Shown piece by piece: positions 1 through 64,000 of a stretch of DNA of 64,000 nucleotides. Numbering within the stretch: position 1 is the first letter of the stretch; each line of letters begins with the position of its first letter. Both the position numbers and the translations under genes were made by a program. Origin of the DNA: Erysipelotrichaceae bacterium. GTDB taxonomy: Bacteria; Bacillota_I; Bacilli_A; ML615J-28; CAG-313. Location of the stretch: contig SVBG01000001.1 of NCBI GenBank assembly GCA_015059015.1, positions 10,026 to 74,025 of the forward strand, written 5' to 3'. Under the pieces are notes generated by a model. It did not search any database, was not told the origin of the DNA, and saw only the letters and a list, made by a program, of their open reading frames with translations.

Positions 1-3000
1 GGATTTAAAAATGTGGAGAAAATTACAATTTCAGATAGAGTTGAAAATATAGGTTCATATGCTTTTTATAATTGTTCGAATTTAGTTGAAATTGTTATTC
101 CAGATAGTGTTATTGAAATTAAAGCGTGTGCTTTTTTAAATTGCACTGGACTTAATACTATAACTTTAGGTAAAAATATAAAAACTATTTTGGGTAGTAA
201 TTTCGGACAATGCACAAATTTAAAAAATGTATATTTTAATGGAACATTAGAAAATTGGTGTTCGATTGAATTTGAGTTGGATACTGCAACTCCAATGTAT
301 TATGGTGAAATTATTTATATGTTAGATGAAAATAACGAATGGTATGAATTAACTAATGTGGAAATACCTAATACTGTAGCTTCAATAGGTAAATACCAAT
401 TTTATGGGTTCAAAAAAATACTTAGTGTTGATATTTCAAATAGTGTAATAGAAATAAATTCAAATGCTTTTTCAAATTGTACTAGTTTAAAAAATGTTGT
501 AATACCTGATAGTGTTGAAAACATAGGCTCATATGCTTTTTATAATTGTTCGAATTTAGTTGAAATTGTTATCCCAGATAGTGTAGTGAAAATCGGAATT
601 TCTGCTTTTTCAAGTTGCACTAATTTAAAAAATGTAACAATTTCTAACTCAATAACTAGTATTAGCGATCATGCTTTTGCATATTGTAGTAACCTTTGTG
701 AAATTATAATTCCCAAAAATGTAACTATTATTGATAGGTATGCTTTTTTAAATTGTTCGAATTTATTATGTATAGAGATACCAAATACTGTAAAAAGTAT
801 AGGTTCAAGTGCTTTTTCTGGTTGTGATAGTTTAACGAGTGTAATATTCGAAGAAAACAGTCAATTAACAAGTATAGGTAACGAATCGTTCTATCGATGT
901 GACAATCTAATAAGTATTGTAATTTCCGAAAATATAACAAATATTGGAACTTATGCGTTTTACGATTGTGAAAATTTGAAAATTATTTATAATTTATCGG
1001 ATTTAGAATTAACTATTGGTTCTACTGATCATGGTTATGTTGCTTATTATGCAAAATATATTCATAATGAACTTCCAAGAGAAGTATCACTTGAAAAAGA
1101 AGTTGCATATGATGCAACAGTAGATACTCTTGAATTACCTGGAACTGTTACATTTACATATAATGAAGAAAAAAACACTCAAAATGTTACATGGGATACA
1201 AGTACATTTATTGTAAATCAAATTGGTGAACAAGTAATATATGGAATATTTAGTGATGATGAATTATACGATCAATATAACATTAAACGTGGTTACATAT
1301 ATATTACTATCGATGTTTTGCCGTATACATTTTATAATTCAATAGTACCGTCAGAATACACAATAAAAAAATATTACGGAATTACTGATGAAACAACTAT
1401 ACCTACAGTATTTAATGATCTTCCTGTGACAAGAATTGGTGATAATGCATTTGAAAATAATGTAAATTTAACAAATATTTGTATTCCTAATAGTGTTAAG
1501 GTTATTGGTAAAAATGCATTTTCATCGTGCACTAACTTAACTAACGTAGTAATATCAAAAGGAGTAACGTATATTAGTGATTATGCATTTTCATCATGTG
1601 CTAGTTTAACAAATATTGTAATTCCAGAAGGGCTAACTTATATAAATAATTATACATTTTTAAATTGTTCTAATTTAGAAAGCGCAGTAATTCCTGAGGG
1701 AATAACAAGTATAGGAAAAGGTGCTTTTTCATTTTGTAGTAATTTAAAAGACATTAATATGCCCTCTACTTTAACATCTATAGATGAAGAATCGTTTAAA
1801 GGATGTTGTAGTTTGACTCATATCACTATACCTAGTGGAGTGATGCACATTGGTTCTGGTTCATTTTCTGGCTGTAGTAGTTTGATTGAAGCTTCAATTC
1901 CTGAGGGAGTTGAAAGTATTGAGGGAAATACATTTGTACTTTGTGTCAATTTGAAAAGTATACAATTGCCTTCAACTATATTAAAAATAGAAAATAATGC
2001 ATTTACTGGCTGTAGTAACTTGATAAATGTGGAAATTCCTACTGAAGTAACAAAAATAGGAATAGATGCATTTAGAGAGTGTATAAGTTTAACAAGTGTA
2101 TCATTTGAGGCAGGAAGTAAGTTATTAACAATTTGTGATTCTGCTTTTAAAAATTGTAGTAACTTAACAAGTATACAAATCCCTTCAAGTGTAACAAATA
2201 TAGGAATAGACGCATTTGCAGAATGCAATAATTTGAAAAAGGTTGTGTTTGAAACTGGAAGTAATTTAACAACAATTAGTGAATCTACATTTGAAAATTG
2301 TAGTAGTATAGCACATATACAAATACCGAGCGGTGTACAAAGCATAGGTGAAAAAGCATTCTATAATTGCAATAGTTTAGTAAGCGTTGAATTATCAGAT
2401 ACTTTAACTTCTATTGCATCAAGTGCTTTTAGTGATTGTAGTAAATTATATTTAGTTATTAATAATTCTAGTTTGGAATTAGCATTAGGAAGTTTAACAG
2501 GTATTACAAAACAAATTATTAATCGAAATGGAAATGTAATAACAAATGAAGGATATTCCTATATAACTACAAGTGATAACTTTTTATTTGAATATTACAA
2601 TGAGACATATACTTTAGTTGGTTATTTGGGAGAAGAAGAAACAATTATCCTTCCTAGTGAAATAAACGGCTTTAATTACAGTATAAGTAAATTTGCAAAT
2701 GGTTATTGTGAAAATATTATTATTCCGAAGGAAATTACAAGTATCGGATCAAACGCGTTTGCATATAGTAGTAATTTAAAAAATGTTACATTTGAAGAAG
2801 GAAGTCAATTAACAAATATAGGAAGTAAAGCTTTTTATTATTGCAATGGTTTGATGAATATTGAAATTCCAAATAGTGTAATTAGTATTGGGGCTAGTGC
2901 ATTCTATGAATGTAGAAAATTAAATAATTTAACATTACCTATTAGTCTAACTTCAATCAGTGGTTCAACATTTTATAATTGTAGTAGTTTAGCAAATATT

Positions 3001-3384
3001 ACAATTCCTAATAATGTAACAAGTGTGGGGCATGCGGCATTTGAAGGTTGTTCAAGTTTAACAAGTGTATTTTTTGCAGAAAACAGTAAATTAATAAGTA
3101 TTGATACTAATGCATTTAGATATTGTTCAAGTTTAACAAATATTGAATTTCCAGAAGGTTTAAAAAGTGTTGGCCAAATGGCGTTTAGTGGTTGTGACAG
3201 TTTAACAAGTATAGTATTACCTTATAATTTAACTAATATTGGTGTTTATGCTTTTGTTAACTGTGATAATCTAAAAAAAGTTTATAACCTATCTAATTTA
3301 GAACTTACAATTGGTTCTACTGATTATGGTTATGTTGCATATTATGCTGAAGAAATTTATACAAGTTTACCTGATGAAGAATAA
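1..3384 (+). CDS. BspA-type leucine-rich-repeat (LRR_5-like) surface protein, 5'-truncated by the window edge. It has about 23-aa repeats with the NCxxLxxIxIPxSVxxIGxxAF consensus, an internal Big_4-like Ig module (EVAYDATVDTLELPGTVTFTYNEE...VTWDTSTF), and a C-terminal YNLSNLELTIGSTDYGYVAYYA module.
   Basis: The open frame runs from base 1 with no upstream stop, so the gene continues past the window. The repeat consensus is read directly from the translation. The internal module is near-identical to segments of the LRR proteins at 57385 and 12838. Confidence 0.8.
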   Translation, partial: GFKNVEKITISDRVENIGSYAFYNCSNLVEIVIPDSVIEIKACAFLNCTGLNTITLGKNIKTILGSNFGQCTNLKNVYFNGTLENWCSIEFELDTATPMYYGEIIYMLDENNEWYELTNVEIPNTVASIGKYQFYGFKKILSVDISNSVIEINSNAFSNCTSLKNVVIPDSVENIGSYAFYNCSNLVEIVIPDSVVKIGISAFSSCTNLKNVTISNSITSISDHAFAYCSNLCEIIIPKNVTIIDRYAFLNCSNLLCIEIPNTVKSIGSSAFSGCDSLTSVIFEENSQLTSIGNESFYRCDNLISIVISENITNIGTYAFYDCENLKIIYNLSDLELTIGSTDHGYVAYYAKYIHNELPREVSLEKEVAYDATVDTLELPGTVTFTYNEEKNTQNVTWDTSTFIVNQIGEQVIYGIFSDDELYDQYNIKRGYIYITIDVLPYTFYNSIVPSEYTIKKYYGITDETTIPTVFNDLPVTRIGDNAFENNVNLTNICIPNSVKVIGKNAFSSCTNLTNVVISKGVTYISDYAFSSCASLTNIVIPEGLTYINNYTFLNCSNLESAVIPEGITSIGKGAFSFCSNLKDINMPSTLTSIDEESFKGCCSLTHITIPSGVMHIGSGSFSGCSSLIEASIPEGVESIEGNTFVLCVNLKSIQLPSTILKIENNAFTGCSNLINVEIPTEVTKIGIDAFRECISLTSVSFEAGSKLLTICDSAFKNCSNLTSIQIPSSVTNIGIDAFAECNNLKKVVFETGSNLTTISESTFENCSSIAHIQIPSGVQSIGEKAFYNCNSLVSVELSDTLTSIASSAFSDCSKLYLVINNSSLELALGSLTGITKQIINRNGNVITNEGYSYITTSDNFLFEYYNETYTLVGYLGEEETIILPSEINGFNYSISKFANGYCENIIIPKEITSIGSNAFAYSSNLKNVTFEEGSQLTNIGSKAFYYCNGLMNIEIPNSVISIGASAFYECRKLNNLTLPISLTSISGSTFYNCSSLANITIPNNVTSVGHAAFEGCSSLTSVFFAENSKLISIDTNAFRYCSSLTNIEFPEGLKSVGQMAFSGCDSLTSIVLPYNLTNIGVYAFVNCDNLKKVYNLSNLELTIGSTDYGYVAYYAEEIYTSLPDEE

Positions 3385-3403
3385 TATCTATTATAGATAA
3401 AAT

Positions 3404-3455
3404 AAAAAAAGATTTATTGTTAAGAATTTAATTCTTTTCAATAAATCTTTTTGTT
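3404..3455. terminator. Bidirectional rho-independent terminator between the converging LRR gene and the cassette on the minus strand
   Basis: Inverted repeat aaaaagatttattg...caataaatcttttt flanked by A-runs and T-runs on both sides. Confidence 0.6.
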
Positions 3456-3458
3456 TTG

Positions 3459-4157
3459 TTATTTATTCATTTTGTTATAGGCAGTATATACTGCTTCTTT
3501 AGAGATGTTACATCCCATTTTATGGATTGTTATGTTACTTACGATATTAGAGATATGATGTAGGATAAGGTTCATATCTTCTTCATATGGTACTCTTTCT
3601 GTTTGGTTTAGAATTTCAAAGATTGCTTGTTTTTTATCTATTTCTTTAATCCAGTTGTTTTCTGATCTTTCTAAAAAGCAAATACCTTGGATCGGAACTA
3701 GTAGATTTCTACTGATATCATGTTTACCTGAGAATGGTGTTCCTGCTGCATAAAGAGTATTATCTTTATAAATAATAGCAGGTTTATCATCATTTAAGAT
3801 ATATGCATCGCTAAATTCTTCTAACCATAGAGTTGTATGTGTTGATTTACCTGTTCCTGATGGAGCACTAAATAGATATGCTTTATTATCTTTTACTACA
3901 CATGATGAGTGTAGTAAGATTCCATCATGTTGTAAGATGTATTTATAGAATAATTGTCCTAAAAAGATATATTCAATATCTTCAAGTGTAAGATAATGAT
4001 ATGTAACTTTTAATTCATTCATTCTATCTATTGATAAGTCTAATTTAAATGCTGGTTCAATTGTTGTATCTATTAAATATGGTTTAGCTTGTTTAGAGGT
4101 TCTTTCATATTTAGGATTCATTTCAACAATTATACCTGCGATACTGTATTTTGGCAT
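3459..4157 (-). CDS. HPr kinase/phosphorylase C-terminal-domain-like P-loop protein (HprK-like, as in lasso-peptide kinases and HprK-related kinase families)
   Basis: LHSSCVVKDNKAYLFSAPSGTGKSTHTTLWLEEFSDAYILNDD aligns with the HprK C-domain pattern LHGxxVxxxGxGVLIxGxSGxGKSxxALxLIxRGHxLVADD, i.e. Walker A plus a downstream DD. It is the last gene of a three-gene minus-strand operon. Confidence 0.65.
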   Translation of the reverse strand: MPKYSIAGIIVEMNPKYERTSKQAKPYLIDTTIEPAFKLDLSIDRMNELKVTYHYLTLEDIEYIFLGQLFYKYILQHDGILLHSSCVVKDNKAYLFSAPSGTGKSTHTTLWLEEFSDAYILNDDKPAIIYKDNTLYAAGTPFSGKHDISRNLLVPIQGICFLERSENNWIKEIDKKQAIFEILNQTERVPYEEDMNLILHHISNIVSNITIHKMGCNISKEAVYTAYNKMNK

Positions 4158-4167
4158 AGTTTTAAAT

Positions 4168-4611
4168 TTACTTTCTTCTAATTATTTTTTTTATTATTTT
4201 CTTGATTAAATATTTTAAATATTTAATAGGTCTTTTTCTGATTATTTTTTTAACGTATTTTTGATATTCTTTATCGGTGGTAGGTATATATTCCTCCCCA
4301 CGATAGAAACCTTCCATAAGGGCGATGATTTGGCTTCTTTTTACGTTTTTTTCTAACATAAATTGATTATCACCACACATTGTAAATAAATCATCTTTAA
4401 TCCTAATTATACGATGTAATACTAATGTTTTATCATTACGCATATAAAGTACTACATCATGTTTTTTTAAATCATTTGGAGCGACAAGTTTGACTGTATC
4501 TATACGTTCACGAAGAAGTGGTAGCATACTTGTCCCAATTGGTGTTGCTATATAGAAACCATATTTTTCAATGGCTTGTGTATAATCAGTTATCAAGTAG
4601 CTTAGCCTCAA
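4168..4611 (-). CDS. SipW/S26B-type (Ser/His) signal-peptidase-like, or S24-like, peptidase without an N-terminal membrane anchor
   Basis: The motif GTSMLP (catalytic Ser box), then HDVVLYMRNDKTLVLHRIIRI, matches the SipW-type pattern GSMxP...GDxIxF...VxHRI. The C-terminal tail is Lys/Arg-rich. The gene overlaps the upstream PqqD gene by about 26 nt. Confidence 0.55.
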   Translation of the reverse strand: MRLSYLITDYTQAIEKYGFYIATPIGTSMLPLLRERIDTVKLVAPNDLKKHDVVLYMRNDKTLVLHRIIRIKDDLFTMCGDNQFMLEKNVKRSQIIALMEGFYRGEEYIPTTDKEYQKYVKKIIRKRPIKYLKYLIKKIIKKIIRRK

Positions 4612-4852
4612 CTAACTTATTGATAAATGTTGTTACATCGCGTGTAGCAAGTTCATTATCAATACCATATTCTTTTGCAACTTTATTAATTATTTCTTCT
4701 AAAGTAGTTTCTGTTTCTAAGCATTTCCAAATAAAAGCACCTACATGATTTAAATTAATAAGTCCTTTAAATTCTAATGATGCTTTGCCTACTGGAACAA
4801 CTACATAATTGTCAGCAACACTTCTTAGCATAAAGCCTTCTTTTATTTTCAT
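4586..4852 (-). CDS. PqqD-family peptide chaperone, a RiPP recognition element (RRE)
   Basis: MKIKEGFMLRSVADNYVVVPVGKASLEFKGLINLNHVGAFIWKCLETETTLEEIINKVAKEYGIDNELATRDVTTFINKLVEAKLL fits the PqqD fold pattern (NxVGAFIWxxLDGxxTLEEIxxxLxxEYxVDxExAxxDVxxFLxxLxExGLI). The ATG at 4852 has GAGGTG 6 nt upstream. The GTG at 4861 in the ORF track is less likely the true start. Confidence 0.7.
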   Translation of the reverse strand: MKIKEGFMLRSVADNYVVVPVGKASLEFKGLINLNHVGAFIWKCLETETTLEEIINKVAKEYGIDNELATRDVTTFINKLVEAKLLDN

Positions 4853-4967
4853 ATTAATCACCTCATTTTTATATATACATTATATCATATTATTTATTTA
4901 AAGCAAAATATTTAATCATTAAGTTAAAATAGAGTATACTAAATAACAAACAAGGAGGTTAAAAATC

Positions 4968-6353
4968 ATGGATGAATTATTACAAGAAATTATAAAGATT
5001 ATAAAAGAGACAACTGATATAAGTACTCTTCATGATTTACTCTATAGTTATCATAAAAATGATATCGCAAGATGTTTTGAATACTTAACAGATGAGGAGT
5101 TAGAAAAAGTATATCAAACATTTAGTGAACAAGAATTATCAGAGATATTTACATATCTAGATGATGTTAAAGAATATATTGAAGATTTAGAAACTGAAAC
5201 AGCTGCTGATTTAATTGAACTAATGGATTCAGATGACGCAAAAGAAATTCTAGAAGAATTAACAGAAGAAGATCGTAATGAAATCTTAGAATTAATGGAT
5301 GAAGAAGTTGTTGATGATATTGAACTTTTAACTAGTTATGATGAAGATGTAATCGCAAGTTATATGACTAATAACTTTATAGCAATAAAAAAAGATTATA
5401 CAATCAAACAAGCTATGAAAACAGTGGTCGAAGAAGCATCTACTAATGATAATTTTACAATTATATATGTTGTAAATGAAGATGATACTTTATATGGAAC
5501 TATAGAATTAAAAGAGCTAATTAAAGCAAGAGCAACTGACTCTTTAGAAGATATTATAAAAAAATCATATCCATCTATTTTAGATATGACAAGTTTGAAT
5601 GACGCATTAATATTAGTAAAAGATTATGAAATAGATTCTATTCCAATTGTTAATGAAAAAAATGTTTTATTAGGCGTTGTAACTACTAATGACTTAATTG
5701 AAGTTATTGATGATGAATTATCTGATGACTACGCAAAATTAGCTGGTCTAACAAGCGAAGAAGAACTAGAAGAATCAACATTTAAATCTGTTAAAAAACG
5801 TATTCCTTGGCTATGTGCATTACTTGTTCTTGGATTAATTATATCTTTAGTAATGGGACTTTTTGAATCAGCAATTGTTGCGGTACCGGCAATAGTATTC
5901 TTCCAATCAATGATTCTTGGTATGGGTGGTAATGTTGGTACTCAAAGTTTAGCTGTTACTATTCGTGCGATAAGTGATGAAGAAATATCAAAAAAAGAAG
6001 TAAGAAGACTTGTTTTTAAAGAAATAAGAATTGCTTTTTTTAATGGTATTTTAATCGGAATAATGTCTTTTGTTGTAGTATCAGCATATTTAATGATAAC
6101 ACATACAGTAATTGATCCAAGTATTGGTTATAATATATTTGATATATTTAAAACATCAGGTGTAGTATCAATTAGTCTTTTAATTAGTATGGTTATATCT
6201 GGACTAATAGGTACACTTATTCCAATTATCTTACAAAAATGTAAAATAGATCCAGCTGTTGCAAGTGGTCCGTTTATTACAAGTATTAATGATATTATGG
6301 CAATAGTTGTATACTATGGTATAACATTAATAGTATTTGCATATTTAATTTAA
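4968..6353 (+). CDS. mgtE: Magnesium transporter MgtE (N-terminal domain, tandem CBS domains, C-terminal 5-TM domain)
   Basis: Acidic helical N-domain, CBS-like middle region and hydrophobic C-terminus ending in the SGPFITSINDIMAIVVYYG region typical of MgtE. The RBS AAGGAGG lies 8 nt upstream. Confidence 0.9.
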   Translation: MDELLQEIIKIIKETTDISTLHDLLYSYHKNDIARCFEYLTDEELEKVYQTFSEQELSEIFTYLDDVKEYIEDLETETAADLIELMDSDDAKEILEELTEEDRNEILELMDEEVVDDIELLTSYDEDVIASYMTNNFIAIKKDYTIKQAMKTVVEEASTNDNFTIIYVVNEDDTLYGTIELKELIKARATDSLEDIIKKSYPSILDMTSLNDALILVKDYEIDSIPIVNEKNVLLGVVTTNDLIEVIDDELSDDYAKLAGLTSEEELEESTFKSVKKRIPWLCALLVLGLIISLVMGLFESAIVAVPAIVFFQSMILGMGGNVGTQSLAVTIRAISDEEISKKEVRRLVFKEIRIAFFNGILIGIMSFVVVSAYLMITHTVIDPSIGYNIFDIFKTSGVVSISLLISMVISGLIGTLIPIILQKCKIDPAVASGPFITSINDIMAIVVYYGITLIVFAYLI

Positions 6354-6355
6354 AA

Positions 6356-6384
6356 AAGGAACTGAAAGTTTCAGTTCCTTTTTA
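6356..6384 (+). terminator. Rho-independent terminator of mgtE
   Basis: aggaactgaaagtttcagttcct followed by tttt. Confidence 0.65.
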
Positions 6385-6389
6385 TGATA

Positions 6390-6418
6390 AAAAATAAAAA
6401 ACACTTCCATTTGGAAGC
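6390..6418 (-). terminator. Probable terminator of the minus-strand tRNA operon
   Basis: Palindrome cttccatttggaag followed, on the minus strand, by a T-rich run. Confidence 0.45.
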
Positions 6419-6439
6419 TTAATCAAGTAGATAAAAAAA

Positions 6440-6514
6440 TGGTAGGGCTAGGTGGATTCGAACCAACGAATGACGGAGTCAAAGTCCGTTGCCTTACCGC
6501 TTGGCTATAGCCCT
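6440..6514 (-). tRNA. tRNA-Gln (anticodon UUG), CCA encoded
   Basis: The reverse complement folds as AGGGCTA acceptor stem, anticodon arm ACGGA-CTTTGAC-TCCGT (anticodon TTG), T-arm GGTGG-TTCGAAT-CCACC, acceptor TAGCCCT-A-CCA. Length is 75 nt. Confidence 0.85.
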
Positions 6515-6523
6515 ATAAAAAGA

Positions 6524-6608
6524 TGGTGGAAGGGAGTGGATTCGAACCACCGAACTCGTAGAGAGCGGATTTACAGTCCGCCGCGTTTAGCCACTTCGCT
6601 ACCCTTCC
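6524..6608 (-). tRNA. tRNA-Tyr (anticodon GUA) with long variable arm, CCA encoded
   Basis: The reverse complement folds as GGAAGGG...CCCTTCC-A-CCA with anticodon loop CTGTAAA (GTA) and a long extra arm. Length is 85 nt. Confidence 0.85.
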
Positions 6609-6654
6609 ATCTTTAATATAATATTTAACAACGTTTCTATCACATTGCCCTAAT

Positions 6655-6683
6655 ATTATACTAAATTATGTGTATAGTGTCAA
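6655..6683 (-). promoter_or_regulatory. Consensus sigma-A promoter for the tRNA-Tyr/tRNA-Gln operon
   Basis: On the minus strand the sequence reads TTGACA, a 17-nt spacer, then TATAAT, about 45 nt upstream of tRNA-Tyr. Confidence 0.6.
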
Positions 6684-7099
6684 GTATTTTGATTTTTGTT
6701 TTTACGTTTTTTAAATATTTTTTTAAATTTTACTTTAAATAGTGTTTTAGAATAAAATAAATGTTTAAAATAAGGTATTACTTTATTAAGTATTTTATTA
6801 ATAAAATCTAAACATTTAATAAAATATTCTCTCATAAATAAATAATACAGTAAGAAGCCTATAATAATAAATAGTAAAAAATAAATTGGTATATAGCCAT
6901 CATCTAATTTATAACAAAAATCATATGTAATATATAATTGTGAAATTAGATAGATTATTTCAATAATTAATTTAAATATTTTATTTCTTTTTTTCTTTTC
7001 TACAATATATACTAATATATCGCTTACCGCAAAGTAGTATATCCCATAGATTAAAATATATACTAAAATCTTAAATTCAACATTTAATGGTCTAATCAT
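6680..7099 (-). CDS. Small polytopic membrane protein, candidate YabQ-like spore cortex protein
   Basis: Three to four hydrophobic helices. It lies immediately downstream of yabP with a 4-nt overlap, the arrangement typical of yabP-yabQ. The sequence itself is not diagnostic. Confidence 0.4.
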   Translation of the reverse strand: MIRPLNVEFKILVYILIYGIYYFAVSDILVYIVEKKKRNKIFKLIIEIIYLISQLYITYDFCYKLDDGYIPIYFLLFIIIGFLLYYLFMREYFIKCLDFINKILNKVIPYFKHLFYSKTLFKVKFKKIFKKRKNKNQNT

Positions 7100-7377
7100 T
7101 TAAATAACTTTTTAAAAAACCCTTCATCTTTTTTCTTATTTGTATCTTCGTCTAGGTAACTTAGTGAACTAACACGTCCAATAATCCAAAGTATTCCTTT
7201 TTCAATATCTAAGTGTTGCATTTCTAAGTCTTCTCCTCTAATAAGTAATAAACCTAAAATGGTATCAACAAAGAATTCTGTTTTATTTAGGCTTTCTAAT
7301 TTTTTTACACCAGTAATTTCCAAACGCTTACGGTTATTTAATGTTAATATTTGTTCTTTTAATTCATTATTCATATT
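7096..7377 (-). CDS. yabP: Sporulation protein YabP (YabP/YqfC family)
   Basis: LEITGVKKLESLNKTEFFVDTILGLLLIRGEDLEMQHLDIEKGILWIIGRVSSLSYLDE matches the YabP core pattern (ItGVkkvxsFdexeixLeTxxGxLxIkGenLhixxLdLexGxvxieGxIxsLxY). The preferred start is MNNELK, with GGAGGAAA 5 nt upstream. The ORF-track start at 7428 is less likely. Confidence 0.7.
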   Translation of the reverse strand, partial: NMNNELKEQILTLNNRKRLEITGVKKLESLNKTEFFVDTILGLLLIRGEDLEMQHLDIEKGILWIIGRVSSLSYLDEDTNKKKDEGFFKKLFK

Positions 7378-7438
7378 AATTTTCCTCCACTTATTAAATA
7401 ATATGATATAAGTATTTAATTTATTCAAAACTTTATTT

Positions 7439-7467
7439 TTGCAAGAATGTATAATTTGTGGTATAAT
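7439..7467 (+). promoter_or_regulatory. Sigma-A promoter of lysS
   Basis: TTGCAA, 17 nt, TATAAT; the RBS AGGAGG lies 6 nt before the ATG. Confidence 0.55.
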
Positions 7468-7507
7468 ACGTAAGAATAAATATTATTAATGCTAGGAGGC
7501 CTTTAAA

Positions 7508-9004
7508 ATGGCAGATGAATTAAAATTAACAGAACAAGAAATGGTACGTCGTGGAAAGATGGAAGATTTACGTGCAAAAGGACTTGATCCATTTGGACAA
7601 AAATTTGTAAGAACATCTAACTCAGGTAAAATTAAAGAAGCATACCTTGAATGTACTAAAGAAGAATTAGAAGAAAAAAATGTTGAAGTTGCAATTGCTG
7701 GACGTATTATGTCAAAACGTCGTCAAGGTAAAATTGGTTTCATGCATATTCAAGATAGAGAAGGTAAAATTCAAATTTTTATGAGAGCAGATTCTGTATC
7801 AGAAGATGATTATGAATTATTTAAGGTTGCAGATATCGGTGATATTATTGGTATTAATGGTGTTGTTATGAAAACACAAACAGGTGAGCTTTCAGTAAAA
7901 GCTACTAAATATACTCACCTTACAAAAGCATTAAGACCACTTCCTGAAAAATTCCATGGTTTACAAGATAGAGAAGAAGCACGTCGTCGTCGTTATGTAG
8001 ATTTAATTATGAATGAAGAACAAAGAAGAATTGCATATTTAAGACCAAAAATTATTAGAGGTCTTCAAAAGTATTTAGATGACCTTGGTTATATTGAAGT
8101 TGAAACTCCAGTATTAAGTCCAATCCTTGGTGGTGCAAGTGCAAGACCTTTCGTTACTCATCATAATACTTTAGATATGGATTTCTATTTACGTATTGCA
8201 ACTGAACTTCACTTAAAACGTTTAATTGTTGGTGGTATGGAAGCGGTTTATGAAATTGGAAGATTATTTAGAAATGAAGGAATGGACTCAACTCACAACC
8301 CTGAATTTACTACTGTTGAAGCATATCTTGCATATGGTGATTTAAGTGATATGATGGATCTTGCAGAAGGATTAATTACAACACTTGCAGAAACTGTAGT
8401 TGGAAAAACTGATATGGTTTGGAATGGTCAAGAAATTTCATTAAAAGCGCCATTCAAGAGAATTCATATGGTAGATGCTATTAAAGAAGTAACAGGTATT
8501 AATTTCTTTGAACTTGATACTGAAGCTTGTATTAAGCTTGCAGAAGAACATCACATTGATGTTCCTGCTCATCAAAGAACATATGGTCATATTGTTAACT
8601 TATTCTTTGAAAAATATGTAGAAGAAACATTAATTCAACCTACAATTCTTTATGGACATCCAATTGAAATTTCTCCACTTACTAAGAAAAATCCAGATGA
8701 TCCTAGATTTACAGATCGTTTTGAATTATTTATTGGTAAAAAAGAATTTGCAAATGCTTATACAGAATTAAATGATCCGATTGATCAAAGAGAACGTTTT
8801 GTAGAACAACTAAAAGAACGAGATCTTGGTAATGATGAAGCTAACGATATGGATATTGATTTCTTAGAAGCATTAGAATATGGTATGCCACCTGCAGGTG
8901 GAATTGGTATTGGTATCGATAGACTTGTAATGTTACTTACAGAATGTGATACAATCAGAGAAGTTCTATTATTCCCTCATATGAGAAATAAAGTAGAAAA
9001 CTAA
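7508..9004 (+). CDS. lysS: Lysyl-tRNA synthetase, class II
   Basis: N-terminal OB anticodon-binding domain and class II motifs (FRNEG, [15 protein letters not shown]), 498 aa. Confidence 0.95.
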
Positions 9005-9011
9005 AAATATA

Positions 9012-9043
9012 AGTTGTAACTAAAAAAGTTACAACTTTTTTCT
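9012..9043 (+). terminator. Rho-independent terminator of lysS
   Basis: agttgtaactaaaaaagttacaact followed by tttttt. Confidence 0.7.
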
Positions 9044-9050
9044 TATAGAA

Positions 9051-9430
9051 TATTTACAAATAATTTTTATAATGTTATATTGTTATTATAAATGAGTTTT
9101 TAAGGATTTTTGTTATATATTTTAATTTTTTGCGTCCTGGTTTCTTAATATTGTTTTTTTCTTTAAAAACTCTTTATAATTTTTAATTTCTTTTTTATTT
9201 GGTTAGATAAAAATAGATTTTAAAATTTATTTTCATATAAAATATTTACAAATGTTTTATATGATACTATACTATCATTGTGAATGAGTTTTTAAAGATT
9301 CTGGCAATTTTTTTACCTCCTTAATAGAAAAAATATTATAATTTCCAAATTGCTTTTTTTGCTCCTTTCTTAATAATTATTTTTCTTTAAAAACTCTTTT
9401 AACAAAGAATTAATATTCAATTGTCAAATA
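9051..9430. repeat. Imperfect tandem duplication (about 190 bp x 2) of a noncoding element
   Basis: The segment 9051-9240 is mirrored by 9241-9430. Both copies share TTTACAAAT(A/G)...TATAAT/TATGAT, gaatgagtttttaa(a/g)gatt and ttctttaaaaactcttt. In each copy GAGTTTTTAA(A/G)G and CTTTAAAAACTC form a 12-bp inverted repeat about 65 nt apart. Confidence 0.6.
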
Positions 9431-9544
9431 AAGTTTAGTTATGACAATTGAATATTTTTTTGTTTAAACTTTTGTTTTATCAATATTCATAATGAATTTA
9501 TAAAAATATGTTATACTATAACTAGATATAAGGAGAAAAGAGTT

Positions 9545-11479
9545 ATGGAATTTAAAACTCAAGAAGAATACTTACTTGCGCTTGCGGAAGCAATAAAATA
9601 TTTAAATCCAAAAGATGCAACTAAAGTACTAAGATATTACGAAACAAGAATTACAAACGCAATAGAATATGGTGAAAAAGAAGAAGATGTAATAAGAAAC
9701 TTACCAGATGTTGAAACTGTTGCAAAAGAAACATATGAATCACATGGTGTTAATTATTTAGCTATGCGAAAAAAAATAATGAAAAGAAAAGAAATTACAA
9801 GTAATATAATTGGAGTAATTGTTAGTTTCTTCATTGTGGTTGGATTTTTTGTAATTATGTTCTTTTTAGGACAATCTATTGTTAATATGTTTAGTCTTTT
9901 AATTAATGTAATTAAATCTAGTTCTGGTGTTGATGTGTTTATTACACCTTTTGCAATAGTACTATATATATTATGTATAATTTTACTTATTATATATTTA
10001 TTGGATTTATTCTTAATATTAATAGCTAACTTCTTAGGACCAGTTATTAAACTAAAAGATCAAGATAAACATCGTAAAATATTTACATTTACAGTAACAG
10101 GATTTATTGAAGATAAATGTAAACATCAAAAAGTTCAACCAAAACTTCTTGTTTCATTTATTGTTTTATTAATTATTTGTATTTGTGTAAGTTATTCGAC
10201 TAATGGATATTTTAAAAAGAGTTTAAACGATACTCCAAGTCATTTAAACACGTTAACATTTGAAGACAATTTTACTGATATTGTTATTAAAGGATATAAT
10301 GGAAATATTTATTTTAAACAAACTGATAGTAATACTATAATATTAGAACATCAATATGAATTTGAACATGATTTAAATTTAAAAATAGAAAATAATACGC
10401 TTAATATTAATCTTGAAATGACTAAAGCGTATGATGTATTTAATTTATTAAACGAACCAACGCAAAATTTAATTTTCCACATTCCGAGTAGTTTTACAAA
10501 TAAAAATATTTTAATAGAAATGGATAAAAGTATTATTGATATTTCTGATATTAGTAATATTAATAATATCGATTTATTAGTTAAAACAAAAGGAACAATC
10601 AGTGTTGTTAATTCTGAAGCATTTAATTTAAATGTAAAAGGATATGAGATTAATTTAGCTATCGCAAAATCAAAAATAAATGATAATATATATATTGAAA
10701 CATCAAAAGGACAAACTTTAGTTCAGCAAGAAAGTAACCTTAATAATGTAGAACTTATTAATAATTCTAGTTATATTAAGTTTGATAATAGCACTATTAA
10801 AAACTTAAAAATTGAAAATGCATCTGGAACAATCGAATTTATGAAAATGACTGGTACAACACTTGATATAAAATCAAGACAATCAGTTAATACATATGAT
10901 GATTGTGAATATGATAATATTAAATTAAATGTATCCAATTCGTCAAAACTTACACTTAATAGAACTATTAGTAATAATATAGATATATCTTTAGATAATT
11001 CACAACTTTTATTAAACTATATAAAAGGAAATATAAGAGTAAACGCAACATCTGGAACAGTATATTTATCTAGTGTAGGTGAAAATCATGAGTTAGCTAG
11101 TGAAAATTATAATAATGAAATTGAAACTAATGTGAAAATCTACAATAAAGGTAGTGCTTGTAAAGTAGAAGCAGTTGATTCTAAAATAAATGATTTATTA
11201 ATAAATCAAGAAGGTGGATTTATTAATTTAAGTAAGTCATCTATTACTACAGGTTCTCTTAACGCAACAGATACTGAAACAATTGACTTAATTGATTTAC
11301 AAGGTGATCAAATCGATTTATTTATAGCAAATGTAAAACAAACTTTTATTATTGATGCAGAAAAAAATACCGGGATTAAATATGTAATTAAGACAATTGA
11401 TACACTTTCTTTTGCACGACTTCTTGCAGATAGTGAAGTAGTAACAGTTATAAATGAGGCAGTAGATGCAAATGAATAG
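9545..11479 (+). CDS. Membrane protein with an N-terminal helical DUF1700-like domain, 3-4 TM helices and a long Asn/Ile-rich C-terminal beta-rich domain (DUF4097/YvlB-like putative adhesin architecture)
   Basis: Architecture and composition only. The RBS AAGGAGAAAAGAG precedes the ATG. Confidence 0.45.
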   Translation: MEFKTQEEYLLALAEAIKYLNPKDATKVLRYYETRITNAIEYGEKEEDVIRNLPDVETVAKETYESHGVNYLAMRKKIMKRKEITSNIIGVIVSFFIVVGFFVIMFFLGQSIVNMFSLLINVIKSSSGVDVFITPFAIVLYILCIILLIIYLLDLFLILIANFLGPVIKLKDQDKHRKIFTFTVTGFIEDKCKHQKVQPKLLVSFIVLLIICICVSYSTNGYFKKSLNDTPSHLNTLTFEDNFTDIVIKGYNGNIYFKQTDSNTIILEHQYEFEHDLNLKIENNTLNINLEMTKAYDVFNLLNEPTQNLIFHIPSSFTNKNILIEMDKSIIDISDISNINNIDLLVKTKGTISVVNSEAFNLNVKGYEINLAIAKSKINDNIYIETSKGQTLVQQESNLNNVELINNSSYIKFDNSTIKNLKIENASGTIEFMKMTGTTLDIKSRQSVNTYDDCEYDNIKLNVSNSSKLTLNRTISNNIDISLDNSQLLLNYIKGNIRVNATSGTVYLSSVGENHELASENYNNEIETNVKIYNKGSACKVEAVDSKINDLLINQEGGFINLSKSSITTGSLNATDTETIDLIDLQGDQIDLFIANVKQTFIIDAEKNTGIKYVIKTIDTLSFARLLADSEVVTVINEAVDANE

Positions 11480-12161
11480 TATTTTTTGTGGTATTGAAAA
11501 ACTATCATTAGTAGATTTTGATGGAAAACTATCATGTACACTATTTACTGGTGGTTGTAACTATCGTTGTCCTTTTTGTCACAACTCACCTTTAATTAAT
11601 GAACAGCCATTTCTTGATTTAAATGAAATTCTTACTTATTTAGAAAAAAGAAAAAAAATGCTTGATGCGGTAGTTATAAGTGGTGGAGAACCGACATTAC
11701 ATAAAAATCTTCCAGATATATTAAAAGTAATTAAAGAATTAGGTTATGTAATTAAACTTGATACTAATGGAACTAATCCTAAAATGCTAAAAGAGTTAAT
11801 TGAAGATAAATTAATAGACTATGTTGCAATGGACATTAAAGGAAGTTTAAATAACTACTATTTGATTACTGGAGTAAATAATCCATTATTAGATAATATT
11901 AAAGAATCTATTAATATATTAAAAGAATCAAATATAGATTTTGAATTTAGAACTACATTAGTAAAAGAATATCATACTCTAGAAACTATTAATGAAATGA
12001 AAGAGCTTTTAAAAGGAACAAAAAAATTATATTTACAAAAATTTGTTTTACGTGAAACATGTCTTGATCAATCATTAAATGAAGTAGATATTAATCTAGC
12101 AAAACAGTATAAAGAAATTTTAGAACAAGCTATTGAAAAAGTATATCTAAGGGGATATTAA
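11466..12161 (+). CDS. nrdG: Radical-SAM glycyl-radical activating enzyme, most likely the anaerobic ribonucleotide reductase activase NrdG
   Basis: CNYRCPFCHN (CxxxCxxC) cluster near the N-terminus; about 230 aa; an nrdD gene lies 6 kb away; the gene overlaps the upstream gene by 14 nt. Confidence 0.7.
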   Translation: MQMNSIFCGIEKLSLVDFDGKLSCTLFTGGCNYRCPFCHNSPLINEQPFLDLNEILTYLEKRKKMLDAVVISGGEPTLHKNLPDILKVIKELGYVIKLDTNGTNPKMLKELIEDKLIDYVAMDIKGSLNNYYLITGVNNPLLDNIKESINILKESNIDFEFRTTLVKEYHTLETINEMKELLKGTKKLYLQKFVLRETCLDQSLNEVDINLAKQYKEILEQAIEKVYLRGY

Positions 12162-12243
12162 TATTTAAATACGCATATCAATTGAAAATAAAAAATTAAT
12201 TTGTTAAAATAGGTTGAAAAATTTGGTTTTAAGGAGAATAGTA

Positions 12244-12360
12244 ATGAAAAAAGAATTTGAAACTCCAACAATAGAAATTATTTACTTTGACGATCAAATC
12301 AATTTAGGACCTACCGATGAATGGTATGATTCTAATGTTGACATGGGTGGTTGGATTTAA
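12244..12360 (+). CDS. Conserved 38-aa peptide MKKEFETPTIEIIYFDDQINLGPTDEWYDSNVDMGGWI. It is paralogue 1 of 3 and a candidate RiPP precursor or secreted/regulatory peptide.
   Basis: The RBS AAGGAGAATAG lies 5 nt upstream. Comparison with the other two copies shows about 10 synonymous versus 4 nonsynonymous codon changes. The stop overlaps the next ATG (TAATG). Confidence 0.6.
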   Translation: MKKEFETPTIEIIYFDDQINLGPTDEWYDSNVDMGGWI

Positions 12361-12527
12361 TGTCTAAACTATTAAAATATTTTTTAATAGGTTTTGTAGC
12401 AATTGCAGCAATTGTACTTGCATGTACAGTCTATAGTTGTTCGTTAGATGATGACACTGATAAAGATAAAGATGATGAAATTGGTGAATTCTACGACGAA
12501 AATGTAGATCCAGATGGTTGGATTTAA
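12360..12527 (+). CDS. 55-aa peptide with an N-terminal TM helix, an acidic linker and the C-terminal motif YDENVDPDGWI shared with the 38-aa peptides
   Basis: MSKLLKYFLIGFVAIAAIVLACTVYSCSLDDDTDKDKDDEIGEFYDENVDPDGWI. Its start is translationally coupled to the upstream peptide (TAATG overlap). A terminator follows. Confidence 0.5.
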   Translation: MSKLLKYFLIGFVAIAAIVLACTVYSCSLDDDTDKDKDDEIGEFYDENVDPDGWI

Positions 12528-12546
12528 AATAAATGACTAAAATAAA

Positions 12547-12585
12547 ATAGTAGTTTACTTTGATTAGTAAACTACTATTTTTCTT
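12547..12585 (+). terminator. Rho-independent terminator ending the small-peptide operon
   Basis: atagtagtttac-tttgatt-agtaaactactat followed by ttttt. Confidence 0.65.
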
Positions 12586-12837
12586 TTATAAATCTTTAAA
12601 GTTATACCTTTATATACTTAATAATTATACTACTAAACACTCAAATTATCAACAAATAAACTAATTATTCACTATAAAAGTAGTAAAAATATGGAAATAT
12701 AATAAATCTATAAAGGTATACTTTTTTATCTAGTTGACAAAATGAAGTATAGTATGTATCTACTTTTTTGTAACATAAGTATACCATTTATATTTTTATA
12801 ATGTAATTTAAAATGAAATCGAAAGGAATAAATATAA

Positions 12838-15800
12838 ATGAAGAAACTATTATTTAAATTATTATGGGTTTTTATATTAGTATTTTCTTTAACATTTGGT
12901 TGTCTAATAGCATTAGATAATAAACAATCAAATGTTAAAGCTACGGATGTAACTAATCCTAAAATTGAAATTCTAAAAAATAATGTATCTTATAGCGATA
13001 GTATTTATATTGCGTATGCTGTTGCGTGTGAAGGTTTTGAAATTAATAAAAATACTATTAACCTATTATTTTGGAACACAACACAAGAAAATTATCTTAA
13101 AGGCACAGAAGATTCTTTAGGTACAAGTAAAGGTAAAACAAACATTAATGGTAAGCAATGTTTAGTATTCTATTCAGAAGGTTTAGCAGCTAAACATATG
13201 ACAGATGATTTATATTCAAGAGCATATGTTGTGGTAGATGGTGTTGAATATTACTCCGAAGTAGTAAAATTTAGTGTTCTTGAATATGTTTATAAAATGA
13301 AAGAAGAAGCAACACTTAATCCACATCAACAAAGATTGTTTGATACATTACTACAATATGGTGGTGCAGCTCAAGATAATTTCGATTATAATACTAATAA
13401 GAAAGCTGATGCAACTTATTATAAAATTGCAGTAAATGAAGGGATTCTTCCTGATGGATTTAAACACGGAAGATACCAATTAAATGAAAAAGTAGTAATC
13501 AAACCATTATCTAAACCTGGTCAAAAATTTTCTCACTGGTTAGATCAAAATGGTATAATTGTTAGTTATGATAAAGAATTTGAAATCACAGTAACAGATA
13601 AAAATGAATATACTGCAATTTATAAAGATATAACTAATGTATCTAGTCAATTAAAGATGGAATATGAAGTAACATATGACGCAACAGTTGATGATTTAGA
13701 TTTACCAAATGCTGTAAATATAACAATCGGTGAAGAAACATATACACATGAAATTGTATGGGACTTAACAACATTTATGGAAAATAAAGTTGGTAAACAA
13801 AAACTATATGCAAGTTTTGTAGATGAAACTCTTTATACTGAATATAACCTTACTAAAGAAGATATTTATGTCGAAGTAAATGTATTACCATATACATATG
13901 AGTTAGATCAAGAAACTGGAAACTTTACACTTACAGGATACTATGGAACTGACGAATTAGTTGAAATCCCATCTATTTATAAAAATACAACTGTTACAAA
14001 GATTGCTACAAAAGCATTTAATGAAGTAATGACTTTAAAAGAAGTAGTAATCCCTACAACAATTGAAGAAATCGGTCTTGGTGCATTCTATTATTGTGAT
14101 AATATTGAAAAAATGACAATTCCTTTTACAGGTAGAAAATTAACTGACTATTTAACAAATAATTATTCACATTTTGGGTATATTTTTGGTGCTGTTTCAT
14201 ATGAAAATCAAAAAGATTTTGTTCCATTAAAATTAAAATCTATTACTTTAATAGAAGGTTCAACAATTATTGGAGTTGGCGCATTTAATGGATTAAGTCA
14301 AGTTGAAGAATATAATATTCCTGCTTCACTAGAATATATTTATGCATATGCATTTAAAGATTGTACGTCATTAACAAGTTTTTATATTAATGAAAATCTA
14401 AAAGCAATTGGACTTGATGCTTTTGTTGGATGCACTAATTTGAAAAGAGTAGATGTTGATAGTATGGAAGTTTTATTTTCTATAGATTGTGCTCAAGGAT
14501 GGTCGGGCGGATCTGAATTTTACACACCATTACAAAATGGAGCCGATTTATATATTAATGGGGTATTAATTACCGAAATTACTTTACCTTCATATGCTGT
14601 TAGAATAAAAGGTTTATTAGTTGGTTGTTCTAGTATTGAAAAAATTATTATACCTAATTATATTACTGATATAAGTTATGCGTTTAGCAATATGCAAAAT
14701 TTAAAAGAGGTAATATTTGAAGAAGATAGTACTTTAGATAGAATTGGTAGTTATGCATTCAGTGGTTGTATATCTTTATCTAATATTGAACTTCCTAATT
14801 CTATTATAACTTTAGGATGCGGAGCATTTGAATCTTGCGAAAGTATTTATACTATTGATATCCCAGAAGGAGTGACAAATATTGAAAGTTATGCTTTTAG
14901 TAATTGCATCAATTTAAATAGCATCACACTTCCAAGTAGCTTAAATGAAATAGGTTTAATTGCTTTTGAACGTTGTAGTAATTTAACAAGTATAGAAATT
15001 CCAAATAATGTTTCGGTAATAAAATATGGAACTTTTATGTACTGTTCAAATTTAATTTCTATTTTGCTACCATCTAATTTAACTACAATTGAAGGTAATG
15101 CTTTCTATGGTGCTGGTTTAACTAGCATAGAAATTCCATCACGTGTAAGAACTATAGATTCAAATGCTTTTTATGCTTGTGAATCATTATACACAATTTA
15201 CAATAACTCAGAACTTAATTTAGAAATCGGTAGCACTGATAATGGATACTTAGCATATTATGCTAAAGAAATTACTGATAAGGATGGAAACATTTATACT
15301 AATGATGGATATACATATGTTACAAACGATGATTTTGTATTTGAGTATTATAATGAAGAATATAAATTAATTTCGTATATTGGTGATAAGGAAACAGCTA
15401 CATTACCATTAGATGTAAATGGAAATCCTTACAAAATCTATAATTTTAAAGGGTTAAAAAATGTAATAATTCCTGATGGTATTACTGTAATAGATGATGA
15501 TGCATTTTATGAATGTCAAACTTTATCAAGCATAACTATTCCAAACAGTGTAATATCAATTGGAGCAAGTGCATTCGAAAGTTGCATAAATTTATTAAGT
15601 ATAACAATTCCTAGTAGTGTAACAAGTATTGGAGCAGATGCATTTAATGATTGTGAATGTGAAATAATTTGGGATAATCCAACGATTGAAAATATTGGAT
15701 ACTGTGCATTTAATGGTTATAAAGGTAAAAACATAGTAATTCCACAAACTGTAAAAACTATTGATAGCTATGCATTTTATAATTTATATAATGTAGTAAA

Positions 15801-16758
15801 TGTATATTATCTTGGAACTATTGAATCATGGAATAATATTGTATTTAACACTAATACGGCAAACCCAATGTGTTCGGCTGAACATTTCTTTATGAAAAAT
15901 ACACAAAATGAATGGTTTGAATTAATTGAAATTAAATTACCTAATACAATTACTTCCATTGGTGCTTATGCGTTCTCAGGATTTGAAAATTTAGATAGCA
16001 TAACAATACCAAGTAGTGTAACAAGTATTGGATCGGGCGCATTTAATGATTGTGTATGTAAAATAATTTGGGATAATCCTACAATCGAAACGATAGGATC
16101 TAGTGCGTTTAAGAGTTATAAAGGAACAAGTATAACAATTCCTTCAAGTGTAACAACAATTAATTCTTATGCATTTGAAAACGCTACATGTGAAATATTA
16201 TGGGATAATCCTACAATCGAAACGATAGGATCTAGTGCATTTGAATATTATAGAGGAACAAGTATAACAATTCCTTCAAGCGTAACAAGTATTGGATCAA
16301 GTGCATTTAGCAATGTAACATGTGAAATATTATGGGATAATCCAACAATAGAAACGATAGGATCAAGTGCATTTGCAAATTATAAAGGAAATAGTATAAC
16401 AATTCCTTCAAGCGTAACAAATATTGGATCAAGTGCATTTTATGGTTGCGAATGCGAAATAATTTGGGATAATCCAACAATAAAAACTTTAGGTTTTGGT
16501 TCATTTATGGGTTATATAGGTAAAAGTATTGTTATTCCAAGTAGTGTAACTACTATTTCATCTTATGCATTTTCTGATTGCGGAAATTTGCAAACTATAA
16601 TAATACCTATAAGTGTTACTAATATTGGAGGTAGTGTATTTAAAGGTTGTACAAATTTAACAATTTATTATGAAGGAACTGAAATTCCAACAAATTGGAA
16701 TTCTAACTGGAATCCTTCTAATTGTTCTGTGGTTTTAGGATATAAAGAAGAAAACTAA
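12838..16758 (+). CDS. Secreted multidomain BspA-type LRR protein, paralogue B. It has a signal peptide, a conserved N-terminal domain of about 250 aa, a Listeria-Bacteroides-type (Flg_new-like) repeat, a Big_4-like Ig domain, LRR_5-type repeats and four C-terminal CE(I/L)(I/L)WDNPTIE repeats.
   Basis: Signal peptide MKKLLFKLLWVFILVFSLTF. The N-terminal domain is homologous to those at 27845 and 57385 (e.g. LAAKHMTDDLYSRAYV, LEYVYKMKEEA, YGGAAQDNFDYNT, ATYYKIAV). The Flg_new-like segment is KPLSKPGQKFSHWLDQNG and the Big_4-like segment is EVTYDATVDDLDLPNAVNITIGEETYTHEIVWDLTTF. Confidence 0.85.
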   Translation: MKKLLFKLLWVFILVFSLTFGCLIALDNKQSNVKATDVTNPKIEILKNNVSYSDSIYIAYAVACEGFEINKNTINLLFWNTTQENYLKGTEDSLGTSKGKTNINGKQCLVFYSEGLAAKHMTDDLYSRAYVVVDGVEYYSEVVKFSVLEYVYKMKEEATLNPHQQRLFDTLLQYGGAAQDNFDYNTNKKADATYYKIAVNEGILPDGFKHGRYQLNEKVVIKPLSKPGQKFSHWLDQNGIIVSYDKEFEITVTDKNEYTAIYKDITNVSSQLKMEYEVTYDATVDDLDLPNAVNITIGEETYTHEIVWDLTTFMENKVGKQKLYASFVDETLYTEYNLTKEDIYVEVNVLPYTYELDQETGNFTLTGYYGTDELVEIPSIYKNTTVTKIATKAFNEVMTLKEVVIPTTIEEIGLGAFYYCDNIEKMTIPFTGRKLTDYLTNNYSHFGYIFGAVSYENQKDFVPLKLKSITLIEGSTIIGVGAFNGLSQVEEYNIPASLEYIYAYAFKDCTSLTSFYINENLKAIGLDAFVGCTNLKRVDVDSMEVLFSIDCAQGWSGGSEFYTPLQNGADLYINGVLITEITLPSYAVRIKGLLVGCSSIEKIIIPNYITDISYAFSNMQNLKEVIFEEDSTLDRIGSYAFSGCISLSNIELPNSIITLGCGAFESCESIYTIDIPEGVTNIESYAFSNCINLNSITLPSSLNEIGLIAFERCSNLTSIEIPNNVSVIKYGTFMYCSNLISILLPSNLTTIEGNAFYGAGLTSIEIPSRVRTIDSNAFYACESLYTIYNNSELNLEIGSTDNGYLAYYAKEITDKDGNIYTNDGYTYVTNDDFVFEYYNEEYKLISYIGDKETATLPLDVNGNPYKIYNFKGLKNVIIPDGITVIDDDAFYECQTLSSITIPNSVISIGASAFESCINLLSITIPSSVTSIGADAFNDCECEIIWDNPTIENIGYCAFNGYKGKNIVIPQTVKTIDSYAFYNLYNVVNVYYLGTIESWNNIVFNTNTANPMCSAEHFFMKNTQNEWFELIEIKLPNTITSIGAYAFSGFENLDSITIPSSVTSIGSGAFNDCVCKIIWDNPTIETIGSSAFKSYKGTSITIPSSVTTINSYAFENATCEILWDNPTIETIGSSAFEYYRGTSITIPSSVTSIGSSAFSNVTCEILWDNPTIETIGSSAFANYKGNSITIPSSVTNIGSSAFYGCECEIIWDNPTIKTLGFGSFMGYIGKSIVIPSSVTTISSYAFSDCGNLQTIIIPISVTNIGGSVFKGCTNLTIYYEGTEIPTNWNSNWNPSNCSVVLGYKEEN
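16051..16580 (+). repeat. Four near-identical in-frame tandem repeats of 132 bp (44 aa), with a fifth diverged copy at 15652-15780
   Basis: The unit is C(E/V)C(E/K)I(I/L)WDNPTIETIGSSAF-x-YKGxSITIPSSVT(S/N)IGSSAF. The copies are close to DNA-level identity, e.g. tgggataatcc(t/a)acaat(c/a)gaaacgataggatc(t/a)agtgc. Confidence 0.75.
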
Positions 16759-16762
16759 ATTA

Positions 16763-16795
16763 AAAGTAGTATACGTTTGTATACTACTTTTTCTA
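16763..16795. terminator. Bidirectional terminator between the LRR gene (+) and trxB (-)
   Basis: aagtagtatac-gtttg-tatactactt flanked by T-runs and A-runs. Confidence 0.6.
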
Positions 16796-17701
16796 TTTTA
16801 GGTTATTAATGTAATTTACAGCATTCATAGCTGCAATAGCACCATCACCTACTGCAGTTGTAAGTTGACGTACTTGTTTAGTTCTACAGTCACCTGCTAC
16901 ATATATACCAGGTGTTTTTATTGTTGTATCAGTTGAAATGATATATCCTTTATCATCTAAATCAACAATGTTTTTAAATCTTTCATTATTAGGAACTTGT
17001 CCTATTGCAATAAAGCATGCATCTACATTACATATTACTTCTTCGTTTGTTTTTGTATTTTCAAATTTTAAACCAGTAAGTTCATCCTTATGTAAGAATT
17101 CTTTTAATGATATTTCTTTTGTAACAATAATATTATTTTTAGATGATAGTCTATCAACTAATGTTTGATCTGCAAAGAACTTATCAAATAACATACATAA
17201 ATATACTTTATTACATATATCAGATAACATTAAAGTATATTGTAAAGCTGTATTTGCATCGCCTATTACTGCAACATCTTTTCCTTTATAGAATGCACCA
17301 TCACAAACCGCACAGTATGAAACACCTTTACCAATTAATTCTTCTTCATGTGGAATATTAATTGTTCTATGTTTTACACCTGCTGCAATAATAACAGATT
17401 TTGCAAGATATGTATTGTAGTCTGTAATAACAGTAAAACAATCATTTTCTTGTTTTATTTCTAAAACATCTTCACATTCAAATTCAACACCTAGTTCCAT
17501 AATTTGTTCAAACATATTGTTTGAAAGTTCAAGCCCTGATATTTCTTTAATTGATGGAAAGTTTTCTACTTTAGGACTTGATGCAATTTGCCCACCAAAT
17601 GATTCTTTTTCAAATATTTTAACTGTTTTTCCACTTCTTTTAGCGTAAAGAGCAGCTGTCATTCCAGCTGCCCCTCCGCCAATTACGATAATATCAATCA
17701 T
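16793..17701 (-). CDS. trxB: Thioredoxin-disulfide reductase
   Basis: N-terminal FAD motif IGGGAAG, redox-active CAVCDGAF, NAD(P)-binding GDANTALQ, 302 aa. It lies 7 nt downstream of nrdD on the same strand. Confidence 0.85.
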   Translation of the reverse strand: MIDIIVIGGGAAGMTAALYAKRSGKTVKIFEKESFGGQIASSPKVENFPSIKEISGLELSNNMFEQIMELGVEFECEDVLEIKQENDCFTVITDYNTYLAKSVIIAAGVKHRTINIPHEEELIGKGVSYCAVCDGAFYKGKDVAVIGDANTALQYTLMLSDICNKVYLCMLFDKFFADQTLVDRLSSKNNIIVTKEISLKEFLHKDELTGLKFENTKTNEEVICNVDACFIAIGQVPNNERFKNIVDLDDKGYIISTDTTIKTPGIYVAGDCRTKQVRQLTTAVGDGAIAAMNAVNYINNLK

Positions 17702-17707
17702 AATTAA

Positions 17708-20065
17708 TTATCTACTTTCTATATATTGTTTAATAAAGCTAACGTTTTCGAATACGTCATATCCACCCATCTTAGGTACAAGTAATGTTGGAGCTTTTTT
17801 AATATTAAATTTATTTACTAAATCAACATTATCTTCTGCATCAATAGTTGTATATTCAATACCTGCTTTATCTAAAAGCATTTTAGCCATTTTACAGTTT
17901 GGACAAGTTTTAGTTGTAAATAGAAGAATCTTATCAAGACTTACGCTTTGAGTTTCTTTTTCAACTTGTTCAATTTCTTTTTCAGTAAATACTGATGTTG
18001 ATAAGTTGTAAACTTTACGATGTTTAAATTCTTGAGTTTTACCATCATTCCAGTTTTGAACAGGACGGTAATATCCAGTAATTCTACTATAAACTTCAGT
18101 TTTCTTACCACAAATTGGACATGTAAATGCTTCACCATCAATATAACCATGTTCTGAACATACTGAGTATGTAGGTGAAATAGAATAGTAAGGAAGTTTA
18201 TAGTTTTCTGCAATCTTTCTTACAAGTTCAGCACATGCTTGCCATGAAGGCATTCTTTGACCAAGATAAGTATGGAATACAGTACCTGATGTATATAATG
18301 TTTGTAATTCATCTTGGATGTCTAGTGCAGTAAAGACATCTTCTGTAAAACTAACAGGTAGATGAGAACTGTTAGTATAATAAGGAGTTTCATCCTCTTT
18401 TGATGCTGTAATAATATCAGGGTAACGTTTTTTATCATGTTTTGCAAGACGATATGATGTAGATTCAGCAGGAGTTGCTTCTAAGTTATATAAGTCACCA
18501 TATAGTTCTTGGTAGTCTGATAATTTGTTACGCATGAAGTTAAGAACATTTTTAGTAAATTCTTGACCTTCTTTAGTTGTTAAGTCTTTCTTTAACCATT
18601 TAGCATTTAGACATGCTTCATTCATACCAACAAGACCAATTGTTGAGAAGTGATTATCAAATGTTCCTAAATAACGTTGTGTATATGGATATAATCCTAA
18701 GTTAAGTAATTTTGTAATAATATTTCTCTTGATTTTTAAACTTCTTGCAGAAATGTTCATTAATTTTTCTAGACGTTTATAGAAATCTTCTTCATCAACA
18801 GCTAAGTATGCAAGACGAGGCATGTTAAGTGTTACAACACCAACTGAACCTGTTGATTCACCTGAACCGAAGAAGCCACCTGATTTTTTACGAAGTTCTC
18901 TTAGGTCAAGACGAAGTCTACAACACATACTTCTTACATCACTTGGTTCCATATCTGAGTTGATATAGTTAGAGAAGTATGGAGTACCATATTTAGCAGT
19001 CATTTCAAATAATAATTTATTATTTTCTGTTTCTGACCAGTCAAAATCTTTTGTGATAGAATAAGTTGGAATTGGATATTGGAAACCACGTCCATTAGCA
19101 TCACCTTCAATCATGATTTCGATGAATGCTTTATTAACCATTGCCATTTCTTTAGCACAGTCTTTATATTTAAAATCCATTTCTTTTCCACCAACGATTG
19201 CATTAAGTTCAGCTAAATCGTTAGGAACTACCCAGTCAAGAGTAATGTTTGTAAATGGAGCTTGAGTTCCCCATCTACTTGGTGTATTTACACCATAAAT
19301 AAATGATTGAATACATTGTTTAGTTTCTTTATATGTTAAGTTATCTACTTTAACAAATGGTGCAAGATATGTATCAAAAGATGAAAATGCTTGTGCACCA
19401 GCCCATTCATTTTGCATAATACCTAAGAAGTTTGTCATTTGATTACATAAAGTTGAAAGGTGAGATGCAGGTTTAGATGTAATTTTACCAGGTACACCAC
19501 CAAGTCCTTCAGTAATTAATTGTTTTAAACTCCATCCAGCACAATAACCTGTAAGCATTGATAAGTCATGAATATGAATATCTGCTTCACGATGTGCTTT
19601 TTCAATTTCTTGATCATATATTTCAGATAACCAATAGTTAGCTGTAATTGCGCCAGAGTTTGAAAGAATTAATCCACCTACTGAATAAGTAACAGTTGAA
19701 TTTTCTTTAACACGCCAGTCACTGATCTTTAAATAGTTGTTAATTGTATCTTTATAGTCAAGGAAGGTAGAACTCATATTTCTGATGTTTTCATGTTGCT
19801 TACGATATAAAATATATGATTTAGCTACATCAACATAACTTGTTTGAATTAATACAATTTCAACTGTATCTTGAATTTCCTCTACTGAAATAACATCATC
19901 TACAATTTTATCATTAAATGTTGCAGTAACTTTTAATGCAAGAAGTTCGATAATGTCTTTTGAATAATTTTTATTTACAGATTCAAATGCTTTTGCGATT
20001 GCATTCTCAATCTTTGTGATATCAAAATCAACGATATTGCCATCACGTTTTTTAACTTTAATCAT
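17708..20065 (-). CDS. nrdD: Anaerobic (class III) ribonucleoside-triphosphate reductase NrdD with an N-terminal ATP-cone and a fused C-terminal glutaredoxin/NrdH-like domain
   Basis: The ATP-cone is MIKVKKRDGNIVDFDITKIENAI. The Zn-ribbon is CSEHGY...CPICG. The glycyl-radical motif is RITGYYRP. About 75 extra C-terminal residues contain TKTCPNCKMAK...IDAEDN...VPKMGG, i.e. a glutaredoxin-like CPxC fold. Confidence 0.9.
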   Translation of the reverse strand: MIKVKKRDGNIVDFDITKIENAIAKAFESVNKNYSKDIIELLALKVTATFNDKIVDDVISVEEIQDTVEIVLIQTSYVDVAKSYILYRKQHENIRNMSSTFLDYKDTINNYLKISDWRVKENSTVTYSVGGLILSNSGAITANYWLSEIYDQEIEKAHREADIHIHDLSMLTGYCAGWSLKQLITEGLGGVPGKITSKPASHLSTLCNQMTNFLGIMQNEWAGAQAFSSFDTYLAPFVKVDNLTYKETKQCIQSFIYGVNTPSRWGTQAPFTNITLDWVVPNDLAELNAIVGGKEMDFKYKDCAKEMAMVNKAFIEIMIEGDANGRGFQYPIPTYSITKDFDWSETENNKLLFEMTAKYGTPYFSNYINSDMEPSDVRSMCCRLRLDLRELRKKSGGFFGSGESTGSVGVVTLNMPRLAYLAVDEEDFYKRLEKLMNISARSLKIKRNIITKLLNLGLYPYTQRYLGTFDNHFSTIGLVGMNEACLNAKWLKKDLTTKEGQEFTKNVLNFMRNKLSDYQELYGDLYNLEATPAESTSYRLAKHDKKRYPDIITASKEDETPYYTNSSHLPVSFTEDVFTALDIQDELQTLYTSGTVFHTYLGQRMPSWQACAELVRKIAENYKLPYYSISPTYSVCSEHGYIDGEAFTCPICGKKTEVYSRITGYYRPVQNWNDGKTQEFKHRKVYNLSTSVFTEKEIEQVEKETQSVSLDKILLFTTKTCPNCKMAKMLLDKAGIEYTTIDAEDNVDLVNKFNIKKAPTLLVPKMGGYDVFENVSFIKQYIESR

Positions 20066-20290
20066 TTGTCTTTCCCTCCTATAATAATTTAAAAATGTTT
20101 TAATATCTCGTTTTTAGAGTATACATATTATACTAAATTTGACGTTTTTTTTCAAGTATTATATAAATGAAAAAATTTTCATTTTTTTAAAATTTAGAAA
20201 GCATTTAGAATAGAATTTAAAAAATTAGAATTATTCTAAATTTAAAAAAAGCATAAAAAAAGGAATTGAAATTTAAATTCAATTCGCTTT

Positions 20291-21694
20291 TTATTTTTTT
20301 AATATATCTTCACCTGGTATACCAGGCACAACTAGTTTTTCTAAATCAAGAATTTCATTTAATTGTTCTTCAGTAACTAATCCTTTTGAAAGAATTACTT
20401 CTTTAATCGGAGTTTTTGTATTGTTTGATTCCTCAACAATATCACATGCTGCATCATAACCAATATGACTTGATAGTGCAGTAATAATACTAGTAGAATT
20501 ATTAACATTACCTAAACAAGCATCAGCGTTAACAGAAAGCCCTGTAATAGCAAGCTCGTTGAATGTTCTTACGGCATGACGAGTATTAGTAAGTTCTTCA
20601 AACATTGCCATAATAATTACTGGTAAAAAAGGATTTAGTTCAAGTTGTCCTGCTTCAACAGCGTTAGTAATTGTAACATCTAATCCCATAACATAGAAAG
20701 AAACTTGATTAACTACTTCAGGAACTACTGGATTAAATTTACCAGGAATAATTGATGATCCTTGTTGTACACGAGGAAGGTTTATTTCATTAATATGAGT
20801 TGATGCCATAAATCTTAAATCGCTTGCCATTTTAGATAAGTTTAATGCAAGTCCTTTAATCATACTTGATGCGTAAGCAAAACAATCTAGGTTACAAGTT
20901 ATATCAATTAAATCTTTAGCTGGTTTTAAATTTTCACCTGAGTATTTTGCGATATGTGGTACAACTTTCTTAATATATTTAGGTGTCGCATTAATACCTG
21001 TTCCGATTGCTGTTGCTCCCATGTTAATTTCACTTAATGCTTCAATTGCAGAATCAAGTCTTTTTAAATCTCTCCCAATTACATTTGCGTAAGATTTAAA
21101 CTCTTGACCAAGTGTCATAGGAACTGCTTCTTGAAGATGAGTTCTACCCATTTTAATAACATCTTTAAATTCAACTGCTTTATCATTAAGAACGTTTTGC
21201 AACTTTTTAACTTCAACAATTAATTTTTTAATTTGTTTAATTATCGCAATCTTTCCAGCTGTTTGAATTACATCATTTGTAGATTGACATTTATTAACGT
21301 GGTCAATTGGATGAACAAATTCATACTTGCCTTTTTTACCACCTAATATTTCATTTGCTCTATTAGCAATTACTTCATTTGCATTCATATTGATACTAGT
21401 ACCAGCACCACCTTGAATTAAATCAGTAATAAATTGTCCATGAAGACGTCCATTTAATATTTCATCACATGCAAGCATAATTGCTTGAGATACTTCATCT
21501 GTTATTAAATCTGCATCAGCATTAGCTTTAGCTGCACCTTTTTTTACATATGCTAATGCTTTTATCATTTGTCTAGGTATTCCACGTTTTGTTATATCAA
21601 AATTATTTTTTGATCTTAGTGTGTTAATTCCGTAATATACTTCTTGGGGAATTTTTATCTCTCCAATAGCATCTTTTTCAGTACGATACTTCAT
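20291..21694 (-). CDS. aspA: Aspartate ammonia-lyase (fumarase/aspartase family)
   Basis: [20 protein letters not shown] matches the AspA signature [20 protein letters not shown], and FumC has a different motif here. The aspartase-type N-terminus is [22 protein letters not shown]. Confidence 0.85.
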
Positions 21695-21816
21695 ATGTAC
21701 CTCCTTACTTGTTTAATAATCCATATATATGATACCACAAATTTTAAAATAATAAATAAAAAAAGACTTAAAAAAAATTATACGCATAAAATAGTTATGA
21801 GTATGAGGTGAAATAA

Positions 21817-23061
21817 ATGAAATTAAAAATTAAAAAGACAACTAATATTTATGGAGAAATATCAATAAGTGGATCTAAGAATGCTTGTTTACCTATTCTT
21901 ACTGTATGCTTATTAACAAAAGAACTAGTTCATTTACAAAATGTTCCTAATATTTTAGATGTTGAATATATGATTGAACTATTAAAACTAATTGGGGTTA
22001 ATGTAAAAAGATGTATTGAAACAAATGAAGTATATTTAAAAAGGAAAAAAATTAAATCAAAAATTAATAGTCCATATCTAAATCAAATTAGAGCCTCTTA
22101 TTATTTAATGGGAGTTTTATTTAGTGAAAAACGAAATATAAAGACTAAAAATCCTGGTGGATGTAATTTTACGTCAAGACCAATTGATTATCACCTAGAT
22201 GCATTTAGAGAAATGGGAGCAAATGTAACTTTAGATAATGATAATATATTAATAAATAGAAAAAAGAAAAATAATATTAATGTAACGCTTAAAAATAAAT
22301 CACTAGGGACAACAATTAATATAATACTTGCAACAGTTAAAACCAAGGGAGAGAGTATTATTAATAATCCATCACTTGAGCCCGAAGTATTAGATTTAAT
22401 AGATATTTTAAATAAGATGGGAGCAAATATTAAAGTTAAAGATAATCAAATAGTTATTGTTGGAGTAAGAAAATTATTTGGTGTGACACATAAAATAATT
22501 CCAGATCGTATGGAAGCAGGAAGTTATATGTGCCTTGCCGCAAGTGTAGAAAATAGTAATGTTTTGTTAAAAAACATAAATATTAAACATTTAGATAGTG
22601 TAATAAATACATTTAAACAAAGTGGATTAAATATAATAAATGAAAATAATGATTTAAGAATTATAAAATACAAACAATTAAATAACATGAAAATAGTAGC
22701 AGATAATTACCCTAATTATCCAACTGATTTACAACAACCAATGGTGAGTACGCTTCTTAATTCTAATAATGTATCACTTATAAAAGATTTAATATATCCA
22801 AATAGATTTTCAGAAGTCTTTGAACTTTTATCTATGAAAGCTACTTTATATTTAAAAAATCAAACACTATTGGTTTTTCCATCAAAACTTGTTGGTAAAG
22901 AAGTTTATGCACCTGACTTAAGAGCTGGTTTTTCATTAATAATTGCAGGAGCAATTGCAGAAGGAGAAACTATAATTAATCATTCTGAAGTAATTTTAAG
23001 AGGATATGATAATTTAATAGAGAAATTAAATAATATAAAAATTGATGCAGAGATTGTTTAA
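21817..23061 (+). CDS. murA: UDP-N-acetylglucosamine 1-carboxyvinyltransferase (MurA family; divergent and Asn/Lys-rich)
   Basis: The N-terminus KIKKTTNIYGEISISGSKNACLPIL matches MurA xVxGxxxLxGEVxISGAKNAALPIL. The active-site Cys region is NPGGCNFTSRPIDYHL. The C-terminus DLRAGFSLIIAGAIAEGETII matches DLRASASLVLAGxIAxGxT. Length is 414 aa. Confidence 0.75.
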   Translation: MKLKIKKTTNIYGEISISGSKNACLPILTVCLLTKELVHLQNVPNILDVEYMIELLKLIGVNVKRCIETNEVYLKRKKIKSKINSPYLNQIRASYYLMGVLFSEKRNIKTKNPGGCNFTSRPIDYHLDAFREMGANVTLDNDNILINRKKKNNINVTLKNKSLGTTINIILATVKTKGESIINNPSLEPEVLDLIDILNKMGANIKVKDNQIVIVGVRKLFGVTHKIIPDRMEAGSYMCLAASVENSNVLLKNINIKHLDSVINTFKQSGLNIINENNDLRIIKYKQLNNMKIVADNYPNYPTDLQQPMVSTLLNSNNVSLIKDLIYPNRFSEVFELLSMKATLYLKNQTLLVFPSKLVGKEVYAPDLRAGFSLIIAGAIAEGETIINHSEVILRGYDNLIEKLNNIKIDAEIV

Positions 23062-23126
23062 AAAGACTTGTATTATTTGTAATAATATGGTATAATAATA
23101 GATGTGTAAAAGGAGGAAATTACCTT

Positions 23127-26100
23127 ATGAATTATTTTTTTATAATAGATATAGTATTACTAGTTATATTAACTATTTCATTATTAGCAGGATTAATTAG
23201 AGGATTTAAAAAATCTCTTAGAAGATTTGTAGCATTATTAATTCCAACGATTTGTTTATTTATCTTTTTAGGACCAATTACTAATAAAGTAATGAAAACT
23301 AAAGTAGATCTTGAAAAAATAGATAACATTGTTCAATTTATTCCTGATGAGTATACAGAAGAACCATATTCTATTAATGATGCAGTTTCAATTATAGTAG
23401 CGGATAATATATATCCAGATAGTGAAGAATTACAAAAAGATTCAAAAATGGCTGAATTAATTTCTTCAGCTTCTTCAATGATTATTAAAGTTGTTGTTTA
23501 TTTTGTAGGTTTATTCTTTGTTTGGATAGCTAGTTTAATATTAAGATTATTATTTAGAATTATCTTTAAAAAAGCAAATAGAAAAGGTAAACTAATAGGA
23601 CTTGGCTTTGGTGCTTTACAATTTACATTAATTTTTATTTTATATTTATTACCATTATTCGGTGTTGTTTCTTTCGCAAGTTCAGTTCTTCACGAAGTAG
23701 ACAAATATTATGAAGATGAATCTATAAAAGAAGTAATTGAATATGCAGATTTATATGAAAATACAATAACTAAAAAATATTTTTTAAATACTGCAACAAA
23801 AATTTTCTGTAAAGATAAATCAGTTTCTTGTGATGCTCAATTTGTAATGGGTGGTTTATCATTTAAAGTAGATGGAGAAAAAGTAGTTTTATTAGATGAA
23901 TATTTAGAAATTAAAGATGCAATTCCATCAGCTATGAAAATTATTGATTTAGTAAATAGTTTAGATGGCGAAGAAAAAATCATTAAACTTTCAAATCTAT
24001 CAGATGATGATATCGAAAATATATCAAGTGTAATTAAAAATACAAAACTTGTAAGAGTAGCTATTCCTGCTGTACTTGAGTATGCAGTTTATAGTAGTAA
24101 TGATTCAGAAAATGATTATAGTGATTTAATTAATAAATTAAATCAATTAGATTGGGATAAAGAATTAAATGCTATTGCAGATTTAATAAATGTACTTAAA
24201 AATCATAATGATTTAGAAATTAATATTAGTTCATTTGATTATGCATTAAAATCAGCAGGTTTAATTGATCTAGCAACAGATCTTGTTAATGGTGCATTAC
24301 AAATGAATATAGTTACAGAAGTTGCAATTCCATTTGGAATCAATATACTAGAAGAAGAGTTCTCAAAAGGTGAATTTGCAGAATATCAAATAGACTTTAC
24401 AGCTATAAAGAATATTAACTGGAAAACAGATGGTTCTGGCTTTGTAACAACTCTTACTAATATATATAAAGAATACTTAAGAGTAGACATTAATTTTAGT
24501 GATATTAAAGTAGCATTAAATGATGCTAAATTACCTGATTTTGTTACATATGTATTTGATGAAATTGATAAATCAGTTATTATTACTGATACATTACTTC
24601 CAACTGTAATGCAAGTTCTTATTGCAAATTTAGAGCAAGATGAAGATATTATAGATTTAGGTATTGATTTTGAAGAATTGAAAAAAGTAAATTGGAAAGA
24701 AAATTTAAAACCAATTAAAAACTTATTACATGATTTAATTGAATCTTATCAAGTATTAGAAATAGATCCAGAAGATTTTAAAGCAGTTCTTAAAAATAAT
24801 AAATTACAAATTGAATTAGATAAAGCCATCACTAATATTTTAGATTGTGATGTATTTGCAAATTATTTATTACCAATTGTAATGAATGTTTTAATAGAAA
24901 ATTTAGAAACTAATGAATCTTTAGCTTCATTTAATTTTGATTTTGTTGCAATTAAAAATACAAATTGGAAAACTGAATTAACATACTTTAAAGATGTATT
25001 TGTAGAATTCCTAAATGCTTATCAAGGTTTAGATTTCAATAAAGATGATTGGATGGCTATTTTAGATAGTGAAAATCTAGCAGCTTATATTACTAATATA
25101 TATAATGAAGCAAAAGAATCTTCACTTGTAAGTGAACATATTTTACCTAAACTTCCTAATAAATTACATGAATTAATTGATGGAGTAGATAGCTCACTAG
25201 ATGTTTCATTCTTAAAAGAACTTATTACAGAAGATTCTATTGATACTTTATTAACAGATGATTTAGATAAATTAATTGTTTTATTTAAAGAAATTAAAGC
25301 ACTTGGCTTATTAGATGGTGTAGAATTAAATTATACAGATGCTACTACACAAGATAGTTTAATTAAAGTAATTAAAGAAATATTTGATTTAAGCGTAGTT
25401 AATGGAAAAGAAAGTACAATTTTCAAATCAATCATTACAATGATTAATATTGAGCCAGTCTTAGAACAATACGATATTACATTAGATTATGAAAATGTTG
25501 AAAACTGGGATAATGAAGTAGATTATATATGTACAATCTTTAAAAATGCTATGACACTTACAGGTGGTTTAGAAGGCTTTGATTTAACAACACTTTTAAC
25601 AAAGATTTCAACAGAAGAAGAAAAAAATAAAATCGCAGAAATAGTGGAAGCTGTTGGAAATAGTGATTTATTCGGAGACTCTATTTATACAATAATTGAT
25701 TCAGTTTCAAAAGAAATTGATTCAACAATTGAAATTAATTTTACAAATGAAGAGAAAAACACAATTGAAAATGTAAATGGTTGGAAATTTGAAGCATTAC
25801 ATATTCTAGAATTAGTTGAAAAAATTGATCACATTGATTTTGGAGTGGATTATGAACACTTAAATGCAGATGAAATGAAAGAGATTATGGTGTATTGTTC
25901 GGAAAGTGTTGTTTCAACAAAACTATTTGGAAGTATACTTAATAATGTATTTAGTGGAGTAATTAATCATGACTTTACAAATCAAGAAACAATGAAAAAT
26001 GATGCAGATGTAATATATAATGCAATTAAAGTAGCTTCAATCATTCAAAACGATACAATTGATTTAACAGATACAACTGTTACTGATGAATTGATTGAAT

Positions 26101-26363
26101 CAATTGAATCTATCGCAACTTCAGAAGAAAATCTAGAACTTACAAATCAATTAATTAACGATATTGTTGGTAATGAAACTCATGTTGATTATACTAAAGA
26201 AGATATTACAGAAGCAGCAGAAGTAGTTGAATCAATTATTAATCAATATCAAGCATCAGATGATCAAGATAACTTTGATTTAGATAACTTATCAGAAGAA
26301 GATAAAGAAATGATAGAAAACTCAGAAATTGCTAAAGCAATTCTAGATGCATTATTTAAATAA
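23127..26363 (+). CDS. Large membrane protein with an N-terminal CvpA-like (colicin V production) 4-TM domain fused to an ~850-aa acidic helical repeat region (75-aa units with conserved NW(K/D))
   Basis: GLIRGFKKSLRRFVALLIP and KGKLIGLGFGALQFTLIFILYLLP match the CvpA motifs SLIRGFVREAL and GTDRVLGxxFGALRGVLIV. The repeats are IDFTAIKNINWKTDG..LLPTVMQVLIANLEQDE, IDFEELKKVNWKENL..LLPIVMNVLIENLETNE and FDFVAIKNTNWKTEL. Confidence 0.6.
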   Translation: MNYFFIIDIVLLVILTISLLAGLIRGFKKSLRRFVALLIPTICLFIFLGPITNKVMKTKVDLEKIDNIVQFIPDEYTEEPYSINDAVSIIVADNIYPDSEELQKDSKMAELISSASSMIIKVVVYFVGLFFVWIASLILRLLFRIIFKKANRKGKLIGLGFGALQFTLIFILYLLPLFGVVSFASSVLHEVDKYYEDESIKEVIEYADLYENTITKKYFLNTATKIFCKDKSVSCDAQFVMGGLSFKVDGEKVVLLDEYLEIKDAIPSAMKIIDLVNSLDGEEKIIKLSNLSDDDIENISSVIKNTKLVRVAIPAVLEYAVYSSNDSENDYSDLINKLNQLDWDKELNAIADLINVLKNHNDLEINISSFDYALKSAGLIDLATDLVNGALQMNIVTEVAIPFGINILEEEFSKGEFAEYQIDFTAIKNINWKTDGSGFVTTLTNIYKEYLRVDINFSDIKVALNDAKLPDFVTYVFDEIDKSVIITDTLLPTVMQVLIANLEQDEDIIDLGIDFEELKKVNWKENLKPIKNLLHDLIESYQVLEIDPEDFKAVLKNNKLQIELDKAITNILDCDVFANYLLPIVMNVLIENLETNESLASFNFDFVAIKNTNWKTELTYFKDVFVEFLNAYQGLDFNKDDWMAILDSENLAAYITNIYNEAKESSLVSEHILPKLPNKLHELIDGVDSSLDVSFLKELITEDSIDTLLTDDLDKLIVLFKEIKALGLLDGVELNYTDATTQDSLIKVIKEIFDLSVVNGKESTIFKSIITMINIEPVLEQYDITLDYENVENWDNEVDYICTIFKNAMTLTGGLEGFDLTTLLTKISTEEEKNKIAEIVEAVGNSDLFGDSIYTIIDSVSKEIDSTIEINFTNEEKNTIENVNGWKFEALHILELVEKIDHIDFGVDYEHLNADEMKEIMVYCSESVVSTKLFGSILNNVFSGVINHDFTNQETMKNDADVIYNAIKVASIIQNDTIDLTDTTVTDELIESIESIATSEENLELTNQLINDIVGNETHVDYTKEDITEAAEVVESIINQYQASDDQDNFDLDNLSEEDKEMIENSEIAKAILDALFK

Positions 26364-26365
26364 AC

Positions 26366-27484
26366 TATTTACAAGTTTATTAATTTATGTTATACTATAA
26401 GTGAAAAGTCCCATCAAAGGTGGGTAAGATGGATTTTTTTACACTTTATTTCTTTTTTGAAGGAGGCCTTTTTGTTTTGGTTCAAGTGCAAAAAACATCA
26501 ACCTCCTTCTAATATATTAAAACATAATGAAATTGCTTTTTCATTTAAAAAAATTTCATGCAACTATTTACAAATGATTAAATTTATGATATACTATAAG
26601 AGAAGCAGTTAGTTTCAATCGTATGAAACTCTTCTTCATTTTTGTGAGAAAAGTCCCGGGTTTTGATTTATGTTTTTGTTGGGACTTTTTACACTTTATT
26701 TTCTCTTGTTCTTTATTATAGAACACAAGAATTTAAGCAAAATGCTTACCAACCGAATTATTTCGGTAATAAGTCTGATTAAATCAGACATTCTTAGCCT
26801 CCTTATTTCTAGGAGGTTTTTTATTTTGGTTAAAATGCAAAAACATCACCTCCTTCTAACATATCCCCTTACAAAGTTATATTTAGAAGAAGAGTGCATA
26901 TCCCCTGGTTTATATAATGTTATTACGATATCATACAAACCGCTTCCATATACATAATTAGCAGAACTAGGTAAAATTGCTCTTTTTATTTTAAAAAAGT
27001 TTTCGACAACTATTAAAAAGTTTCATGCAACTATTTACAAATCATTAAATTTATGATATACTATAAGAGAAGCAGTTAGTTTCAATCGTATGAAACTCTT
27101 CTTCATTTTGTTGAAAAGAGTCCCAAATTATTTGTTATGTTTCGTTTGGGACTTTTTACACTTTATTTTCTCTTGTTCTTTATTATAGAACATAAGAATT
27201 TAAGCAAAATGCTTACCAACCGAATTATTTCGGTAATAAGTCTGATTAAATCAGACATTCTATGCCTCCTTATTTCTAGGAGGTTTTTTATTTTGGTTAA
27301 AATGCAAAAACATCACCTCCTCCTAACATATCCCCTTACAAAGTTATATTTAGAAGAAGAGTGCATATCCCCTGGTTTATATAATGTTATTACGATATCA
27401 TACAAACCGCTTCCATATACATAATTAGCAAAAGGTATTAAAATTGCTCTTTTTATTTTAAAAAAGTTTTCGACATTTAAATAC
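26366..27484. repeat. Tandem repeat of a 468-bp noncoding unit: two near-identical copies (about 26549-27016 and 27017-27484) plus a diverged internally deleted copy (26366-26548)
   Basis: Direct reading shows the full copies differ by only a few substitutions. Each carries TTTACA-17 nt-TGaTATACT (consensus-like extended -10 promoter), the hairpin agtttcaatcgtatgaaact, the hairpin aagtccc...gggactttt plus T-run, and a CCTCCT/AGGAGG/CCTCCT triple. Confidence 0.8.
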
Positions 27485-27725
27485 AAAAGAATTATTCATA
27501 AAAAATAAAAAAACTTGATAAGAAAACTCTTATCAAGAAAATAATGTGTTAATATATAATTTATGTTTAAAAAAGTCACAAAGGTAAACCTTTGTGATAC
27601 CTTTATTTATACTATTTATTTTAACAAATAACCTCTTTTTTTTCAATAAATATAAACTTTTAGTTATATTTAATATATATTTTAATATGTTATAAAAGTT
27701 TACCTTTATGGATAGGAGGAAAATT

Positions 27726-27842
27726 ATGAAAAAAGAATTTGAAACTCCCACAATAGAAATCATCAATTTTGATGAAAACATTAATTTAGGACCAAATGAC
27801 GAATGGTACGATTCAAATGTTGATATGGGTGGGTGGATTTAA
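27726..27842 (+). CDS. Conserved 38-aa peptide MKKEFETPTIEIINFDENINLGPNDEWYDSNVDMGGWI (paralogue 2 of 3), translationally coupled to the downstream LRR gene
   Basis: The RBS GGAGGAAAATT lies 4-5 nt upstream. The peptide is identical to the copy at 57266, with 2 synonymous DNA differences. The stop TAA lies 2 nt before the ATG of the LRR gene. Confidence 0.6.
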   Translation: MKKEFETPTIEIINFDENINLGPNDEWYDSNVDMGGWI

Positions 27843-27844
27843 TT

Positions 27845-30800
27845 ATGAAAAAGAATTTATTTAAATTATTATTTGTAATGTTATTCGTATTAACAGTTTC
27901 ATTTACATTTGTTTATAATAATAATACAAATGTTTTAGCTGATGAAACAGAAACTGAAGAAGTAGTAGAACCTTCACTTAATATATATAAAAAGAATATA
28001 TCATATGCAAGTGAAATCTATATTATGTATGCAGTTTCATATGAAGGAATAGATGTAACAACTACTCCTGTTAAAATGTTATTCTATAATTCTGTTCAAG
28101 ATGAATATACAACACAAACTGCATCATATGTTGCATCATCTCAAGGTAGTGTAAATATTGGTGGTGTAAGTTGTCAAATATTTGCATCTAATGGACTTGC
28201 AGCGAAACAAATGACAGATGATATCTACGCAAGAGCATATGTAGAAATAGATGGACAAACTATTTATTCAGAAGTAGTAAAATATAGTGTGTTAGAATAT
28301 TATTATGAAATTAAAGAAGCAGGTACTGTTTCTACAAATATCTTAAACTTACTTGAAGCAATGGTTAATTATGGTGCCGCAGCACAAATTAACTTTAACT
28401 ATAATACTGAAAAATTAGCTAACGCAACATATTATAAAGTAAGTGTAGAAAACGCAGTATTATCTGATGGCTTTACAAGTGGAAGATTTAAGGCTGAAGA
28501 ACAAGTAACACTTATTGCACCTGAAAAAGAAGGTTATGTATTTAAAAATTGGACTAATGCAAATGATGATGTAGTATCAACTGATGTAACTTATACATTA
28601 ACAGTAACAAAAGATGAAACGTTAACTGCTAATTATGAAGAAGAAGCAGGTGTAATACTAACTCTTTCAAAGGAAGCAGCGTATGACGCAACTCCTTCTA
28701 CACTTAATCTTCCATCAACTGTAACATTTGATTATAATAACGAAACAGTAACAGAAAATGTTACATGGGACACAACTTCATTTGTAGTAAATCAAATCGG
28801 TAAACAAAAACTATATGGAACATTATCAAATGACTCATATAAAGTAAATGAACTTAGCATTGAAATAGATGTGCTTCCATATACATTTAGTTTAAATGAA
28901 GAAACTAATGAATATTCTATTACTAAATATTATGGAACATCTGAAGAAGAAACTATTCCTGAAACATTTAATAATGTATCTATTGTAGAATTAAAGCAAT
29001 ATGCTTTTGAAAATGTTTTAACACTTAAGAATTTAATTATTCCCACTACAATTAATAAAATAGAACAATCTGCGATTTATGGATGTAATAGTCTTGAAAG
29101 TATTACTATACCTTTTATTGGAGATTGTTTAGATAGTTATAGAACTTTTGGATATATTTTTGGAGCGAGTTCCGCCTCAAATCATTCTACCTATATTCCA
29201 ACAAGTTTAAAAAATTTAACGATCCTAAATAGTGTAACAAACAGTGAATATAGTGCATTCAAAAATTGTAGTAGTTTAACAAATGTATATTATGAAGGAA
29301 CAATAGAAACATGGTGTAATATTGACTTTACTTATCATGAGTCTAACCCGATGTATTATGCAGAAAATTTTTATATGAAAAATGAGGAAGGTAATTGGTA
29401 TGAAGTAACTGAAATTTCAATTCCTGATACTATTACTGAAATTGGTGCTTATCAATTTGTTGGATTTGATAATTTAACAAGTATAACAATTCCAGAAGGA
29501 GTAACAAATATCGAGGCTTTTGCATTTAATAATTGTAATAGTTTGACGAATGTATATTATGAAGGAACAATAGAGTCTTGGTGCAATATGTCGTTTAATA
29601 ATTATTCCTCTAACCCGATGTATTATGCAAATTATTTCTATATGGAAAATGAAGAAGGTAATTGGGACGAAGTGACAGAAATAACAATACCTAACACAAT
29701 TACTAAAATAGGCAATAATCAATTTAGTGGATTCAAAAATGTAAAAAGCATAATAATTTCGGAAGGAATAATGAGTATTGAAAAATATGCGTTTGGTTAT
29801 TGTGATAATTTAACAAATATAGAACTTTCAACCACTATAACAAGTATAGGAGAAGGTGCGTTCTATAGATGTAGAAGTTTAGTAAGTCTAGAAATCCCAG
29901 AAGGAGTAAAAAATATAGAATCTTATACTTTTTCTGATTGCAATAGTTTAACAAGTATAACAATTCCGAATAGTGTAACAAGTATTGGTTCACATGTTTT
30001 TGAGAATTGTATTAGTTTAATAAGCATAACTATTCCAAATAGTGTAACAAGTATAGGAAGTGGTACATTCAGTGGATGTAGTGTTTTAGAAAATATAGAA
30101 CTTTCAAATACTATAACATTTTTTGGAACTAGTGTATTTTATAAATGTAGTAGTCTGACAAGTATAATAATACCAAATTGTGTGACAAGGATTAATTCAT
30201 CTGACTTCTCAGGATGCACAAGTTTAACAAGCATAACAATCCCAAGTAGTGTAACAAGTATCATTTCTTCTGCCTTTCATGGTTGTACAAGTTTAACAAA
30301 TGTATATTATGAAGGATCAATAGAAGACTGGTGCAATATCTCATTTAGTTCATATTTTTCTAATCCGATGTATTATGCAGAACATTTCTATATGAAAAAT
30401 GAAGAAGATAATTGGCATGAAGTAACAGAAATAATAATACCAAATACAATTACTGAAATAGGTTATTGTCAATTCTATGGATTTGAAAATATAACAAGCA
30501 TAACAATCCAAGAAAGTGTAACAAGTATTGTAGATTGTGCGTTTTCTTGGTGTAGTAGTTTAACAAATATAACACTTCCAAATAGTGTAACAAGTGTCGG
30601 ATTAGAGGCTTTTAGTGGATGTAGTAGTTTAACAAGTATAGAAATTCCAAATAGTGTAACAAGCGTTGGAAATAGTGTCTTTTCTTGGTGTAGTAGTTTA
30701 ACAAATATAACACTTCCAAATAGTGTAACAAGTATTGTAGAAGGCGCGTTCTTTAATTGTAGTAGTTTAACAAATATAACACTTCCAAATAGTGTAACAA

Positions 30801-31228
30801 GTATCGGATCATATGCATTTAATGGATGTAGCGGTTTAACAAGTATAACTATTCCAAATAGTGTAACAAGTATCGGCGAAGGTGCCTTCTATAATTGTAG
30901 TGGTTTATTGAGTATAGAAATACCTGAAGGAGTAACAAGTATTGAATCTTCTACTTTCTATGGTTGTAGAAGTTTAACGAGTATTACACTTCCAAATACT
31001 GTAACGACTATAGAATCTTCTACTTTCTATGGTTGTAGAAGTTTAACGAGTATTACACTTCCAAATACTGTAACGACTATAGAATCTAAAGCATTTTATA
31101 GTTGCGCCAATTTAACTTATGTATATTATGTAGGGACTGAAGAAGAATGGAATACAATTATAATAGAATCATCTAATGATTTCTTAATTAATGCTACTAT
31201 TCATTATGAATATGTAAAAAATGAATGA
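27845..31228 (+). CDS. Secreted multidomain BspA-type LRR protein, paralogue C: signal peptide, conserved N-terminal domain, Flg_new-like and Big_4-like modules, then an LRR_5 array of more than 25 repeats
   Basis: Signal peptide MKKNLFKLLFVMLFVLTVSFTFVYN. The LRR consensus is (G/N)CSSLTSITIPNSVTSIGxxAF. The preferred start is the ATG at 27845; the ORF track uses the GTG at 27833, which lies inside the peptide gene. Confidence 0.85.
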   Translation: MKKNLFKLLFVMLFVLTVSFTFVYNNNTNVLADETETEEVVEPSLNIYKKNISYASEIYIMYAVSYEGIDVTTTPVKMLFYNSVQDEYTTQTASYVASSQGSVNIGGVSCQIFASNGLAAKQMTDDIYARAYVEIDGQTIYSEVVKYSVLEYYYEIKEAGTVSTNILNLLEAMVNYGAAAQINFNYNTEKLANATYYKVSVENAVLSDGFTSGRFKAEEQVTLIAPEKEGYVFKNWTNANDDVVSTDVTYTLTVTKDETLTANYEEEAGVILTLSKEAAYDATPSTLNLPSTVTFDYNNETVTENVTWDTTSFVVNQIGKQKLYGTLSNDSYKVNELSIEIDVLPYTFSLNEETNEYSITKYYGTSEEETIPETFNNVSIVELKQYAFENVLTLKNLIIPTTINKIEQSAIYGCNSLESITIPFIGDCLDSYRTFGYIFGASSASNHSTYIPTSLKNLTILNSVTNSEYSAFKNCSSLTNVYYEGTIETWCNIDFTYHESNPMYYAENFYMKNEEGNWYEVTEISIPDTITEIGAYQFVGFDNLTSITIPEGVTNIEAFAFNNCNSLTNVYYEGTIESWCNMSFNNYSSNPMYYANYFYMENEEGNWDEVTEITIPNTITKIGNNQFSGFKNVKSIIISEGIMSIEKYAFGYCDNLTNIELSTTITSIGEGAFYRCRSLVSLEIPEGVKNIESYTFSDCNSLTSITIPNSVTSIGSHVFENCISLISITIPNSVTSIGSGTFSGCSVLENIELSNTITFFGTSVFYKCSSLTSIIIPNCVTRINSSDFSGCTSLTSITIPSSVTSIISSAFHGCTSLTNVYYEGSIEDWCNISFSSYFSNPMYYAEHFYMKNEEDNWHEVTEIIIPNTITEIGYCQFYGFENITSITIQESVTSIVDCAFSWCSSLTNITLPNSVTSVGLEAFSGCSSLTSIEIPNSVTSVGNSVFSWCSSLTNITLPNSVTSIVEGAFFNCSSLTNITLPNSVTSIGSYAFNGCSGLTSITIPNSVTSIGEGAFYNCSGLLSIEIPEGVTSIESSTFYGCRSLTSITLPNTVTTIESSTFYGCRSLTSITLPNTVTTIESKAFYSCANLTYVYYVGTEEEWNTIIIESSNDFLINATIHYEYVKNE

Positions 31229-31265
31229 TAATTTATAATTTAAAGAATTAATCATATAAAATAGA

Positions 31266-31316
31266 TAGACTTTTTGAATAGTGATTTTATATTCTATTCA
31301 AAAAGTCTTTTTTTTT
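31266..31316 (+). terminator. Rho-independent terminator of the LRR gene
   Basis: atagactttttgaatag...ctattcaaaaagtct followed by ttttttttt. Confidence 0.6.
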
Positions 31317-32082
31317 GTATTAAATCTTAACGATATAAAAGATAGAACGTCTTTTATAGGATAAATTATTAAAAACTGTTCTAAAATTTCTATGTTAAAA
31401 ATCGAATGTTAAAATTTATAATTATAAAAGTGTCTTTATAATATTTAAAAGTTATTTAATAATAGGAAATGAAAAATATAAAAATTATTGTTTGAAACTA
31501 TGCATAGAGCATTATTTTTAATGTAGTTAGCGAACTTATAAAATGATAGGTCCATAATATTAGATATGTTTGTTGTATTTAAATTATATGCAAATTTTGA
31601 AAAAAGGAATTAAAGTTTGGAATTATAGTGCATTAATGATAGCTGAATTAGTTAACAATTAGTGTCTTGGTTAATTTTTTTACGAATGTTTAATATAGGT
31701 AAAATATTAGTGCTTTAATTTTCTAATTCTAAAGCATATTTTTGAAAGTGAGTGATTATTGAGTAACGATTTTAATTTAAAAATATGGACTATTTTACTA
31801 TTTAATTTTTGACTGTGTTGTGCTTCATACTATTGATAGAGAGTATATAATTCGAGATATTGACTTATTAATAGTTGGTATAACGAGTAATAATGTAATA
31901 TTGTTTGAGATGCTTTTTGCATCTCTTTTTCTGAAAAAGTGTATAAAATTATTTTTCTAATATTTCCTATTTAAATGTGCTTTTTGGTTTAAAATTTAAT
32001 TATTTGTAATCCAATAATTGGAAAAAGTTTTAATTAAAAAAAGTAAAATCTAATTTTTTTGAATATTTTAAGGTAGGATTAC

Positions 32083-32111
32083 TTGCAAAAAAAGAAGTTT
32101 TTTAGTATAAT
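32083..32111 (+). promoter_or_regulatory. Sigma-A promoter for the giant gene
   Basis: TTGCAA-17 nt-TATAAT lies 38 nt upstream of the RBS AGAGGTG and the ATG at 32149. Confidence 0.5.
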
Positions 32112-32148
32112 AAATGAGTAAAGTCATAAATAAAAGAGGTGAATTACA

Positions 32149-35100
32149 ATGATGGATTTTAATCTGATATTGTTGCTAGTCGGGTTGGGATTACTAGTAC
32201 TAGTAGCAGTATTTGTACTTTTAGGTTGTTTCGCTGGTCTAAAGAAAGAACTTAAATGTACAGCCATCGGCTTTGTGGTGTTACTTTTAACATTACTGGT
32301 CTTTGGTAACTCTTCAACAATCCTTGATTTTAATGGATCATTGTTGAAGGATTTCATTCAGGGAATTCCAAGCTCTGCAGAAACTGTTTGGGACTGCATT
32401 TTAGCACTTGTTCAAACAAAAGTTCCTGGAGGGGCTGAGATCTTTGCTGAAGGAACAAAATCCTATGCCTTTTTATACAGTGTTGTGAGTGGCGTTGCAC
32501 GTGGTGCAATGTTAATCATTGGAACATTAGTAATGTTCATTCTATGTACTATCGGTCTTGGTATTTACCGTTTAGTTAGTAGAATTGTTGCTCACAATAA
32601 AGCTAAGAAGCGTGCTGAAGCTGGTGTTGAAGAACCTGCTCCTGAACAAGACAAAGTTATGAATGACAATGTCTTAGTAGCACAATCTGAAGCTGGTGAT
32701 GACGAAGGAGTTATGATAACGGCAAACAAAGAGCCTGTTAAACCTGGTTCTGGTAAGCACCGTGGATGGGCTGGGGCCCTTGCGGGGCTTCGTGCTGTAA
32801 TCGCAATTATCTTCTTATTCGCTCCTGTATCTGGCGTATGTTCGATTCTGGATGAGATTTCTCCTGAAACTGAAACACTTATTAATGAATCATTAAGCGG
32901 TAATAAACAAAACACTGCTGCATCAGAAACTATCTTAGATGTTGTTCTTGATTTTAAAGATGCATATTATGATAGTGCAGTAGGTAAGTTTATTGAAGGG
33001 TCTAAATTCTTCTTTGGTGAATCATTTAGTTTACAACTTTTCGATAGTGCATTTGTTATTGAAGGCGACAAAAATAACATTGTAGTACGTGAAGAAGCTA
33101 TTGTCTTTGTTGATGCTGTAAATGCATTAGAAGGCAATCTTGATTTGAAAAAGTTAGAATATAGCCAAATCGCTAATGCTTTAGATGAATTGAAAGATTC
33201 TAAATTACTTGTTGAGGCTATGCCTGTTGCTATTGAAACAGCATACTACTATCCAATTAATGCAAAAGGAAACATTAAATTAATGGGTAGTAATGAATCT
33301 TTAAAAGATTTATTATTTGCTGCAAAACAACAAGCTGCATTCTTAGAATTAAGACAAGTAGATTGGGATAAGAACATTGAGATTTTACTTGATACTGTTA
33401 AAGAAGCTTATAAACTTGGTGTCTTAGAAGATGATTTTAATTTCTTAACTATGGATCCAGAACAATTAAGCGCTACAGTTGAAGTACTTCTTAAATCTGA
33501 TGCTGTTAATAGTCTTTTAAATATCGCTGTTCAAACTGCATTAAAATTAGATGTTGTTAAAAATGCTGTTGGTGAATTACCTGCTGCTGACTTATCTGAT
33601 TTTAGTTGGAAAGAAGAATTTGAAACTATTATTGACATCTATGAAATATTCCAAGGTTTAGAAATTACTTCATTAAACAATCTTGATATTAAAGCATTAG
33701 TTTCTGAAATCGTAAATGATGAAGACAAACTTGAAATTGTTGCAGATATCGTTAAAGAAGTTACTGAATTACAACTAGTTAACAAAGTTGGTTATGACGC
33801 ATTGCTTGGATATGTTTCAAATATGAGTCATGTCGTTAATGCTGGTGATGATGTTGTTAAAGCAGTAAAAGATTTAAAAGATGTTAATTGGTCAAATGAT
33901 ATTAATATTTATGTTGAAGCAGCAATTGAAGCATTACCACTTATTGAAATTGGTGATGATTTAAAAATTAATGTTGATTATCTAAATTTAGATGTTGATA
34001 CAATTAGAAATGTACTTGATATCTTATTTACTACTGAATCATTTGAAAAAGTACTTCCTATTGGAGCAAGTGTTGGTTTAAATATCGCATTATCTAACGA
34101 AAAAGTTATTGGTTTCTTAGGCGATATTAAAGTAGAACTTGATACTTCTGCAATTAATTGGAAACAAGAAGTTACAACTTTAGTGGATGCATATGATGAA
34201 TTCCAAGATCTTGGAATTAAATCATTAGAAGAAGTGGATAAAGTATTACTTACTCAAATTCTAAATGATAGCAAAAAAGTTGAAATTATTGAAAATGTAA
34301 TTGAAAAAGTTACTGAATTACAATTACTTAAAGAAGTAGTATATGGTGTTGCAATTGAATATGTACTAAACATTAAAACTATCCAAGATCAAGGTACTGA
34401 TCTTGTAGAAACACTTACAGAATTAAAAGAGTATGATTGGTCAAAAGATATTAATGTATATGTTGATGCAGCAATCGCAGCATTACCACTAGTTGATATT
34501 GAATATGGATTCGAAATTAAAATTGATATTTTAAATTTAGATGCAGCACAACTTCAAGTTGTAGTTGATACATTATTTAATGCTGAATCATTTGAAAAAC
34601 TATTACCTGTTGTTGCAAACATTGGATTAGATAAAGCATTATCTAACGAAAAAGTTAAAGAAATTATTGGTGAAGAAAAAATTGTTTATGATACTTCTAA
34701 TGTTAACTGGAAACAAGACTTTACATCATTAGTTAACATTTATAGTACATTCCAAGTTCTTGATATCAATAGTCCAGAAGACTTTAATGATATGTTAGCT
34801 GTTGCAAAACGTATCTTAGATAGTGATGAAAAATGTGATGCAGTTGAATCGATTTTACTTCAACTTGTTGATATGACAATTTATGAAGGTGTTGTTATTC
34901 CATTTGCTGATGCTGCTGTAACTAATTTAATTAGTACAAGAGCTTCAAACTTTGAAGGTATCTTAGATATTACTAAACTTAATAAAGATGCATGGAAGAA
35001 TGATTTTACTGATTTAGTTGCTATTGCACGAAATGTTTATGAAATTTGCGGGCTTGAATTTAAATTAGAAAATATTGATTTCGAAGTTCTTTGTGGAGTT

Positions 35101-38100
35101 CTTGGTACAGAAACTGTTGAATTATTATTTAACTTAAATTTACTTGATGGTAATGAAACTAAAAATCAATTAGTTATTGCTGTATTAAAACAATTTAATG
35201 TATTTGATGAAGAACAATTAGCAAATGTTGATTTAAGTGAAGTTATCTGGGTTTCAAATGGTGAATATTCAGAAGTTGCTAATTTCCAAGAAATTTTAAC
35301 AATTTTAGGCAAAATGCTTGAAGTTAAGGGATTTGATTTAAATAACTTAAAATTTAATTATAATGACATTCTTGCTGATGAAAATGTATATGGATATGCA
35401 GTAGATTTATTAGATGTTGTTGTTGATTCTGAATTAATTCTTGCTTTGATGCCTAATATTCTTGATAAATATGTTGTTCCTCAAGTAGAAAAATGGGATG
35501 ATGAAGATGCTACATTAAATCAAATTATTACTGGTTTAGATTCTGAAGAATTAGTACTTGAAGTTCAAAAACTAGTTGATGTTGTGAAAGCAGTTGTTGA
35601 TCTTAATGTATTAAATTACGAAGATGAAGGTATCCAAGGAATTGATTTTGGTAATACAGATGCTCTTAGAACAATCGTTAATGGTATTTTTGATTCTAAA
35701 CTTCTAGAAGGTTATGAATCAAGAGTAGTTCGTATCTTACTTAAAGTTACTAACTTATTCCCTGATCTTGCAAAAGGTACATTTGATAATGTTGATTTTG
35801 ATAGTGAACAAGCAATTTTAATTGCTGCTATTGATGCATTAGAAGTTGTACTTAAAGATGAAAACTTCTTAACATTTGATGAAAATGGTAAATTCAAATT
35901 AGATAAAGAATTCTACTTAAAAGATGAAACTTTAGATGCATTCTTAAATACTTTAAAAGCTCTATTTGGTGAATACAAAGAAGGCGGTTCAGTATACGGT
36001 TCTGAAATTGTTGAAATTTTATTACCTGATTTATTTGAAAAATTTGTTGCTAAATTAATTCCTGAACAATTTGATGAATTAATGGCTATCTTAAATATTG
36101 ATGGTGCTAATCCAGGTCTTTTAGCTGATGATGTTCGTAAAGTTATTTATATTGCTGAATTATTAATCGATGAAAAAGTTCAATCATACTTACTTGGAAA
36201 TGATTATAATTTCGCTAATATTATTGATGCTCTTCAAGAAGTTGTTGTTACTGTATTTAACTTAAATATGGTAAATGGTAGTGAAGCTGAACTTATGGCA
36301 TGGGCTCTTAACTATGTACAATCAGTTGCTAAATTAAATGTTGGTACATTTACAGCTGAAGATTTCGCAAATGTTGATTGGGATAAAGAAGTTGTTGCTA
36401 TTAATACAGTACTTAATGATGTTGTTAAATTTACAAATATCAATAAGATTTCTACAGTTAATAAAGTTATTGAATTTATTAAGAATAAAGACTTCTTAAA
36501 AGATGATTTCTATCAAACTTATAACATAAATGTTATATTTGATACTATTGAAGATATATTTGATTTACAAACAATTGAATATACACTTCCTGTAGTATTA
36601 GAATATGCATTAAATCTTGCTAAAGAAAAGAACTTTGATGTTTCATTCTTAGGTGACAACATGACTGGTGAATTACTAGTTGAAGATGTTATGTCAATTG
36701 TTGAAGCATTAAAAGTTGCAGTTTATGATATTGAAATTTTAGAATATAAGAAAGCTAATTGGACAGGTGATCTTCCAGAAGTTGAATATGTTGTTGAAAT
36801 TTTAGATATTATTGTTAATTTAAATATTTTAGAAAATAAAGAAAAACAATTATTACGTTATTTAGTAGATAAATTTATTCCTACTAATCCTTATGTTAAA
36901 GTAAGTGATTTCGTATTCGATTTACATTATGATTTTGATGCTGATTATGAAATTATTAAAGAAGCTTTACCATTAATTTATGAATTAATTTACGCTAATA
37001 ACATGACTAAGATTGAACAAGTTAAAGCATTCTTTACTGAAAAATGGTATATGAATACTGATTTAGTTAAAGATTATAACATTAGTCTTGCATGTGATTT
37101 AGTAGAATTATTAAGTGATTTACAATTAGTAGAACAAGCATTATTTGGTCTTGCTAACAACCTTCCTGAATTAGATGCTCTTACTAAGATTGGTGATTTC
37201 TCAAGCTTAAAAACTCTTTCAAGAAGAGAACTTGTAAATGATCTTAAGACACTTGTAAGTATTGTTCGTCAAGGTTTAGATGCTAATTTACTAGATTATT
37301 ATGAATATAAAGATTTAGATTATATTGATTACGAAGCTCTTGCTGGTATTATTGAAACTGTTGGAACACTTAACACCGTTAAATATTGTGGTTCTGATAT
37401 TCTTCCAGAAGTGCTTAATTATCTTGTTTCTAAAAATGCTAAATTAAATATCGATTATACATTTACTAAAGCTGATTTTGCTGATGTAGATTGGGAAGAA
37501 GAAACAATTATTTTAGGTCAAGTATTAGTTGAAACTGGTGCATTATTAAATAATATTAATCTTGATTCATTATCAGATATCTTATTATTTATTAATCATA
37601 AAGACTATTTAGATACTACTATCTATACTGATGCTAATGCTAAACAAGTTGTTAATATTCTTGATATTGCAGTTGAAAGTGAAGTTATTAAAGCTGTAGG
37701 TATCGTTGGATTTGAATATGCATTAGATTTCGCAAAAGATAAAGGATTTGATATTACATTCTTAAAAGGCAAATTAACTAGTGATGAATTAATTAGTGAT
37801 TTAGATGTAATTGTTGAAATTGCATTGAATGCTATTGAATTTGGTGCTGTTGAATATGTTGTTACTAAGAATATTAATAATATCGATACTACTTATCTTG
37901 TAAATATTGTTGCATTATTAGAAGAACTTAACATTCTAAAATGTGCACAACCTGAATGGACTGAACTTGTAGTTTCTAAAGTTGCTCCATTATTAAAACT
38001 TGAATTAAAAGTAAATGCTGCTAAATATCGATTCATTAACTTTGCTGATGAAAATGTATTGCTTCAAGAAGCTATCATATTAATTGGTCAAATACTAGAA

Positions 38101-41100
38101 AATGAAAATATTCATAGTATTGATGAAATTAAACAATTTATTGGTAATAAAGATTACTTAGATATTAATGCTTATAAAGATGAAGTTATTGCTAATGTAC
38201 AAGACTTATTAGTTCTTGCAACTGAAAGTGATATTTTAGGTGTTCATTTAATTGAATTATTTGATTATGCTATTTCTCTTGCATCTTCTAAGACTAACTA
38301 TGATTTATCATTTATGGAAGATGTTGTTACAACTAGTGAACTTCAAGCTGATATTAGAAAGTTAGTTGAAATTAGTGATTATTTAGTTGAATTTGGTATC
38401 GTTGAACTAATTCTTCTTGGTGATGTTACAATTAATCTTGATCCAATTATTGAAGTAGTTCCTCTATTAGAAGAAGTTAATCTTCTTACTAAGACAAATG
38501 ATTATATTGCTGAAATCGTTTATAACATTATTCTTCCTAAGATTGGTTTAAAATCTGTTGATGTTGAACACTTTGAAGATATTGATTTCGCAAAAGAAAA
38601 TGCTGTATTAGTTAAAGTATTAGAAGAAGTTAAAGTATTATTAGAACTTGAAGACTTTACTACTGTATCTGACGTTGTATCATTTGTTAAGAATAAAGAA
38701 TATTTATACTCTGATAAATATGAACAAACATTTAATAGCGATGCTGTTGAATCAATGTTTAGACTAGTTCAATTAGCAGTTTCTAGTGAACTTGTTCAAT
38801 TAGAACTTGTTCCATTATTCAACTATGGTGTAACTAAATTAGCTGAAAAAGTTGATGTTGCATTCTTAGAAGACAGTGTTAAAACATCTGAACTTGTAAG
38901 TGATGTTGATGTATTAATTAAGATTGCTAGACTTGCTATTGAATTTGGTGCATTAGAATATGTATTTACTAAGGATATTGAAGTTGTTAACTTAGAACCT
39001 GTAATTGAAATTGTTGCGTTATTAGAAGAATTAAATATTGCTAAAAATAGTAATAGACAACTTTCAGCATTTGTATTTAACTTAATTTATGATAAACTTG
39101 GTATTAACAAAGATGCTAATGAATTAGCTAAAGCTAAACAAGGTCGTTCATCTAAAGTTAAACCTAGCGAATTTGTATATGTTAATTTTGCAAGTGAAAA
39201 CGTAATTCTTCAAGATGCTCTTGAAGTTGTTAGCTTATTACAAGCAGACTTTGGTCTAACTTCATTAAATGATATTATTGAATTTGTTAATAATAAAGAA
39301 TACACTAAGATTAAAGAATTTAGTGCTGCTACTTATACTCATGCATTAGATTTAATTAATGTTGCTACTATTTCTGCATTAGTTCAATATGCACTTCCTA
39401 CTTTAGCAGACTTTGGTTTAGATAAAGCTAGTGCAAAAGGATATGACTTCACATACCTTTCTGGTGTATTTACTGGTGCTGAACTTGCAAATGATATTAG
39501 AGTTCTTGCTAAAGAAGCTGTATTCTGGTTAAGAGATAATAACATTTTAAGTGTTCTTGATAATAAAGCTGTTGAAGCTTACTATTTTGATGAATTAGCT
39601 GAAACTATTAAAGCATTAAAAGATGTTAATATTCTAAATTATGAACAAGCTACATTAGTTACTAAACTTACTAATTTAATTTATGATAAAGCATTCAAGT
39701 ATGAAGGAACTATTGATGAAACTTACTTTAATGGTATTAATTGGGATGTTGAATTTGATAATGTTGCTGCATTATTAGTTGAACTTGGTGATATTGCTGA
39801 AACATTTGGTATTGAATATGATTTATTATCACTTGATGGATTAAAAGCATTTAAAGCTAATGCTAAGAATCTTGAAATCTACAATGATGAAGAATTATTA
39901 AATAACCTTGCAGATGTATTATCAGTACTAGGAAATTCAAGTGCATTATTATCTGAACTTGAATTTGCTGAAGAATACTTAATTTCTAAATTAGCTGCAA
40001 AAGATATTACATTAAATTCAATCTATACTTCTAAAGAAGGTCTTGCTGAAGATTTAACTGCTTTAATTGATGTTCTTAATGTTGTATATCCTTCTAATGT
40101 TCTTGGATTTGCTACTGGTAAAGAAGAACTTAACCAAGCATATGTTGTTGAACTTGTTGCTGCTGTTGAATCAGTTCTTAACATGAACTTATTAGCAAAC
40201 TCTAAAGCTGATATTCTTGATGTAGTATTTGACAAACTTGGTATTAATGTTGAAAAAGAAAAACTTGATGCTATTGTTTGGGATAATGCTGAAACAGAAG
40301 TTATTGGTGATTTATTACTTGCTGTTAATGATTTAATGGTTGAATTAGAAGTATTAACAATTGAAGATGTTAAAGGTATCAATGTAAAAGAATACTTAAC
40401 AGTTAATTATGAAACTAACGATCGTTTAGCTGCTATTAGTGCTGTTATTAAAGTTGTATTAGAAAGCAAATTAGTTGAAGCTTCATTATTTGGTATTTCT
40501 GAAAAATACTTAAATGGTGAAAAAGTAAGCGGATATGCTGATTTACATGTTATTTATACAGATGTTGCACAAGTTAAAGAAGACTTAACTAAACTTGCTG
40601 CTACAATTGATGCTGTTATTGAATTAGATTTATGTAGTTTCTTAGTTGAAGGTTCTAACATTCCATATGAAAAGAAAGCTGCTATTGAAACTATTATTAA
40701 TAATGTATTTACATTAAATTACTTAAATAACGAAGGTAGAGTTACTGAACTTATCGCTAAAGTATCTCCAATTGATACATCAAGCGTTGACTTTAGTAAT
40801 GTTAACTTAGTAAGTGATGCTCAATTATTAATTGAAGCATATGAAGAATTATTCCCAATCTTAACTTCAGATGAATTCTTCTTAAAGACTAAGAATGATA
40901 TGAAGTCTATTACTAAAGACGATTTAATGTTCTTAACTAATGATGAAAATATGCCTTCTGTTAAAGCTGCTTTAAATAATATTTTAGACACTACATTAGT
41001 AACTGAAACAAATGGTGCTATCTTCTTATTAGTAGTTCCACTAATTAAGAATGCTGCTCCTAAGTATTATGAAGCACTTGACCCTGAAAGATTAACAATT

Positions 41101-44100
41101 GATGAGTTAGGTGATGACGTTAATGCAATCTTTGATTTAGTTAAAGAAGTTATTAATGCTGATCTTAACGGAATCTTAAAAGGTATGATCTTTAATGATG
41201 ATGTTGAAGATTTATTTACTAATGCAATTAATACAATCGCTAATCTAAATCTTCTTAATGAAAGATTTGATGACCTTGCATTAGTTATTGCAGATGATCT
41301 AGATTCTAAACGTGTTGGTAATTACTACTTTGATAAATCATTATATAACTTAACAGACGTAATGTATAAAGAAGATTTACTTGCTGTAATCGATATTATT
41401 ACTGCTGTTTATGATTTCTTTGAAGTTGAAAATATCGCAACACTAGGTGATGCTAAAGAACACTTTGGTAATAAATCTAATATTACTGCTTTATTAAAGA
41501 ACACTACTCAAGTTAATAATCTTGAAAATATTATTAAATTAGTTACTGAACTTACATTTGCTAAATACAATATCTTACCTGTTTATAATGAAGCATTACA
41601 AAGTAAATTTGCTGAATTAATCGGTGCTGAACTTGCTGATGCAACAAGTGTATATGCTACAAGTGAAGAAATGATTAATGACATTGTAAGAGGTCTTGAT
41701 GTATTAAGAGATTTAATTGATCTTGGTGCATTTGATGCATTAGCTGGTGCTGAAATTAACTTTGATCAAGCTGATCTTGTTAAGAAACTTCTTGCTGATA
41801 TTGCTTTAGTTGAATATGTAAATGTTCAAAAACAAAATATTTTAGAATTTGTTGATAGTAAAGTTAGATTTGATCTATCACAATTAGATATTTCATCAAT
41901 GGATTTAGTTAATGATTTAACTGTATTTGGTGAAATGTATGAACAACTAATCCCAGTTCTATTATCTGAACATAATCCGTTTACAACTGTATCTGCTATT
42001 AAGGCACTTACAATTGCTAAATCTGATTTATATGCCCTTATTTATGATTATCAATCAATTTATCCATCAGTTGTAACATTATTAAGCGAAGTTTCTATTG
42101 CTCCACAATTAGTTAAATTTGCTGCTGATAAAGTGGAAAATAGATTAACTGGAATTGCTAAACAACTTGTTGTGACTCTTGATGTAGAAAATGCTAGTGA
42201 TGCAGATATTATTGAAGACCTTGTTGCTGGTGCTATAGTATTAGGCTATGTTGAAGATCTTGACTTATTAAGAAAAGTTCTTTACAAAGAAGATATTACA
42301 GTTACTGACAATGAAACAATTGCTGCTTTAGTTGCAAGTGTATTTGAATTAAATATTGTTGACAACAAGTTTGTTGAACTAGTTGAAGTTGTTCTTGAAG
42401 AAGTTCTTCATTTAGACTTAACTGGTCTTGACTTAAATGTTAATGATATTGATGAAGAACAAGAACTTATTGTTGAACTTGTTAACAATGGTATTATTGT
42501 TATGAATGATTTAGGTGCTCTAAACTTATCAGACGTTAAGCCATTAATTAAAGATATTAAGAATACTTTAGTTAATAACTATAAGAAATTAAATGGCAAT
42601 AGAATTCTTGATATTGTTGATGCATTAGTACAATCTGAATTATTCGAACAACTTGCAATTCCTACATATGAACAAAAAGTTTATCCTAAACTTTCTGGCA
42701 CATTAGCTGTTGCTGGAGATATTAGTGGTTACTCTCAAGAACAATTTGTTGAAGACTTAGCATTAATTGCTGTAATGACTAATGATATGAAAGTTTCTGG
42801 ACTTGCTGAGTTAATCTTTGATTCAGTTACTCCTGAAAGAACTTGTATCCCATATGTAGAAAGAATCATTAGAAATCTATGCATGTTAAATATTGTTGAA
42901 GTTAAGAAGGCTGATGTTCCTACTTGTCTTCAAGCTGTATTAGATAAATTAGGTTTAACTTCATTTATTAGAAAATATGATAAAGACTTTGATTTAGCTA
43001 AGTATGATTTATCTAATGTAAACTTTAAGTCAGATGCTGATATCTTTGCATCTATGGCTCAACAAGTATACGTTGTAATTGAATCATTAGTTGAAAGCAA
43101 ATATACTTCTAAATTCTTTGCAGATAGAGATGCTATGATAGCTCTTGTTGAAATGTATGAAATTTCACTTGATACTACATTTGTTAAGACATTTGCTGCT
43201 AAAGCATTAAATGCTGTTAGCAAAGTTGCTAATAAAGTTAATGCTACTGTTAATGAAGATGATGAAGCAGTTCTAATTAACATCGCTAACTTCCTATATG
43301 GTTTAGTTGACTTAGGTGTTGTTGGTGCTGATGCTATCGATTTCACTGATAAAGATACTGTTAATATGATGGTTCAATCTATTCATAATAGTATTACACT
43401 TCCTGAAAAAGCTAAGACTTTAATTGATAAAGTTGCTTCAAGAATGTATGCTTACGGTGTTGTTCCATTTGATTGGGATGCAGTTTCTATTAAGTCTGAA
43501 TTAAAACTTGTTAAAGAACTTATTTCACAAGTTACTTCATTCGAACATGAATTTAAGTTAGTTACACTTGTAAATCCTGATGCACAAGTTGATATCGATC
43601 AAATGATTTATACAATTAGTGATTCTTCATTTGTTGAACAATTATTCTTCCCATTCGTTGAAGGTACGTTTAAAGCATTAACATTAGGTTATACTGATGG
43701 TGAAATGGTTTATGGTGCTACACTTGATGATGTATTAGAATACTCACTTCCTAACTTCTGGAAAGTAGTTGATGCAGTATATGATATTACAGAATTTAAT
43801 ACTGCTAATATTAACGCAAACAACGTTTTAGCTAACCTAGATGCTGTTAGAGAAATTGTTGAAGTATTCGGAACTGATATTATGTTAAAAGATAATGTTG
43901 CTAAGATTATCGCTACAGGTATTGGTAAATATACTAGTCATGATTTATCAGATGCACAATTAGCTAAATTACTTGCAATTGACTTTGAAAATGAAGTTCA
44001 ATATTCAGATGCATTCTTTACTGCATTAGAAGATACATATAATAATTATCCATTCTCATTAGATAAATCTATGTTAAAAGATGCTAATGTTGTTAAAGGA

Positions 44101-45822
44101 TTAGCTGATGCTATTGAAGAAATCTTACCTAGTGAAACTATTAAAGTTCTTGGAAGAATTGCAATGAAGATTGCTAATAATCGTGTTATTGCTGATAGAC
44201 TTGGTGATGCTTCAGAAATTATTAATGATCGTCTAAATGATGATGCATATACTGATGAATTAATCGTTGATGATTTATATATGTTTGTTGAAATCCTAAG
44301 AAATGCTGCTGATTCTGGTATTTTAAATAATAGAACAGACTTTGCAAGTTGGGATATGACTGCAATTAGACATATTGTTACTTTATGCTTCGATACTAAC
44401 TTAGCTAATGGTTGTGAAAATGAACTTGCTGAAGCTTGTATTGATATCATTCCTGGTATTGATGAATATTATGACTCTTCAGTTGTAATTCCTAACTGGG
44501 AAACTGAAATTAATACAATTATTGATGTTATTGAAAGCTTAAAGAATGATGGTATTTATGATTTAGAATCTGCTAATGTTGATCAATTAAGCGGTACAAC
44601 TATTGAATATATTAATGACTCAATTATCTTATCTGATATTTTAGTTGATGCAATTAATGATAAACTAGTTGAATTAGATTTAGATCAATATTATGTAGCT
44701 ACTAAAGAAAAATTAGATCTTGTAGTTGATTGGGATGTAGAACTTGATGCAATTAGAGACTTAAATGATATCTTAGATTCATTTGATAATGGAACATATG
44801 TATTTAGTGAAGTTGTAAATGTTTATAACAACATTAGAACTAATACTGTATTAGTTAATGATATTGTTGTAAGCAGTGCTGAATATGTTGTACCTAAGAT
44901 GCCAGTTGTTAAAGGTTACTACAATGATTCTATCGCTATTGATAATTGGACTAATGAAATGGATGCAATCGTTGCTGCTCTTGAACAATTAGATGCTTGT
45001 GGTGTTGATACAATTGATGATCCACTAGATACTAGAATTACTGGTGATTTAATGTGTGCATTAATTCAATCAAAGATTATTGTAAATGGTCTAGTTCAAG
45101 AAATTAACGAAAGCTTAGTTAATAATGATTTAGATACTTATGCTGTTACTGCTGATGATGTTTTAATGGTTCAAACTCCTGCTGAATGGGAAAAAGAACT
45201 TGCTGCATTAAGAAAGATTGAATCTGTAGGTATCTTAAACTCTAAAGATGATTTAACAGACGAAGATAGACAAAATGTTATTGATACAGTTAAATCAATT
45301 AAAGGTACTATCTTATGTGATAAAGTATTATCTGAATCTGCTGAAACATTAGTTCCTAAACTACCTGTAATTAAGAATTATCCTGAAACTCTAACAGGTA
45401 TTTATGGTGATGAATGGTCAGTTGAATTACATATCATTATTGATGCATTAGATGTATTACCTATTGATATTACTACAGTTGAAAATCCAATTGAAAAATT
45501 AACTGGTGAAATGATGGTAGCTTCATTAAAATCTAAGATTTTAACTAGAGCAATTACACTTGAATTTAACCATCAATTAGTTAATTTAAATTTACCATTT
45601 ACAGTTGCTGAAAGTGATTTAACATCTATTACAACTGCTGCTGAATGGGATACTGAACTTGACACAATTCTTGAAATCAAGGAAGTATTAGATAACTATC
45701 AACTTGGTACTGTAACTCTTCCTCAAGTTGTTACTCTATACAATAAAGTAGTTGCTGAAACTGTTCTTGCTGAAAAGATTTTAGTTAAGGCATTAGATGA
45801 TAGAGGTATTACTATTGCATAA
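32149..45822 (+). CDS. Giant (4557 aa) acidic repeat protein with an N-terminal CvpA-like 4-TM domain; function unknown; paralogous to the 23127 gene
   Basis: A single uninterrupted 13.7-kb ORF. The N-terminal TM helices carry LLGCFAGLKKEL and SGVARGAMLIIGTLVMFIL, which are CvpA-like. The remainder is D/E/L/V/I/N/A-rich with a recurring helical module of about 150 aa containing (V/I)(D/N)W(S/D/K)(K/E)(D/E) and LP(V/I) motifs. Confidence 0.7.
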   Translation: MMDFNLILLLVGLGLLVLVAVFVLLGCFAGLKKELKCTAIGFVVLLLTLLVFGNSSTILDFNGSLLKDFIQGIPSSAETVWDCILALVQTKVPGGAEIFAEGTKSYAFLYSVVSGVARGAMLIIGTLVMFILCTIGLGIYRLVSRIVAHNKAKKRAEAGVEEPAPEQDKVMNDNVLVAQSEAGDDEGVMITANKEPVKPGSGKHRGWAGALAGLRAVIAIIFLFAPVSGVCSILDEISPETETLINESLSGNKQNTAASETILDVVLDFKDAYYDSAVGKFIEGSKFFFGESFSLQLFDSAFVIEGDKNNIVVREEAIVFVDAVNALEGNLDLKKLEYSQIANALDELKDSKLLVEAMPVAIETAYYYPINAKGNIKLMGSNESLKDLLFAAKQQAAFLELRQVDWDKNIEILLDTVKEAYKLGVLEDDFNFLTMDPEQLSATVEVLLKSDAVNSLLNIAVQTALKLDVVKNAVGELPAADLSDFSWKEEFETIIDIYEIFQGLEITSLNNLDIKALVSEIVNDEDKLEIVADIVKEVTELQLVNKVGYDALLGYVSNMSHVVNAGDDVVKAVKDLKDVNWSNDINIYVEAAIEALPLIEIGDDLKINVDYLNLDVDTIRNVLDILFTTESFEKVLPIGASVGLNIALSNEKVIGFLGDIKVELDTSAINWKQEVTTLVDAYDEFQDLGIKSLEEVDKVLLTQILNDSKKVEIIENVIEKVTELQLLKEVVYGVAIEYVLNIKTIQDQGTDLVETLTELKEYDWSKDINVYVDAAIAALPLVDIEYGFEIKIDILNLDAAQLQVVVDTLFNAESFEKLLPVVANIGLDKALSNEKVKEIIGEEKIVYDTSNVNWKQDFTSLVNIYSTFQVLDINSPEDFNDMLAVAKRILDSDEKCDAVESILLQLVDMTIYEGVVIPFADAAVTNLISTRASNFEGILDITKLNKDAWKNDFTDLVAIARNVYEICGLEFKLENIDFEVLCGVLGTETVELLFNLNLLDGNETKNQLVIAVLKQFNVFDEEQLANVDLSEVIWVSNGEYSEVANFQEILTILGKMLEVKGFDLNNLKFNYNDILADENVYGYAVDLLDVVVDSELILALMPNILDKYVVPQVEKWDDEDATLNQIITGLDSEELVLEVQKLVDVVKAVVDLNVLNYEDEGIQGIDFGNTDALRTIVNGIFDSKLLEGYESRVVRILLKVTNLFPDLAKGTFDNVDFDSEQAILIAAIDALEVVLKDENFLTFDENGKFKLDKEFYLKDETLDAFLNTLKALFGEYKEGGSVYGSEIVEILLPDLFEKFVAKLIPEQFDELMAILNIDGANPGLLADDVRKVIYIAELLIDEKVQSYLLGNDYNFANIIDALQEVVVTVFNLNMVNGSEAELMAWALNYVQSVAKLNVGTFTAEDFANVDWDKEVVAINTVLNDVVKFTNINKISTVNKVIEFIKNKDFLKDDFYQTYNINVIFDTIEDIFDLQTIEYTLPVVLEYALNLAKEKNFDVSFLGDNMTGELLVEDVMSIVEALKVAVYDIEILEYKKANWTGDLPEVEYVVEILDIIVNLNILENKEKQLLRYLVDKFIPTNPYVKVSDFVFDLHYDFDADYEIIKEALPLIYELIYANNMTKIEQVKAFFTEKWYMNTDLVKDYNISLACDLVELLSDLQLVEQALFGLANNLPELDALTKIGDFSSLKTLSRRELVNDLKTLVSIVRQGLDANLLDYYEYKDLDYIDYEALAGIIETVGTLNTVKYCGSDILPEVLNYLVSKNAKLNIDYTFTKADFADVDWEEETIILGQVLVETGALLNNINLDSLSDILLFINHKDYLDTTIYTDANAKQVVNILDIAVESEVIKAVGIVGFEYALDFAKDKGFDITFLKGKLTSDELISDLDVIVEIALNAIEFGAVEYVVTKNINNIDTTYLVNIVALLEELNILKCAQPEWTELVVSKVAPLLKLELKVNAAKYRFINFADENVLLQEAIILIGQILENENIHSIDEIKQFIGNKDYLDINAYKDEVIANVQDLLVLATESDILGVHLIELFDYAISLASSKTNYDLSFMEDVVTTSELQADIRKLVEISDYLVEFGIVELILLGDVTINLDPIIEVVPLLEEVNLLTKTNDYIAEIVYNIILPKIGLKSVDVEHFEDIDFAKENAVLVKVLEEVKVLLELEDFTTVSDVVSFVKNKEYLYSDKYEQTFNSDAVESMFRLVQLAVSSELVQLELVPLFNYGVTKLAEKVDVAFLEDSVKTSELVSDVDVLIKIARLAIEFGALEYVFTKDIEVVNLEPVIEIVALLEELNIAKNSNRQLSAFVFNLIYDKLGINKDANELAKAKQGRSSKVKPSEFVYVNFASENVILQDALEVVSLLQADFGLTSLNDIIEFVNNKEYTKIKEFSAATYTHALDLINVATISALVQYALPTLADFGLDKASAKGYDFTYLSGVFTGAELANDIRVLAKEAVFWLRDNNILSVLDNKAVEAYYFDELAETIKALKDVNILNYEQATLVTKLTNLIYDKAFKYEGTIDETYFNGINWDVEFDNVAALLVELGDIAETFGIEYDLLSLDGLKAFKANAKNLEIYNDEELLNNLADVLSVLGNSSALLSELEFAEEYLISKLAAKDITLNSIYTSKEGLAEDLTALIDVLNVVYPSNVLGFATGKEELNQAYVVELVAAVESVLNMNLLANSKADILDVVFDKLGINVEKEKLDAIVWDNAETEVIGDLLLAVNDLMVELEVLTIEDVKGINVKEYLTVNYETNDRLAAISAVIKVVLESKLVEASLFGISEKYLNGEKVSGYADLHVIYTDVAQVKEDLTKLAATIDAVIELDLCSFLVEGSNIPYEKKAAIETIINNVFTLNYLNNEGRVTELIAKVSPIDTSSVDFSNVNLVSDAQLLIEAYEELFPILTSDEFFLKTKNDMKSITKDDLMFLTNDENMPSVKAALNNILDTTLVTETNGAIFLLVVPLIKNAAPKYYEALDPERLTIDELGDDVNAIFDLVKEVINADLNGILKGMIFNDDVEDLFTNAINTIANLNLLNERFDDLALVIADDLDSKRVGNYYFDKSLYNLTDVMYKEDLLAVIDIITAVYDFFEVENIATLGDAKEHFGNKSNITALLKNTTQVNNLENIIKLVTELTFAKYNILPVYNEALQSKFAELIGAELADATSVYATSEEMINDIVRGLDVLRDLIDLGAFDALAGAEINFDQADLVKKLLADIALVEYVNVQKQNILEFVDSKVRFDLSQLDISSMDLVNDLTVFGEMYEQLIPVLLSEHNPFTTVSAIKALTIAKSDLYALIYDYQSIYPSVVTLLSEVSIAPQLVKFAADKVENRLTGIAKQLVVTLDVENASDADIIEDLVAGAIVLGYVEDLDLLRKVLYKEDITVTDNETIAALVASVFELNIVDNKFVELVEVVLEEVLHLDLTGLDLNVNDIDEEQELIVELVNNGIIVMNDLGALNLSDVKPLIKDIKNTLVNNYKKLNGNRILDIVDALVQSELFEQLAIPTYEQKVYPKLSGTLAVAGDISGYSQEQFVEDLALIAVMTNDMKVSGLAELIFDSVTPERTCIPYVERIIRNLCMLNIVEVKKADVPTCLQAVLDKLGLTSFIRKYDKDFDLAKYDLSNVNFKSDADIFASMAQQVYVVIESLVESKYTSKFFADRDAMIALVEMYEISLDTTFVKTFAAKALNAVSKVANKVNATVNEDDEAVLINIANFLYGLVDLGVVGADAIDFTDKDTVNMMVQSIHNSITLPEKAKTLIDKVASRMYAYGVVPFDWDAVSIKSELKLVKELISQVTSFEHEFKLVTLVNPDAQVDIDQMIYTISDSSFVEQLFFPFVEGTFKALTLGYTDGEMVYGATLDDVLEYSLPNFWKVVDAVYDITEFNTANINANNVLANLDAVREIVEVFGTDIMLKDNVAKIIATGIGKYTSHDLSDAQLAKLLAIDFENEVQYSDAFFTALEDTYNNYPFSLDKSMLKDANVVKGLADAIEEILPSETIKVLGRIAMKIANNRVIADRLGDASEIINDRLNDDAYTDELIVDDLYMFVEILRNAADSGILNNRTDFASWDMTAIRHIVTLCFDTNLANGCENELAEACIDIIPGIDEYYDSSVVIPNWETEINTIIDVIESLKNDGIYDLESANVDQLSGTTIEYINDSIILSDILVDAINDKLVELDLDQYYVATKEKLDLVVDWDVELDAIRDLNDILDSFDNGTYVFSEVVNVYNNIRTNTVLVNDIVVSSAEYVVPKMPVVKGYYNDSIAIDNWTNEMDAIVAALEQLDACGVDTIDDPLDTRITGDLMCALIQSKIIVNGLVQEINESLVNNDLDTYAVTADDVLMVQTPAEWEKELAALRKIESVGILNSKDDLTDEDRQNVIDTVKSIKGTILCDKVLSESAETLVPKLPVIKNYPETLTGIYGDEWSVELHIIIDALDVLPIDITTVENPIEKLTGEMMVASLKSKILTRAITLEFNHQLVNLNLPFTVAESDLTSITTAAEWDTELDTILEIKEVLDNYQLGTVTLPQVVTLYNKVVAETVLAEKILVKALDDRGITIA
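33800..35000 (+). repeat. Best-preserved tandem copies of the ~450-bp (150-aa) module inside the giant gene
   Basis: VKDLKDVNWSNDINIYVEAAIEALPLIEIGDD...LDTSAINWKQEVTTLVDAYDEFQDLGIKSLEEVDK is followed by LTELKEYDWSKDINVYVDAAIAALPLVDIEYG...YDTSNVNWKQDFTSLVNIYSTFQVLDINSPEDFND. Many further degenerate copies lie downstream. Confidence 0.6.
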
Positions 45823-45832
45823 GTAATAAAAA

Positions 45833-45869
45833 TTAGAAGCATTCATATTTTATGAGTGCTTCTTTTTTT
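45833..45869 (+). terminator. Rho-independent terminator of the giant gene
   Basis: agaagcattcatattttatgagtgcttct followed by ttttttt. Confidence 0.6.
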
Positions 45870-45894
45870 GCTTGAAAAGATAAATGCCTACTAT

Positions 45895-45923
45895 TTGACA
45901 AAACAGTAATATTTTGATATAAT
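45895..45923 (+). promoter_or_regulatory. Consensus sigma-A promoter of rpmE
   Basis: TTGACA-17 nt-TATAAT; the leader that follows contains the hairpin ccatggtttgacgtgaaaaccatgg before the RBS GGAAGGAGAG. Confidence 0.6.
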
Positions 45924-45985
45924 ATATTCGTAAAATAAACTTACTATGGTTTGACGTGAAAACCATGGCGGAAGGAGAGTAAAGC

Positions 45986-46210
45986 ATGAAAAAAGGGATT
46001 CATCCTCAATATAACAAAGTAACTGTTGTTTGCGTATCATGTGGTAATACATTTGAATCAGGATCAACTAATAAGGAAGTACGTGTTGATACATGTTCTA
46101 AATGTCATCCATTCTATACTGGTGAACAAAAGTTTGCTCAAGCTGCTGGACGTGTTGACCGTTTCAACAAACGTGTTGCTGCTGCTCAAGCTAAAAAAGA
46201 AGGTAAATAA
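45986..46210 (+). CDS. rpmE: 50S ribosomal protein L31 (zinc-ribbon type)
   Basis: [28 protein letters not shown]...[10 protein letters not shown]...RVDRFNKR, with CxxC...CxxC motifs; 74 aa. Confidence 0.9.
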
Positions 46211-46215
46211 TAAAT

Positions 46216-46250
46216 TAAGACTTAAAAGCAATTTTTAAGTCTTTTTTTTA
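46216..46250 (+). terminator. Rho-independent terminator of rpmE
   Basis: aagacttaaaagcaatttttaagtct followed by tttttttt. Confidence 0.65.
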
Positions 46251-46301
46251 TTTGATTAAAAAACTTAATTATGCTATACTATAATAAAGGAAAAGAGTAT
46301 T

Positions 46302-48071
46302 ATGTTAATAAATGCATTTAATATAACAATTAAATATCTAGATAAAGTACTATTTAAAGATGCTTCATTCGTTATTAATGATACTGATAAAATAGGGTTA
46401 CTTGGAATTAATGGTGCAGGAAAGAGCACTCTTATTAAAGCAATCATAGGTGATGCTGAACTAGATAGTGGTATTATTTCAAAGAAGAAAGATTTAAAAA
46501 TAGGATACCTTCCACAAGAATCTAATTTTAATGAACTTGATACTATATTTGAAGCATTTAATAAATGTGTTAAAGTAGAAGAATTTGTTGCGAAATCTAT
46601 GTTATCTAAAATGGGATTAAGTGATTATAATCGTATCGTATCTACATTATCAGGCGGTGAAAAGAAACGACTTGGTTTATCAATCGCATTATGTGAAGAT
46701 GTGGACTTACTCATATTAGATGAACCAACAAATCATTTAGATATATGGATGATTAATTGGTTAGAAAAATTCTTGATTAAATATAATCGTGGATTATTAC
46801 TTGTTACACATGATAGATACTTTTTAGAACGTGTTACTTCTAAAACAATGGAAATAGAACATGGTAATATTTACTTATATGATGCTAATTATTCTAAGTT
46901 CTTAGATTTAAAAGCAGAGCGACTTTTAGAAAAAGAAGCATATGAAAGAAAATTATCTGCCCTATTTAAAAAAGAAGCTGCTTGGGCAGCGATGAACCCT
47001 CAAGCAAGAACTACTAAAAGTACTGAACGTCTTGCAAGATTTAAAAAACTAGAAGAAGAAACGCGTGCTATTCATGCTGAACTTGTATCAAGTAAAGAAC
47101 TAGAACTCTCGAGTGTTAAAACTAGAATGGGAAAAACAACTATTGAAATTGAAAATATTTCTAAAAGCATTAAAGGTGAAACTTTATTTAAAAACTTCTC
47201 TTATAATGTTAAAAAATTTGATAGACTTGGAATTGTTGGAGAAAACGGTGCAGGTAAAACTACGCTCTTTAAATCAATTCTGGGGCTAATTCCGGTTGAT
47301 TTTGGAACGATTACAATAGGTAAGACAATTAATATAGGGTACTTTGCACAAGAAATGCCTGATTTTAATAAAAACATCAAAATGATTGATTATTTAAAAT
47401 CTTTTGGTGAATATGTTGAAACAATTAATGGAAAACTATCAGCTTCTCAAATGCTAGAAAATTACCTATTTCCACCTTCAATTCAACAACAACAATTATG
47501 TAGACTTTCTGGTGGAGAAAAAAGAAGATTGCAACTGTTAACAGTTCTAATGAAAAACCCTAATGTTTTATTTTTAGATGAACCCACAAATGATTTAGAT
47601 GTATATACTTTAGAAATATTAGAAAACTATTTAGAATCATTTATGGGGGCTGTAATTGTAGTTAGTCATGATAGATATTTCTTAGATAAAGTTGCTGACC
47701 ATTTATTGGTACTTGAAAATAATGAAATAAAAGAGTATAATGGTATCGTAAGTGATTATATATCACAAAACCCTAAAGTTTCTATTGAAAAGGAAAAAAA
47801 CAAAAAAGAAGTATTAAACATCCCTAGATTTACTTCCCAAGAAAAGAAAGAATTTGATAACATAGAAAATGTTATTGAAGAAATAGAAAATAAAATAAAA
47901 CTGTTAAAAGAAGAACAAATTGTTTATTCAACTGATTATCAAAAATTAATTGAACTTAACGAACAAATAGAAGAATTAGAAATTCTTCTTTTAGAAAAGT
48001 TAGAACGCTGGGAATATTTAAATAATATAAATGAACAAATAATAGAATACAGAAATAATAAATATAAATAA
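46302..48071 (+). CDS. ABC-F family ATPase (tandem ABC domains, no TM domain, C-terminal coiled coil; Uup/EttA-like)
   Basis: Two Walker A motifs (GINGAGKST and GENGAGKTT), two ABC signature motifs (LSGGEKKRL and LSGGEKRRL), and a Glu/Lys-rich coiled-coil tail. Confidence 0.85.
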   Translation: MLINAFNITIKYLDKVLFKDASFVINDTDKIGLLGINGAGKSTLIKAIIGDAELDSGIISKKKDLKIGYLPQESNFNELDTIFEAFNKCVKVEEFVAKSMLSKMGLSDYNRIVSTLSGGEKKRLGLSIALCEDVDLLILDEPTNHLDIWMINWLEKFLIKYNRGLLLVTHDRYFLERVTSKTMEIEHGNIYLYDANYSKFLDLKAERLLEKEAYERKLSALFKKEAAWAAMNPQARTTKSTERLARFKKLEEETRAIHAELVSSKELELSSVKTRMGKTTIEIENISKSIKGETLFKNFSYNVKKFDRLGIVGENGAGKTTLFKSILGLIPVDFGTITIGKTINIGYFAQEMPDFNKNIKMIDYLKSFGEYVETINGKLSASQMLENYLFPPSIQQQQLCRLSGGEKRRLQLLTVLMKNPNVLFLDEPTNDLDVYTLEILENYLESFMGAVIVVSHDRYFLDKVADHLLVLENNEIKEYNGIVSDYISQNPKVSIEKEKNKKEVLNIPRFTSQEKKEFDNIENVIEEIENKIKLLKEEQIVYSTDYQKLIELNEQIEELEILLLEKLERWEYLNNINEQIIEYRNNKYK

Positions 48072-48083
48072 AGGAAAGATATT

Positions 48084-49367
48084 ATGGAAAAATATGTAAA
48101 TGAATTACTGAATTTTATAGAAAGTTCTCCATCTGTTTATCACAATATTCATTTAATAAAAGCTATTTTAAAGAATTTTAAATTTATTGAATTAAGTGAA
48201 GACAAAAAATGGGACTTAGTTCCTAATCAGTCATATTATGTTGTACGTGGTGGTGCATCTATTATTGCGTTTAAAGTACCAGATGTAAAAAATGGTTTTC
48301 ATATTGTTGCAAGCCATAATGATTCACCTAGTTTTAAAATTAAACCAAATGGTGAAATAAGTGCTGGAAGTTTTAAAAAGTTAAATACTGAACCTTATGG
48401 TGGAATGTTGATTAATACTTGGTTTGATAGACCACTTGGTATTGCTGGACGTGTTTTTGTAAAAACACTTGAAGGGGTAGATACACGACTTGTAAATCTA
48501 TCTGGACATAATGTTGTAATACCTAGTCTTGCAGCTCATTTAAAAGGTGGAAATTTAGAATTAAATCTTCAAAATGATTTATTACCAGTAGTAGGACTTA
48601 CAGGTGAAGATAATACATTTATGAACCAATTAAAAAAATGTTCGGTATTTTCTGATGATGAAGAAATCTTATCACATGATTTATTCTTATATAATAAGGA
48701 AAAGGGATGTGTAGCAGGGCTAAATAATGAGCTTATTATGTCTCCGAAACTTGATGATTTAGAATGTGTATTCTCATCACTTGAAGCTTTTTTAGAAGCA
48801 AAACCAAATGAAAATATTTCAGTTTGTGCAATATTTGATAATGAAGAAGTTGGAAGTGGAACAAATCACGGTGCTGCATCTACATTCTTAACTGATGTAT
48901 TAGAAAGAATTTGTAATAGTCTTAATTTAGATAAATATGTTGCTTATGCAAACTCAATGTTAGTATCTGCAGATAACGCACATGCTGTTCATCCAGCACA
49001 TCCTGAAAAAAGTGATCCAACAAATAATGTTCATATGAATAAAGGTGTGGTAATAAAATATCACTCTGCATTTAGTTATACAACAGAAGGATTATCTGCA
49101 AGTATCTTTAAAACAATCTGTGATAAAGCAGGAGTAAAATATCAAGACTATACTAATAGAAGTGATTTAAGAGGTGGTTCAACACTAGGAAGAATCCAAT
49201 TAGAAAAGTTGTCTATAAAAGCACTAGATATTGGCCTTGCACAACTTGCAATGCATTCATCAAATGAAATAGCAGGTGCAAAAGATATTAAAGAAATGGT
49301 ACTTGCACTAAAAGAGTTTTATCAATCTAATATTGAAGTTAATAATACAACATTTATAATTAAATAA
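48084..49367 (+). CDS. M18-family aminopeptidase (aspartyl aminopeptidase-like)
   Basis: HNDSPSFKIKP (the M18 SHxDSP box), a DNEEVGS metal-binding acidic motif, and a HSAFS...GGST region; 427 aa. Confidence 0.75.
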   Translation: MEKYVNELLNFIESSPSVYHNIHLIKAILKNFKFIELSEDKKWDLVPNQSYYVVRGGASIIAFKVPDVKNGFHIVASHNDSPSFKIKPNGEISAGSFKKLNTEPYGGMLINTWFDRPLGIAGRVFVKTLEGVDTRLVNLSGHNVVIPSLAAHLKGGNLELNLQNDLLPVVGLTGEDNTFMNQLKKCSVFSDDEEILSHDLFLYNKEKGCVAGLNNELIMSPKLDDLECVFSSLEAFLEAKPNENISVCAIFDNEEVGSGTNHGAASTFLTDVLERICNSLNLDKYVAYANSMLVSADNAHAVHPAHPEKSDPTNNVHMNKGVVIKYHSAFSYTTEGLSASIFKTICDKAGVKYQDYTNRSDLRGGSTLGRIQLEKLSIKALDIGLAQLAMHSSNEIAGAKDIKEMVLALKEFYQSNIEVNNTTFIIK

Positions 49368-49392
49368 AAAAGAAAAGAGAAAGGATGAAAAA

Positions 49393-60300: not shown

Positions 60301-62325
60301 TTACCTTATACATTTAGTTTAAACCAAACAAATAATGAATATACAATTACAAAATATTATGGAAGTGCTAGAGAAGTAATTATACCTTCAGTATTCAATG
60401 ATATGCCAATTGTTGTTATTGGTGGGTCTGCATTCCGTAAGTGTAGCAGTTTAACAAGTATAGTTATTCCCAATAGTGTGACAAGTATAAAATATCGTGC
60501 ATTTCAGGATTGTACTAGTATGACAAGTATATTGCTACCATCAAGTATAATAAGTATAGAAGAAGTTTCATTCTCAGGTTGTAGTAGTTTAATGGATGTG
60601 TACTACAACGGAACTATTGAAGATTGGTGTAATATTACTTTTGGTGATTATAGTAGTGGTGCCAGTGCTAGTAATCCGATGTATTATGCACAACACTTTT
60701 ATATGAAAGACTCTAATAATGAGTATTACGAAGTAATAGAAATAGATATACCTAATACAATAATAAGTATAGGTGCATATCAATTTGAAGGGTTTGAAAA
60801 TGTAGTTAATGTAATTCTTCCTGATAGTATAACAGGAATAAATCGTTATGCCTTCTATGGTTGTAGTAATTTAGCAAGTATAAAAATACCATCAGAAGTA
60901 AAAGGGGTTGGAGAAAATGCCTTCTATGGTTGTAGTAGTTTAGCAAGTATAAAAATACCATTTGGAGTAACAAGTATAAAAGACGAAACTTTTTATGGTT
61001 GTAGTAATTTAATAAGTATAGAAATGCCATTAGGAATAACAAGTATAGGAGTAGCCGCTTTCCGAGGATGCAGTAGTTTAACAAGTATAGAAATCCCATC
61101 TGGGGTAACGACTATAGGATCTTATGCTTTCTATGGATGTAGAAGTTTAAAAAACATTGTGATTCCAGAAGGGGTAACAACAATAGATTCATGGACATTC
61201 TCTGGTTGCGGGTTAAAAAATATCACACTTCCAGAAAGTTTAAAATATATATCTACTTATGCGTTCTTAACTTGCAGTAGTTTAACAAATATTGTAATTC
61301 CAGAAGGTGTAACAAGTATAGGAGATTCTGCATTCAGTGGATGTAGTAGTTTGACAAGTATAGAAATTCCATCTGGAGTAACAAGTATTGGTTATGAAAC
61401 ATTCTCTGGATGTAGTAGTTTAGCAAGTATAAAAAACTTATCAGGAATAACAAGTATAGGAGATTCTGCATTCAGTGGATGCAGTAGTTTAACAAGTATA
61501 GAGATTCCATCTGGAGTAACAAGTATAGGAGATTCTGCATTCAGTGGATGTAGTAGTTTAACAAGTATAGAAATCCCATCTGGGGTAACGACTATAGGAA
61601 ATTCTGTATTTAAAGGTTGTAATAGTTTAATAAGTATAAAAATTCCATCTGGAGCAATAAGTATAGGAAATTCTGCATTCAATGGTTGCAGCAGCTTAAC
61701 AAGTATAGAAATCCCATCTTTGGTAACAAGTATAGGAAATTACGCATTCAATGGTTGTAGCAGCTTAGTAAGTATAGAAATACCATTTGGAGTAACAACT
61801 ATAGGAAATTCTACATTTAGTGGATGTAATAGTTTAACAAGCATAGTAATTCCAATTGGCATAACAACTATAGGAAATTATGCATTCTCTGGCTGTAGTA
61901 GTTTGACAAGTATAACAATCCCTGAAAGTGTAATAAGTATAGGATATTATGCATTTAATATTTGCACTAACCTTAAAACAATTTATAATCTATCCGATCT
62001 AGAATTAAGTATTGGATCTACTGATAATGGTTATATTGCGTATTACGCAAAATATATCCATACGGAGCTTCCAAGAGAAGTTGTTCTTCAAAAAGAAGTT
62101 GCCTATGATACAACAGTTGATGCTCTAGATTTACCTGAAACTGTAACATTTACATATATTGGTGAAGAAATTACTGAAAGTATTGCTTGGGAAACAAGTA
62201 CATTTATTGTTAATCAAATTGGTGAACAAGTAATTTATGGTGTATTTAGTGATGATGAATTGTATGATAAGTATAATATTAAACGTGGTGGAATTAGTAT
62301 CATAGTAACTGTGTTACAAGAATAG
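57385..62325 (+). CDS. Secreted multidomain BspA-type LRR protein, paralogue D (1646 aa). It reads as two complete LRR units in tandem, each ending with a YNLS(N/D)LEL(T/S)IGSTDNG...Big_4-like module.
   Basis: The N-terminal 330 aa are about 90% identical to paralogue C. The internal module YNLSNLELTIGSTDNGCVAYYAKYIHNELPRE...VTWDTSTFVVNQIGEQVIYG is nearly identical to the module in the 5'-truncated gene at 1-3384, and it recurs at the C-terminus. Confidence 0.85.
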   Translation: MKKNLFKLLFVMLFLFTVSFTFVYNNNTDVLADEIETEEVVEPSLNIYKKNISYASEIYIMYAVSYEGIDVTTNPVKMLFYNSVQDEYTPSTASYVVESTGSATISGVSCQIFASNGLAAKQMTDDIYARAYVEIAEETIYSDVVKYSVLEYYYEIKEAGTVSTNILNLLEAMVNYGAAAQTNFNYNTEKLANATYYKVNVENTVLPDGFTSGRFKAEEQVMLTAPEKEGYIFTGWTNSNEELVSTDVTYTLTVTQDETLTANYEAEVAVTPVTLTLTKEAAYDATADTLDLPSTVTFNYNNETVTENVTWDTTSFVVNKIGKQKLYGTLSNDSYKVNELSIEIDVLPYTFSLNEETNEYSITKYYGTSEELNLPASFNSIKVTSVGLYAIRSNNIRILRIPKEIINFDENAFFGPKEISELYYYGTLEDWCNIKFYNYIANPMGCQDHNTFQIVYMLDDKNEFYSLNGIIIPDSVEYIGNSQFYNMDGLTSVFISKNVKTIEENAFSGCLKLENVVFEEDSVLTEIKSGAFGSYTKISSINLPKSLEKIGSNAFSGCQTLTSITLHNNIASIGYSAFFGCISLCDVYFDGNIEGWMNITFGDERSNPVYSSNKIFMKNDDNEYYEVNEIQIPSNIDTINNFTFSGFNFIENISLPDNIITIGDGAFRECSGLTSINFSNNLKTIGESAFYKCINLEKIEIPYSVQNINYSAFSYCTNLLEVVFEENSNLNKLGSYAFRACSSLKSINIPNNITKIDIYTFYDCVNLIKISIPNTIEEICDYAFYNCNQLLNVEFESTSRLTKIGQYAFYNCTSLQSFSIPTGVKLIQACTFTNCISLLNIVIPSSITYLSGFNGCVNLKVIYNLSNLELTIGSTDNGCVAYYAKYIHNELPREIALEKEVAYDATLDTLELPETVTFTYNEEEITQNVTWDTSTFVVNQIGEQVIYGTFSDDELYDQYNIKRGYLYTTIDVLPYTFSLNQTNNEYTITKYYGSAREVIIPSVFNDMPIVVIGGSAFRKCSSLTSIVIPNSVTSIKYRAFQDCTSMTSILLPSSIISIEEVSFSGCSSLMDVYYNGTIEDWCNITFGDYSSGASASNPMYYAQHFYMKDSNNEYYEVIEIDIPNTIISIGAYQFEGFENVVNVILPDSITGINRYAFYGCSNLASIKIPSEVKGVGENAFYGCSSLASIKIPFGVTSIKDETFYGCSNLISIEMPLGITSIGVAAFRGCSSLTSIEIPSGVTTIGSYAFYGCRSLKNIVIPEGVTTIDSWTFSGCGLKNITLPESLKYISTYAFLTCSSLTNIVIPEGVTSIGDSAFSGCSSLTSIEIPSGVTSIGYETFSGCSSLASIKNLSGITSIGDSAFSGCSSLTSIEIPSGVTSIGDSAFSGCSSLTSIEIPSGVTTIGNSVFKGCNSLISIKIPSGAISIGNSAFNGCSSLTSIEIPSLVTSIGNYAFNGCSSLVSIEIPFGVTTIGNSTFSGCNSLTSIVIPIGITTIGNYAFSGCSSLTSITIPESVISIGYYAFNICTNLKTIYNLSDLELSIGSTDNGYIAYYAKYIHTELPREVVLQKEVAYDTTVDALDLPETVTFTYIGEEITESIAWETSTFIVNQIGEQVIYGVFSDDELYDKYNIKRGGISIIVTVLQE
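60830..61930 (+). repeat. Array of near-identical 69-bp (23-aa) LRR units, (S/N)GCSSLTSIEIPSGVTSIG(D/N)SAF, resembling a variable-number tandem repeat
   Basis: DNA-level near-identity across about 15 consecutive units, e.g. ggatgtagtagtttaacaagtatagaaat(t/c)ccatctgg(a/g)gtaac. Confidence 0.65.
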
Positions 62326-62335
62326 TTATTAATTT

Positions 62336-62375
62336 AAGTCTTTATAGTAAACATTTGTTTATTATAAAGACTTTT
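62336..62375 (+). terminator. Terminator of the LRR gene
   Basis: agtctttatagtaaacatttgtttattataaagact followed by ttttt. Confidence 0.55.
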
Positions 62376-62450
62376 TCTTATGTGGTAAAATAAATAAGTT
62401 AAATTATGTTTTTTATTTGAAATAATAGTATAATATATATAGGTGATAAA

Positions 62451-62912
62451 ATGGAAAAAACAATGGTGATGAAGATATTAGAGCAAAAGAAGATTAAATA
62501 TAATGCTTATTATTATGATCCTGTAAAACTTGATGCGGTATATGTAGCAGAAGTATTGAATCAAGATAAAGATAGAGTGTTTAAAACACTTGTTACTATT
62601 GGATCTAAATATTATGTTTTTATGATACCATCATACAAAGAACTTGATTTAAAGAAAGTTGCTAGTATACTTGGTGAAAAGAAAATAGAAATGATAAAAC
62701 AAAAAGATTTAGAACCTCTTACAGGGTATATTCATGGTGGATGTAGTCCAATCGGAATGAAAAAAAGTTTTCCTACTTTTATTGATAAAACAGTTGAGGA
62801 GTTTGATACTATTTTCTTTAGTGCAGGTCGAGTTGGAACACAAGTTGAAGTATCACCTAGTGATCTTAAAAAAATTGTTAATTATAGAATATTAGATTTA
62901 TGTAAGGAGTAA
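62451..62912 (+). CDS. ybaK: YbaK/EbsC-family Cys-tRNA(Pro)/Cys-tRNA(Cys) deacylase
   Basis: The motif GYIHGGCSPIGMKK (GGxSP box) in a 153-aa protein with the YbaK-type fold pattern. Confidence 0.75.
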   Translation: MEKTMVMKILEQKKIKYNAYYYDPVKLDAVYVAEVLNQDKDRVFKTLVTIGSKYYVFMIPSYKELDLKKVASILGEKKIEMIKQKDLEPLTGYIHGGCSPIGMKKSFPTFIDKTVEEFDTIFFSAGRVGTQVEVSPSDLKKIVNYRILDLCKE

Positions 62913-62918
62913 ATAAAA

Positions 62919-63212
62919 ATGATTAAACATGTAGTTTGTTTTAAAATTAAAGATGAATATAAAAATAGAATTGAAGAAGCTAAAAAAACTCTTCTTTCAA
63001 TGAAAGGGAAAGTTCCTACTGTTTTGGATATTAATGTAGGTATTGATTTATTACACAGCGAAAGAAGCTATGATATTATTTTAGAAGTTATCGTAGAATC
63101 TATGGAACATTTAGAAATATATCAAAAAGATTTATATCACTGCACTGTTGTTAAACCTTTAATGCATGAAATTAGATGTGCAAGTGTAGCTATTGATTTT
63201 GAGGTAGAATAA
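62919..63212 (+). CDS. Dabb-family stress-responsive alpha/beta-barrel protein
   Basis: MIKHVVCFKIKDE...; about 97 aa; typical Dabb N-terminal beta-strand signature. Confidence 0.6.
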   Translation: MIKHVVCFKIKDEYKNRIEEAKKTLLSMKGKVPTVLDINVGIDLLHSERSYDIILEVIVESMEHLEIYQKDLYHCTVVKPLMHEIRCASVAIDFEVE

Positions 63213-63736
63213 TGAAATATCTAATTATTACAGATATTCATGGTAGTCCGGTTAATTTAAAAAAGGTTTTAGAGAATGAAACATTTGATAAATTATTATT
63301 ATTAGGTGATATCTTACCACATGGACCAAGAAATGACTTACCTGTTGGATATAATCCAAAAGAAGTATTAAGTATTTTAAATCCATTAAGAAATAAAATT
63401 ATTTGTGTAAGAGGAAACTGTGATGCTGAAGTTGATGATATGGTATTAGAATTTCCAATAATGAGTATTGCTTGTATTGAGTATAATGGTAAAAATATTT
63501 ATTTAACACATGGACATAAATTTAATAGTAAGAGTTTATTAAATGCAGAAAACAGTGTTATTTTATATGGACATACGCATATAACTTCTGTTGAAGAAGT
63601 AGATTCTAATATATATATTAATATTGGATCTATTACTCTACCTAAAGATAATGTTGCTTGTTATGCAATATTAGATAATAATATATTAGAAATCAAAAAT
63701 ATTGATGGAGTTACTTTTAAGAGTATTAATCTTTAA
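63212..63736 (+). CDS. YfcE/MJ0936-family metallophosphoesterase
   Basis: The metal-binding motifs are DIHGS, LGDILPHGPRND, GNCD and THGH...GHTH. It overlaps the previous gene by 1 nt (ATGA). Confidence 0.7.
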   Translation: MKYLIITDIHGSPVNLKKVLENETFDKLLLLGDILPHGPRNDLPVGYNPKEVLSILNPLRNKIICVRGNCDAEVDDMVLEFPIMSIACIEYNGKNIYLTHGHKFNSKSLLNAENSVILYGHTHITSVEEVDSNIYINIGSITLPKDNVACYAILDNNILEIKNIDGVTFKSINL

Positions 63737-63748
63737 GAGGTGATTAAT

Positions 63749-64000
63749 ATGTCATTACTTTTATATGAAAAACATTTTACATTAACAAACGGAATGTTTG
63801 ATGAACACTATGGAATTAAACCTTATGCACTACTTGACATTTTTCAACGAATTGCGGGTGATCATGCTGATATACTAGAGTGTGGAACAGAGTTTTGTAA
63901 TAAAAACAATTATGCTTGGATAATTGTACGTCAAGAAGTTTATATTTATAATAATCCAACACCTATGGAAACGGTAGTTGTTAAAACATTTCCACATGCT
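63749..64000 (+). CDS. Acyl-ACP thioesterase (hotdog fold), 3'-truncated by the window end
   Basis: MSLLLYEKHFTLTNGMFDEHYGIKPYALLDIFQRIAGDHADILECG...NNYAWIIVRQEVYI resembles the N-terminal hotdog domain of FatA/FatB-type thioesterases. The RBS AAGAGGTGA lies 7 nt upstream. The ORF runs off the window. Confidence 0.6.
   Translation, partial: MSLLLYEKHFTLTNGMFDEHYGIKPYALLDIFQRIAGDHADILECGTEFCNKNNYAWIIVRQEVYIYNNPTPMETVVVKTFPHA

Follow-up and report, generated by a model that had tools for sequence, protein, structure and literature searches.

A compact RRE, peptidase and kinase-like gene cassette related to linear polyphosphorylated peptide pathways, and its candidate precursors, in an uncultured gut Bacilli genome

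A three-gene cassette in DNA of an uncultured gut Bacilli bacterium encodes a discrete PqqD-type RRE, a SipW-like peptidase and an HprK-like P-loop protein. By analogy with a recently defined RiPP pathway, it is probably a minimal module for peptide maturation, of the linear polyphosphorylated peptide (LPP) type, acting in trans on 38-amino-acid (aa) peptides encoded elsewhere in the window (the whole 64-kb stretch of DNA that was analyzed).

Linear Polyphosphorylated Peptides were defined in May 2026 (Popov et al., Nat Commun 2026, PMC13381572), with the lppA-K-B-S-D-N cluster of Paenibacillus alginolyticus as reference. The precursor is LppA, and the HprK-like LppK polyphosphorylates Ser3 of its core to yield a linear phosphopeptide; deletion of LppK abolishes phosphorylation. 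A discrete RRE, LppB, presents the precursor to the SpI/SipW-like LppS (mutationally validated residues S29/H68/D93), which cleaves the cytoplasmic precursor only in the presence of LppB, whereas LppD is an exporter and LppN an NTP-transferase. The description drew on about 126 clusters, mostly from Bacillales (PMC13381572).

A preliminary description of the window had proposed a scheme of RRE, kinase and leader peptidase, which is now well supported by homology to the tested LppB, LppS and LppK. Its suggestion of an undescribed RiPP class has been superseded by publication of the LPP pathway, and its statement that HprK-like kinases act in RiPP biology only in lasso-peptide tailoring is not supported (PMC13381572). 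Judged by its sequences, the locus is a reduced and divergent LPP variant belonging to a separate clade of RREs and leaders, so that the same three-enzyme logic would extend to a clade that is very common in uncultured gut Firmicutes.

Organization of the cassette

The cassette and its flanks consist of the following features, with coordinates given along the window.

13..3384, plus strand: 3' part of an LRR_5 surface-protein gene (full protein, 1608 aa), convergent with the cassette
3400..3452, minus strand: AT-rich hairpin and U-run, a probable terminator after the last cassette gene, between convergent genes
3459..4157, minus strand: LppK-like P-loop protein, predicted peptide Ser kinase (PF27840 ScmC family, HprK/PEPCK fold, 232 aa)
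4168..4611, minus strand: LppS-like SpI/SipW-type Ser-His-Asp peptidase, anchor-less, predicted leader peptidase (147 aa, or 142 aa from TTG 4596)
4586..4852, minus strand: RRE of the PqqD family, 88 aa (GTG start at 4861 in the ORF list)
4853..4967, no strand assigned: intergenic region common to the RRE gene and the divergent mgtE, containing the ribosome-binding site GAGGTG; both promoters are presumed to lie here
4968..6353, plus strand: mgtE, divergent from the cassette

The minus strand carries three ORFs, at 3459-4157 (232 aa), 4168-4611 (147 aa, TTG start) and 4586-4861 (91 aa, GTG start), with a 26-nt overlap between the RRE and peptidase genes and a 10-nt gap between the peptidase and kinase-like genes, reproducing both the coordinates and the spacing reported in the preliminary description. 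The likeliest start of the RRE gene is the ATG at 4852, which GAGGTG precedes, and TTG 4596 is a possible alternative start for the peptidase. Gene callers assign 88 aa to the RRE and 142 aa to the peptidase on identical metagenome contigs, matching these revised starts. The DNA has a G+C content of 27%, and the closest matches among genomes are MAGs of uncultured gut "Bacilli bacterium".

Both proposed boundaries of the operon were reexamined. The divergent mgtE lies upstream of the cassette at 4968-6353, as described, and a promoter scan of the intergenic region (4853..4967) returned weak promoter-like matches at or below the frequency expected by chance. A stable hairpin is present between the convergent genes (RNA fold dG, -17.9 kcal/mol; z, -5.9; none of 200 shuffled sequences folded as stably), but a consensus scan, which depends on G+C, called no terminator at 3400-3452; the hairpin was confirmed by folding.

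RRE

The 88-aa RRE matches Pfam PqqD with an E value of 3.5e-18, consistent with its original assignment. Its top NCBIfam match is lasso_PqqD_Bac (2.7e-11, under the cutoff of that model), and its sequence matches in the PDB are TbiB1 (5v1u; 9e-6) and 9x8z_B, a 'PqqD family protein' (7e-5). Full-length alignments to the 'RRE others' of SSN cluster 4 reach 40 to 46% identity and 77 to 89 bits, compared with 30 to 41 bits for LPP and lasso RREs, and the 30 to 39 bits obtained with eight LPP RREs are no better than the scores obtained with lasso RREs. On these similarities, the window RRE groups with the 'RRE others' of SSN cluster 4 and falls outside the LPP clade. That unstudied cluster (Desulfosporosinus, Dehalobacter, Anaerocolumna) contains peptidases paired with "RRE others" (PMC13381572, Supplementary Data 1).

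Peptidase

The peptidase adopts an S24/S26 fold and is 32% identical to LppS, with a catalytic triad (Ser28/His66/Asp81) that aligns with S29/H68/D93 of LppS. The GxSMxP and HR motifs and a GDN-type Asp are held in common with SipW, and these, along with the S26 fold, constitute its likeness to Bacillus subtilis SipW and to signal peptidase I of the archaeal-ER type. Unlike those enzymes, it is anchor-less and scores below the family cutoffs (22.4 versus 190 bits for NF046067 and 27.5 versus 51.85 bits for TIGR02228). No transmembrane helix appears in the structure model or the sequence, and the C-terminal helix is basic and amphipathic, all of which bears out the original reading of a soluble SipW-type peptidase.

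The SipW-type motifs and the recurrence of surface-protein genes as neighbors would also suit a dedicated SipW-like signal peptidase that serves those surface proteins and has no part in peptide maturation. That role is very improbable for a protein modeled with no transmembrane segment, whose gene overlaps the RRE gene in a conserved pair and whose homologue LppS depends on the RRE for cleavage of a cytoplasmic precursor (PMC13381572). The overlap with a discrete RRE gene is itself the co-localization that characterizes LPP peptidases, and by analogy with LppS, the window peptidase would be cytoplasmic and RRE dependent.

P-loop protein

The P-loop protein falls within Pfam PF27840 (ScmC), a family of HprK/PEPCK fold that also contains LppK, and its alignment with LppK spans almost the whole protein (205 aa, 24% identity, E = 5e-15). 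Its alignment with the lasso kinase that neighbors LppK is confined to the P-loop; in the reference LPP cluster (L098), LppK is assigned to PF27840 and the adjacent lasso kinase to PF07475. With this family membership, E value and HprK fold, the protein is a predicted kinase of the LppK type. It is 32% identical over 221 aa to the kinases of complete A-K-B-S-D-N clusters from gut Firmicutes. Its Walker A and LNDD-type motifs are invariant. The P-loop family comprises 3531 clusters in the protein collection and at least 570 species matches in the genome collection.

The protein was not recognized by the Hpr_kinase_C profiles (PF07475, TIGR00679), and it scores below the cutoff of every curated kinase model; LppK and LppS reproduce the curated-profile match pattern of the window proteins. 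It is unlikely, though by no means negligible, that the P-loop protein is not a Ser kinase and instead performs other ATP-dependent chemistry or acts as a scaffold, such that the product is no phosphopeptide. Identity to LppK of only 24%, the subthreshold scores, a fold that resembles PEPCK as strongly as HprK, and the lack of a conserved Ser at the LPP position would all fit such a role, whereas the invariant Walker A and LNDD-type motifs argue for kinase activity, as do a Pfam family and a profile-match pattern that are those of LppK, an enzyme whose deletion abolishes phosphorylation.

Among curated models, the best match of the P-loop protein is SynChlorMet ScmC (TIGR04249; 36.7 bits versus a cutoff of 125), and the RRE weakly matches ScmD of the same system (TIGR04248; 27.8 versus 100 bits). 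The ScmE/ScmF radical SAM/SPASM pair is absent from the window, and a literature search on ScmC/SynChlorMet returned nothing relevant. The sole radical SAM gene in the window (11466-12161), which adjoins the first peptide gene described below, was rejected as a modifying enzyme, as it encodes NrdG2 (214 bits versus a cutoff of 131); NrdD is encoded at 17708-20065 in the same window.

Gene complement and neighborhoods

Paeninodin-type lasso clusters (PadeK/ThcoK) resemble the cassette in having a discrete PqqD RRE that recognizes a (Y/W)xxPx(L/I) leader, together with a precursor-directed kinase of HprK fold, but the window lacks their Asn-synthetase-like cyclase and transglutaminase B2 protease, and their kinase (PF07475) is matched only in the P-loop. 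Descent from a lasso-peptide cluster that decayed through loss of the cyclase and B2 protease would account for an RRE whose best curated matches are lasso B1 models and for a leader reminiscent of the lasso YxxPxL motif (PMC13381572). Such decay is nevertheless exceedingly unlikely: phmmer searches with PbaC and PbaB2 detected no cyclase or B2 homologue in the window or in any of 80 species loci, all three cassette proteins retain invariant catalytic residues across hundreds of species, and the kinase is of the LppK type, not the lasso type.

Pfam scans of the 64-kb window detected no Asn_synthase, Transglut_core3, ABC_membrane exporter or NTP_transf_5 domains, in keeping with the earlier observation that a lasso cyclase, a B2 protease and an ABC exporter are missing. 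LppD (an MsbA-like exporter) and LppN (NTP_transf_5) are absent from the window and present in relatives. The cluster can shrink to B-S-K, with the exporter and NTP-transferase missing within 64 kb. An ABC protein at 46302 was rejected as a candidate exporter, being of the ABC-F type without a membrane domain, and a reading of the locus as anti-phage defense was dismissed when PADLOC gave no meaningful match.

Neighborhoods were surveyed in the best 80 of at least 570 species loci, using a 10-kb radius for the RRE, peptidase and precursor. The RRE lies within this distance of the P-loop gene in 42 of the 80 best loci and the peptidase in 23, and the trio recurs in at least two gene orders. A recognizable precursor was present within 10 kb at only 9 of these 80 best-matching loci. 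The orphan arrangement noted in the preliminary description, with no adjacent precursor, is real and typical for this branch, and it serves as a warning for genome-mining tools that expect precursors beside the enzymes. Recurrent neighbors include an SLH protein (21 loci), DHFR, and GHL10 and Big_2/Flg_new secreted proteins, with NTP_transf_5 and an ABC exporter occurring occasionally.

Relationship to LPP clusters

The cassette resembles LPP clusters in its discrete RRE, its anchor-less SipW-like Ser/His/Asp peptidase, its PF27840 HprK-like kinase and its lack of a cyclase, as well as in the overlap of the B and S genes, the aromatic-xx-P-x-hydrophobic pattern of the leader, and the presence of a secreted-protein gene adjoining the precursor gene. 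It differs in gene order (B-S-K versus K-B-S), in the lack of the LppD exporter and LppN, in an RRE from another clade (SSN cluster 4 'RRE others'), and in its host, an uncultured low-GC gut Bacilli MAG and not a member of the Bacillales. The precursors assigned to it occur in multiple copies that are not linked to the cassette and are coupled with LRR_5 genes, and their leader has Px6F spacing in place of Px9Fx[T/A], is without FETxxS, and carries Phe in place of Tyr.

Uncharacterized A-K-B-S-D-N clusters of gut Firmicutes (L087-89, L100-L172) agree with the window in leader family, RRE type, peptidase and ScmC-type kinase. These clusters, often situated in capsule loci, carry an adjacent precursor of the form MK(E/K)xYExPxxEIVEFxxEDVITTSG, an ABC exporter and NTP_transf_5, whereas the window has B-S-K only and a divergent core (...DSNVDxGGWI).

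Candidate precursor peptides

No precursor gene adjoins the cassette, a point on which the preliminary description was correct. The candidate substrates that it placed elsewhere in the window correspond to three 38-aa genes located 7 to 53 kb away, whose leader family is tied to K-B-S-(D-N) clusters.

12244..12360, plus strand: precursor peptide 1, 38 aa, MKKEFETPTIEIIYFDDQINLGPTDEWYDSNVDMGGWI (leader HMM E = 4.7e-12; called as a gene on metagenome contigs)
12360..12527, plus strand: 55-aa paralogue that begins with a transmembrane or lipoprotein-like segment and shares the C-terminal motif, ...EFYDENVDPDGWI (no Pfam match)
27726..27842, plus strand: precursor peptide 2, 38 aa, MKKEFETPTIEIINFDENINLGPNDEWYDSNVDMGGWI (leader HMM)
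57266..57382, plus strand: precursor peptide 3, 38 aa, identical in protein sequence to peptide 2 (leader HMM)

A fourth 38-aa peptide gene is situated some 5 kb leftward, immediately beyond the edge of the window (L001, 15603-15719), and the start of the 55-aa paralogue overlaps the stop of precursor 1 (TAATG). The leader of the window peptides is FETPTIEIIxFDD (Px6F), a member of the family (F/Y)xxPxIExxxF. The LPP precursor motif YxxPxVLxHQxIxFETxxS (Px9Fx[T/A]), with Ser at core position 3, is not present in these peptides, which contain no FETxxS, and the leader HMM built on the Px6F family gives no match to LppA.

Over residues 1 to 15, the window peptides show homology to peptides whose genes adjoin a kinase gene in complete clusters (leader HMM E, ~5e-12), and peptides with the same leader occur directly upstream of the kinase gene at L028, L036, L062, L064, L081, L086, L087-89 and L093-95, of which L087-89 represent a complete A-K-B-S-D-N cluster inside a capsule locus. 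In Anaerocolumna, a Cys-rich peptide with this leader is flanked by a radical SAM gene on one side and the kinase gene on the other. The peptide family comprises 93 unannotated clusters in the protein collection. A metagenome fetch based on the peptide only yielded 79 loci, 18 of which contain two or three precursors; among the 45 with at least 5 kb of flanking sequence, one or more of the five LPP-type genes occur in 34, and K, B and S occur together in 16. In the neighborhoods covered, the peptide family accompanies the cassette and a cyclase never does, so the refuting pattern named in the preliminary description was not observed. The 38-aa peptides are very probably substrates of the cassette.

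Should the module be of the LPP type, its true precursor could still be encoded elsewhere in the genome, with the 38-aa ORFs being upstream ORFs or accessory peptides of LRR_5 genes. This arrangement, which we judge quite unlikely, would be consistent with the 7- to 53-kb distance from the cassette, with the absence of TEDVITTSG from the window subfamily, with the placement of the peptide stop 2 nt before an LRR_5 start, and with GGW codons (GGTGGGTGG) that resemble a Shine-Dalgarno (SD) sequence for the LRR_5 gene downstream. Against it stands the homology of the first 15 residues to kinase-abutting peptides. In addition, the 55-aa paralogue, which has no closely following gene, retains the C-terminal GWI, indicating that this motif is conserved at the protein level.

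In the subfamily to which the window peptides belong, (D/E)xINLGP...DSNVDxGGWI replaces the common core start TEDVITTSG. The only invariant hydroxyl residue after Phe15 in this GGWI subfamily is the Ser of DSNVD, making it the best candidate phospho-acceptor; P0212 and the membrane-anchored 55-aa paralogue have Glu at this position. Placement of the cleavage site and phospho-acceptor by alignment to the LPP site (FET|xxS) was rejected, as the spacing does not transfer.

Proposed maturation of the peptides

As the tested LPP system has the same three activities (PMC13381572), it supports a maturation scheme in which each step is modeled by homology. The PqqD-type RRE would bind the precursor leader at its N-terminal (F/Y)xxPxIE strand, and the resulting complex would dock on the N-terminal helix of the soluble Ser28/His66/Asp81 peptidase. 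Cleavage would fall shortly past the invariant Phe15, possibly after F-D-D/E, and the LppK-like enzyme, with ATP, would phosphorylate a hydroxyl of the core, for which the DSNVD Ser is the favored candidate. The product is predicted to be a linear phosphopeptide, acidic in character and roughly 20 residues long, with a GGWI end.

Several features of the locus count against this scheme. Identity to the tested enzymes is low (24% for LppK and 32% for LppS), the RRE lies outside the LPP clade, the leader spacing differs, and the FETxxS context is absent. The window subfamily is without the TEDVITTSG found in most relatives, the cassette has no neighboring precursor gene, and the window encodes neither an exporter nor an NTP-transferase.

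Surface-protein genes beside the peptides

Each of the three precursor loci in the window is followed by a gene for a large BspA-type surface protein.

12838..16758, plus strand: BspA-type LRR_5 surface protein, encoded after precursor 1 and the 55-aa paralogue
27845..31228, plus strand: BspA-type LRR_5 surface protein (LRR_5, 1.7e-179), with its ATG 2 nt past the stop of precursor 2
57385..62325, plus strand: BspA-type LRR_5 surface protein (LRR_5, 1.6e-257), with its ATG 2 nt past the stop of precursor 3

The fourth peptide (L001) abuts its own LRR_5 gene, the one for the 1608-aa protein whose 3' part fills 13..3384, in the same manner, such that the 2-nt spacing applies to three of the four peptides. 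All four LRR_5 genes have a 38-aa peptide gene upstream, and none of the other giant ORFs of the window does. We infer that the LRR_5 surface protein is a co-encoded functional partner of the peptide, and the phosphorylated peptide might, speculatively, be a ligand, anchor or maturation partner of that protein.

A broader reading is that the cassette represents a large sister family of LPPs, found among gut Clostridia, Bacilli and Acholeplasmataceae in 570 species or more, and that its peptides are components of cell-surface biology, not antibiotics. We regard this as doubtful, though with a real chance of being correct. It derives from the translational coupling or proximity of the precursor genes to giant LRR_5 surface-protein genes and from the Sec- or lipoprotein-routed paralogue, which displays the same C-terminal (D/E)xNVDPxGWI motif. 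If true, LPP-type RiPPs would gain a testable function, and the pattern of precursors beside surface- or secreted-protein genes offers a concrete lead to it. All other contexts examined place the precursor gene directly beside one that encodes a signal-peptide protein: the reference organism has a gene for a 573-aa signal-peptide protein upstream of lppA, and the partners in other lineages are Big_2, Flg_new, Peptidase_C1 and GHL10 secreted proteins.

Precursor genes and their surface- or secreted-protein neighbors

The regions directly 5' of the second and third 38-aa peptide genes (window 27560-27725 and 57100-57265) are almost the same in sequence, and these two candidate RiPP substrates are identical as proteins, suggesting that the unit of peptide gene and downstream LRR_5 gene (encoding a BspA-type surface protein) was duplicated as a block. 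In all contexts examined, the precursor gene adjoins a gene whose product carries an N-terminal signal peptide and is of the Peptidase_C1, Big_2 or Flg_new_2 type or of unknown type. Among these contexts is the published Linear Polyphosphorylated Peptide cluster of P. alginolyticus (L098), where such a gene lies immediately 5' of the precursor gene, lppA.

Genes for signal-peptide and lipoprotein-like proteins beside precursor genes
L098 4937-6658: signal-peptide protein (P. alginolyticus)
L088 5100-7925: signal-peptide protein
L093 5768-7981: signal-peptide protein
L081 6535-9750: signal-peptide protein
L008 14240-15763: signal-peptide protein
L062 8030-8824: lipoprotein-like, just 5' of precursor gene, ending …DDPNWSGIY
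L042 6899-7609: lipoprotein-like, just 5' of precursor gene, ending …EDPNWTKPY

The ends of the two lipoprotein-like proteins resemble the acidic-P-x-W C-termini of precursor cores.

Within the window, a 55-aa ORF (12360-12527) combines a hydrophobic N-terminal segment, which contains a possible lipobox (VLAC), with an acidic linker and a precursor-type C-terminal motif (…YDENVDPDGWI) that carries Glu at the position of the precursors' Ser. This ORF appears to be a copy of the RiPP core tethered to the membrane.

Hybrid and precursor-less loci

A hybrid cluster lies within a capsule locus of Anaerocolumna xylanovorans (L096 7621-13420) and comprises an RRE, a radical SAM protein, a 58-aa Cys-rich peptide, a ScmC-type kinase, an S26-like peptidase, an ABC exporter and NTP_transf_5. 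The Cys-rich peptide shares the leader type of the other precursors, here in the form YxxPxIEIVEL. In one Clostridia lineage (L023, L029, L030, L037, L044 and 16 other loci), a conserved kinase-RRE pair adjoins a divergent SLH-domain protein gene and lies 5' of DHFR, amid housekeeping genes (pyrH, frr, uppS), with no precursor recognizable within 10 kb.

Other genes in the window

6440-6608, minus strand: tRNA-Gln and tRNA-Tyr genes
32149-45822: 4557-aa ORF
51723-53256: AbiEii nucleotidyltransferase toxin gene and overlapping DUF6088 gene
53853-56975: 1040-aa protein with MACPF/perforin domain and Flg_new and Flg_new_2 repeats

A 54-aa ORF at 6452-6616 was rejected as an artifact of the tRNA genes, and a Pfam search of the 4557-aa ORF gave no match at E values up to 1e-5. 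The AbiEii and DUF6088 genes, likely a type IV toxin-antitoxin pair, lie where GC content is low and GC skew is negative.

Follow-up and report, generated by a model that had tools for sequence, protein, structure and literature searches.

The window analysed here, a stretch of 64,000 nucleotides, contains a 38-aa open reading frame (ORF) in three dispersed copies and, at 3459-4861 on the minus strand, a three-gene cassette that includes a PqqD-family RiPP recognition element (RRE). This raises the question whether the small ORFs are real genes and, if so, whether they encode the precursor peptides for the cassette. The original prediction had affirmed the first, from the conservation between the copies, and had proposed the peptides as candidate precursors from a lasso-type leader motif.

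Copy A (27726..27842, plus strand) encodes MKKEFETPTIEIINFDENINLGPNDEWYDSNVDMGGWI. It is preceded by a GGAGG sequence 6 nt upstream, and its stop codon is separated by 2 nt from the ATG of the next gene at 27845. Copy B (57266..57382, plus strand) encodes the identical protein, MKKEFETPTIEIINFDENINLGPNDEWYDSNVDMGGWI. Translation and comparison of the two copies revealed two base differences, both synonymous, as had been claimed. Copy C (12244..12360, plus strand), 7.4 kb from the cassette, differs from copy A by 4 amino acids. All three copies harbour a Shine-Dalgarno sequence (GGAGG or AAGGAG) 6-7 nt before the ATG. Copies A and B are both located inside a recent duplication of ~1.1 kb (27560-28650 versus 57100-58190, 86-98% identical), which also takes in ~170 nt of upstream non-coding DNA, including the promoter region, and the 5′ part of the gene that follows. 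The synonymous A/B pair is therefore uninformative on selection. Copies A and C, on the other hand, differ at 18 bases that affect 11 synonymous codons (about ten had been noted) and 4 non-synonymous codons, and 15 of these 18 differences are found at codon position 3 (binomial P = 1.9e-5). The flanks of copy C show 28-38% identity to those of copies A and B, which is the random level at the base composition of this DNA. As these flanks cannot be aligned, conservation ends exactly at the borders of the ORF. Purifying selection, which had been proposed for all three copies, is thus supported by copy C and not by the A/B pair. The 38-aa ORF is a real gene.

Copy C opens a unit of two ORFs that has a promoter-like site and a terminator to itself. 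The promoter-like site, TTGAAA-17-TAAAAT with an extended TG (12182..12210, plus strand), was found by consensus scan only. The unit is closed by a terminator-like hairpin with a 16 bp stem and a T run (12544..12581, plus strand), for which 0.0 occurrences were expected in shuffled sequences. With Rfam and tRNA scans, we detected no RNA gene at the peptides or in their vicinity. We also considered the radical-SAM gene just upstream of copy C (11466-12161) as a maturase. This gene encodes NrdG (TIGR02495, 1e-63) and lies beside the genes for NrdD and thioredoxin reductase, indicating a housekeeping function.

To find relatives of the peptide, we searched 5.8 billion proteins with a profile and obtained 14 clusters at 90% identity, of which 13 are 38-39 aa long and one (P0005) reaches 58 aa due to an upstream-extended call. 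A further 10 peptides, nine of 37-46 aa and one of 29 aa that is truncated at its C-terminus (P0021), came from an exhaustive search of 1.8 billion representatives. E-values within the family reach 7e-25, and the family is small (~25 clusters). In a scan of a genome collection the sole relative found was a distant one, L007, from a goat-caecum Clostridia MAG. No Pfam or NCBIfam model matches the peptide, and a PDB sequence search with it returned nothing meaningful. An NCBIfam match of residues 1-11 to a tryglysin precursor was rejected as not significant (E = 0.12).

The members of this family share a near-invariant N-terminus, M-K-K-E-F-E-T-P-T-I-E-I-I-x-F-(D/E), and a conserved C-terminus, (W/F)-x-D-(S/E/D)-N-(V/L)-D-x-x-G-W-(I/V), connected by a middle part that is variable in sequence and length. 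F5-x-x-P8-x-I10 is present in all copies of the window, and the aromatic residue (Phe or Tyr), the Pro and the hydrophobic residue of this motif are kept in nearly all members. If Gly22 is taken as +1, F5, P8 and I10 occupy positions -17, -14 and -12 and Asp29 becomes core position 8, so that the arithmetic of the original prediction is correct.

Next to the right of the partial LRR gene at the left edge of the window (1..3384, plus strand), and convergent with it, lies the cassette, with MgtE on its other side. The PqqD-family protein (4586..4861, minus strand; PF05402, 3.5e-18) has its likely start, MKIKEGF, at 4852. It matches the solved RREs TbiB1, LppB (9x8z, 7.5e-5) and PbaB1 (9x90), and the residues N33, D70 and F74, which contact the leader in the crystal structure of LppB, are kept in the window protein as N37, D74 and F78. 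Its gene overlaps that of a 147-aa soluble SipW/archaeal-type S26 peptidase-like protein (4168..4611, minus strand), in which we found the Ser-His-Asp signature GTSM…LHR…GDN and no N-terminal hydrophobic or membrane segment. This protein matches TIGR02228 at 2.4e-6 and SipW at 7.6e-5, both below the curated cut-offs, and shares 29-33% identity with RRE-linked SpI peptidases (E = 1e-9 to 1e-16). The third gene (3459..4157, minus strand) encodes a ScmC-family (PF27840) P-loop protein with a predicted HprK/PEPCK-type kinase fold. Its AF2 model has a pLDDT of 94.2 and matches HprK/P and PEPCK in Foldseek (E ~1e-5, probability 1.0). In addition, there is a weak match to TIGR04352 (2.5e-4), and a profile of the alignment matched no PDB sequence. 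No ORF for an exporter or an NTP transferase was seen within the 64-kb window.

The same three kinds of protein (discrete PqqD-type RRE, soluble SipW/archaeal-type Ser-His-Asp peptidase and kinase-like protein, the last agreeing at the level of the predicted HprK fold) make up the core of the clusters for linear polyphosphorylated peptides (LPPs), Bacillales RiPPs described in 2026 (Nat Commun, May 2026; PMC13381572). These clusters comprise the precursor LppA, the RRE LppB, the SpI-like peptidase LppS, the HprK-like kinase LppK, an MsbA exporter and an NTP transferase, and it was shown experimentally that the RRE, the SipW-type peptidase and the HprK-like kinase process precursors with a [Y/W]xxPx[V/L] leader (PMC13381572). 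The LPP peptidase is soluble and of the archaeal signal peptidase type, with Ser29, His68 and Asp93 (PMC13381572). The LPP leader reads YxxPxVLxHQxIxFET and is followed by xxS; Tyr-16 and Pro-13 are required for RRE binding, whereas cleavage, which is RRE-dependent, requires Phe-3, Glu-2, Thr-1 and Leu-10 (PMC13381572). Ser+3 becomes polyphosphorylated, and LppK rejects Thr (PMC13381572). The peptides of the window resemble LPP precursors in being short (LPP precursors have 35-200 aa), in their N-terminal aromatic-xx-Pro-x-(Val/Ile) motif and in the C-terminal region, where several LPP cores carry D/G-x-W as well.

There are, however, clear differences from LPPs. The window peptides lack HQxIxFET|xxS, the spacing from Pro to Phe is three residues shorter, and the leader aromatic is Phe instead of Tyr. 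Moreover, the cassette has no neighbouring MsbA exporter or NTP transferase, and its candidate precursors are multi-copy, dispersed, in operons with surface-protein genes and accompanied by lipoprotein twins (see below). A profile of 12 published LPP leaders scored the peptides at ~0 bits and gave no significant match among 32,396 ORF segments. The peptides form a separate precursor family that has the RRE-binding core motif alone in common with LPPs. By blastp, the window RRE is 40% identical (1e-25) to its counterpart in SSN cluster 4 and 24-27% identical to LPP proteins, and the peptidase is 33% identical to that of cluster 4 (1e-16) and 29-32% to the LPP SpIs (4e-10 to 1e-9). The cassette is thus an uncharacterised relative of the LPP systems rather than a true LPP cluster. 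SSN cluster 4 (Desulfosporosinus, Dehalobacter) is annotated as 'RRE others' with the precursor 'not determined' (PMC13381572 dataset), and the locus described here offers a candidate precursor family for this sister cluster of LPPs.

The leader motif had been read as lasso-type. We considered whether the peptides are paeninodin-type lasso precursors, with a cyclase and a B2 protease located elsewhere in the genome that form a Gly22-Asp29 macrolactam. Several features are shared with paeninodin. A [Y/W]xxPx[L/V/I] leader motif is read there by a discrete PqqD-type RRE (the Phe of the window copies falls outside the published motif), the first 15 residues of the leader, MKKEFETPTIEIINF, resemble those of PbaA (MKKEWLKPELEVLDV, a paeninodin-like sequence reconstructed from primers in PMC13381572), and paeninodin clusters include an HprK-like tailoring kinase. 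If cleavage occurred after Leu21, +1 would be Gly and +8 Asp in the window copies, with Asp29 being nearly invariant in the family. About one third of the SpI-type clusters adjoin lasso genes (PMC13381572). However, Gly22-Pro23, in which the original prediction had recognised a paeninodin-like core start, is limited to the window's own clade. Elsewhere LGD, LED or LLD (GD, ED, LD) or SG is found, and at the position of Gly22 other members have Glu, Leu, Lys, Asp, Ser or Gln. The peptide lacks Thr at -2, as had been noted before, and is not matched by the NCBIfam models for lasso precursors. Neither an Asn-synthetase-like cyclase nor a transglutaminase-like B2 cysteine protease was present among the ORFs of the window or in the Pfam lists of all related loci with called genes. 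As neither enzyme is encoded in any locus examined and the putative ring residues are not conserved across the family, a lasso peptide is very unlikely. The leader motif fits, but the other lasso-like details find no support. The different leader peptidase that had been suggested would be the S26-family serine peptidase-like protein of the cassette.

To examine the link between the peptides and the cassette, we collected 80 metagenome loci, each centred on a homologue of the P-loop protein, and scanned their ORFs in all six frames with the profile of the peptide family. Matches were obtained in three of these loci, in each case on the same strand and just upstream of the P-loop gene. In L041, the peptide MEKQYEKPTIEIIVFEDEIETANEGSINVGEWWEE (MEKQYEKPTIEIIVFED…; E = 1.2e-8) lies 140 nt upstream of the genes for the kinase-like, PqqD and S26 proteins. 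In L096, the peptide MKKNYNAPDFEVAEFEVEDIITLSVGTGPVEGGDDGWTDI precedes the kinase-like, PqqD, S26 and ABC exporter genes. L092 contains, contiguously, the peptide …MKKEYAAPEVEIIKFTPDRS…DGQWTDD…, a lipoprotein gene and the kinase-like gene, and the contig ends ahead of any PqqD or S26 gene. A regular expression for the leader motif applied to the same 80 loci recovered only the three loci found with the profile, the remaining matches being in wrong contexts.

Furthermore, peptides and cassette are linked over short distances in genomes close to that of the window. In L101/L102, a 41-aa member, MNKQYENPTIEIVEFD…DFWE (profile E = 1e-9), lies 3.4 kb from a syntenic cassette, the P-loop protein of which is 74% identical to that of the window. 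In L001, a peptide and LRR gene pair abuts the cassette in convergent orientation, and MgtE, YabQ, YabP and LysS come next, exactly in the order of positions 1-9004 of the window. The syntenic counterparts of the LRR gene at 1..3384, which runs off the left edge, are preceded by a family peptide in L001 and carry the N-terminal domain discussed below in L100. The first ORF of the window thus corresponds to the 3′ part of an L001-type LRR gene, the fourth LRR gene of the window, and a fourth copy of the peptide is probably located just left of the window, as judged from this synteny. The MAG GCA_045536115.1 contains both the cassette and a peptide, on two contigs.

Adjacency in several independent lineages therefore links the peptides to the cassette. 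The idea that they are its candidate precursors, initially derived from the motif, is now backed by gene neighbourhood (L041, L096, L092, L101/L102 and L001) and by the biochemistry of the sister system (PMC13381572). Co-occurrence was nevertheless incomplete. Whereas L041, L096, L101/L102, L001 and GCA_045536115.1 contain both partners, no adjacent precursor was found by manual search of small ORFs in the full cassettes L017, L026, L076 and L083 and the partial one L032, and no cassette lies within 10 kb of the peptide in L011-L016. Together with L107, the latter form a lineage in which the peptide stands alone beside a helicase-like gene. The family of the P-loop protein comprises at least 7,640 clusters and is far larger than that of the peptide. 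A PqqD or S26 partner was detected at about one tenth of the sampled P-loop loci with single-sequence phmmer (E ≤ 1e-3), a search that divergent homologues can escape.

All the above makes it likely, in our view, that the 38-aa ORFs are the precursor peptides of a RiPP pathway whose enzymes are those of the three-gene cassette at 3459-4861. In such a pathway, the near-invariant N-terminal segment KEF-ET-P-T-I-EII-F would be the leader, and several dispersed precursor genes would be served by one cassette. From the LPP system we infer binding, cleavage and phosphorylation as its steps. By analogy, aromatic-x-x-Pro-x-Ile would dock as a β-strand into the PqqD recognition protein, which would hand the peptide to the soluble SipW-type Ser-His-Asp peptidase for removal of the leader. 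The cleavage point may be positioned between Phe15 and Gly22. The HprK-fold P-loop enzyme would then modify the acidic C-terminal part, most probably by phosphorylation of Ser, and the product would be short and very acidic, with D-x-N-x-D-x-x-G-W-(I/V) at its C-terminal end. Most members of the family carry a Ser 9-10 residues after Phe15. In the window copies this position is occupied by Asn (A and B) or Thr (C), and their sole Ser is Ser30, where other members have Glu or Asp. The proposal that hydroxyl residues of the core could be kinase targets did not hold across the family: the window copies have no conserved hydroxyl at the site where the LPP kinase would act. With three enzymes and a 38-mer, the locus represents a defined minimal system for biochemistry.

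A peptide that acts without any modification was considered as well, i.e. a small secreted signal or bacteriocin-like peptide with a dedicated ABC transporter and with a cassette that is unconnected to it. In L006, the ORF after the peptide has an ABC-exporter-like N-terminus, and an ABC exporter gene follows the cassette in L096 and L076. The peptide, however, has neither a signal peptide nor a double-glycine leader, and the 64-kb window contains no exporter gene. Moreover, the exporters of L096 and L076 are part of the cassette operon, which favours the RiPP route. An unmodified secreted peptide is very unlikely.

Dispersed, multi-copy precursors that depend on a single enzyme are known from the prochlorosins and ProcM. 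The peptides described here show the same arrangement, with a near-identical leader, a more variable core and precursor genes scattered from a single enzyme locus, and provide evidence that a single cassette may be shared by several precursor genes in different places. The chemistry and the enzymes are different from those of prochlorosins, and in our case each precursor is tied to one class of surface-protein genes.

The commonest neighbour of the peptides is indeed a surface-protein gene and not the cassette. Copies A and B are immediately followed by genes for secreted BspA-type LRR proteins (27845..31228 and 57385..62325, both plus strand), and downstream of the copy C unit a third secreted LRR protein is encoded in a separate transcription unit (12838..16758, plus strand). 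These three proteins share an N-terminal domain (NTD; ~residues 40-200) of ~160 residues that is located after the signal peptide and has no Pfam match. The NTD is present in every protein that directly follows a KEFETP-type peptide, and besides the window it was seen in L001-L004, L008-L010, L100 and L103. The L097 protein combines it with a laminin-G lectin domain in place of the LRRs, showing that the conserved partner is the NTD and not the LRR region. An AF2 model of the NTD built from 3 sequences had a pLDDT of 59, too low for a fold search. The peptides are thus almost always coupled to secreted proteins with one common N-terminal domain, and this coupling is a new feature.

Such tight coupling raises the possibility that the peptide serves the downstream surface protein as a small partner or regulator (through translational coupling of an upstream ORF, as a regulator in nascent form or as a cytoplasmic secretion helper), with an unconnected cassette and a coincidental FxxPxI motif. 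The peptide stop codon lies 2-30 nt before the start of the NTD protein for copies A and B and in L001, L002, L008, L010, L097 and L103, and the last peptide codons, GGT GGG TGG, could double as the ribosome-binding site of the next gene. Conservation at the protein level, however, extends over the full length of the peptide and peaks at the N-terminus, which is distant from the stop codon and would lie outside the ribosome tunnel. In addition, copy C forms a separate unit with its own terminator, members of the family stand by themselves (L011, L107) or have the cassette and not a surface-protein gene directly behind them (L041, L096), and the C-terminal motif recurs on a Sec-type lipoprotein. 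The constraint on the protein, the separate copy C unit and the members without a surface-protein gene make a regulatory upstream ORF unlikely as the main role, and we regard this reading as a whole as distinctly improbable.

Returning to the peptides as RiPP precursors, their product would, judged from gene order only, act together with the co-transcribed NTD surface proteins and with a lipoprotein that we refer to as the lipoprotein twin. This ties the peptides to secreted LRR/lectin-type surface proteins of low-GC gut-type Bacilli and to a lipoprotein with a similar C-terminal motif, and yields a testable idea of their role, namely in surface-protein biology. A signal peptidase of the SipW type that is genetically linked to extracellular or surface proteins is known from Bacillus subtilis, where the partners are TasA and TapA of the biofilm matrix. 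SipW itself is membrane-bound and cuts Sec signal peptides, whereas the S26 enzyme of the window lacks a membrane segment and has an RRE as its partner. The proposed LPP-like RiPP pathway shows a new combination of features: a precursor family of its own, precursor genes that are multi-copy and dispersed, a conserved coupling to one class of surface proteins, and a lipoprotein twin.

The twin is a protein of 55 aa and is encoded at 12360..12527 (plus strand) as the second ORF of the copy C unit. Its ATG overlaps the stop codon of copy C (TAATG), and it is matched by the family profile with E = 7e-5. Its lipoprotein-type signal (…IVLAC) is followed by an acidic linker and by the C-terminal motif EFYDENVDPDGWI, with a Glu at the position that corresponds to Ser30 of the peptide. 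The presence of the same C-terminal motif on a Sec-type lipoprotein implies that the motif works as a protein motif. By gene order only, the shared NTD and the twin together suggest an extracellular role for the acidic tail with its Trp, once free and once tethered. One could go further and regard the processed peptide and the twin as one extracellular ligand, a D-x-N-x-D-x-x-G-W tail that is either free or membrane-tethered and in both forms recognised by the NTD of the LRR/lectin-type surface proteins. The RiPP pathway, possibly via a phosphorylated Ser30 mimicking the Glu of the twin, would then control the anchoring or release of adhesin-like proteins. We put this forward as a speculation that is unlikely to hold; if true, it would give LPP-type peptides a function.

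Lipoproteins were also found beside the peptides outside the window. A crude count of lipoboxes after kinase-family genes over-called spurious ORFs, and ~9 of these loci are credible. An equivalent pairing of peptide and lipoprotein was detected in L098, where the tail reads …STWSDENVDNGGWT. Looser pairings, with the Trp-containing tail alone in common, occur in L101 (…STGWLPWV) and L092 (…DDGLEWGP…). Peptide and lipoprotein are thus paired in four lineages, and in two of them, the window and L098, the C-terminal motif is near-identical.

Several precursors of the linear polyphosphorylated peptide (LPP) RiPP system, which comprises an HprK-like kinase, an RRE and an SpI-like peptidase, end in an Asp/Gly-x-Trp motif (…NFWS, …EDGSWTPLP, …DQTWDPYNP and …KPWF; PMC13381572, Supplementary Data 1). 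These ends resemble the GW in the C-terminal tail (D-x-N-x-D-x-x-G-W-(I/V)) of the 38-aa candidate precursor peptide family of the window, although the LPP precursor C-termini are described as highly variable (PMC13381572).

Among the metagenome loci collected around homologues of the cassette's HprK-fold protein (ScmC family), we found nine gut Clostridia-type contigs (L021-L023, L025, L029-L031, L035 and L053) in which the kinase-family gene had no detected PqqD or S26 partners. In all nine, the gene immediately after it encodes a lipoprotein containing a long Thr/Ser-rich stretch. These lipoproteins may represent a different substrate class of the HprK-fold kinase family.

No ABC exporter-type gene was found anywhere in the 64-kb window. 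In lineages other than that of the window, such genes follow a family peptide in one related locus (L006, 2222-2353) and the cassette in two (L096, 11419-13089; L076, 8779-10407).

Peptide copy A (27726-27842) lies closely downstream of a tandem duplication of a 467-bp unit (26548-27480), in which the two units share 94% identity across 300 nt. Both contain a 95-aa ORF of unusual composition (26670-26957 and 27137-27424) as well as a promoter-like box (TTTACA…TATACT); neither Pfam nor Rfam gave a match for the repeat with its ORFs. Immediately 5′ of copy B (57266-57382), we found a gene encoding a 1040-aa lipoprotein-like protein (53853-56975) that combines a MACPF (perforin-type) domain with four InlB B-repeat domains and also carries a GLUG motif. 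A single 4557-aa ORF (32149-45822), presumably encoding a giant surface protein, has no family peptide ahead of it.

Elsewhere in the window, the minus strand at 51723-53256 carries two overlapping genes, one for an AbiEii nucleotidyltransferase toxin (PF08843, 1.6e-33) and, upstream of it, one for a DUF6088 protein. They probably form a type IV toxin-antitoxin (AbiE-like) pair. In addition, a gene at 9545-11479 encodes a 644-aa membrane protein that has a HAAS domain at its N-terminus and also contains a DUF4097 'toastrack' domain. This gene is conserved in every syntenic contig, where it is flanked by LysS and NrdG.

Follow-up and report, generated by a model that had tools for sequence, protein, structure and literature searches.

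The window, a stretch of 64,000 nucleotides, carries one uninterrupted forward-strand ORF of 13.7 kb (32149..45822, stop codon included, from a mechanical ORF list and its translation). We interpret its 4557-aa acidic product, with confidence somewhat above even, as a lineage-specific, functional giant protein of the cell envelope, a surface rod or brush tethered at its N-terminus with a structural role. Hereafter called the giant, this protein has a mass of 507 kDa and a pI of 4.18, with Asp and Glu making up 17.2% of its residues and Lys and Arg 7.6%, and it carries a net charge of about -437 across the ~4300 residues past its membrane anchor. The function is one that we infer from sequence and from structural models; the gene itself is documented more directly.

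An ORF of this length cannot be a product of chance, since at ~28% GC some 8% of random codons would be stops, and the probability of 4557 open codons is estimated at ~1e-170. The original prediction of a single intact ORF was borne out by comparison with other genomes. In 20 species-level genomes, all of them MAGs of uncultured gut Bacilli/"Mollicutes", the frame runs past 4000 codons without a stop, and those orthologues whose stop codon falls inside the fetched locus have full lengths of 4046-4245 aa. Relative to the closest relative, dN/dS is 0.38 overall and 0.15-0.53 in each 300-codon window. The giant gene is under purifying selection and is not a pseudogene; a value of 0.38 also denotes looser constraint than is usual in core proteins. 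A check for the frameshifts or stops of a pseudogene found none across the ~20 species. With the ORF intact in 20 independent assemblies, dN/dS below 1 in each window, conserved expression signals and a negligible role for chance at 28% GC, we give practically no credence to the idea that the ORF is a pseudogene, arose by chance or reflects a chimeric assembly. The first ATG of the giant is replaced by ATA or ATT in several orthologues, and because it is not kept, translation probably begins at the second ATG (32152).

The expression signals listed in Table 1 agree with the expectation that the gene would have its own promoter, ribosome-binding site and terminator, and both the promoter and the leader with its Shine-Dalgarno sequence are nearly invariant across orthologous loci. 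In the case of the promoter, this near-invariance holds in 17 loci whose proteins are only 31-39% identical, and the pattern occurs twice in the window versus 0.04 times expected by chance. Promoter-like sites are common in the AT-rich spacer (16 found versus 10 expected), so it is conservation that gives the TTGCAA-17-TATAAT promoter its weight. In 20 of 26 loci the exact motif GTAAAGTCATRAAWWAAAGAGGTG is present, a single time in each and nowhere but upstream of the giant gene. A search for conserved RNA structure in the leader found none (-2.8 kcal/mol, no covariation). One terminator-like site was found versus 0.2 expected. The noncoding spacer upstream of the gene, previously put at about 830 bp, measures 920 bp (31229-32148), and only its last ~245 bp are common with the closest relative.

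Table 1. Features of the giant gene and its short paralogue in the window (aa numbers refer to the giant unless stated)
Feature	Position	Strand	Basis
Promoter CTTGCAAAAAAA: -35 TTGCAA, 17-nt spacer, -10 TATAAT	32082..32111	+	consensus scan; conservation
Conserved 5' leader with Shine-Dalgarno, GTAAAGTCATAAATAAAAGAGGTG	32118..32141	+	exact-motif search across loci
Four-helix membrane anchor, aa 1-240, GC 0.41	32149..32868	+	hydropathy scan, AF2
Juxtamembrane helical domain, aa ~233-450	32845..33498	+	alignment, tile scores, AF2 (pLDDT 75-94)
Array of 23-25 all-alpha modules, aa 331-4458; ~141-aa core, ~183-aa period, ~9 helices per unit	33139..45522	+	tile self-comparison, iterated module HMM, AF2
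Second conserved block, aa ~1050-1500	35296..36648	+	tile scores
Variable C-terminal (distal) region, aa ~4040-4557	44266..45819	+	self-matches, tile scores
Intrinsic-terminator-like hairpin (45835-45863), 13-bp stem, then T-run	45835..45873	+	terminator scan
Short paralogue, 1078 aa, pI 4.25; 4-TM anchor (Colicin_V match) and module as in the giant	23127..26363	+	BLASTP, Pfam

Most of the giant is a degenerate helical array, as had been anticipated; the copy number of ~25-30 and the module length of ~150 aa first put forward give way to the values in Table 1. The iterated module HMM returns 25 matches of any length, 23 of which span 70 or more of the 141 positions in the model. The ~183-aa period runs through most of the protein and a period of ~150 aa is seen only at the C-terminus. 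The Trp and Leu-Pro boxes described earlier are also evident: 17 of the 27 Trp residues past the anchor lie in the context [DNESAT]-W-[DKSTEN]-x-[DEN], and 30% of the Pro residues stand directly after Leu, versus 13% expected. An AF2 model of three consecutive modules (aa 1770-2330) is all-alpha, with pLDDT 89.3 and pTM 0.78, and the two segments modelled contain only helices and one tiny hairpin; the alignment rows for one of these models were proteins from the exhaustive representative search described below. The models suggest that the modules pack as one continuous helical-repeat array, and a rod-like shape would be consistent with the pTM, with the secondary structure and with the type of weak fold match obtained.

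Conservation along the chain forms a gradient. The anchor and the juxtamembrane domain are the most conserved part of the family, and its most distant members match profile positions ~200-550. The second conserved block has a median best tile score of 52-78 bits against 20 distant giants, compared with 10-40 bits elsewhere in the array. Residues 1-450 and 1050-1500 are thus kept, and the last ~650 aa vary between species. The C-terminal region was not found in 17 of the 20 distant giants. It has a ~76/152-aa Trp repeat of its own (W at 4117, 4195, 4267, 4347, 4423 and 4500), and its self-matches include that of 4050-4239 to 4354-4544.

Searches with the giant against Pfam, NCBIfam, PADLOC and PHROGs gave no match, and sequence and profile searches against PDB were likewise negative. 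Five giant segments searched against Pfam at E-values up to 10 returned only noise, the best score being that of CNOT1_HEAT (E 0.031), below its cut-off. Foldseek searches of the modules, a check proposed at the outset, found no significant match in PDB or BFVD (best PDB E-value 0.57, TM-scores at most ~0.2); the top weak neighbours were cullin, karyopherin, NOT1 and beta-catenin, that is, alpha-solenoids or stalks. No adhesin, wall-binding or enzymatic domain pointing to a partner was found in the giant, and no member of the family has a name in the sources searched. The original statement that the protein lacks enzymatic, LRR and Cys-rich signatures and belongs to no characterised family therefore agrees with the Pfam, NCBIfam, PDB and Foldseek results, and profile searches did not place the module in a known repeat family.

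The original prediction also proposed a CvpA-like four-TM anchor, and here the four TM helices stand, while the CvpA assignment holds for the paralogue class and not directly for the giant. The hydropathy scan places TM1 at ~5-28, TM2 at ~38-55, TM3 at ~108-141 and TM4 at ~208-232, with no convincing TM segment anywhere in the remainder of the protein. The AF2 model of residues 1-560 (mean pLDDT 75) has helices at 4-29, 31-52, 104-157 and 205-234. A five-TM model, in which the 41-aa hydrophobic TM3 is split, was rejected: AF2 predicts one continuous helix over 104-157, and the split would also place the K/R-rich loop 3 outside the cytoplasm. A candidate lipobox past TM4 was discarded as well, its Cys not being kept among orthologues. 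The stretch between TM3 and TM4 is GC-richer than its surroundings, as had been noted (0.41-0.46 versus 0.28), but its Gly/Ala content is only modestly raised (21-27%) and it is mainly a K/R/E-rich loop. This loop 3 (residues 142-207, ~66 aa) is predicted to be disordered, with AF2 pLDDT below 50 over 159-202.

No giant-to-Colicin_V (PF02674) match was obtained at E-values of 0.01 or less (gathering score 29.3 bits). At E-values of 0.1 or less, 2 of 22 giant anchors match, and the consensus of the giants gives 0.086. The short paralogue in the window does score above the cut-off (32.5 versus 29.3 bits), over profile positions 1-51 only. Twelve of 30 members of the short class match at E-values of 0.01 or less, and the consensus of that class reaches 25.8 bits over positions 1-124 of 144. 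The link to CvpA is therefore remote; it is established for the short class and would extend to the giant only indirectly, because the anchors of the giant and the paralogue are homologous. Like CvpA, the giant has four N-terminal TM helices with both termini predicted outside, short K/R-rich loops 1 and 3 and, at the C-terminus, a segment whose length varies and whose predicted location is extracytoplasmic. Unlike CvpA, a stand-alone protein of ~160-200 aa, the giant has ~4300 residues more (the family spans ~950 to 6731 aa) and a loop 3 that is expanded and disordered. We know of no established molecular function for CvpA itself, and membership would explain little.

The predicted topology of the anchor is N-out/C-out, on the basis of the positive-inside rule and of analogy with the remote CvpA family. 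Mean Lys+Arg counts over 22 giants are 0 in the N-terminus, 2.7 in loop 1 (9 aa), 3.2 in loop 2 (54 aa) and 12.1 in loop 3, and the 31 residues past TM4 hold on average 2.4 Lys+Arg versus 6.0 Asp+Glu. In composition, the giant, with its pI of 4.2 and low Lys+Arg content, resembles the signal-peptide proteins of the window (pI 4.2-4.7) and not its cytoplasmic proteins, most of which have a pI of 5-9.4. Because the TM-flanking charges, the CvpA-type anchor and the composition agree, the acidic chain is placed, by prediction, outside the cytoplasm.

A cytoskeletal role, one of several functions first suggested, is disfavoured by this topology in its cytoplasmic form. Large cytoskeletal proteins of Mycoplasma shape or stiffen cells, and a membrane-tethered scaffold of reversed topology, lining the inner membrane face, would do the same in thin-walled or wall-less hosts. 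The host group is indeed Mollicutes-related, with frequent wall loss (PMC10868615). Repeat arrays of the all-alpha type are typical for scaffolds inside the cell, and every one of the weak Foldseek neighbours is an intracellular solenoid; the giant has no cleavable N-terminal signal peptide, and Cys amounts to 0.37% of the part presumed to be exported. Nevertheless, the positive-inside rule, applied to 22 orthologues, assigns the K/R-rich loops 1 and 3 to one side of the membrane and the chain beyond TM4, together with loop 2 and the N-terminus, to the opposite side. The C-terminus of a CvpA-type anchor is predicted to be extracytoplasmic, the composition matches that of the exported proteins of the window, and the variable distal end is in keeping with an exposed position outside the cell. 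We consider the cytoplasmic scaffold unlikely.

The same anchor could act in another way. TM4, with its P-x-x-G (V-S-G in the window), might serve as a signal peptide within the chain that signal peptidase I cleaves. The array would then be shed to build an extracellular matrix or a layer resembling a capsule, and the four-TM part would remain as a CvpA-like protein. An invariant PxxG (P226 and G229) does lie at the end of TM4, just upstream of the juxtamembrane domain, and its equivalents are nearly invariant in the short class. Signal peptidase I sites follow the -3/-1 rule; small or aliphatic residues occupy both positions here, and the hydrophobic core of TM4 has a positively charged stretch ahead of it. 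That core, however, spans ~20-25 aa, more than is usual in signals that are cleaved, conservation is unbroken from TM4 into the juxtamembrane domain, and the PxxG may be a mere helix kink, as AF2 has a break between helices 205-223 and 225-234. Release of the array accordingly strikes us as distinctly improbable.

In the tethered surface rod or brush that we prefer, TM4, following the K/R-rich cytoplasmic loop, would act as a signal-anchor, and the Sec machinery would export the entire acidic chain, leaving it fixed at its N-terminal end to the outside of the cytoplasmic membrane. The conserved membrane-proximal third would fit a part in anchoring, in assembly and perhaps in contact with the short paralogue, and variability in the distal ~650 residues would be expected of an exposed tip. 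As an elongated anionic fibre or brush, the protein would make up or organise the outermost layer of the envelope in these small-genome, Mollicutes-related gut Bacilli, with proposed roles in spacing, protection, cation binding and/or adhesion. The external version of the envelope ruler or scaffold, or of the cation-binding matrix, both among the functions first suggested, is thus the favoured one. For the uncultured Mollicutes-related orders of Bacilli, thin walls or a deficiency of peptidoglycan are predicted, together with the absence of standard teichoic-acid pathways, and two of these orders, RFN20 and ML615J-28, are without sortases (PMC10868615).

At 50% identity, an exhaustive representative search resolves the family into 231 clusters, in which the giants are 3857-6731 aa long. 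All 231 are acidic and have four N-terminal TM helices with essentially no later TM segment, three members having one or two short later hydrophobic stretches above threshold. Giants contain 14-30 modules each, and module count correlates with protein length (r = 0.91); the copy number of modules sets protein length across the family. A 5.8-billion-protein index, with saturating candidate selection, gave at least four hits with the first 1000 aa, at least five with a 22-sequence N-terminal profile and none with the module profile among the matches listed; the extent of the family rests on the exhaustive representative search and a genome scan. The proposed paralogy between the giant and the 1078-aa protein is confirmed by BLASTP (E-value 2e-8) and by their shared four-TM layout and module.

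In almost every genome examined, the short paralogue gene directly precedes the giant, in the conserved order lyase, murA, short paralogue, giant, rpmE, ABC-F, peptidases. This neighbourhood, to which nrdD also belongs, is kept across ~20 species. In Bacillus subtilis the order is murAB-glpX-rho-rpmE-tdk, and one distant family member adjoins rpmE-tdk without murA. Since the order looks inherited and this member does not adjoin murA, functional coupling to murA is downgraded, and the linkage may reflect inherited gene order instead. A type IV toxin-antitoxin pair (AbiEii and DUF6088) is located 6 kb downstream of the giant. That pair, together with the very large, repetitive and unannotated character of the gene, could be taken to indicate a phage or defence decoy, as first suggested, or mobile-element cargo. 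The housekeeping surroundings (nrdD, lyase, murA, rpmE and ABC-F) speak against this, as do the lack of any PADLOC, PHROGs or BFVD structural match and the GC content and GC skew of the gene, which run on smoothly into its flanks; we hold such an origin to be highly implausible.

Among known giant proteins, Ebh/Embp of the staphylococci are acidic, membrane-tethered rods of megadalton scale, with ~50 tandem helical-bundle modules of ~125 aa, and have been linked to matrix binding and the integrity of the envelope. In Ebh the secretion signal is N-terminal and the membrane anchor C-terminal, a polarity opposite to that of the giant, and its modules are of the FIVAR/GA type, for which Pfam and NCBIfam found no match in the giant. 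The alpha-solenoids of HEAT/ARM proteins and cullins are likewise continuous arrays of all-alpha tandem repeats, but the HEAT/ARM unit is a helix pair of ~40 aa, versus ~183 aa and ~9 helices in the giant, and these solenoids are intracellular and eukaryotic; no HEAT/ARM match was obtained (Pfam; Foldseek E-values of 0.57 or more). Giant1-3 of Apilactobacillus kunkeei are extracellular proteins of 3000-8000 aa whose alpha-helical repeats form rods (PMC12863079). Like the giant, they occur in small-genome Bacillota, consist mostly of tandem alpha-helical repeats and have paralogue genes side by side (PMC12863079). Their repeats are predicted to be long, stiff and extended, and the giant is set beside them by description, not by sequence. 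Giant1-3 carry a beta-solenoid binding domain at the N-terminus and DUF5776 beta domains at the C-terminus (PMC12863079), whereas the giant has an N-terminal four-TM anchor and a different module, with no DUF5776, N-terminal beta-solenoid or other beta domain detected by Pfam or in the two AF2 segments. The family would represent a new architecture among the few known giant helical surface proteins, combining a CvpA-type anchor with a new ~183-aa module.

These small-genome, uncultured gut Bacilli retain a 12-20 kb gene without a database name, domain or fold, and the survival of a gene this long in genomes undergoing reduction speaks for an important envelope role. One speculative extension, which we think improbable, is that the giant and its short paralogue are a protein substitute for lipoteichoic acid, a membrane-anchored polyanionic brush with about -440 charges per chain. 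If this were true, the brush would define a periplasm-like space, buffer cations and protect the membrane against agents such as bile salts and cationic peptides in a clade predicted to be without teichoic-acid synthesis and, in part, without a wall, and the number of modules would serve as a ruler for envelope thickness. If the exported rod is the correct reading, the CvpA fold would gain a definite task, that of anchoring extracytoplasmic domains, and the family and its paralogue would define the outermost surface of widespread human and animal gut bacteria, with a bearing on how these encounter the host, bile, phages and neighbouring cells.

The mechanical ORF list and direct translation agree on a single unbroken ORF of 4557 codons at 32149-45822(+), by a wide margin the longest in the window, and so bear out the original prediction of one uninterrupted gene. 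At about 28% GC, roughly one in 12 random codons is a stop, which rules out a frame of this length arising by chance. Its 507 kDa product (pI about 4.15-4.18), hereafter the giant, is rich in L, V, D, I, E, A and N and poor in C (0.5%), H and W. A profile of its N-terminal 1000 residues, searched against one genome per GTDB species, returns 20 loci, all in MAGs of uncultured gut 'Bacilli' or 'Mollicutes'. Sources include goat caecum (RGIG1779, 92% identical), water deer, rabbit, and Hadza and other human gut; 'Staphylococcus sp. CAG:324', Acholeplasmatales UBA11505 and one Anaeroplasma-labelled MAG are also represented. Frameshifts and stops indicative of a pseudogene were looked for, and in every locus the frame is open throughout the available sequence, exceeding 4000 codons in most; orthologues whose stop falls within the locus measure 4046-4245 aa. 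Comparison with the closest relative gives an overall dN/dS of 0.38, with each 300-codon window falling within 0.15-0.53. Purifying selection acts over the full length of the giant, more weakly than in typical core genes. With open frames in 20 loci, this dN/dS and conserved expression signals, the chance that the gene is an artefact or pseudogene is next to negligible. In one relative's locus on a single metagenome contig (L001, 4680-16647), gene calling divides the orthologue in two, 655 aa and then >3616 aa starting 8 nt on; a frameshift or sequencing error probably accounts for this, rather than a true split.

The promoter and terminator originally claimed for the gene are both present (see table). 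Promoter-like hexamers are common in the AT-rich upstream spacer (16 found versus 10 expected), so that a promoter match alone means little. Nevertheless, in an alignment of 17 loci with protein identities of just 31-39%, about 70 bp upstream of the start codon hardly vary. Preserved there are CTTGCAAAAAAA, a spacer, TA(T/A/C)AAT, GTAAAGTCAT and AAAGAGGTG. A 24-nt leader motif occurs once per locus, solely upstream of the giant gene (20 of 26 loci); a test of the leader for conserved RNA structure found none. GTAAAGTCAT, the 10 nt directly after the -10 box (32118-32127, with the equivalent site in 20 loci), is invariant although the proteins are about 33% identical, possibly as a regulator site or through constraint on the transcription start region. 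As the first of two ATG codons reads ATA or ATT in several orthologues, translation probably starts at the second, 32152.

Features of the giant protein (aa) and of its gene region (window positions)
Feature	Position	Strand	Remarks
Anchor	aa 1-240		TM1 about 5-28, TM2 about 38-55, long TM3 helix about 104-157, TM4 about 205-234
Juxtamembrane helical domain	aa ~233-450		Together with the anchor, better conserved across the family than any other part
Promoter TTGCAA-17-TATAAT	32083-32111	+	As named in the original prediction
Terminator hairpin, then T-run	45835-45863	+	Downstream of the giant gene
rpmE (ribosomal protein L31), 74 aa	45986-46210		ORF below the 80-aa ORF cut-off
Sigma-70 promoter of rpmE	45895-45923		Perfect 12/12 consensus plus TG extension
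BspA-type LRR surface-protein gene	27833-31228		Within the ~4.4-kb insertion
Tandem-duplicated ~480-bp element	26548-27014 and 27031-27510		

The neighbourhood is housekeeping and not an island, with a conserved order of fumarase/aspartase-type lyase(-), murA, the 1078-aa short paralogue, giant, rpmE, ABC-F, M29/M18 peptidases and an aBig_2 protein. A phage or defence decoy, one of the roles first suggested, is very improbable in this setting, given that neither PADLOC nor PHROGs yields a match to the giant. The murA...rpmE-tdk arrangement resembles the Bacillus subtilis order, murAB-glpX-rho-rpmE-tdk, and a distant 2323-aa family member adjoins rpmE-tdk where murA is absent; for these reasons, linkage to murA is not counted as functional evidence. 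Relative to L002, the closest relative's locus, identity is 82% for MurA (21817-23061), 98% for NrdD, 96% for the lyase and 85% overall for the giant, and the evolution of MurA seems to be unusually rapid in the window's lineage. Only the window carries an insertion of about 4.4 kb (~27511-31907) between short paralogue and giant, along with the duplication of a ~480-bp element, and this LRR-gene insertion accounts for the long noncoding region noted upstream, which measures 920 bp instead of about 830 bp and of which only the last ~245 bp is ancestral. A terminator-like hairpin (31907-31925) coincides with the right-hand homology boundary of the insertion. Each copy of the ~480-bp element encodes a near-identical 95-aa ORF (26670..26957; 27137..27424), and L002 has a single copy in the paralogue-giant spacer (9231-9743).

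Surface-protein genes are unusually dense in the window. Four large proteins (13-3384, 12838-16758, 27833-31228 and 57373-62325) are Cys-rich BspA-type LRR proteins or related, by Pfam for two and cross-similarity for the others; the last two share identical first 16 residues (VDLIMKKNLFKLLFVM), inside the N-terminal signal sequence. An AbiEii nucleotidyltransferase toxin and DUF6088 partner, a type IV toxin-antitoxin or abortive-infection pair (51723-53256(-)), are flanked by the aBig_2 amidase gene and the next gene for a surface protein.

An exhaustive HMMER search over 1.84 billion representative proteins places the giant in a family of 231 clusters, 60 of them at E<=1e-30. Two classes are apparent, the giants (3857-6731 aa) and a short class of about 950 to 1700 aa, which holds the window's paralogue. 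Every member examined is acidic (pI 4.1-4.6) with four TM helices at its N-terminus, and all but three lack a later hydrophobic segment above threshold. Most distant relatives align to profile positions ~200-550. No source gives a name to any member, and the giant has no match in Pfam (including five segments at E up to 10), NCBIfam or PDB sequence-profile searches. The giant is the founder of an undescribed family: its module is new, and so is the way in which anchor and array are combined. Its original description is largely right overall.

Comparison of protein segments against the giant itself, followed by an iterated HMM, defines a module with a 141-aa core. The degenerate tandem module with Trp and Leu-Pro that had been described is real, although the 25-30 copies of about 150 aa become 25 copies across aa 331-4458, of which 23 cover 70 or more of the model's 141 positions, with a period of ~183 aa along most of the chain. 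Following the anchor, 17 of 27 Trp residues occur in the context [DNESAT]-W-[DKSTEN]-x-[DEN], and Leu precedes 30% of Pro (13% expected). In the first 1000 aa the unit consists of two ~90-aa halves with one Trp apiece, and the last ~500 aa form a separate ~76/152-aa Trp repeat. Family-wide, module counts of 14-30 correlate with protein length (r = 0.91). Residues 1-450 and 1050-1500 are well conserved, mid-array is poorly so, and the last ~650 aa show no conservation beyond close relatives. AlphaFold2, run with family alignments on two segments, gives mean pLDDT 75 and pTM 0.69 for residues 1-560, and pLDDT 89.3 and pTM 0.78 for three consecutive modules (aa 1770-2330). The latter model is wholly helical, with about nine helices per module, and its high pTM argues for fixed inter-module packing, with the modules joined in a continuous array and not strung loosely like beads.

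Hydropathy scanning shows four hydrophobic segments near the N-terminus and no convincing later one. The anchor region, including the stretch between TM3 and TM4 first noted, is GC-richer (0.41-0.46 versus 0.28 in the remainder of the gene), because of its amino-acid composition. Its resemblance to CvpA holds for the four TM helices and the short class: 12 of 30 short-class members match Pfam Colicin_V at E<=0.01, the class consensus covers profile positions 1-124 of 144 (E 1.2e-5), and the window paralogue scores 32.5 bits (threshold 29.3), confined to TM1-TM2. The giants' own anchors hardly match (two of 22 at E<=0.1; consensus E 0.086). They are clearly homologous to short-class anchors, and the paralogue also carries the giant's module, in keeping with the paralogy proposed earlier. 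A remote, transitive CvpA kinship of the giant is thus plausible.

Averaged over 22 giants, K+R residues number 0 at the 3-4-aa N-terminus, 2.7 in the 9-aa loop 1, 3.2 in loop 2 (54 aa; D+E 7.0), 12.1 in loop 3 and 2.4 in the 31 aa after TM4 (D+E 6.0). By the positive-inside rule, this spread predicts an N-out/C-out topology. For CvpA-type anchors, too, the C-terminus is predicted to lie outside the cytoplasm. Loop 3, between TM3 and TM4, is ~66 aa, K/R- and E-rich and disordered in the AlphaFold2 model. Splitting TM3 into a hairpin was rejected, as K/R-rich loop 3 would fall outside and AlphaFold2 gives one continuous helix. Among proteins encoded in the window, those bearing a signal peptide or lipobox have a pI of 4.2-4.7 and K+R 4-9%, versus mostly pI 5-9.4 and K+R 10-14% for cytoplasmic enzymes; by composition, the giant (pI 4.15, K+R 7.6%) groups with the exported set. 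A membrane-tethered scaffold on the cytoplasmic side, against which both charge distribution and composition speak, is accordingly unlikely.

From these features we infer that the giant is most likely an exported, N-terminally tethered acidic array. TM4 would act as a signal-anchor, with the Sec machinery exporting a ~4300-aa acidic chain (net charge about -437) that would fold as a long array of helical repeats, with its N-terminus as the tether. Anchoring and assembly may fall to the conserved proximal part, perhaps in partnership with the short paralogue encoded alongside, and the variable distal part would be exposed. At the TM4 end, P226 and G229 do not vary among giants. Release of the array by cleavage at a conserved V-S-G after TM4 is quite improbable, even though V-S-G resembles a signal-peptidase-I -3/-1 site and the P-x-x-G at the outer TM4 end (aa 226-229; 32824-32835) is invariant in giants and nearly so in the short class (family alignments A3 and A6).

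A precedent for giant alpha-helical-repeat proteins outside the cell is provided by Giant1-3 of Apilactobacillus kunkeei. These are 3000-8000 aa long, extracellular, built of alpha-helical repeats and predicted to form rods with a length of up to 0.2 um (PMC12863079); their terminal domains differ from those of the window's giant. In kind, the giant belongs with giant membrane- or surface-tethered repeat proteins. That it stands in for lipoteichoic acid as a protein counterpart, or serves as a ruler for the envelope, is rather doubtful. A TM-anchored polyanionic surface fibre or brush would make sense in the setting of the uncultured Mollicutes-related orders of gut Bacilli, two of which (RFN20 and ML615J-28) lack sortases and which are predicted to be thin-walled or peptidoglycan-deficient and to lack standard teichoic-acid pathways (PMC10868615).
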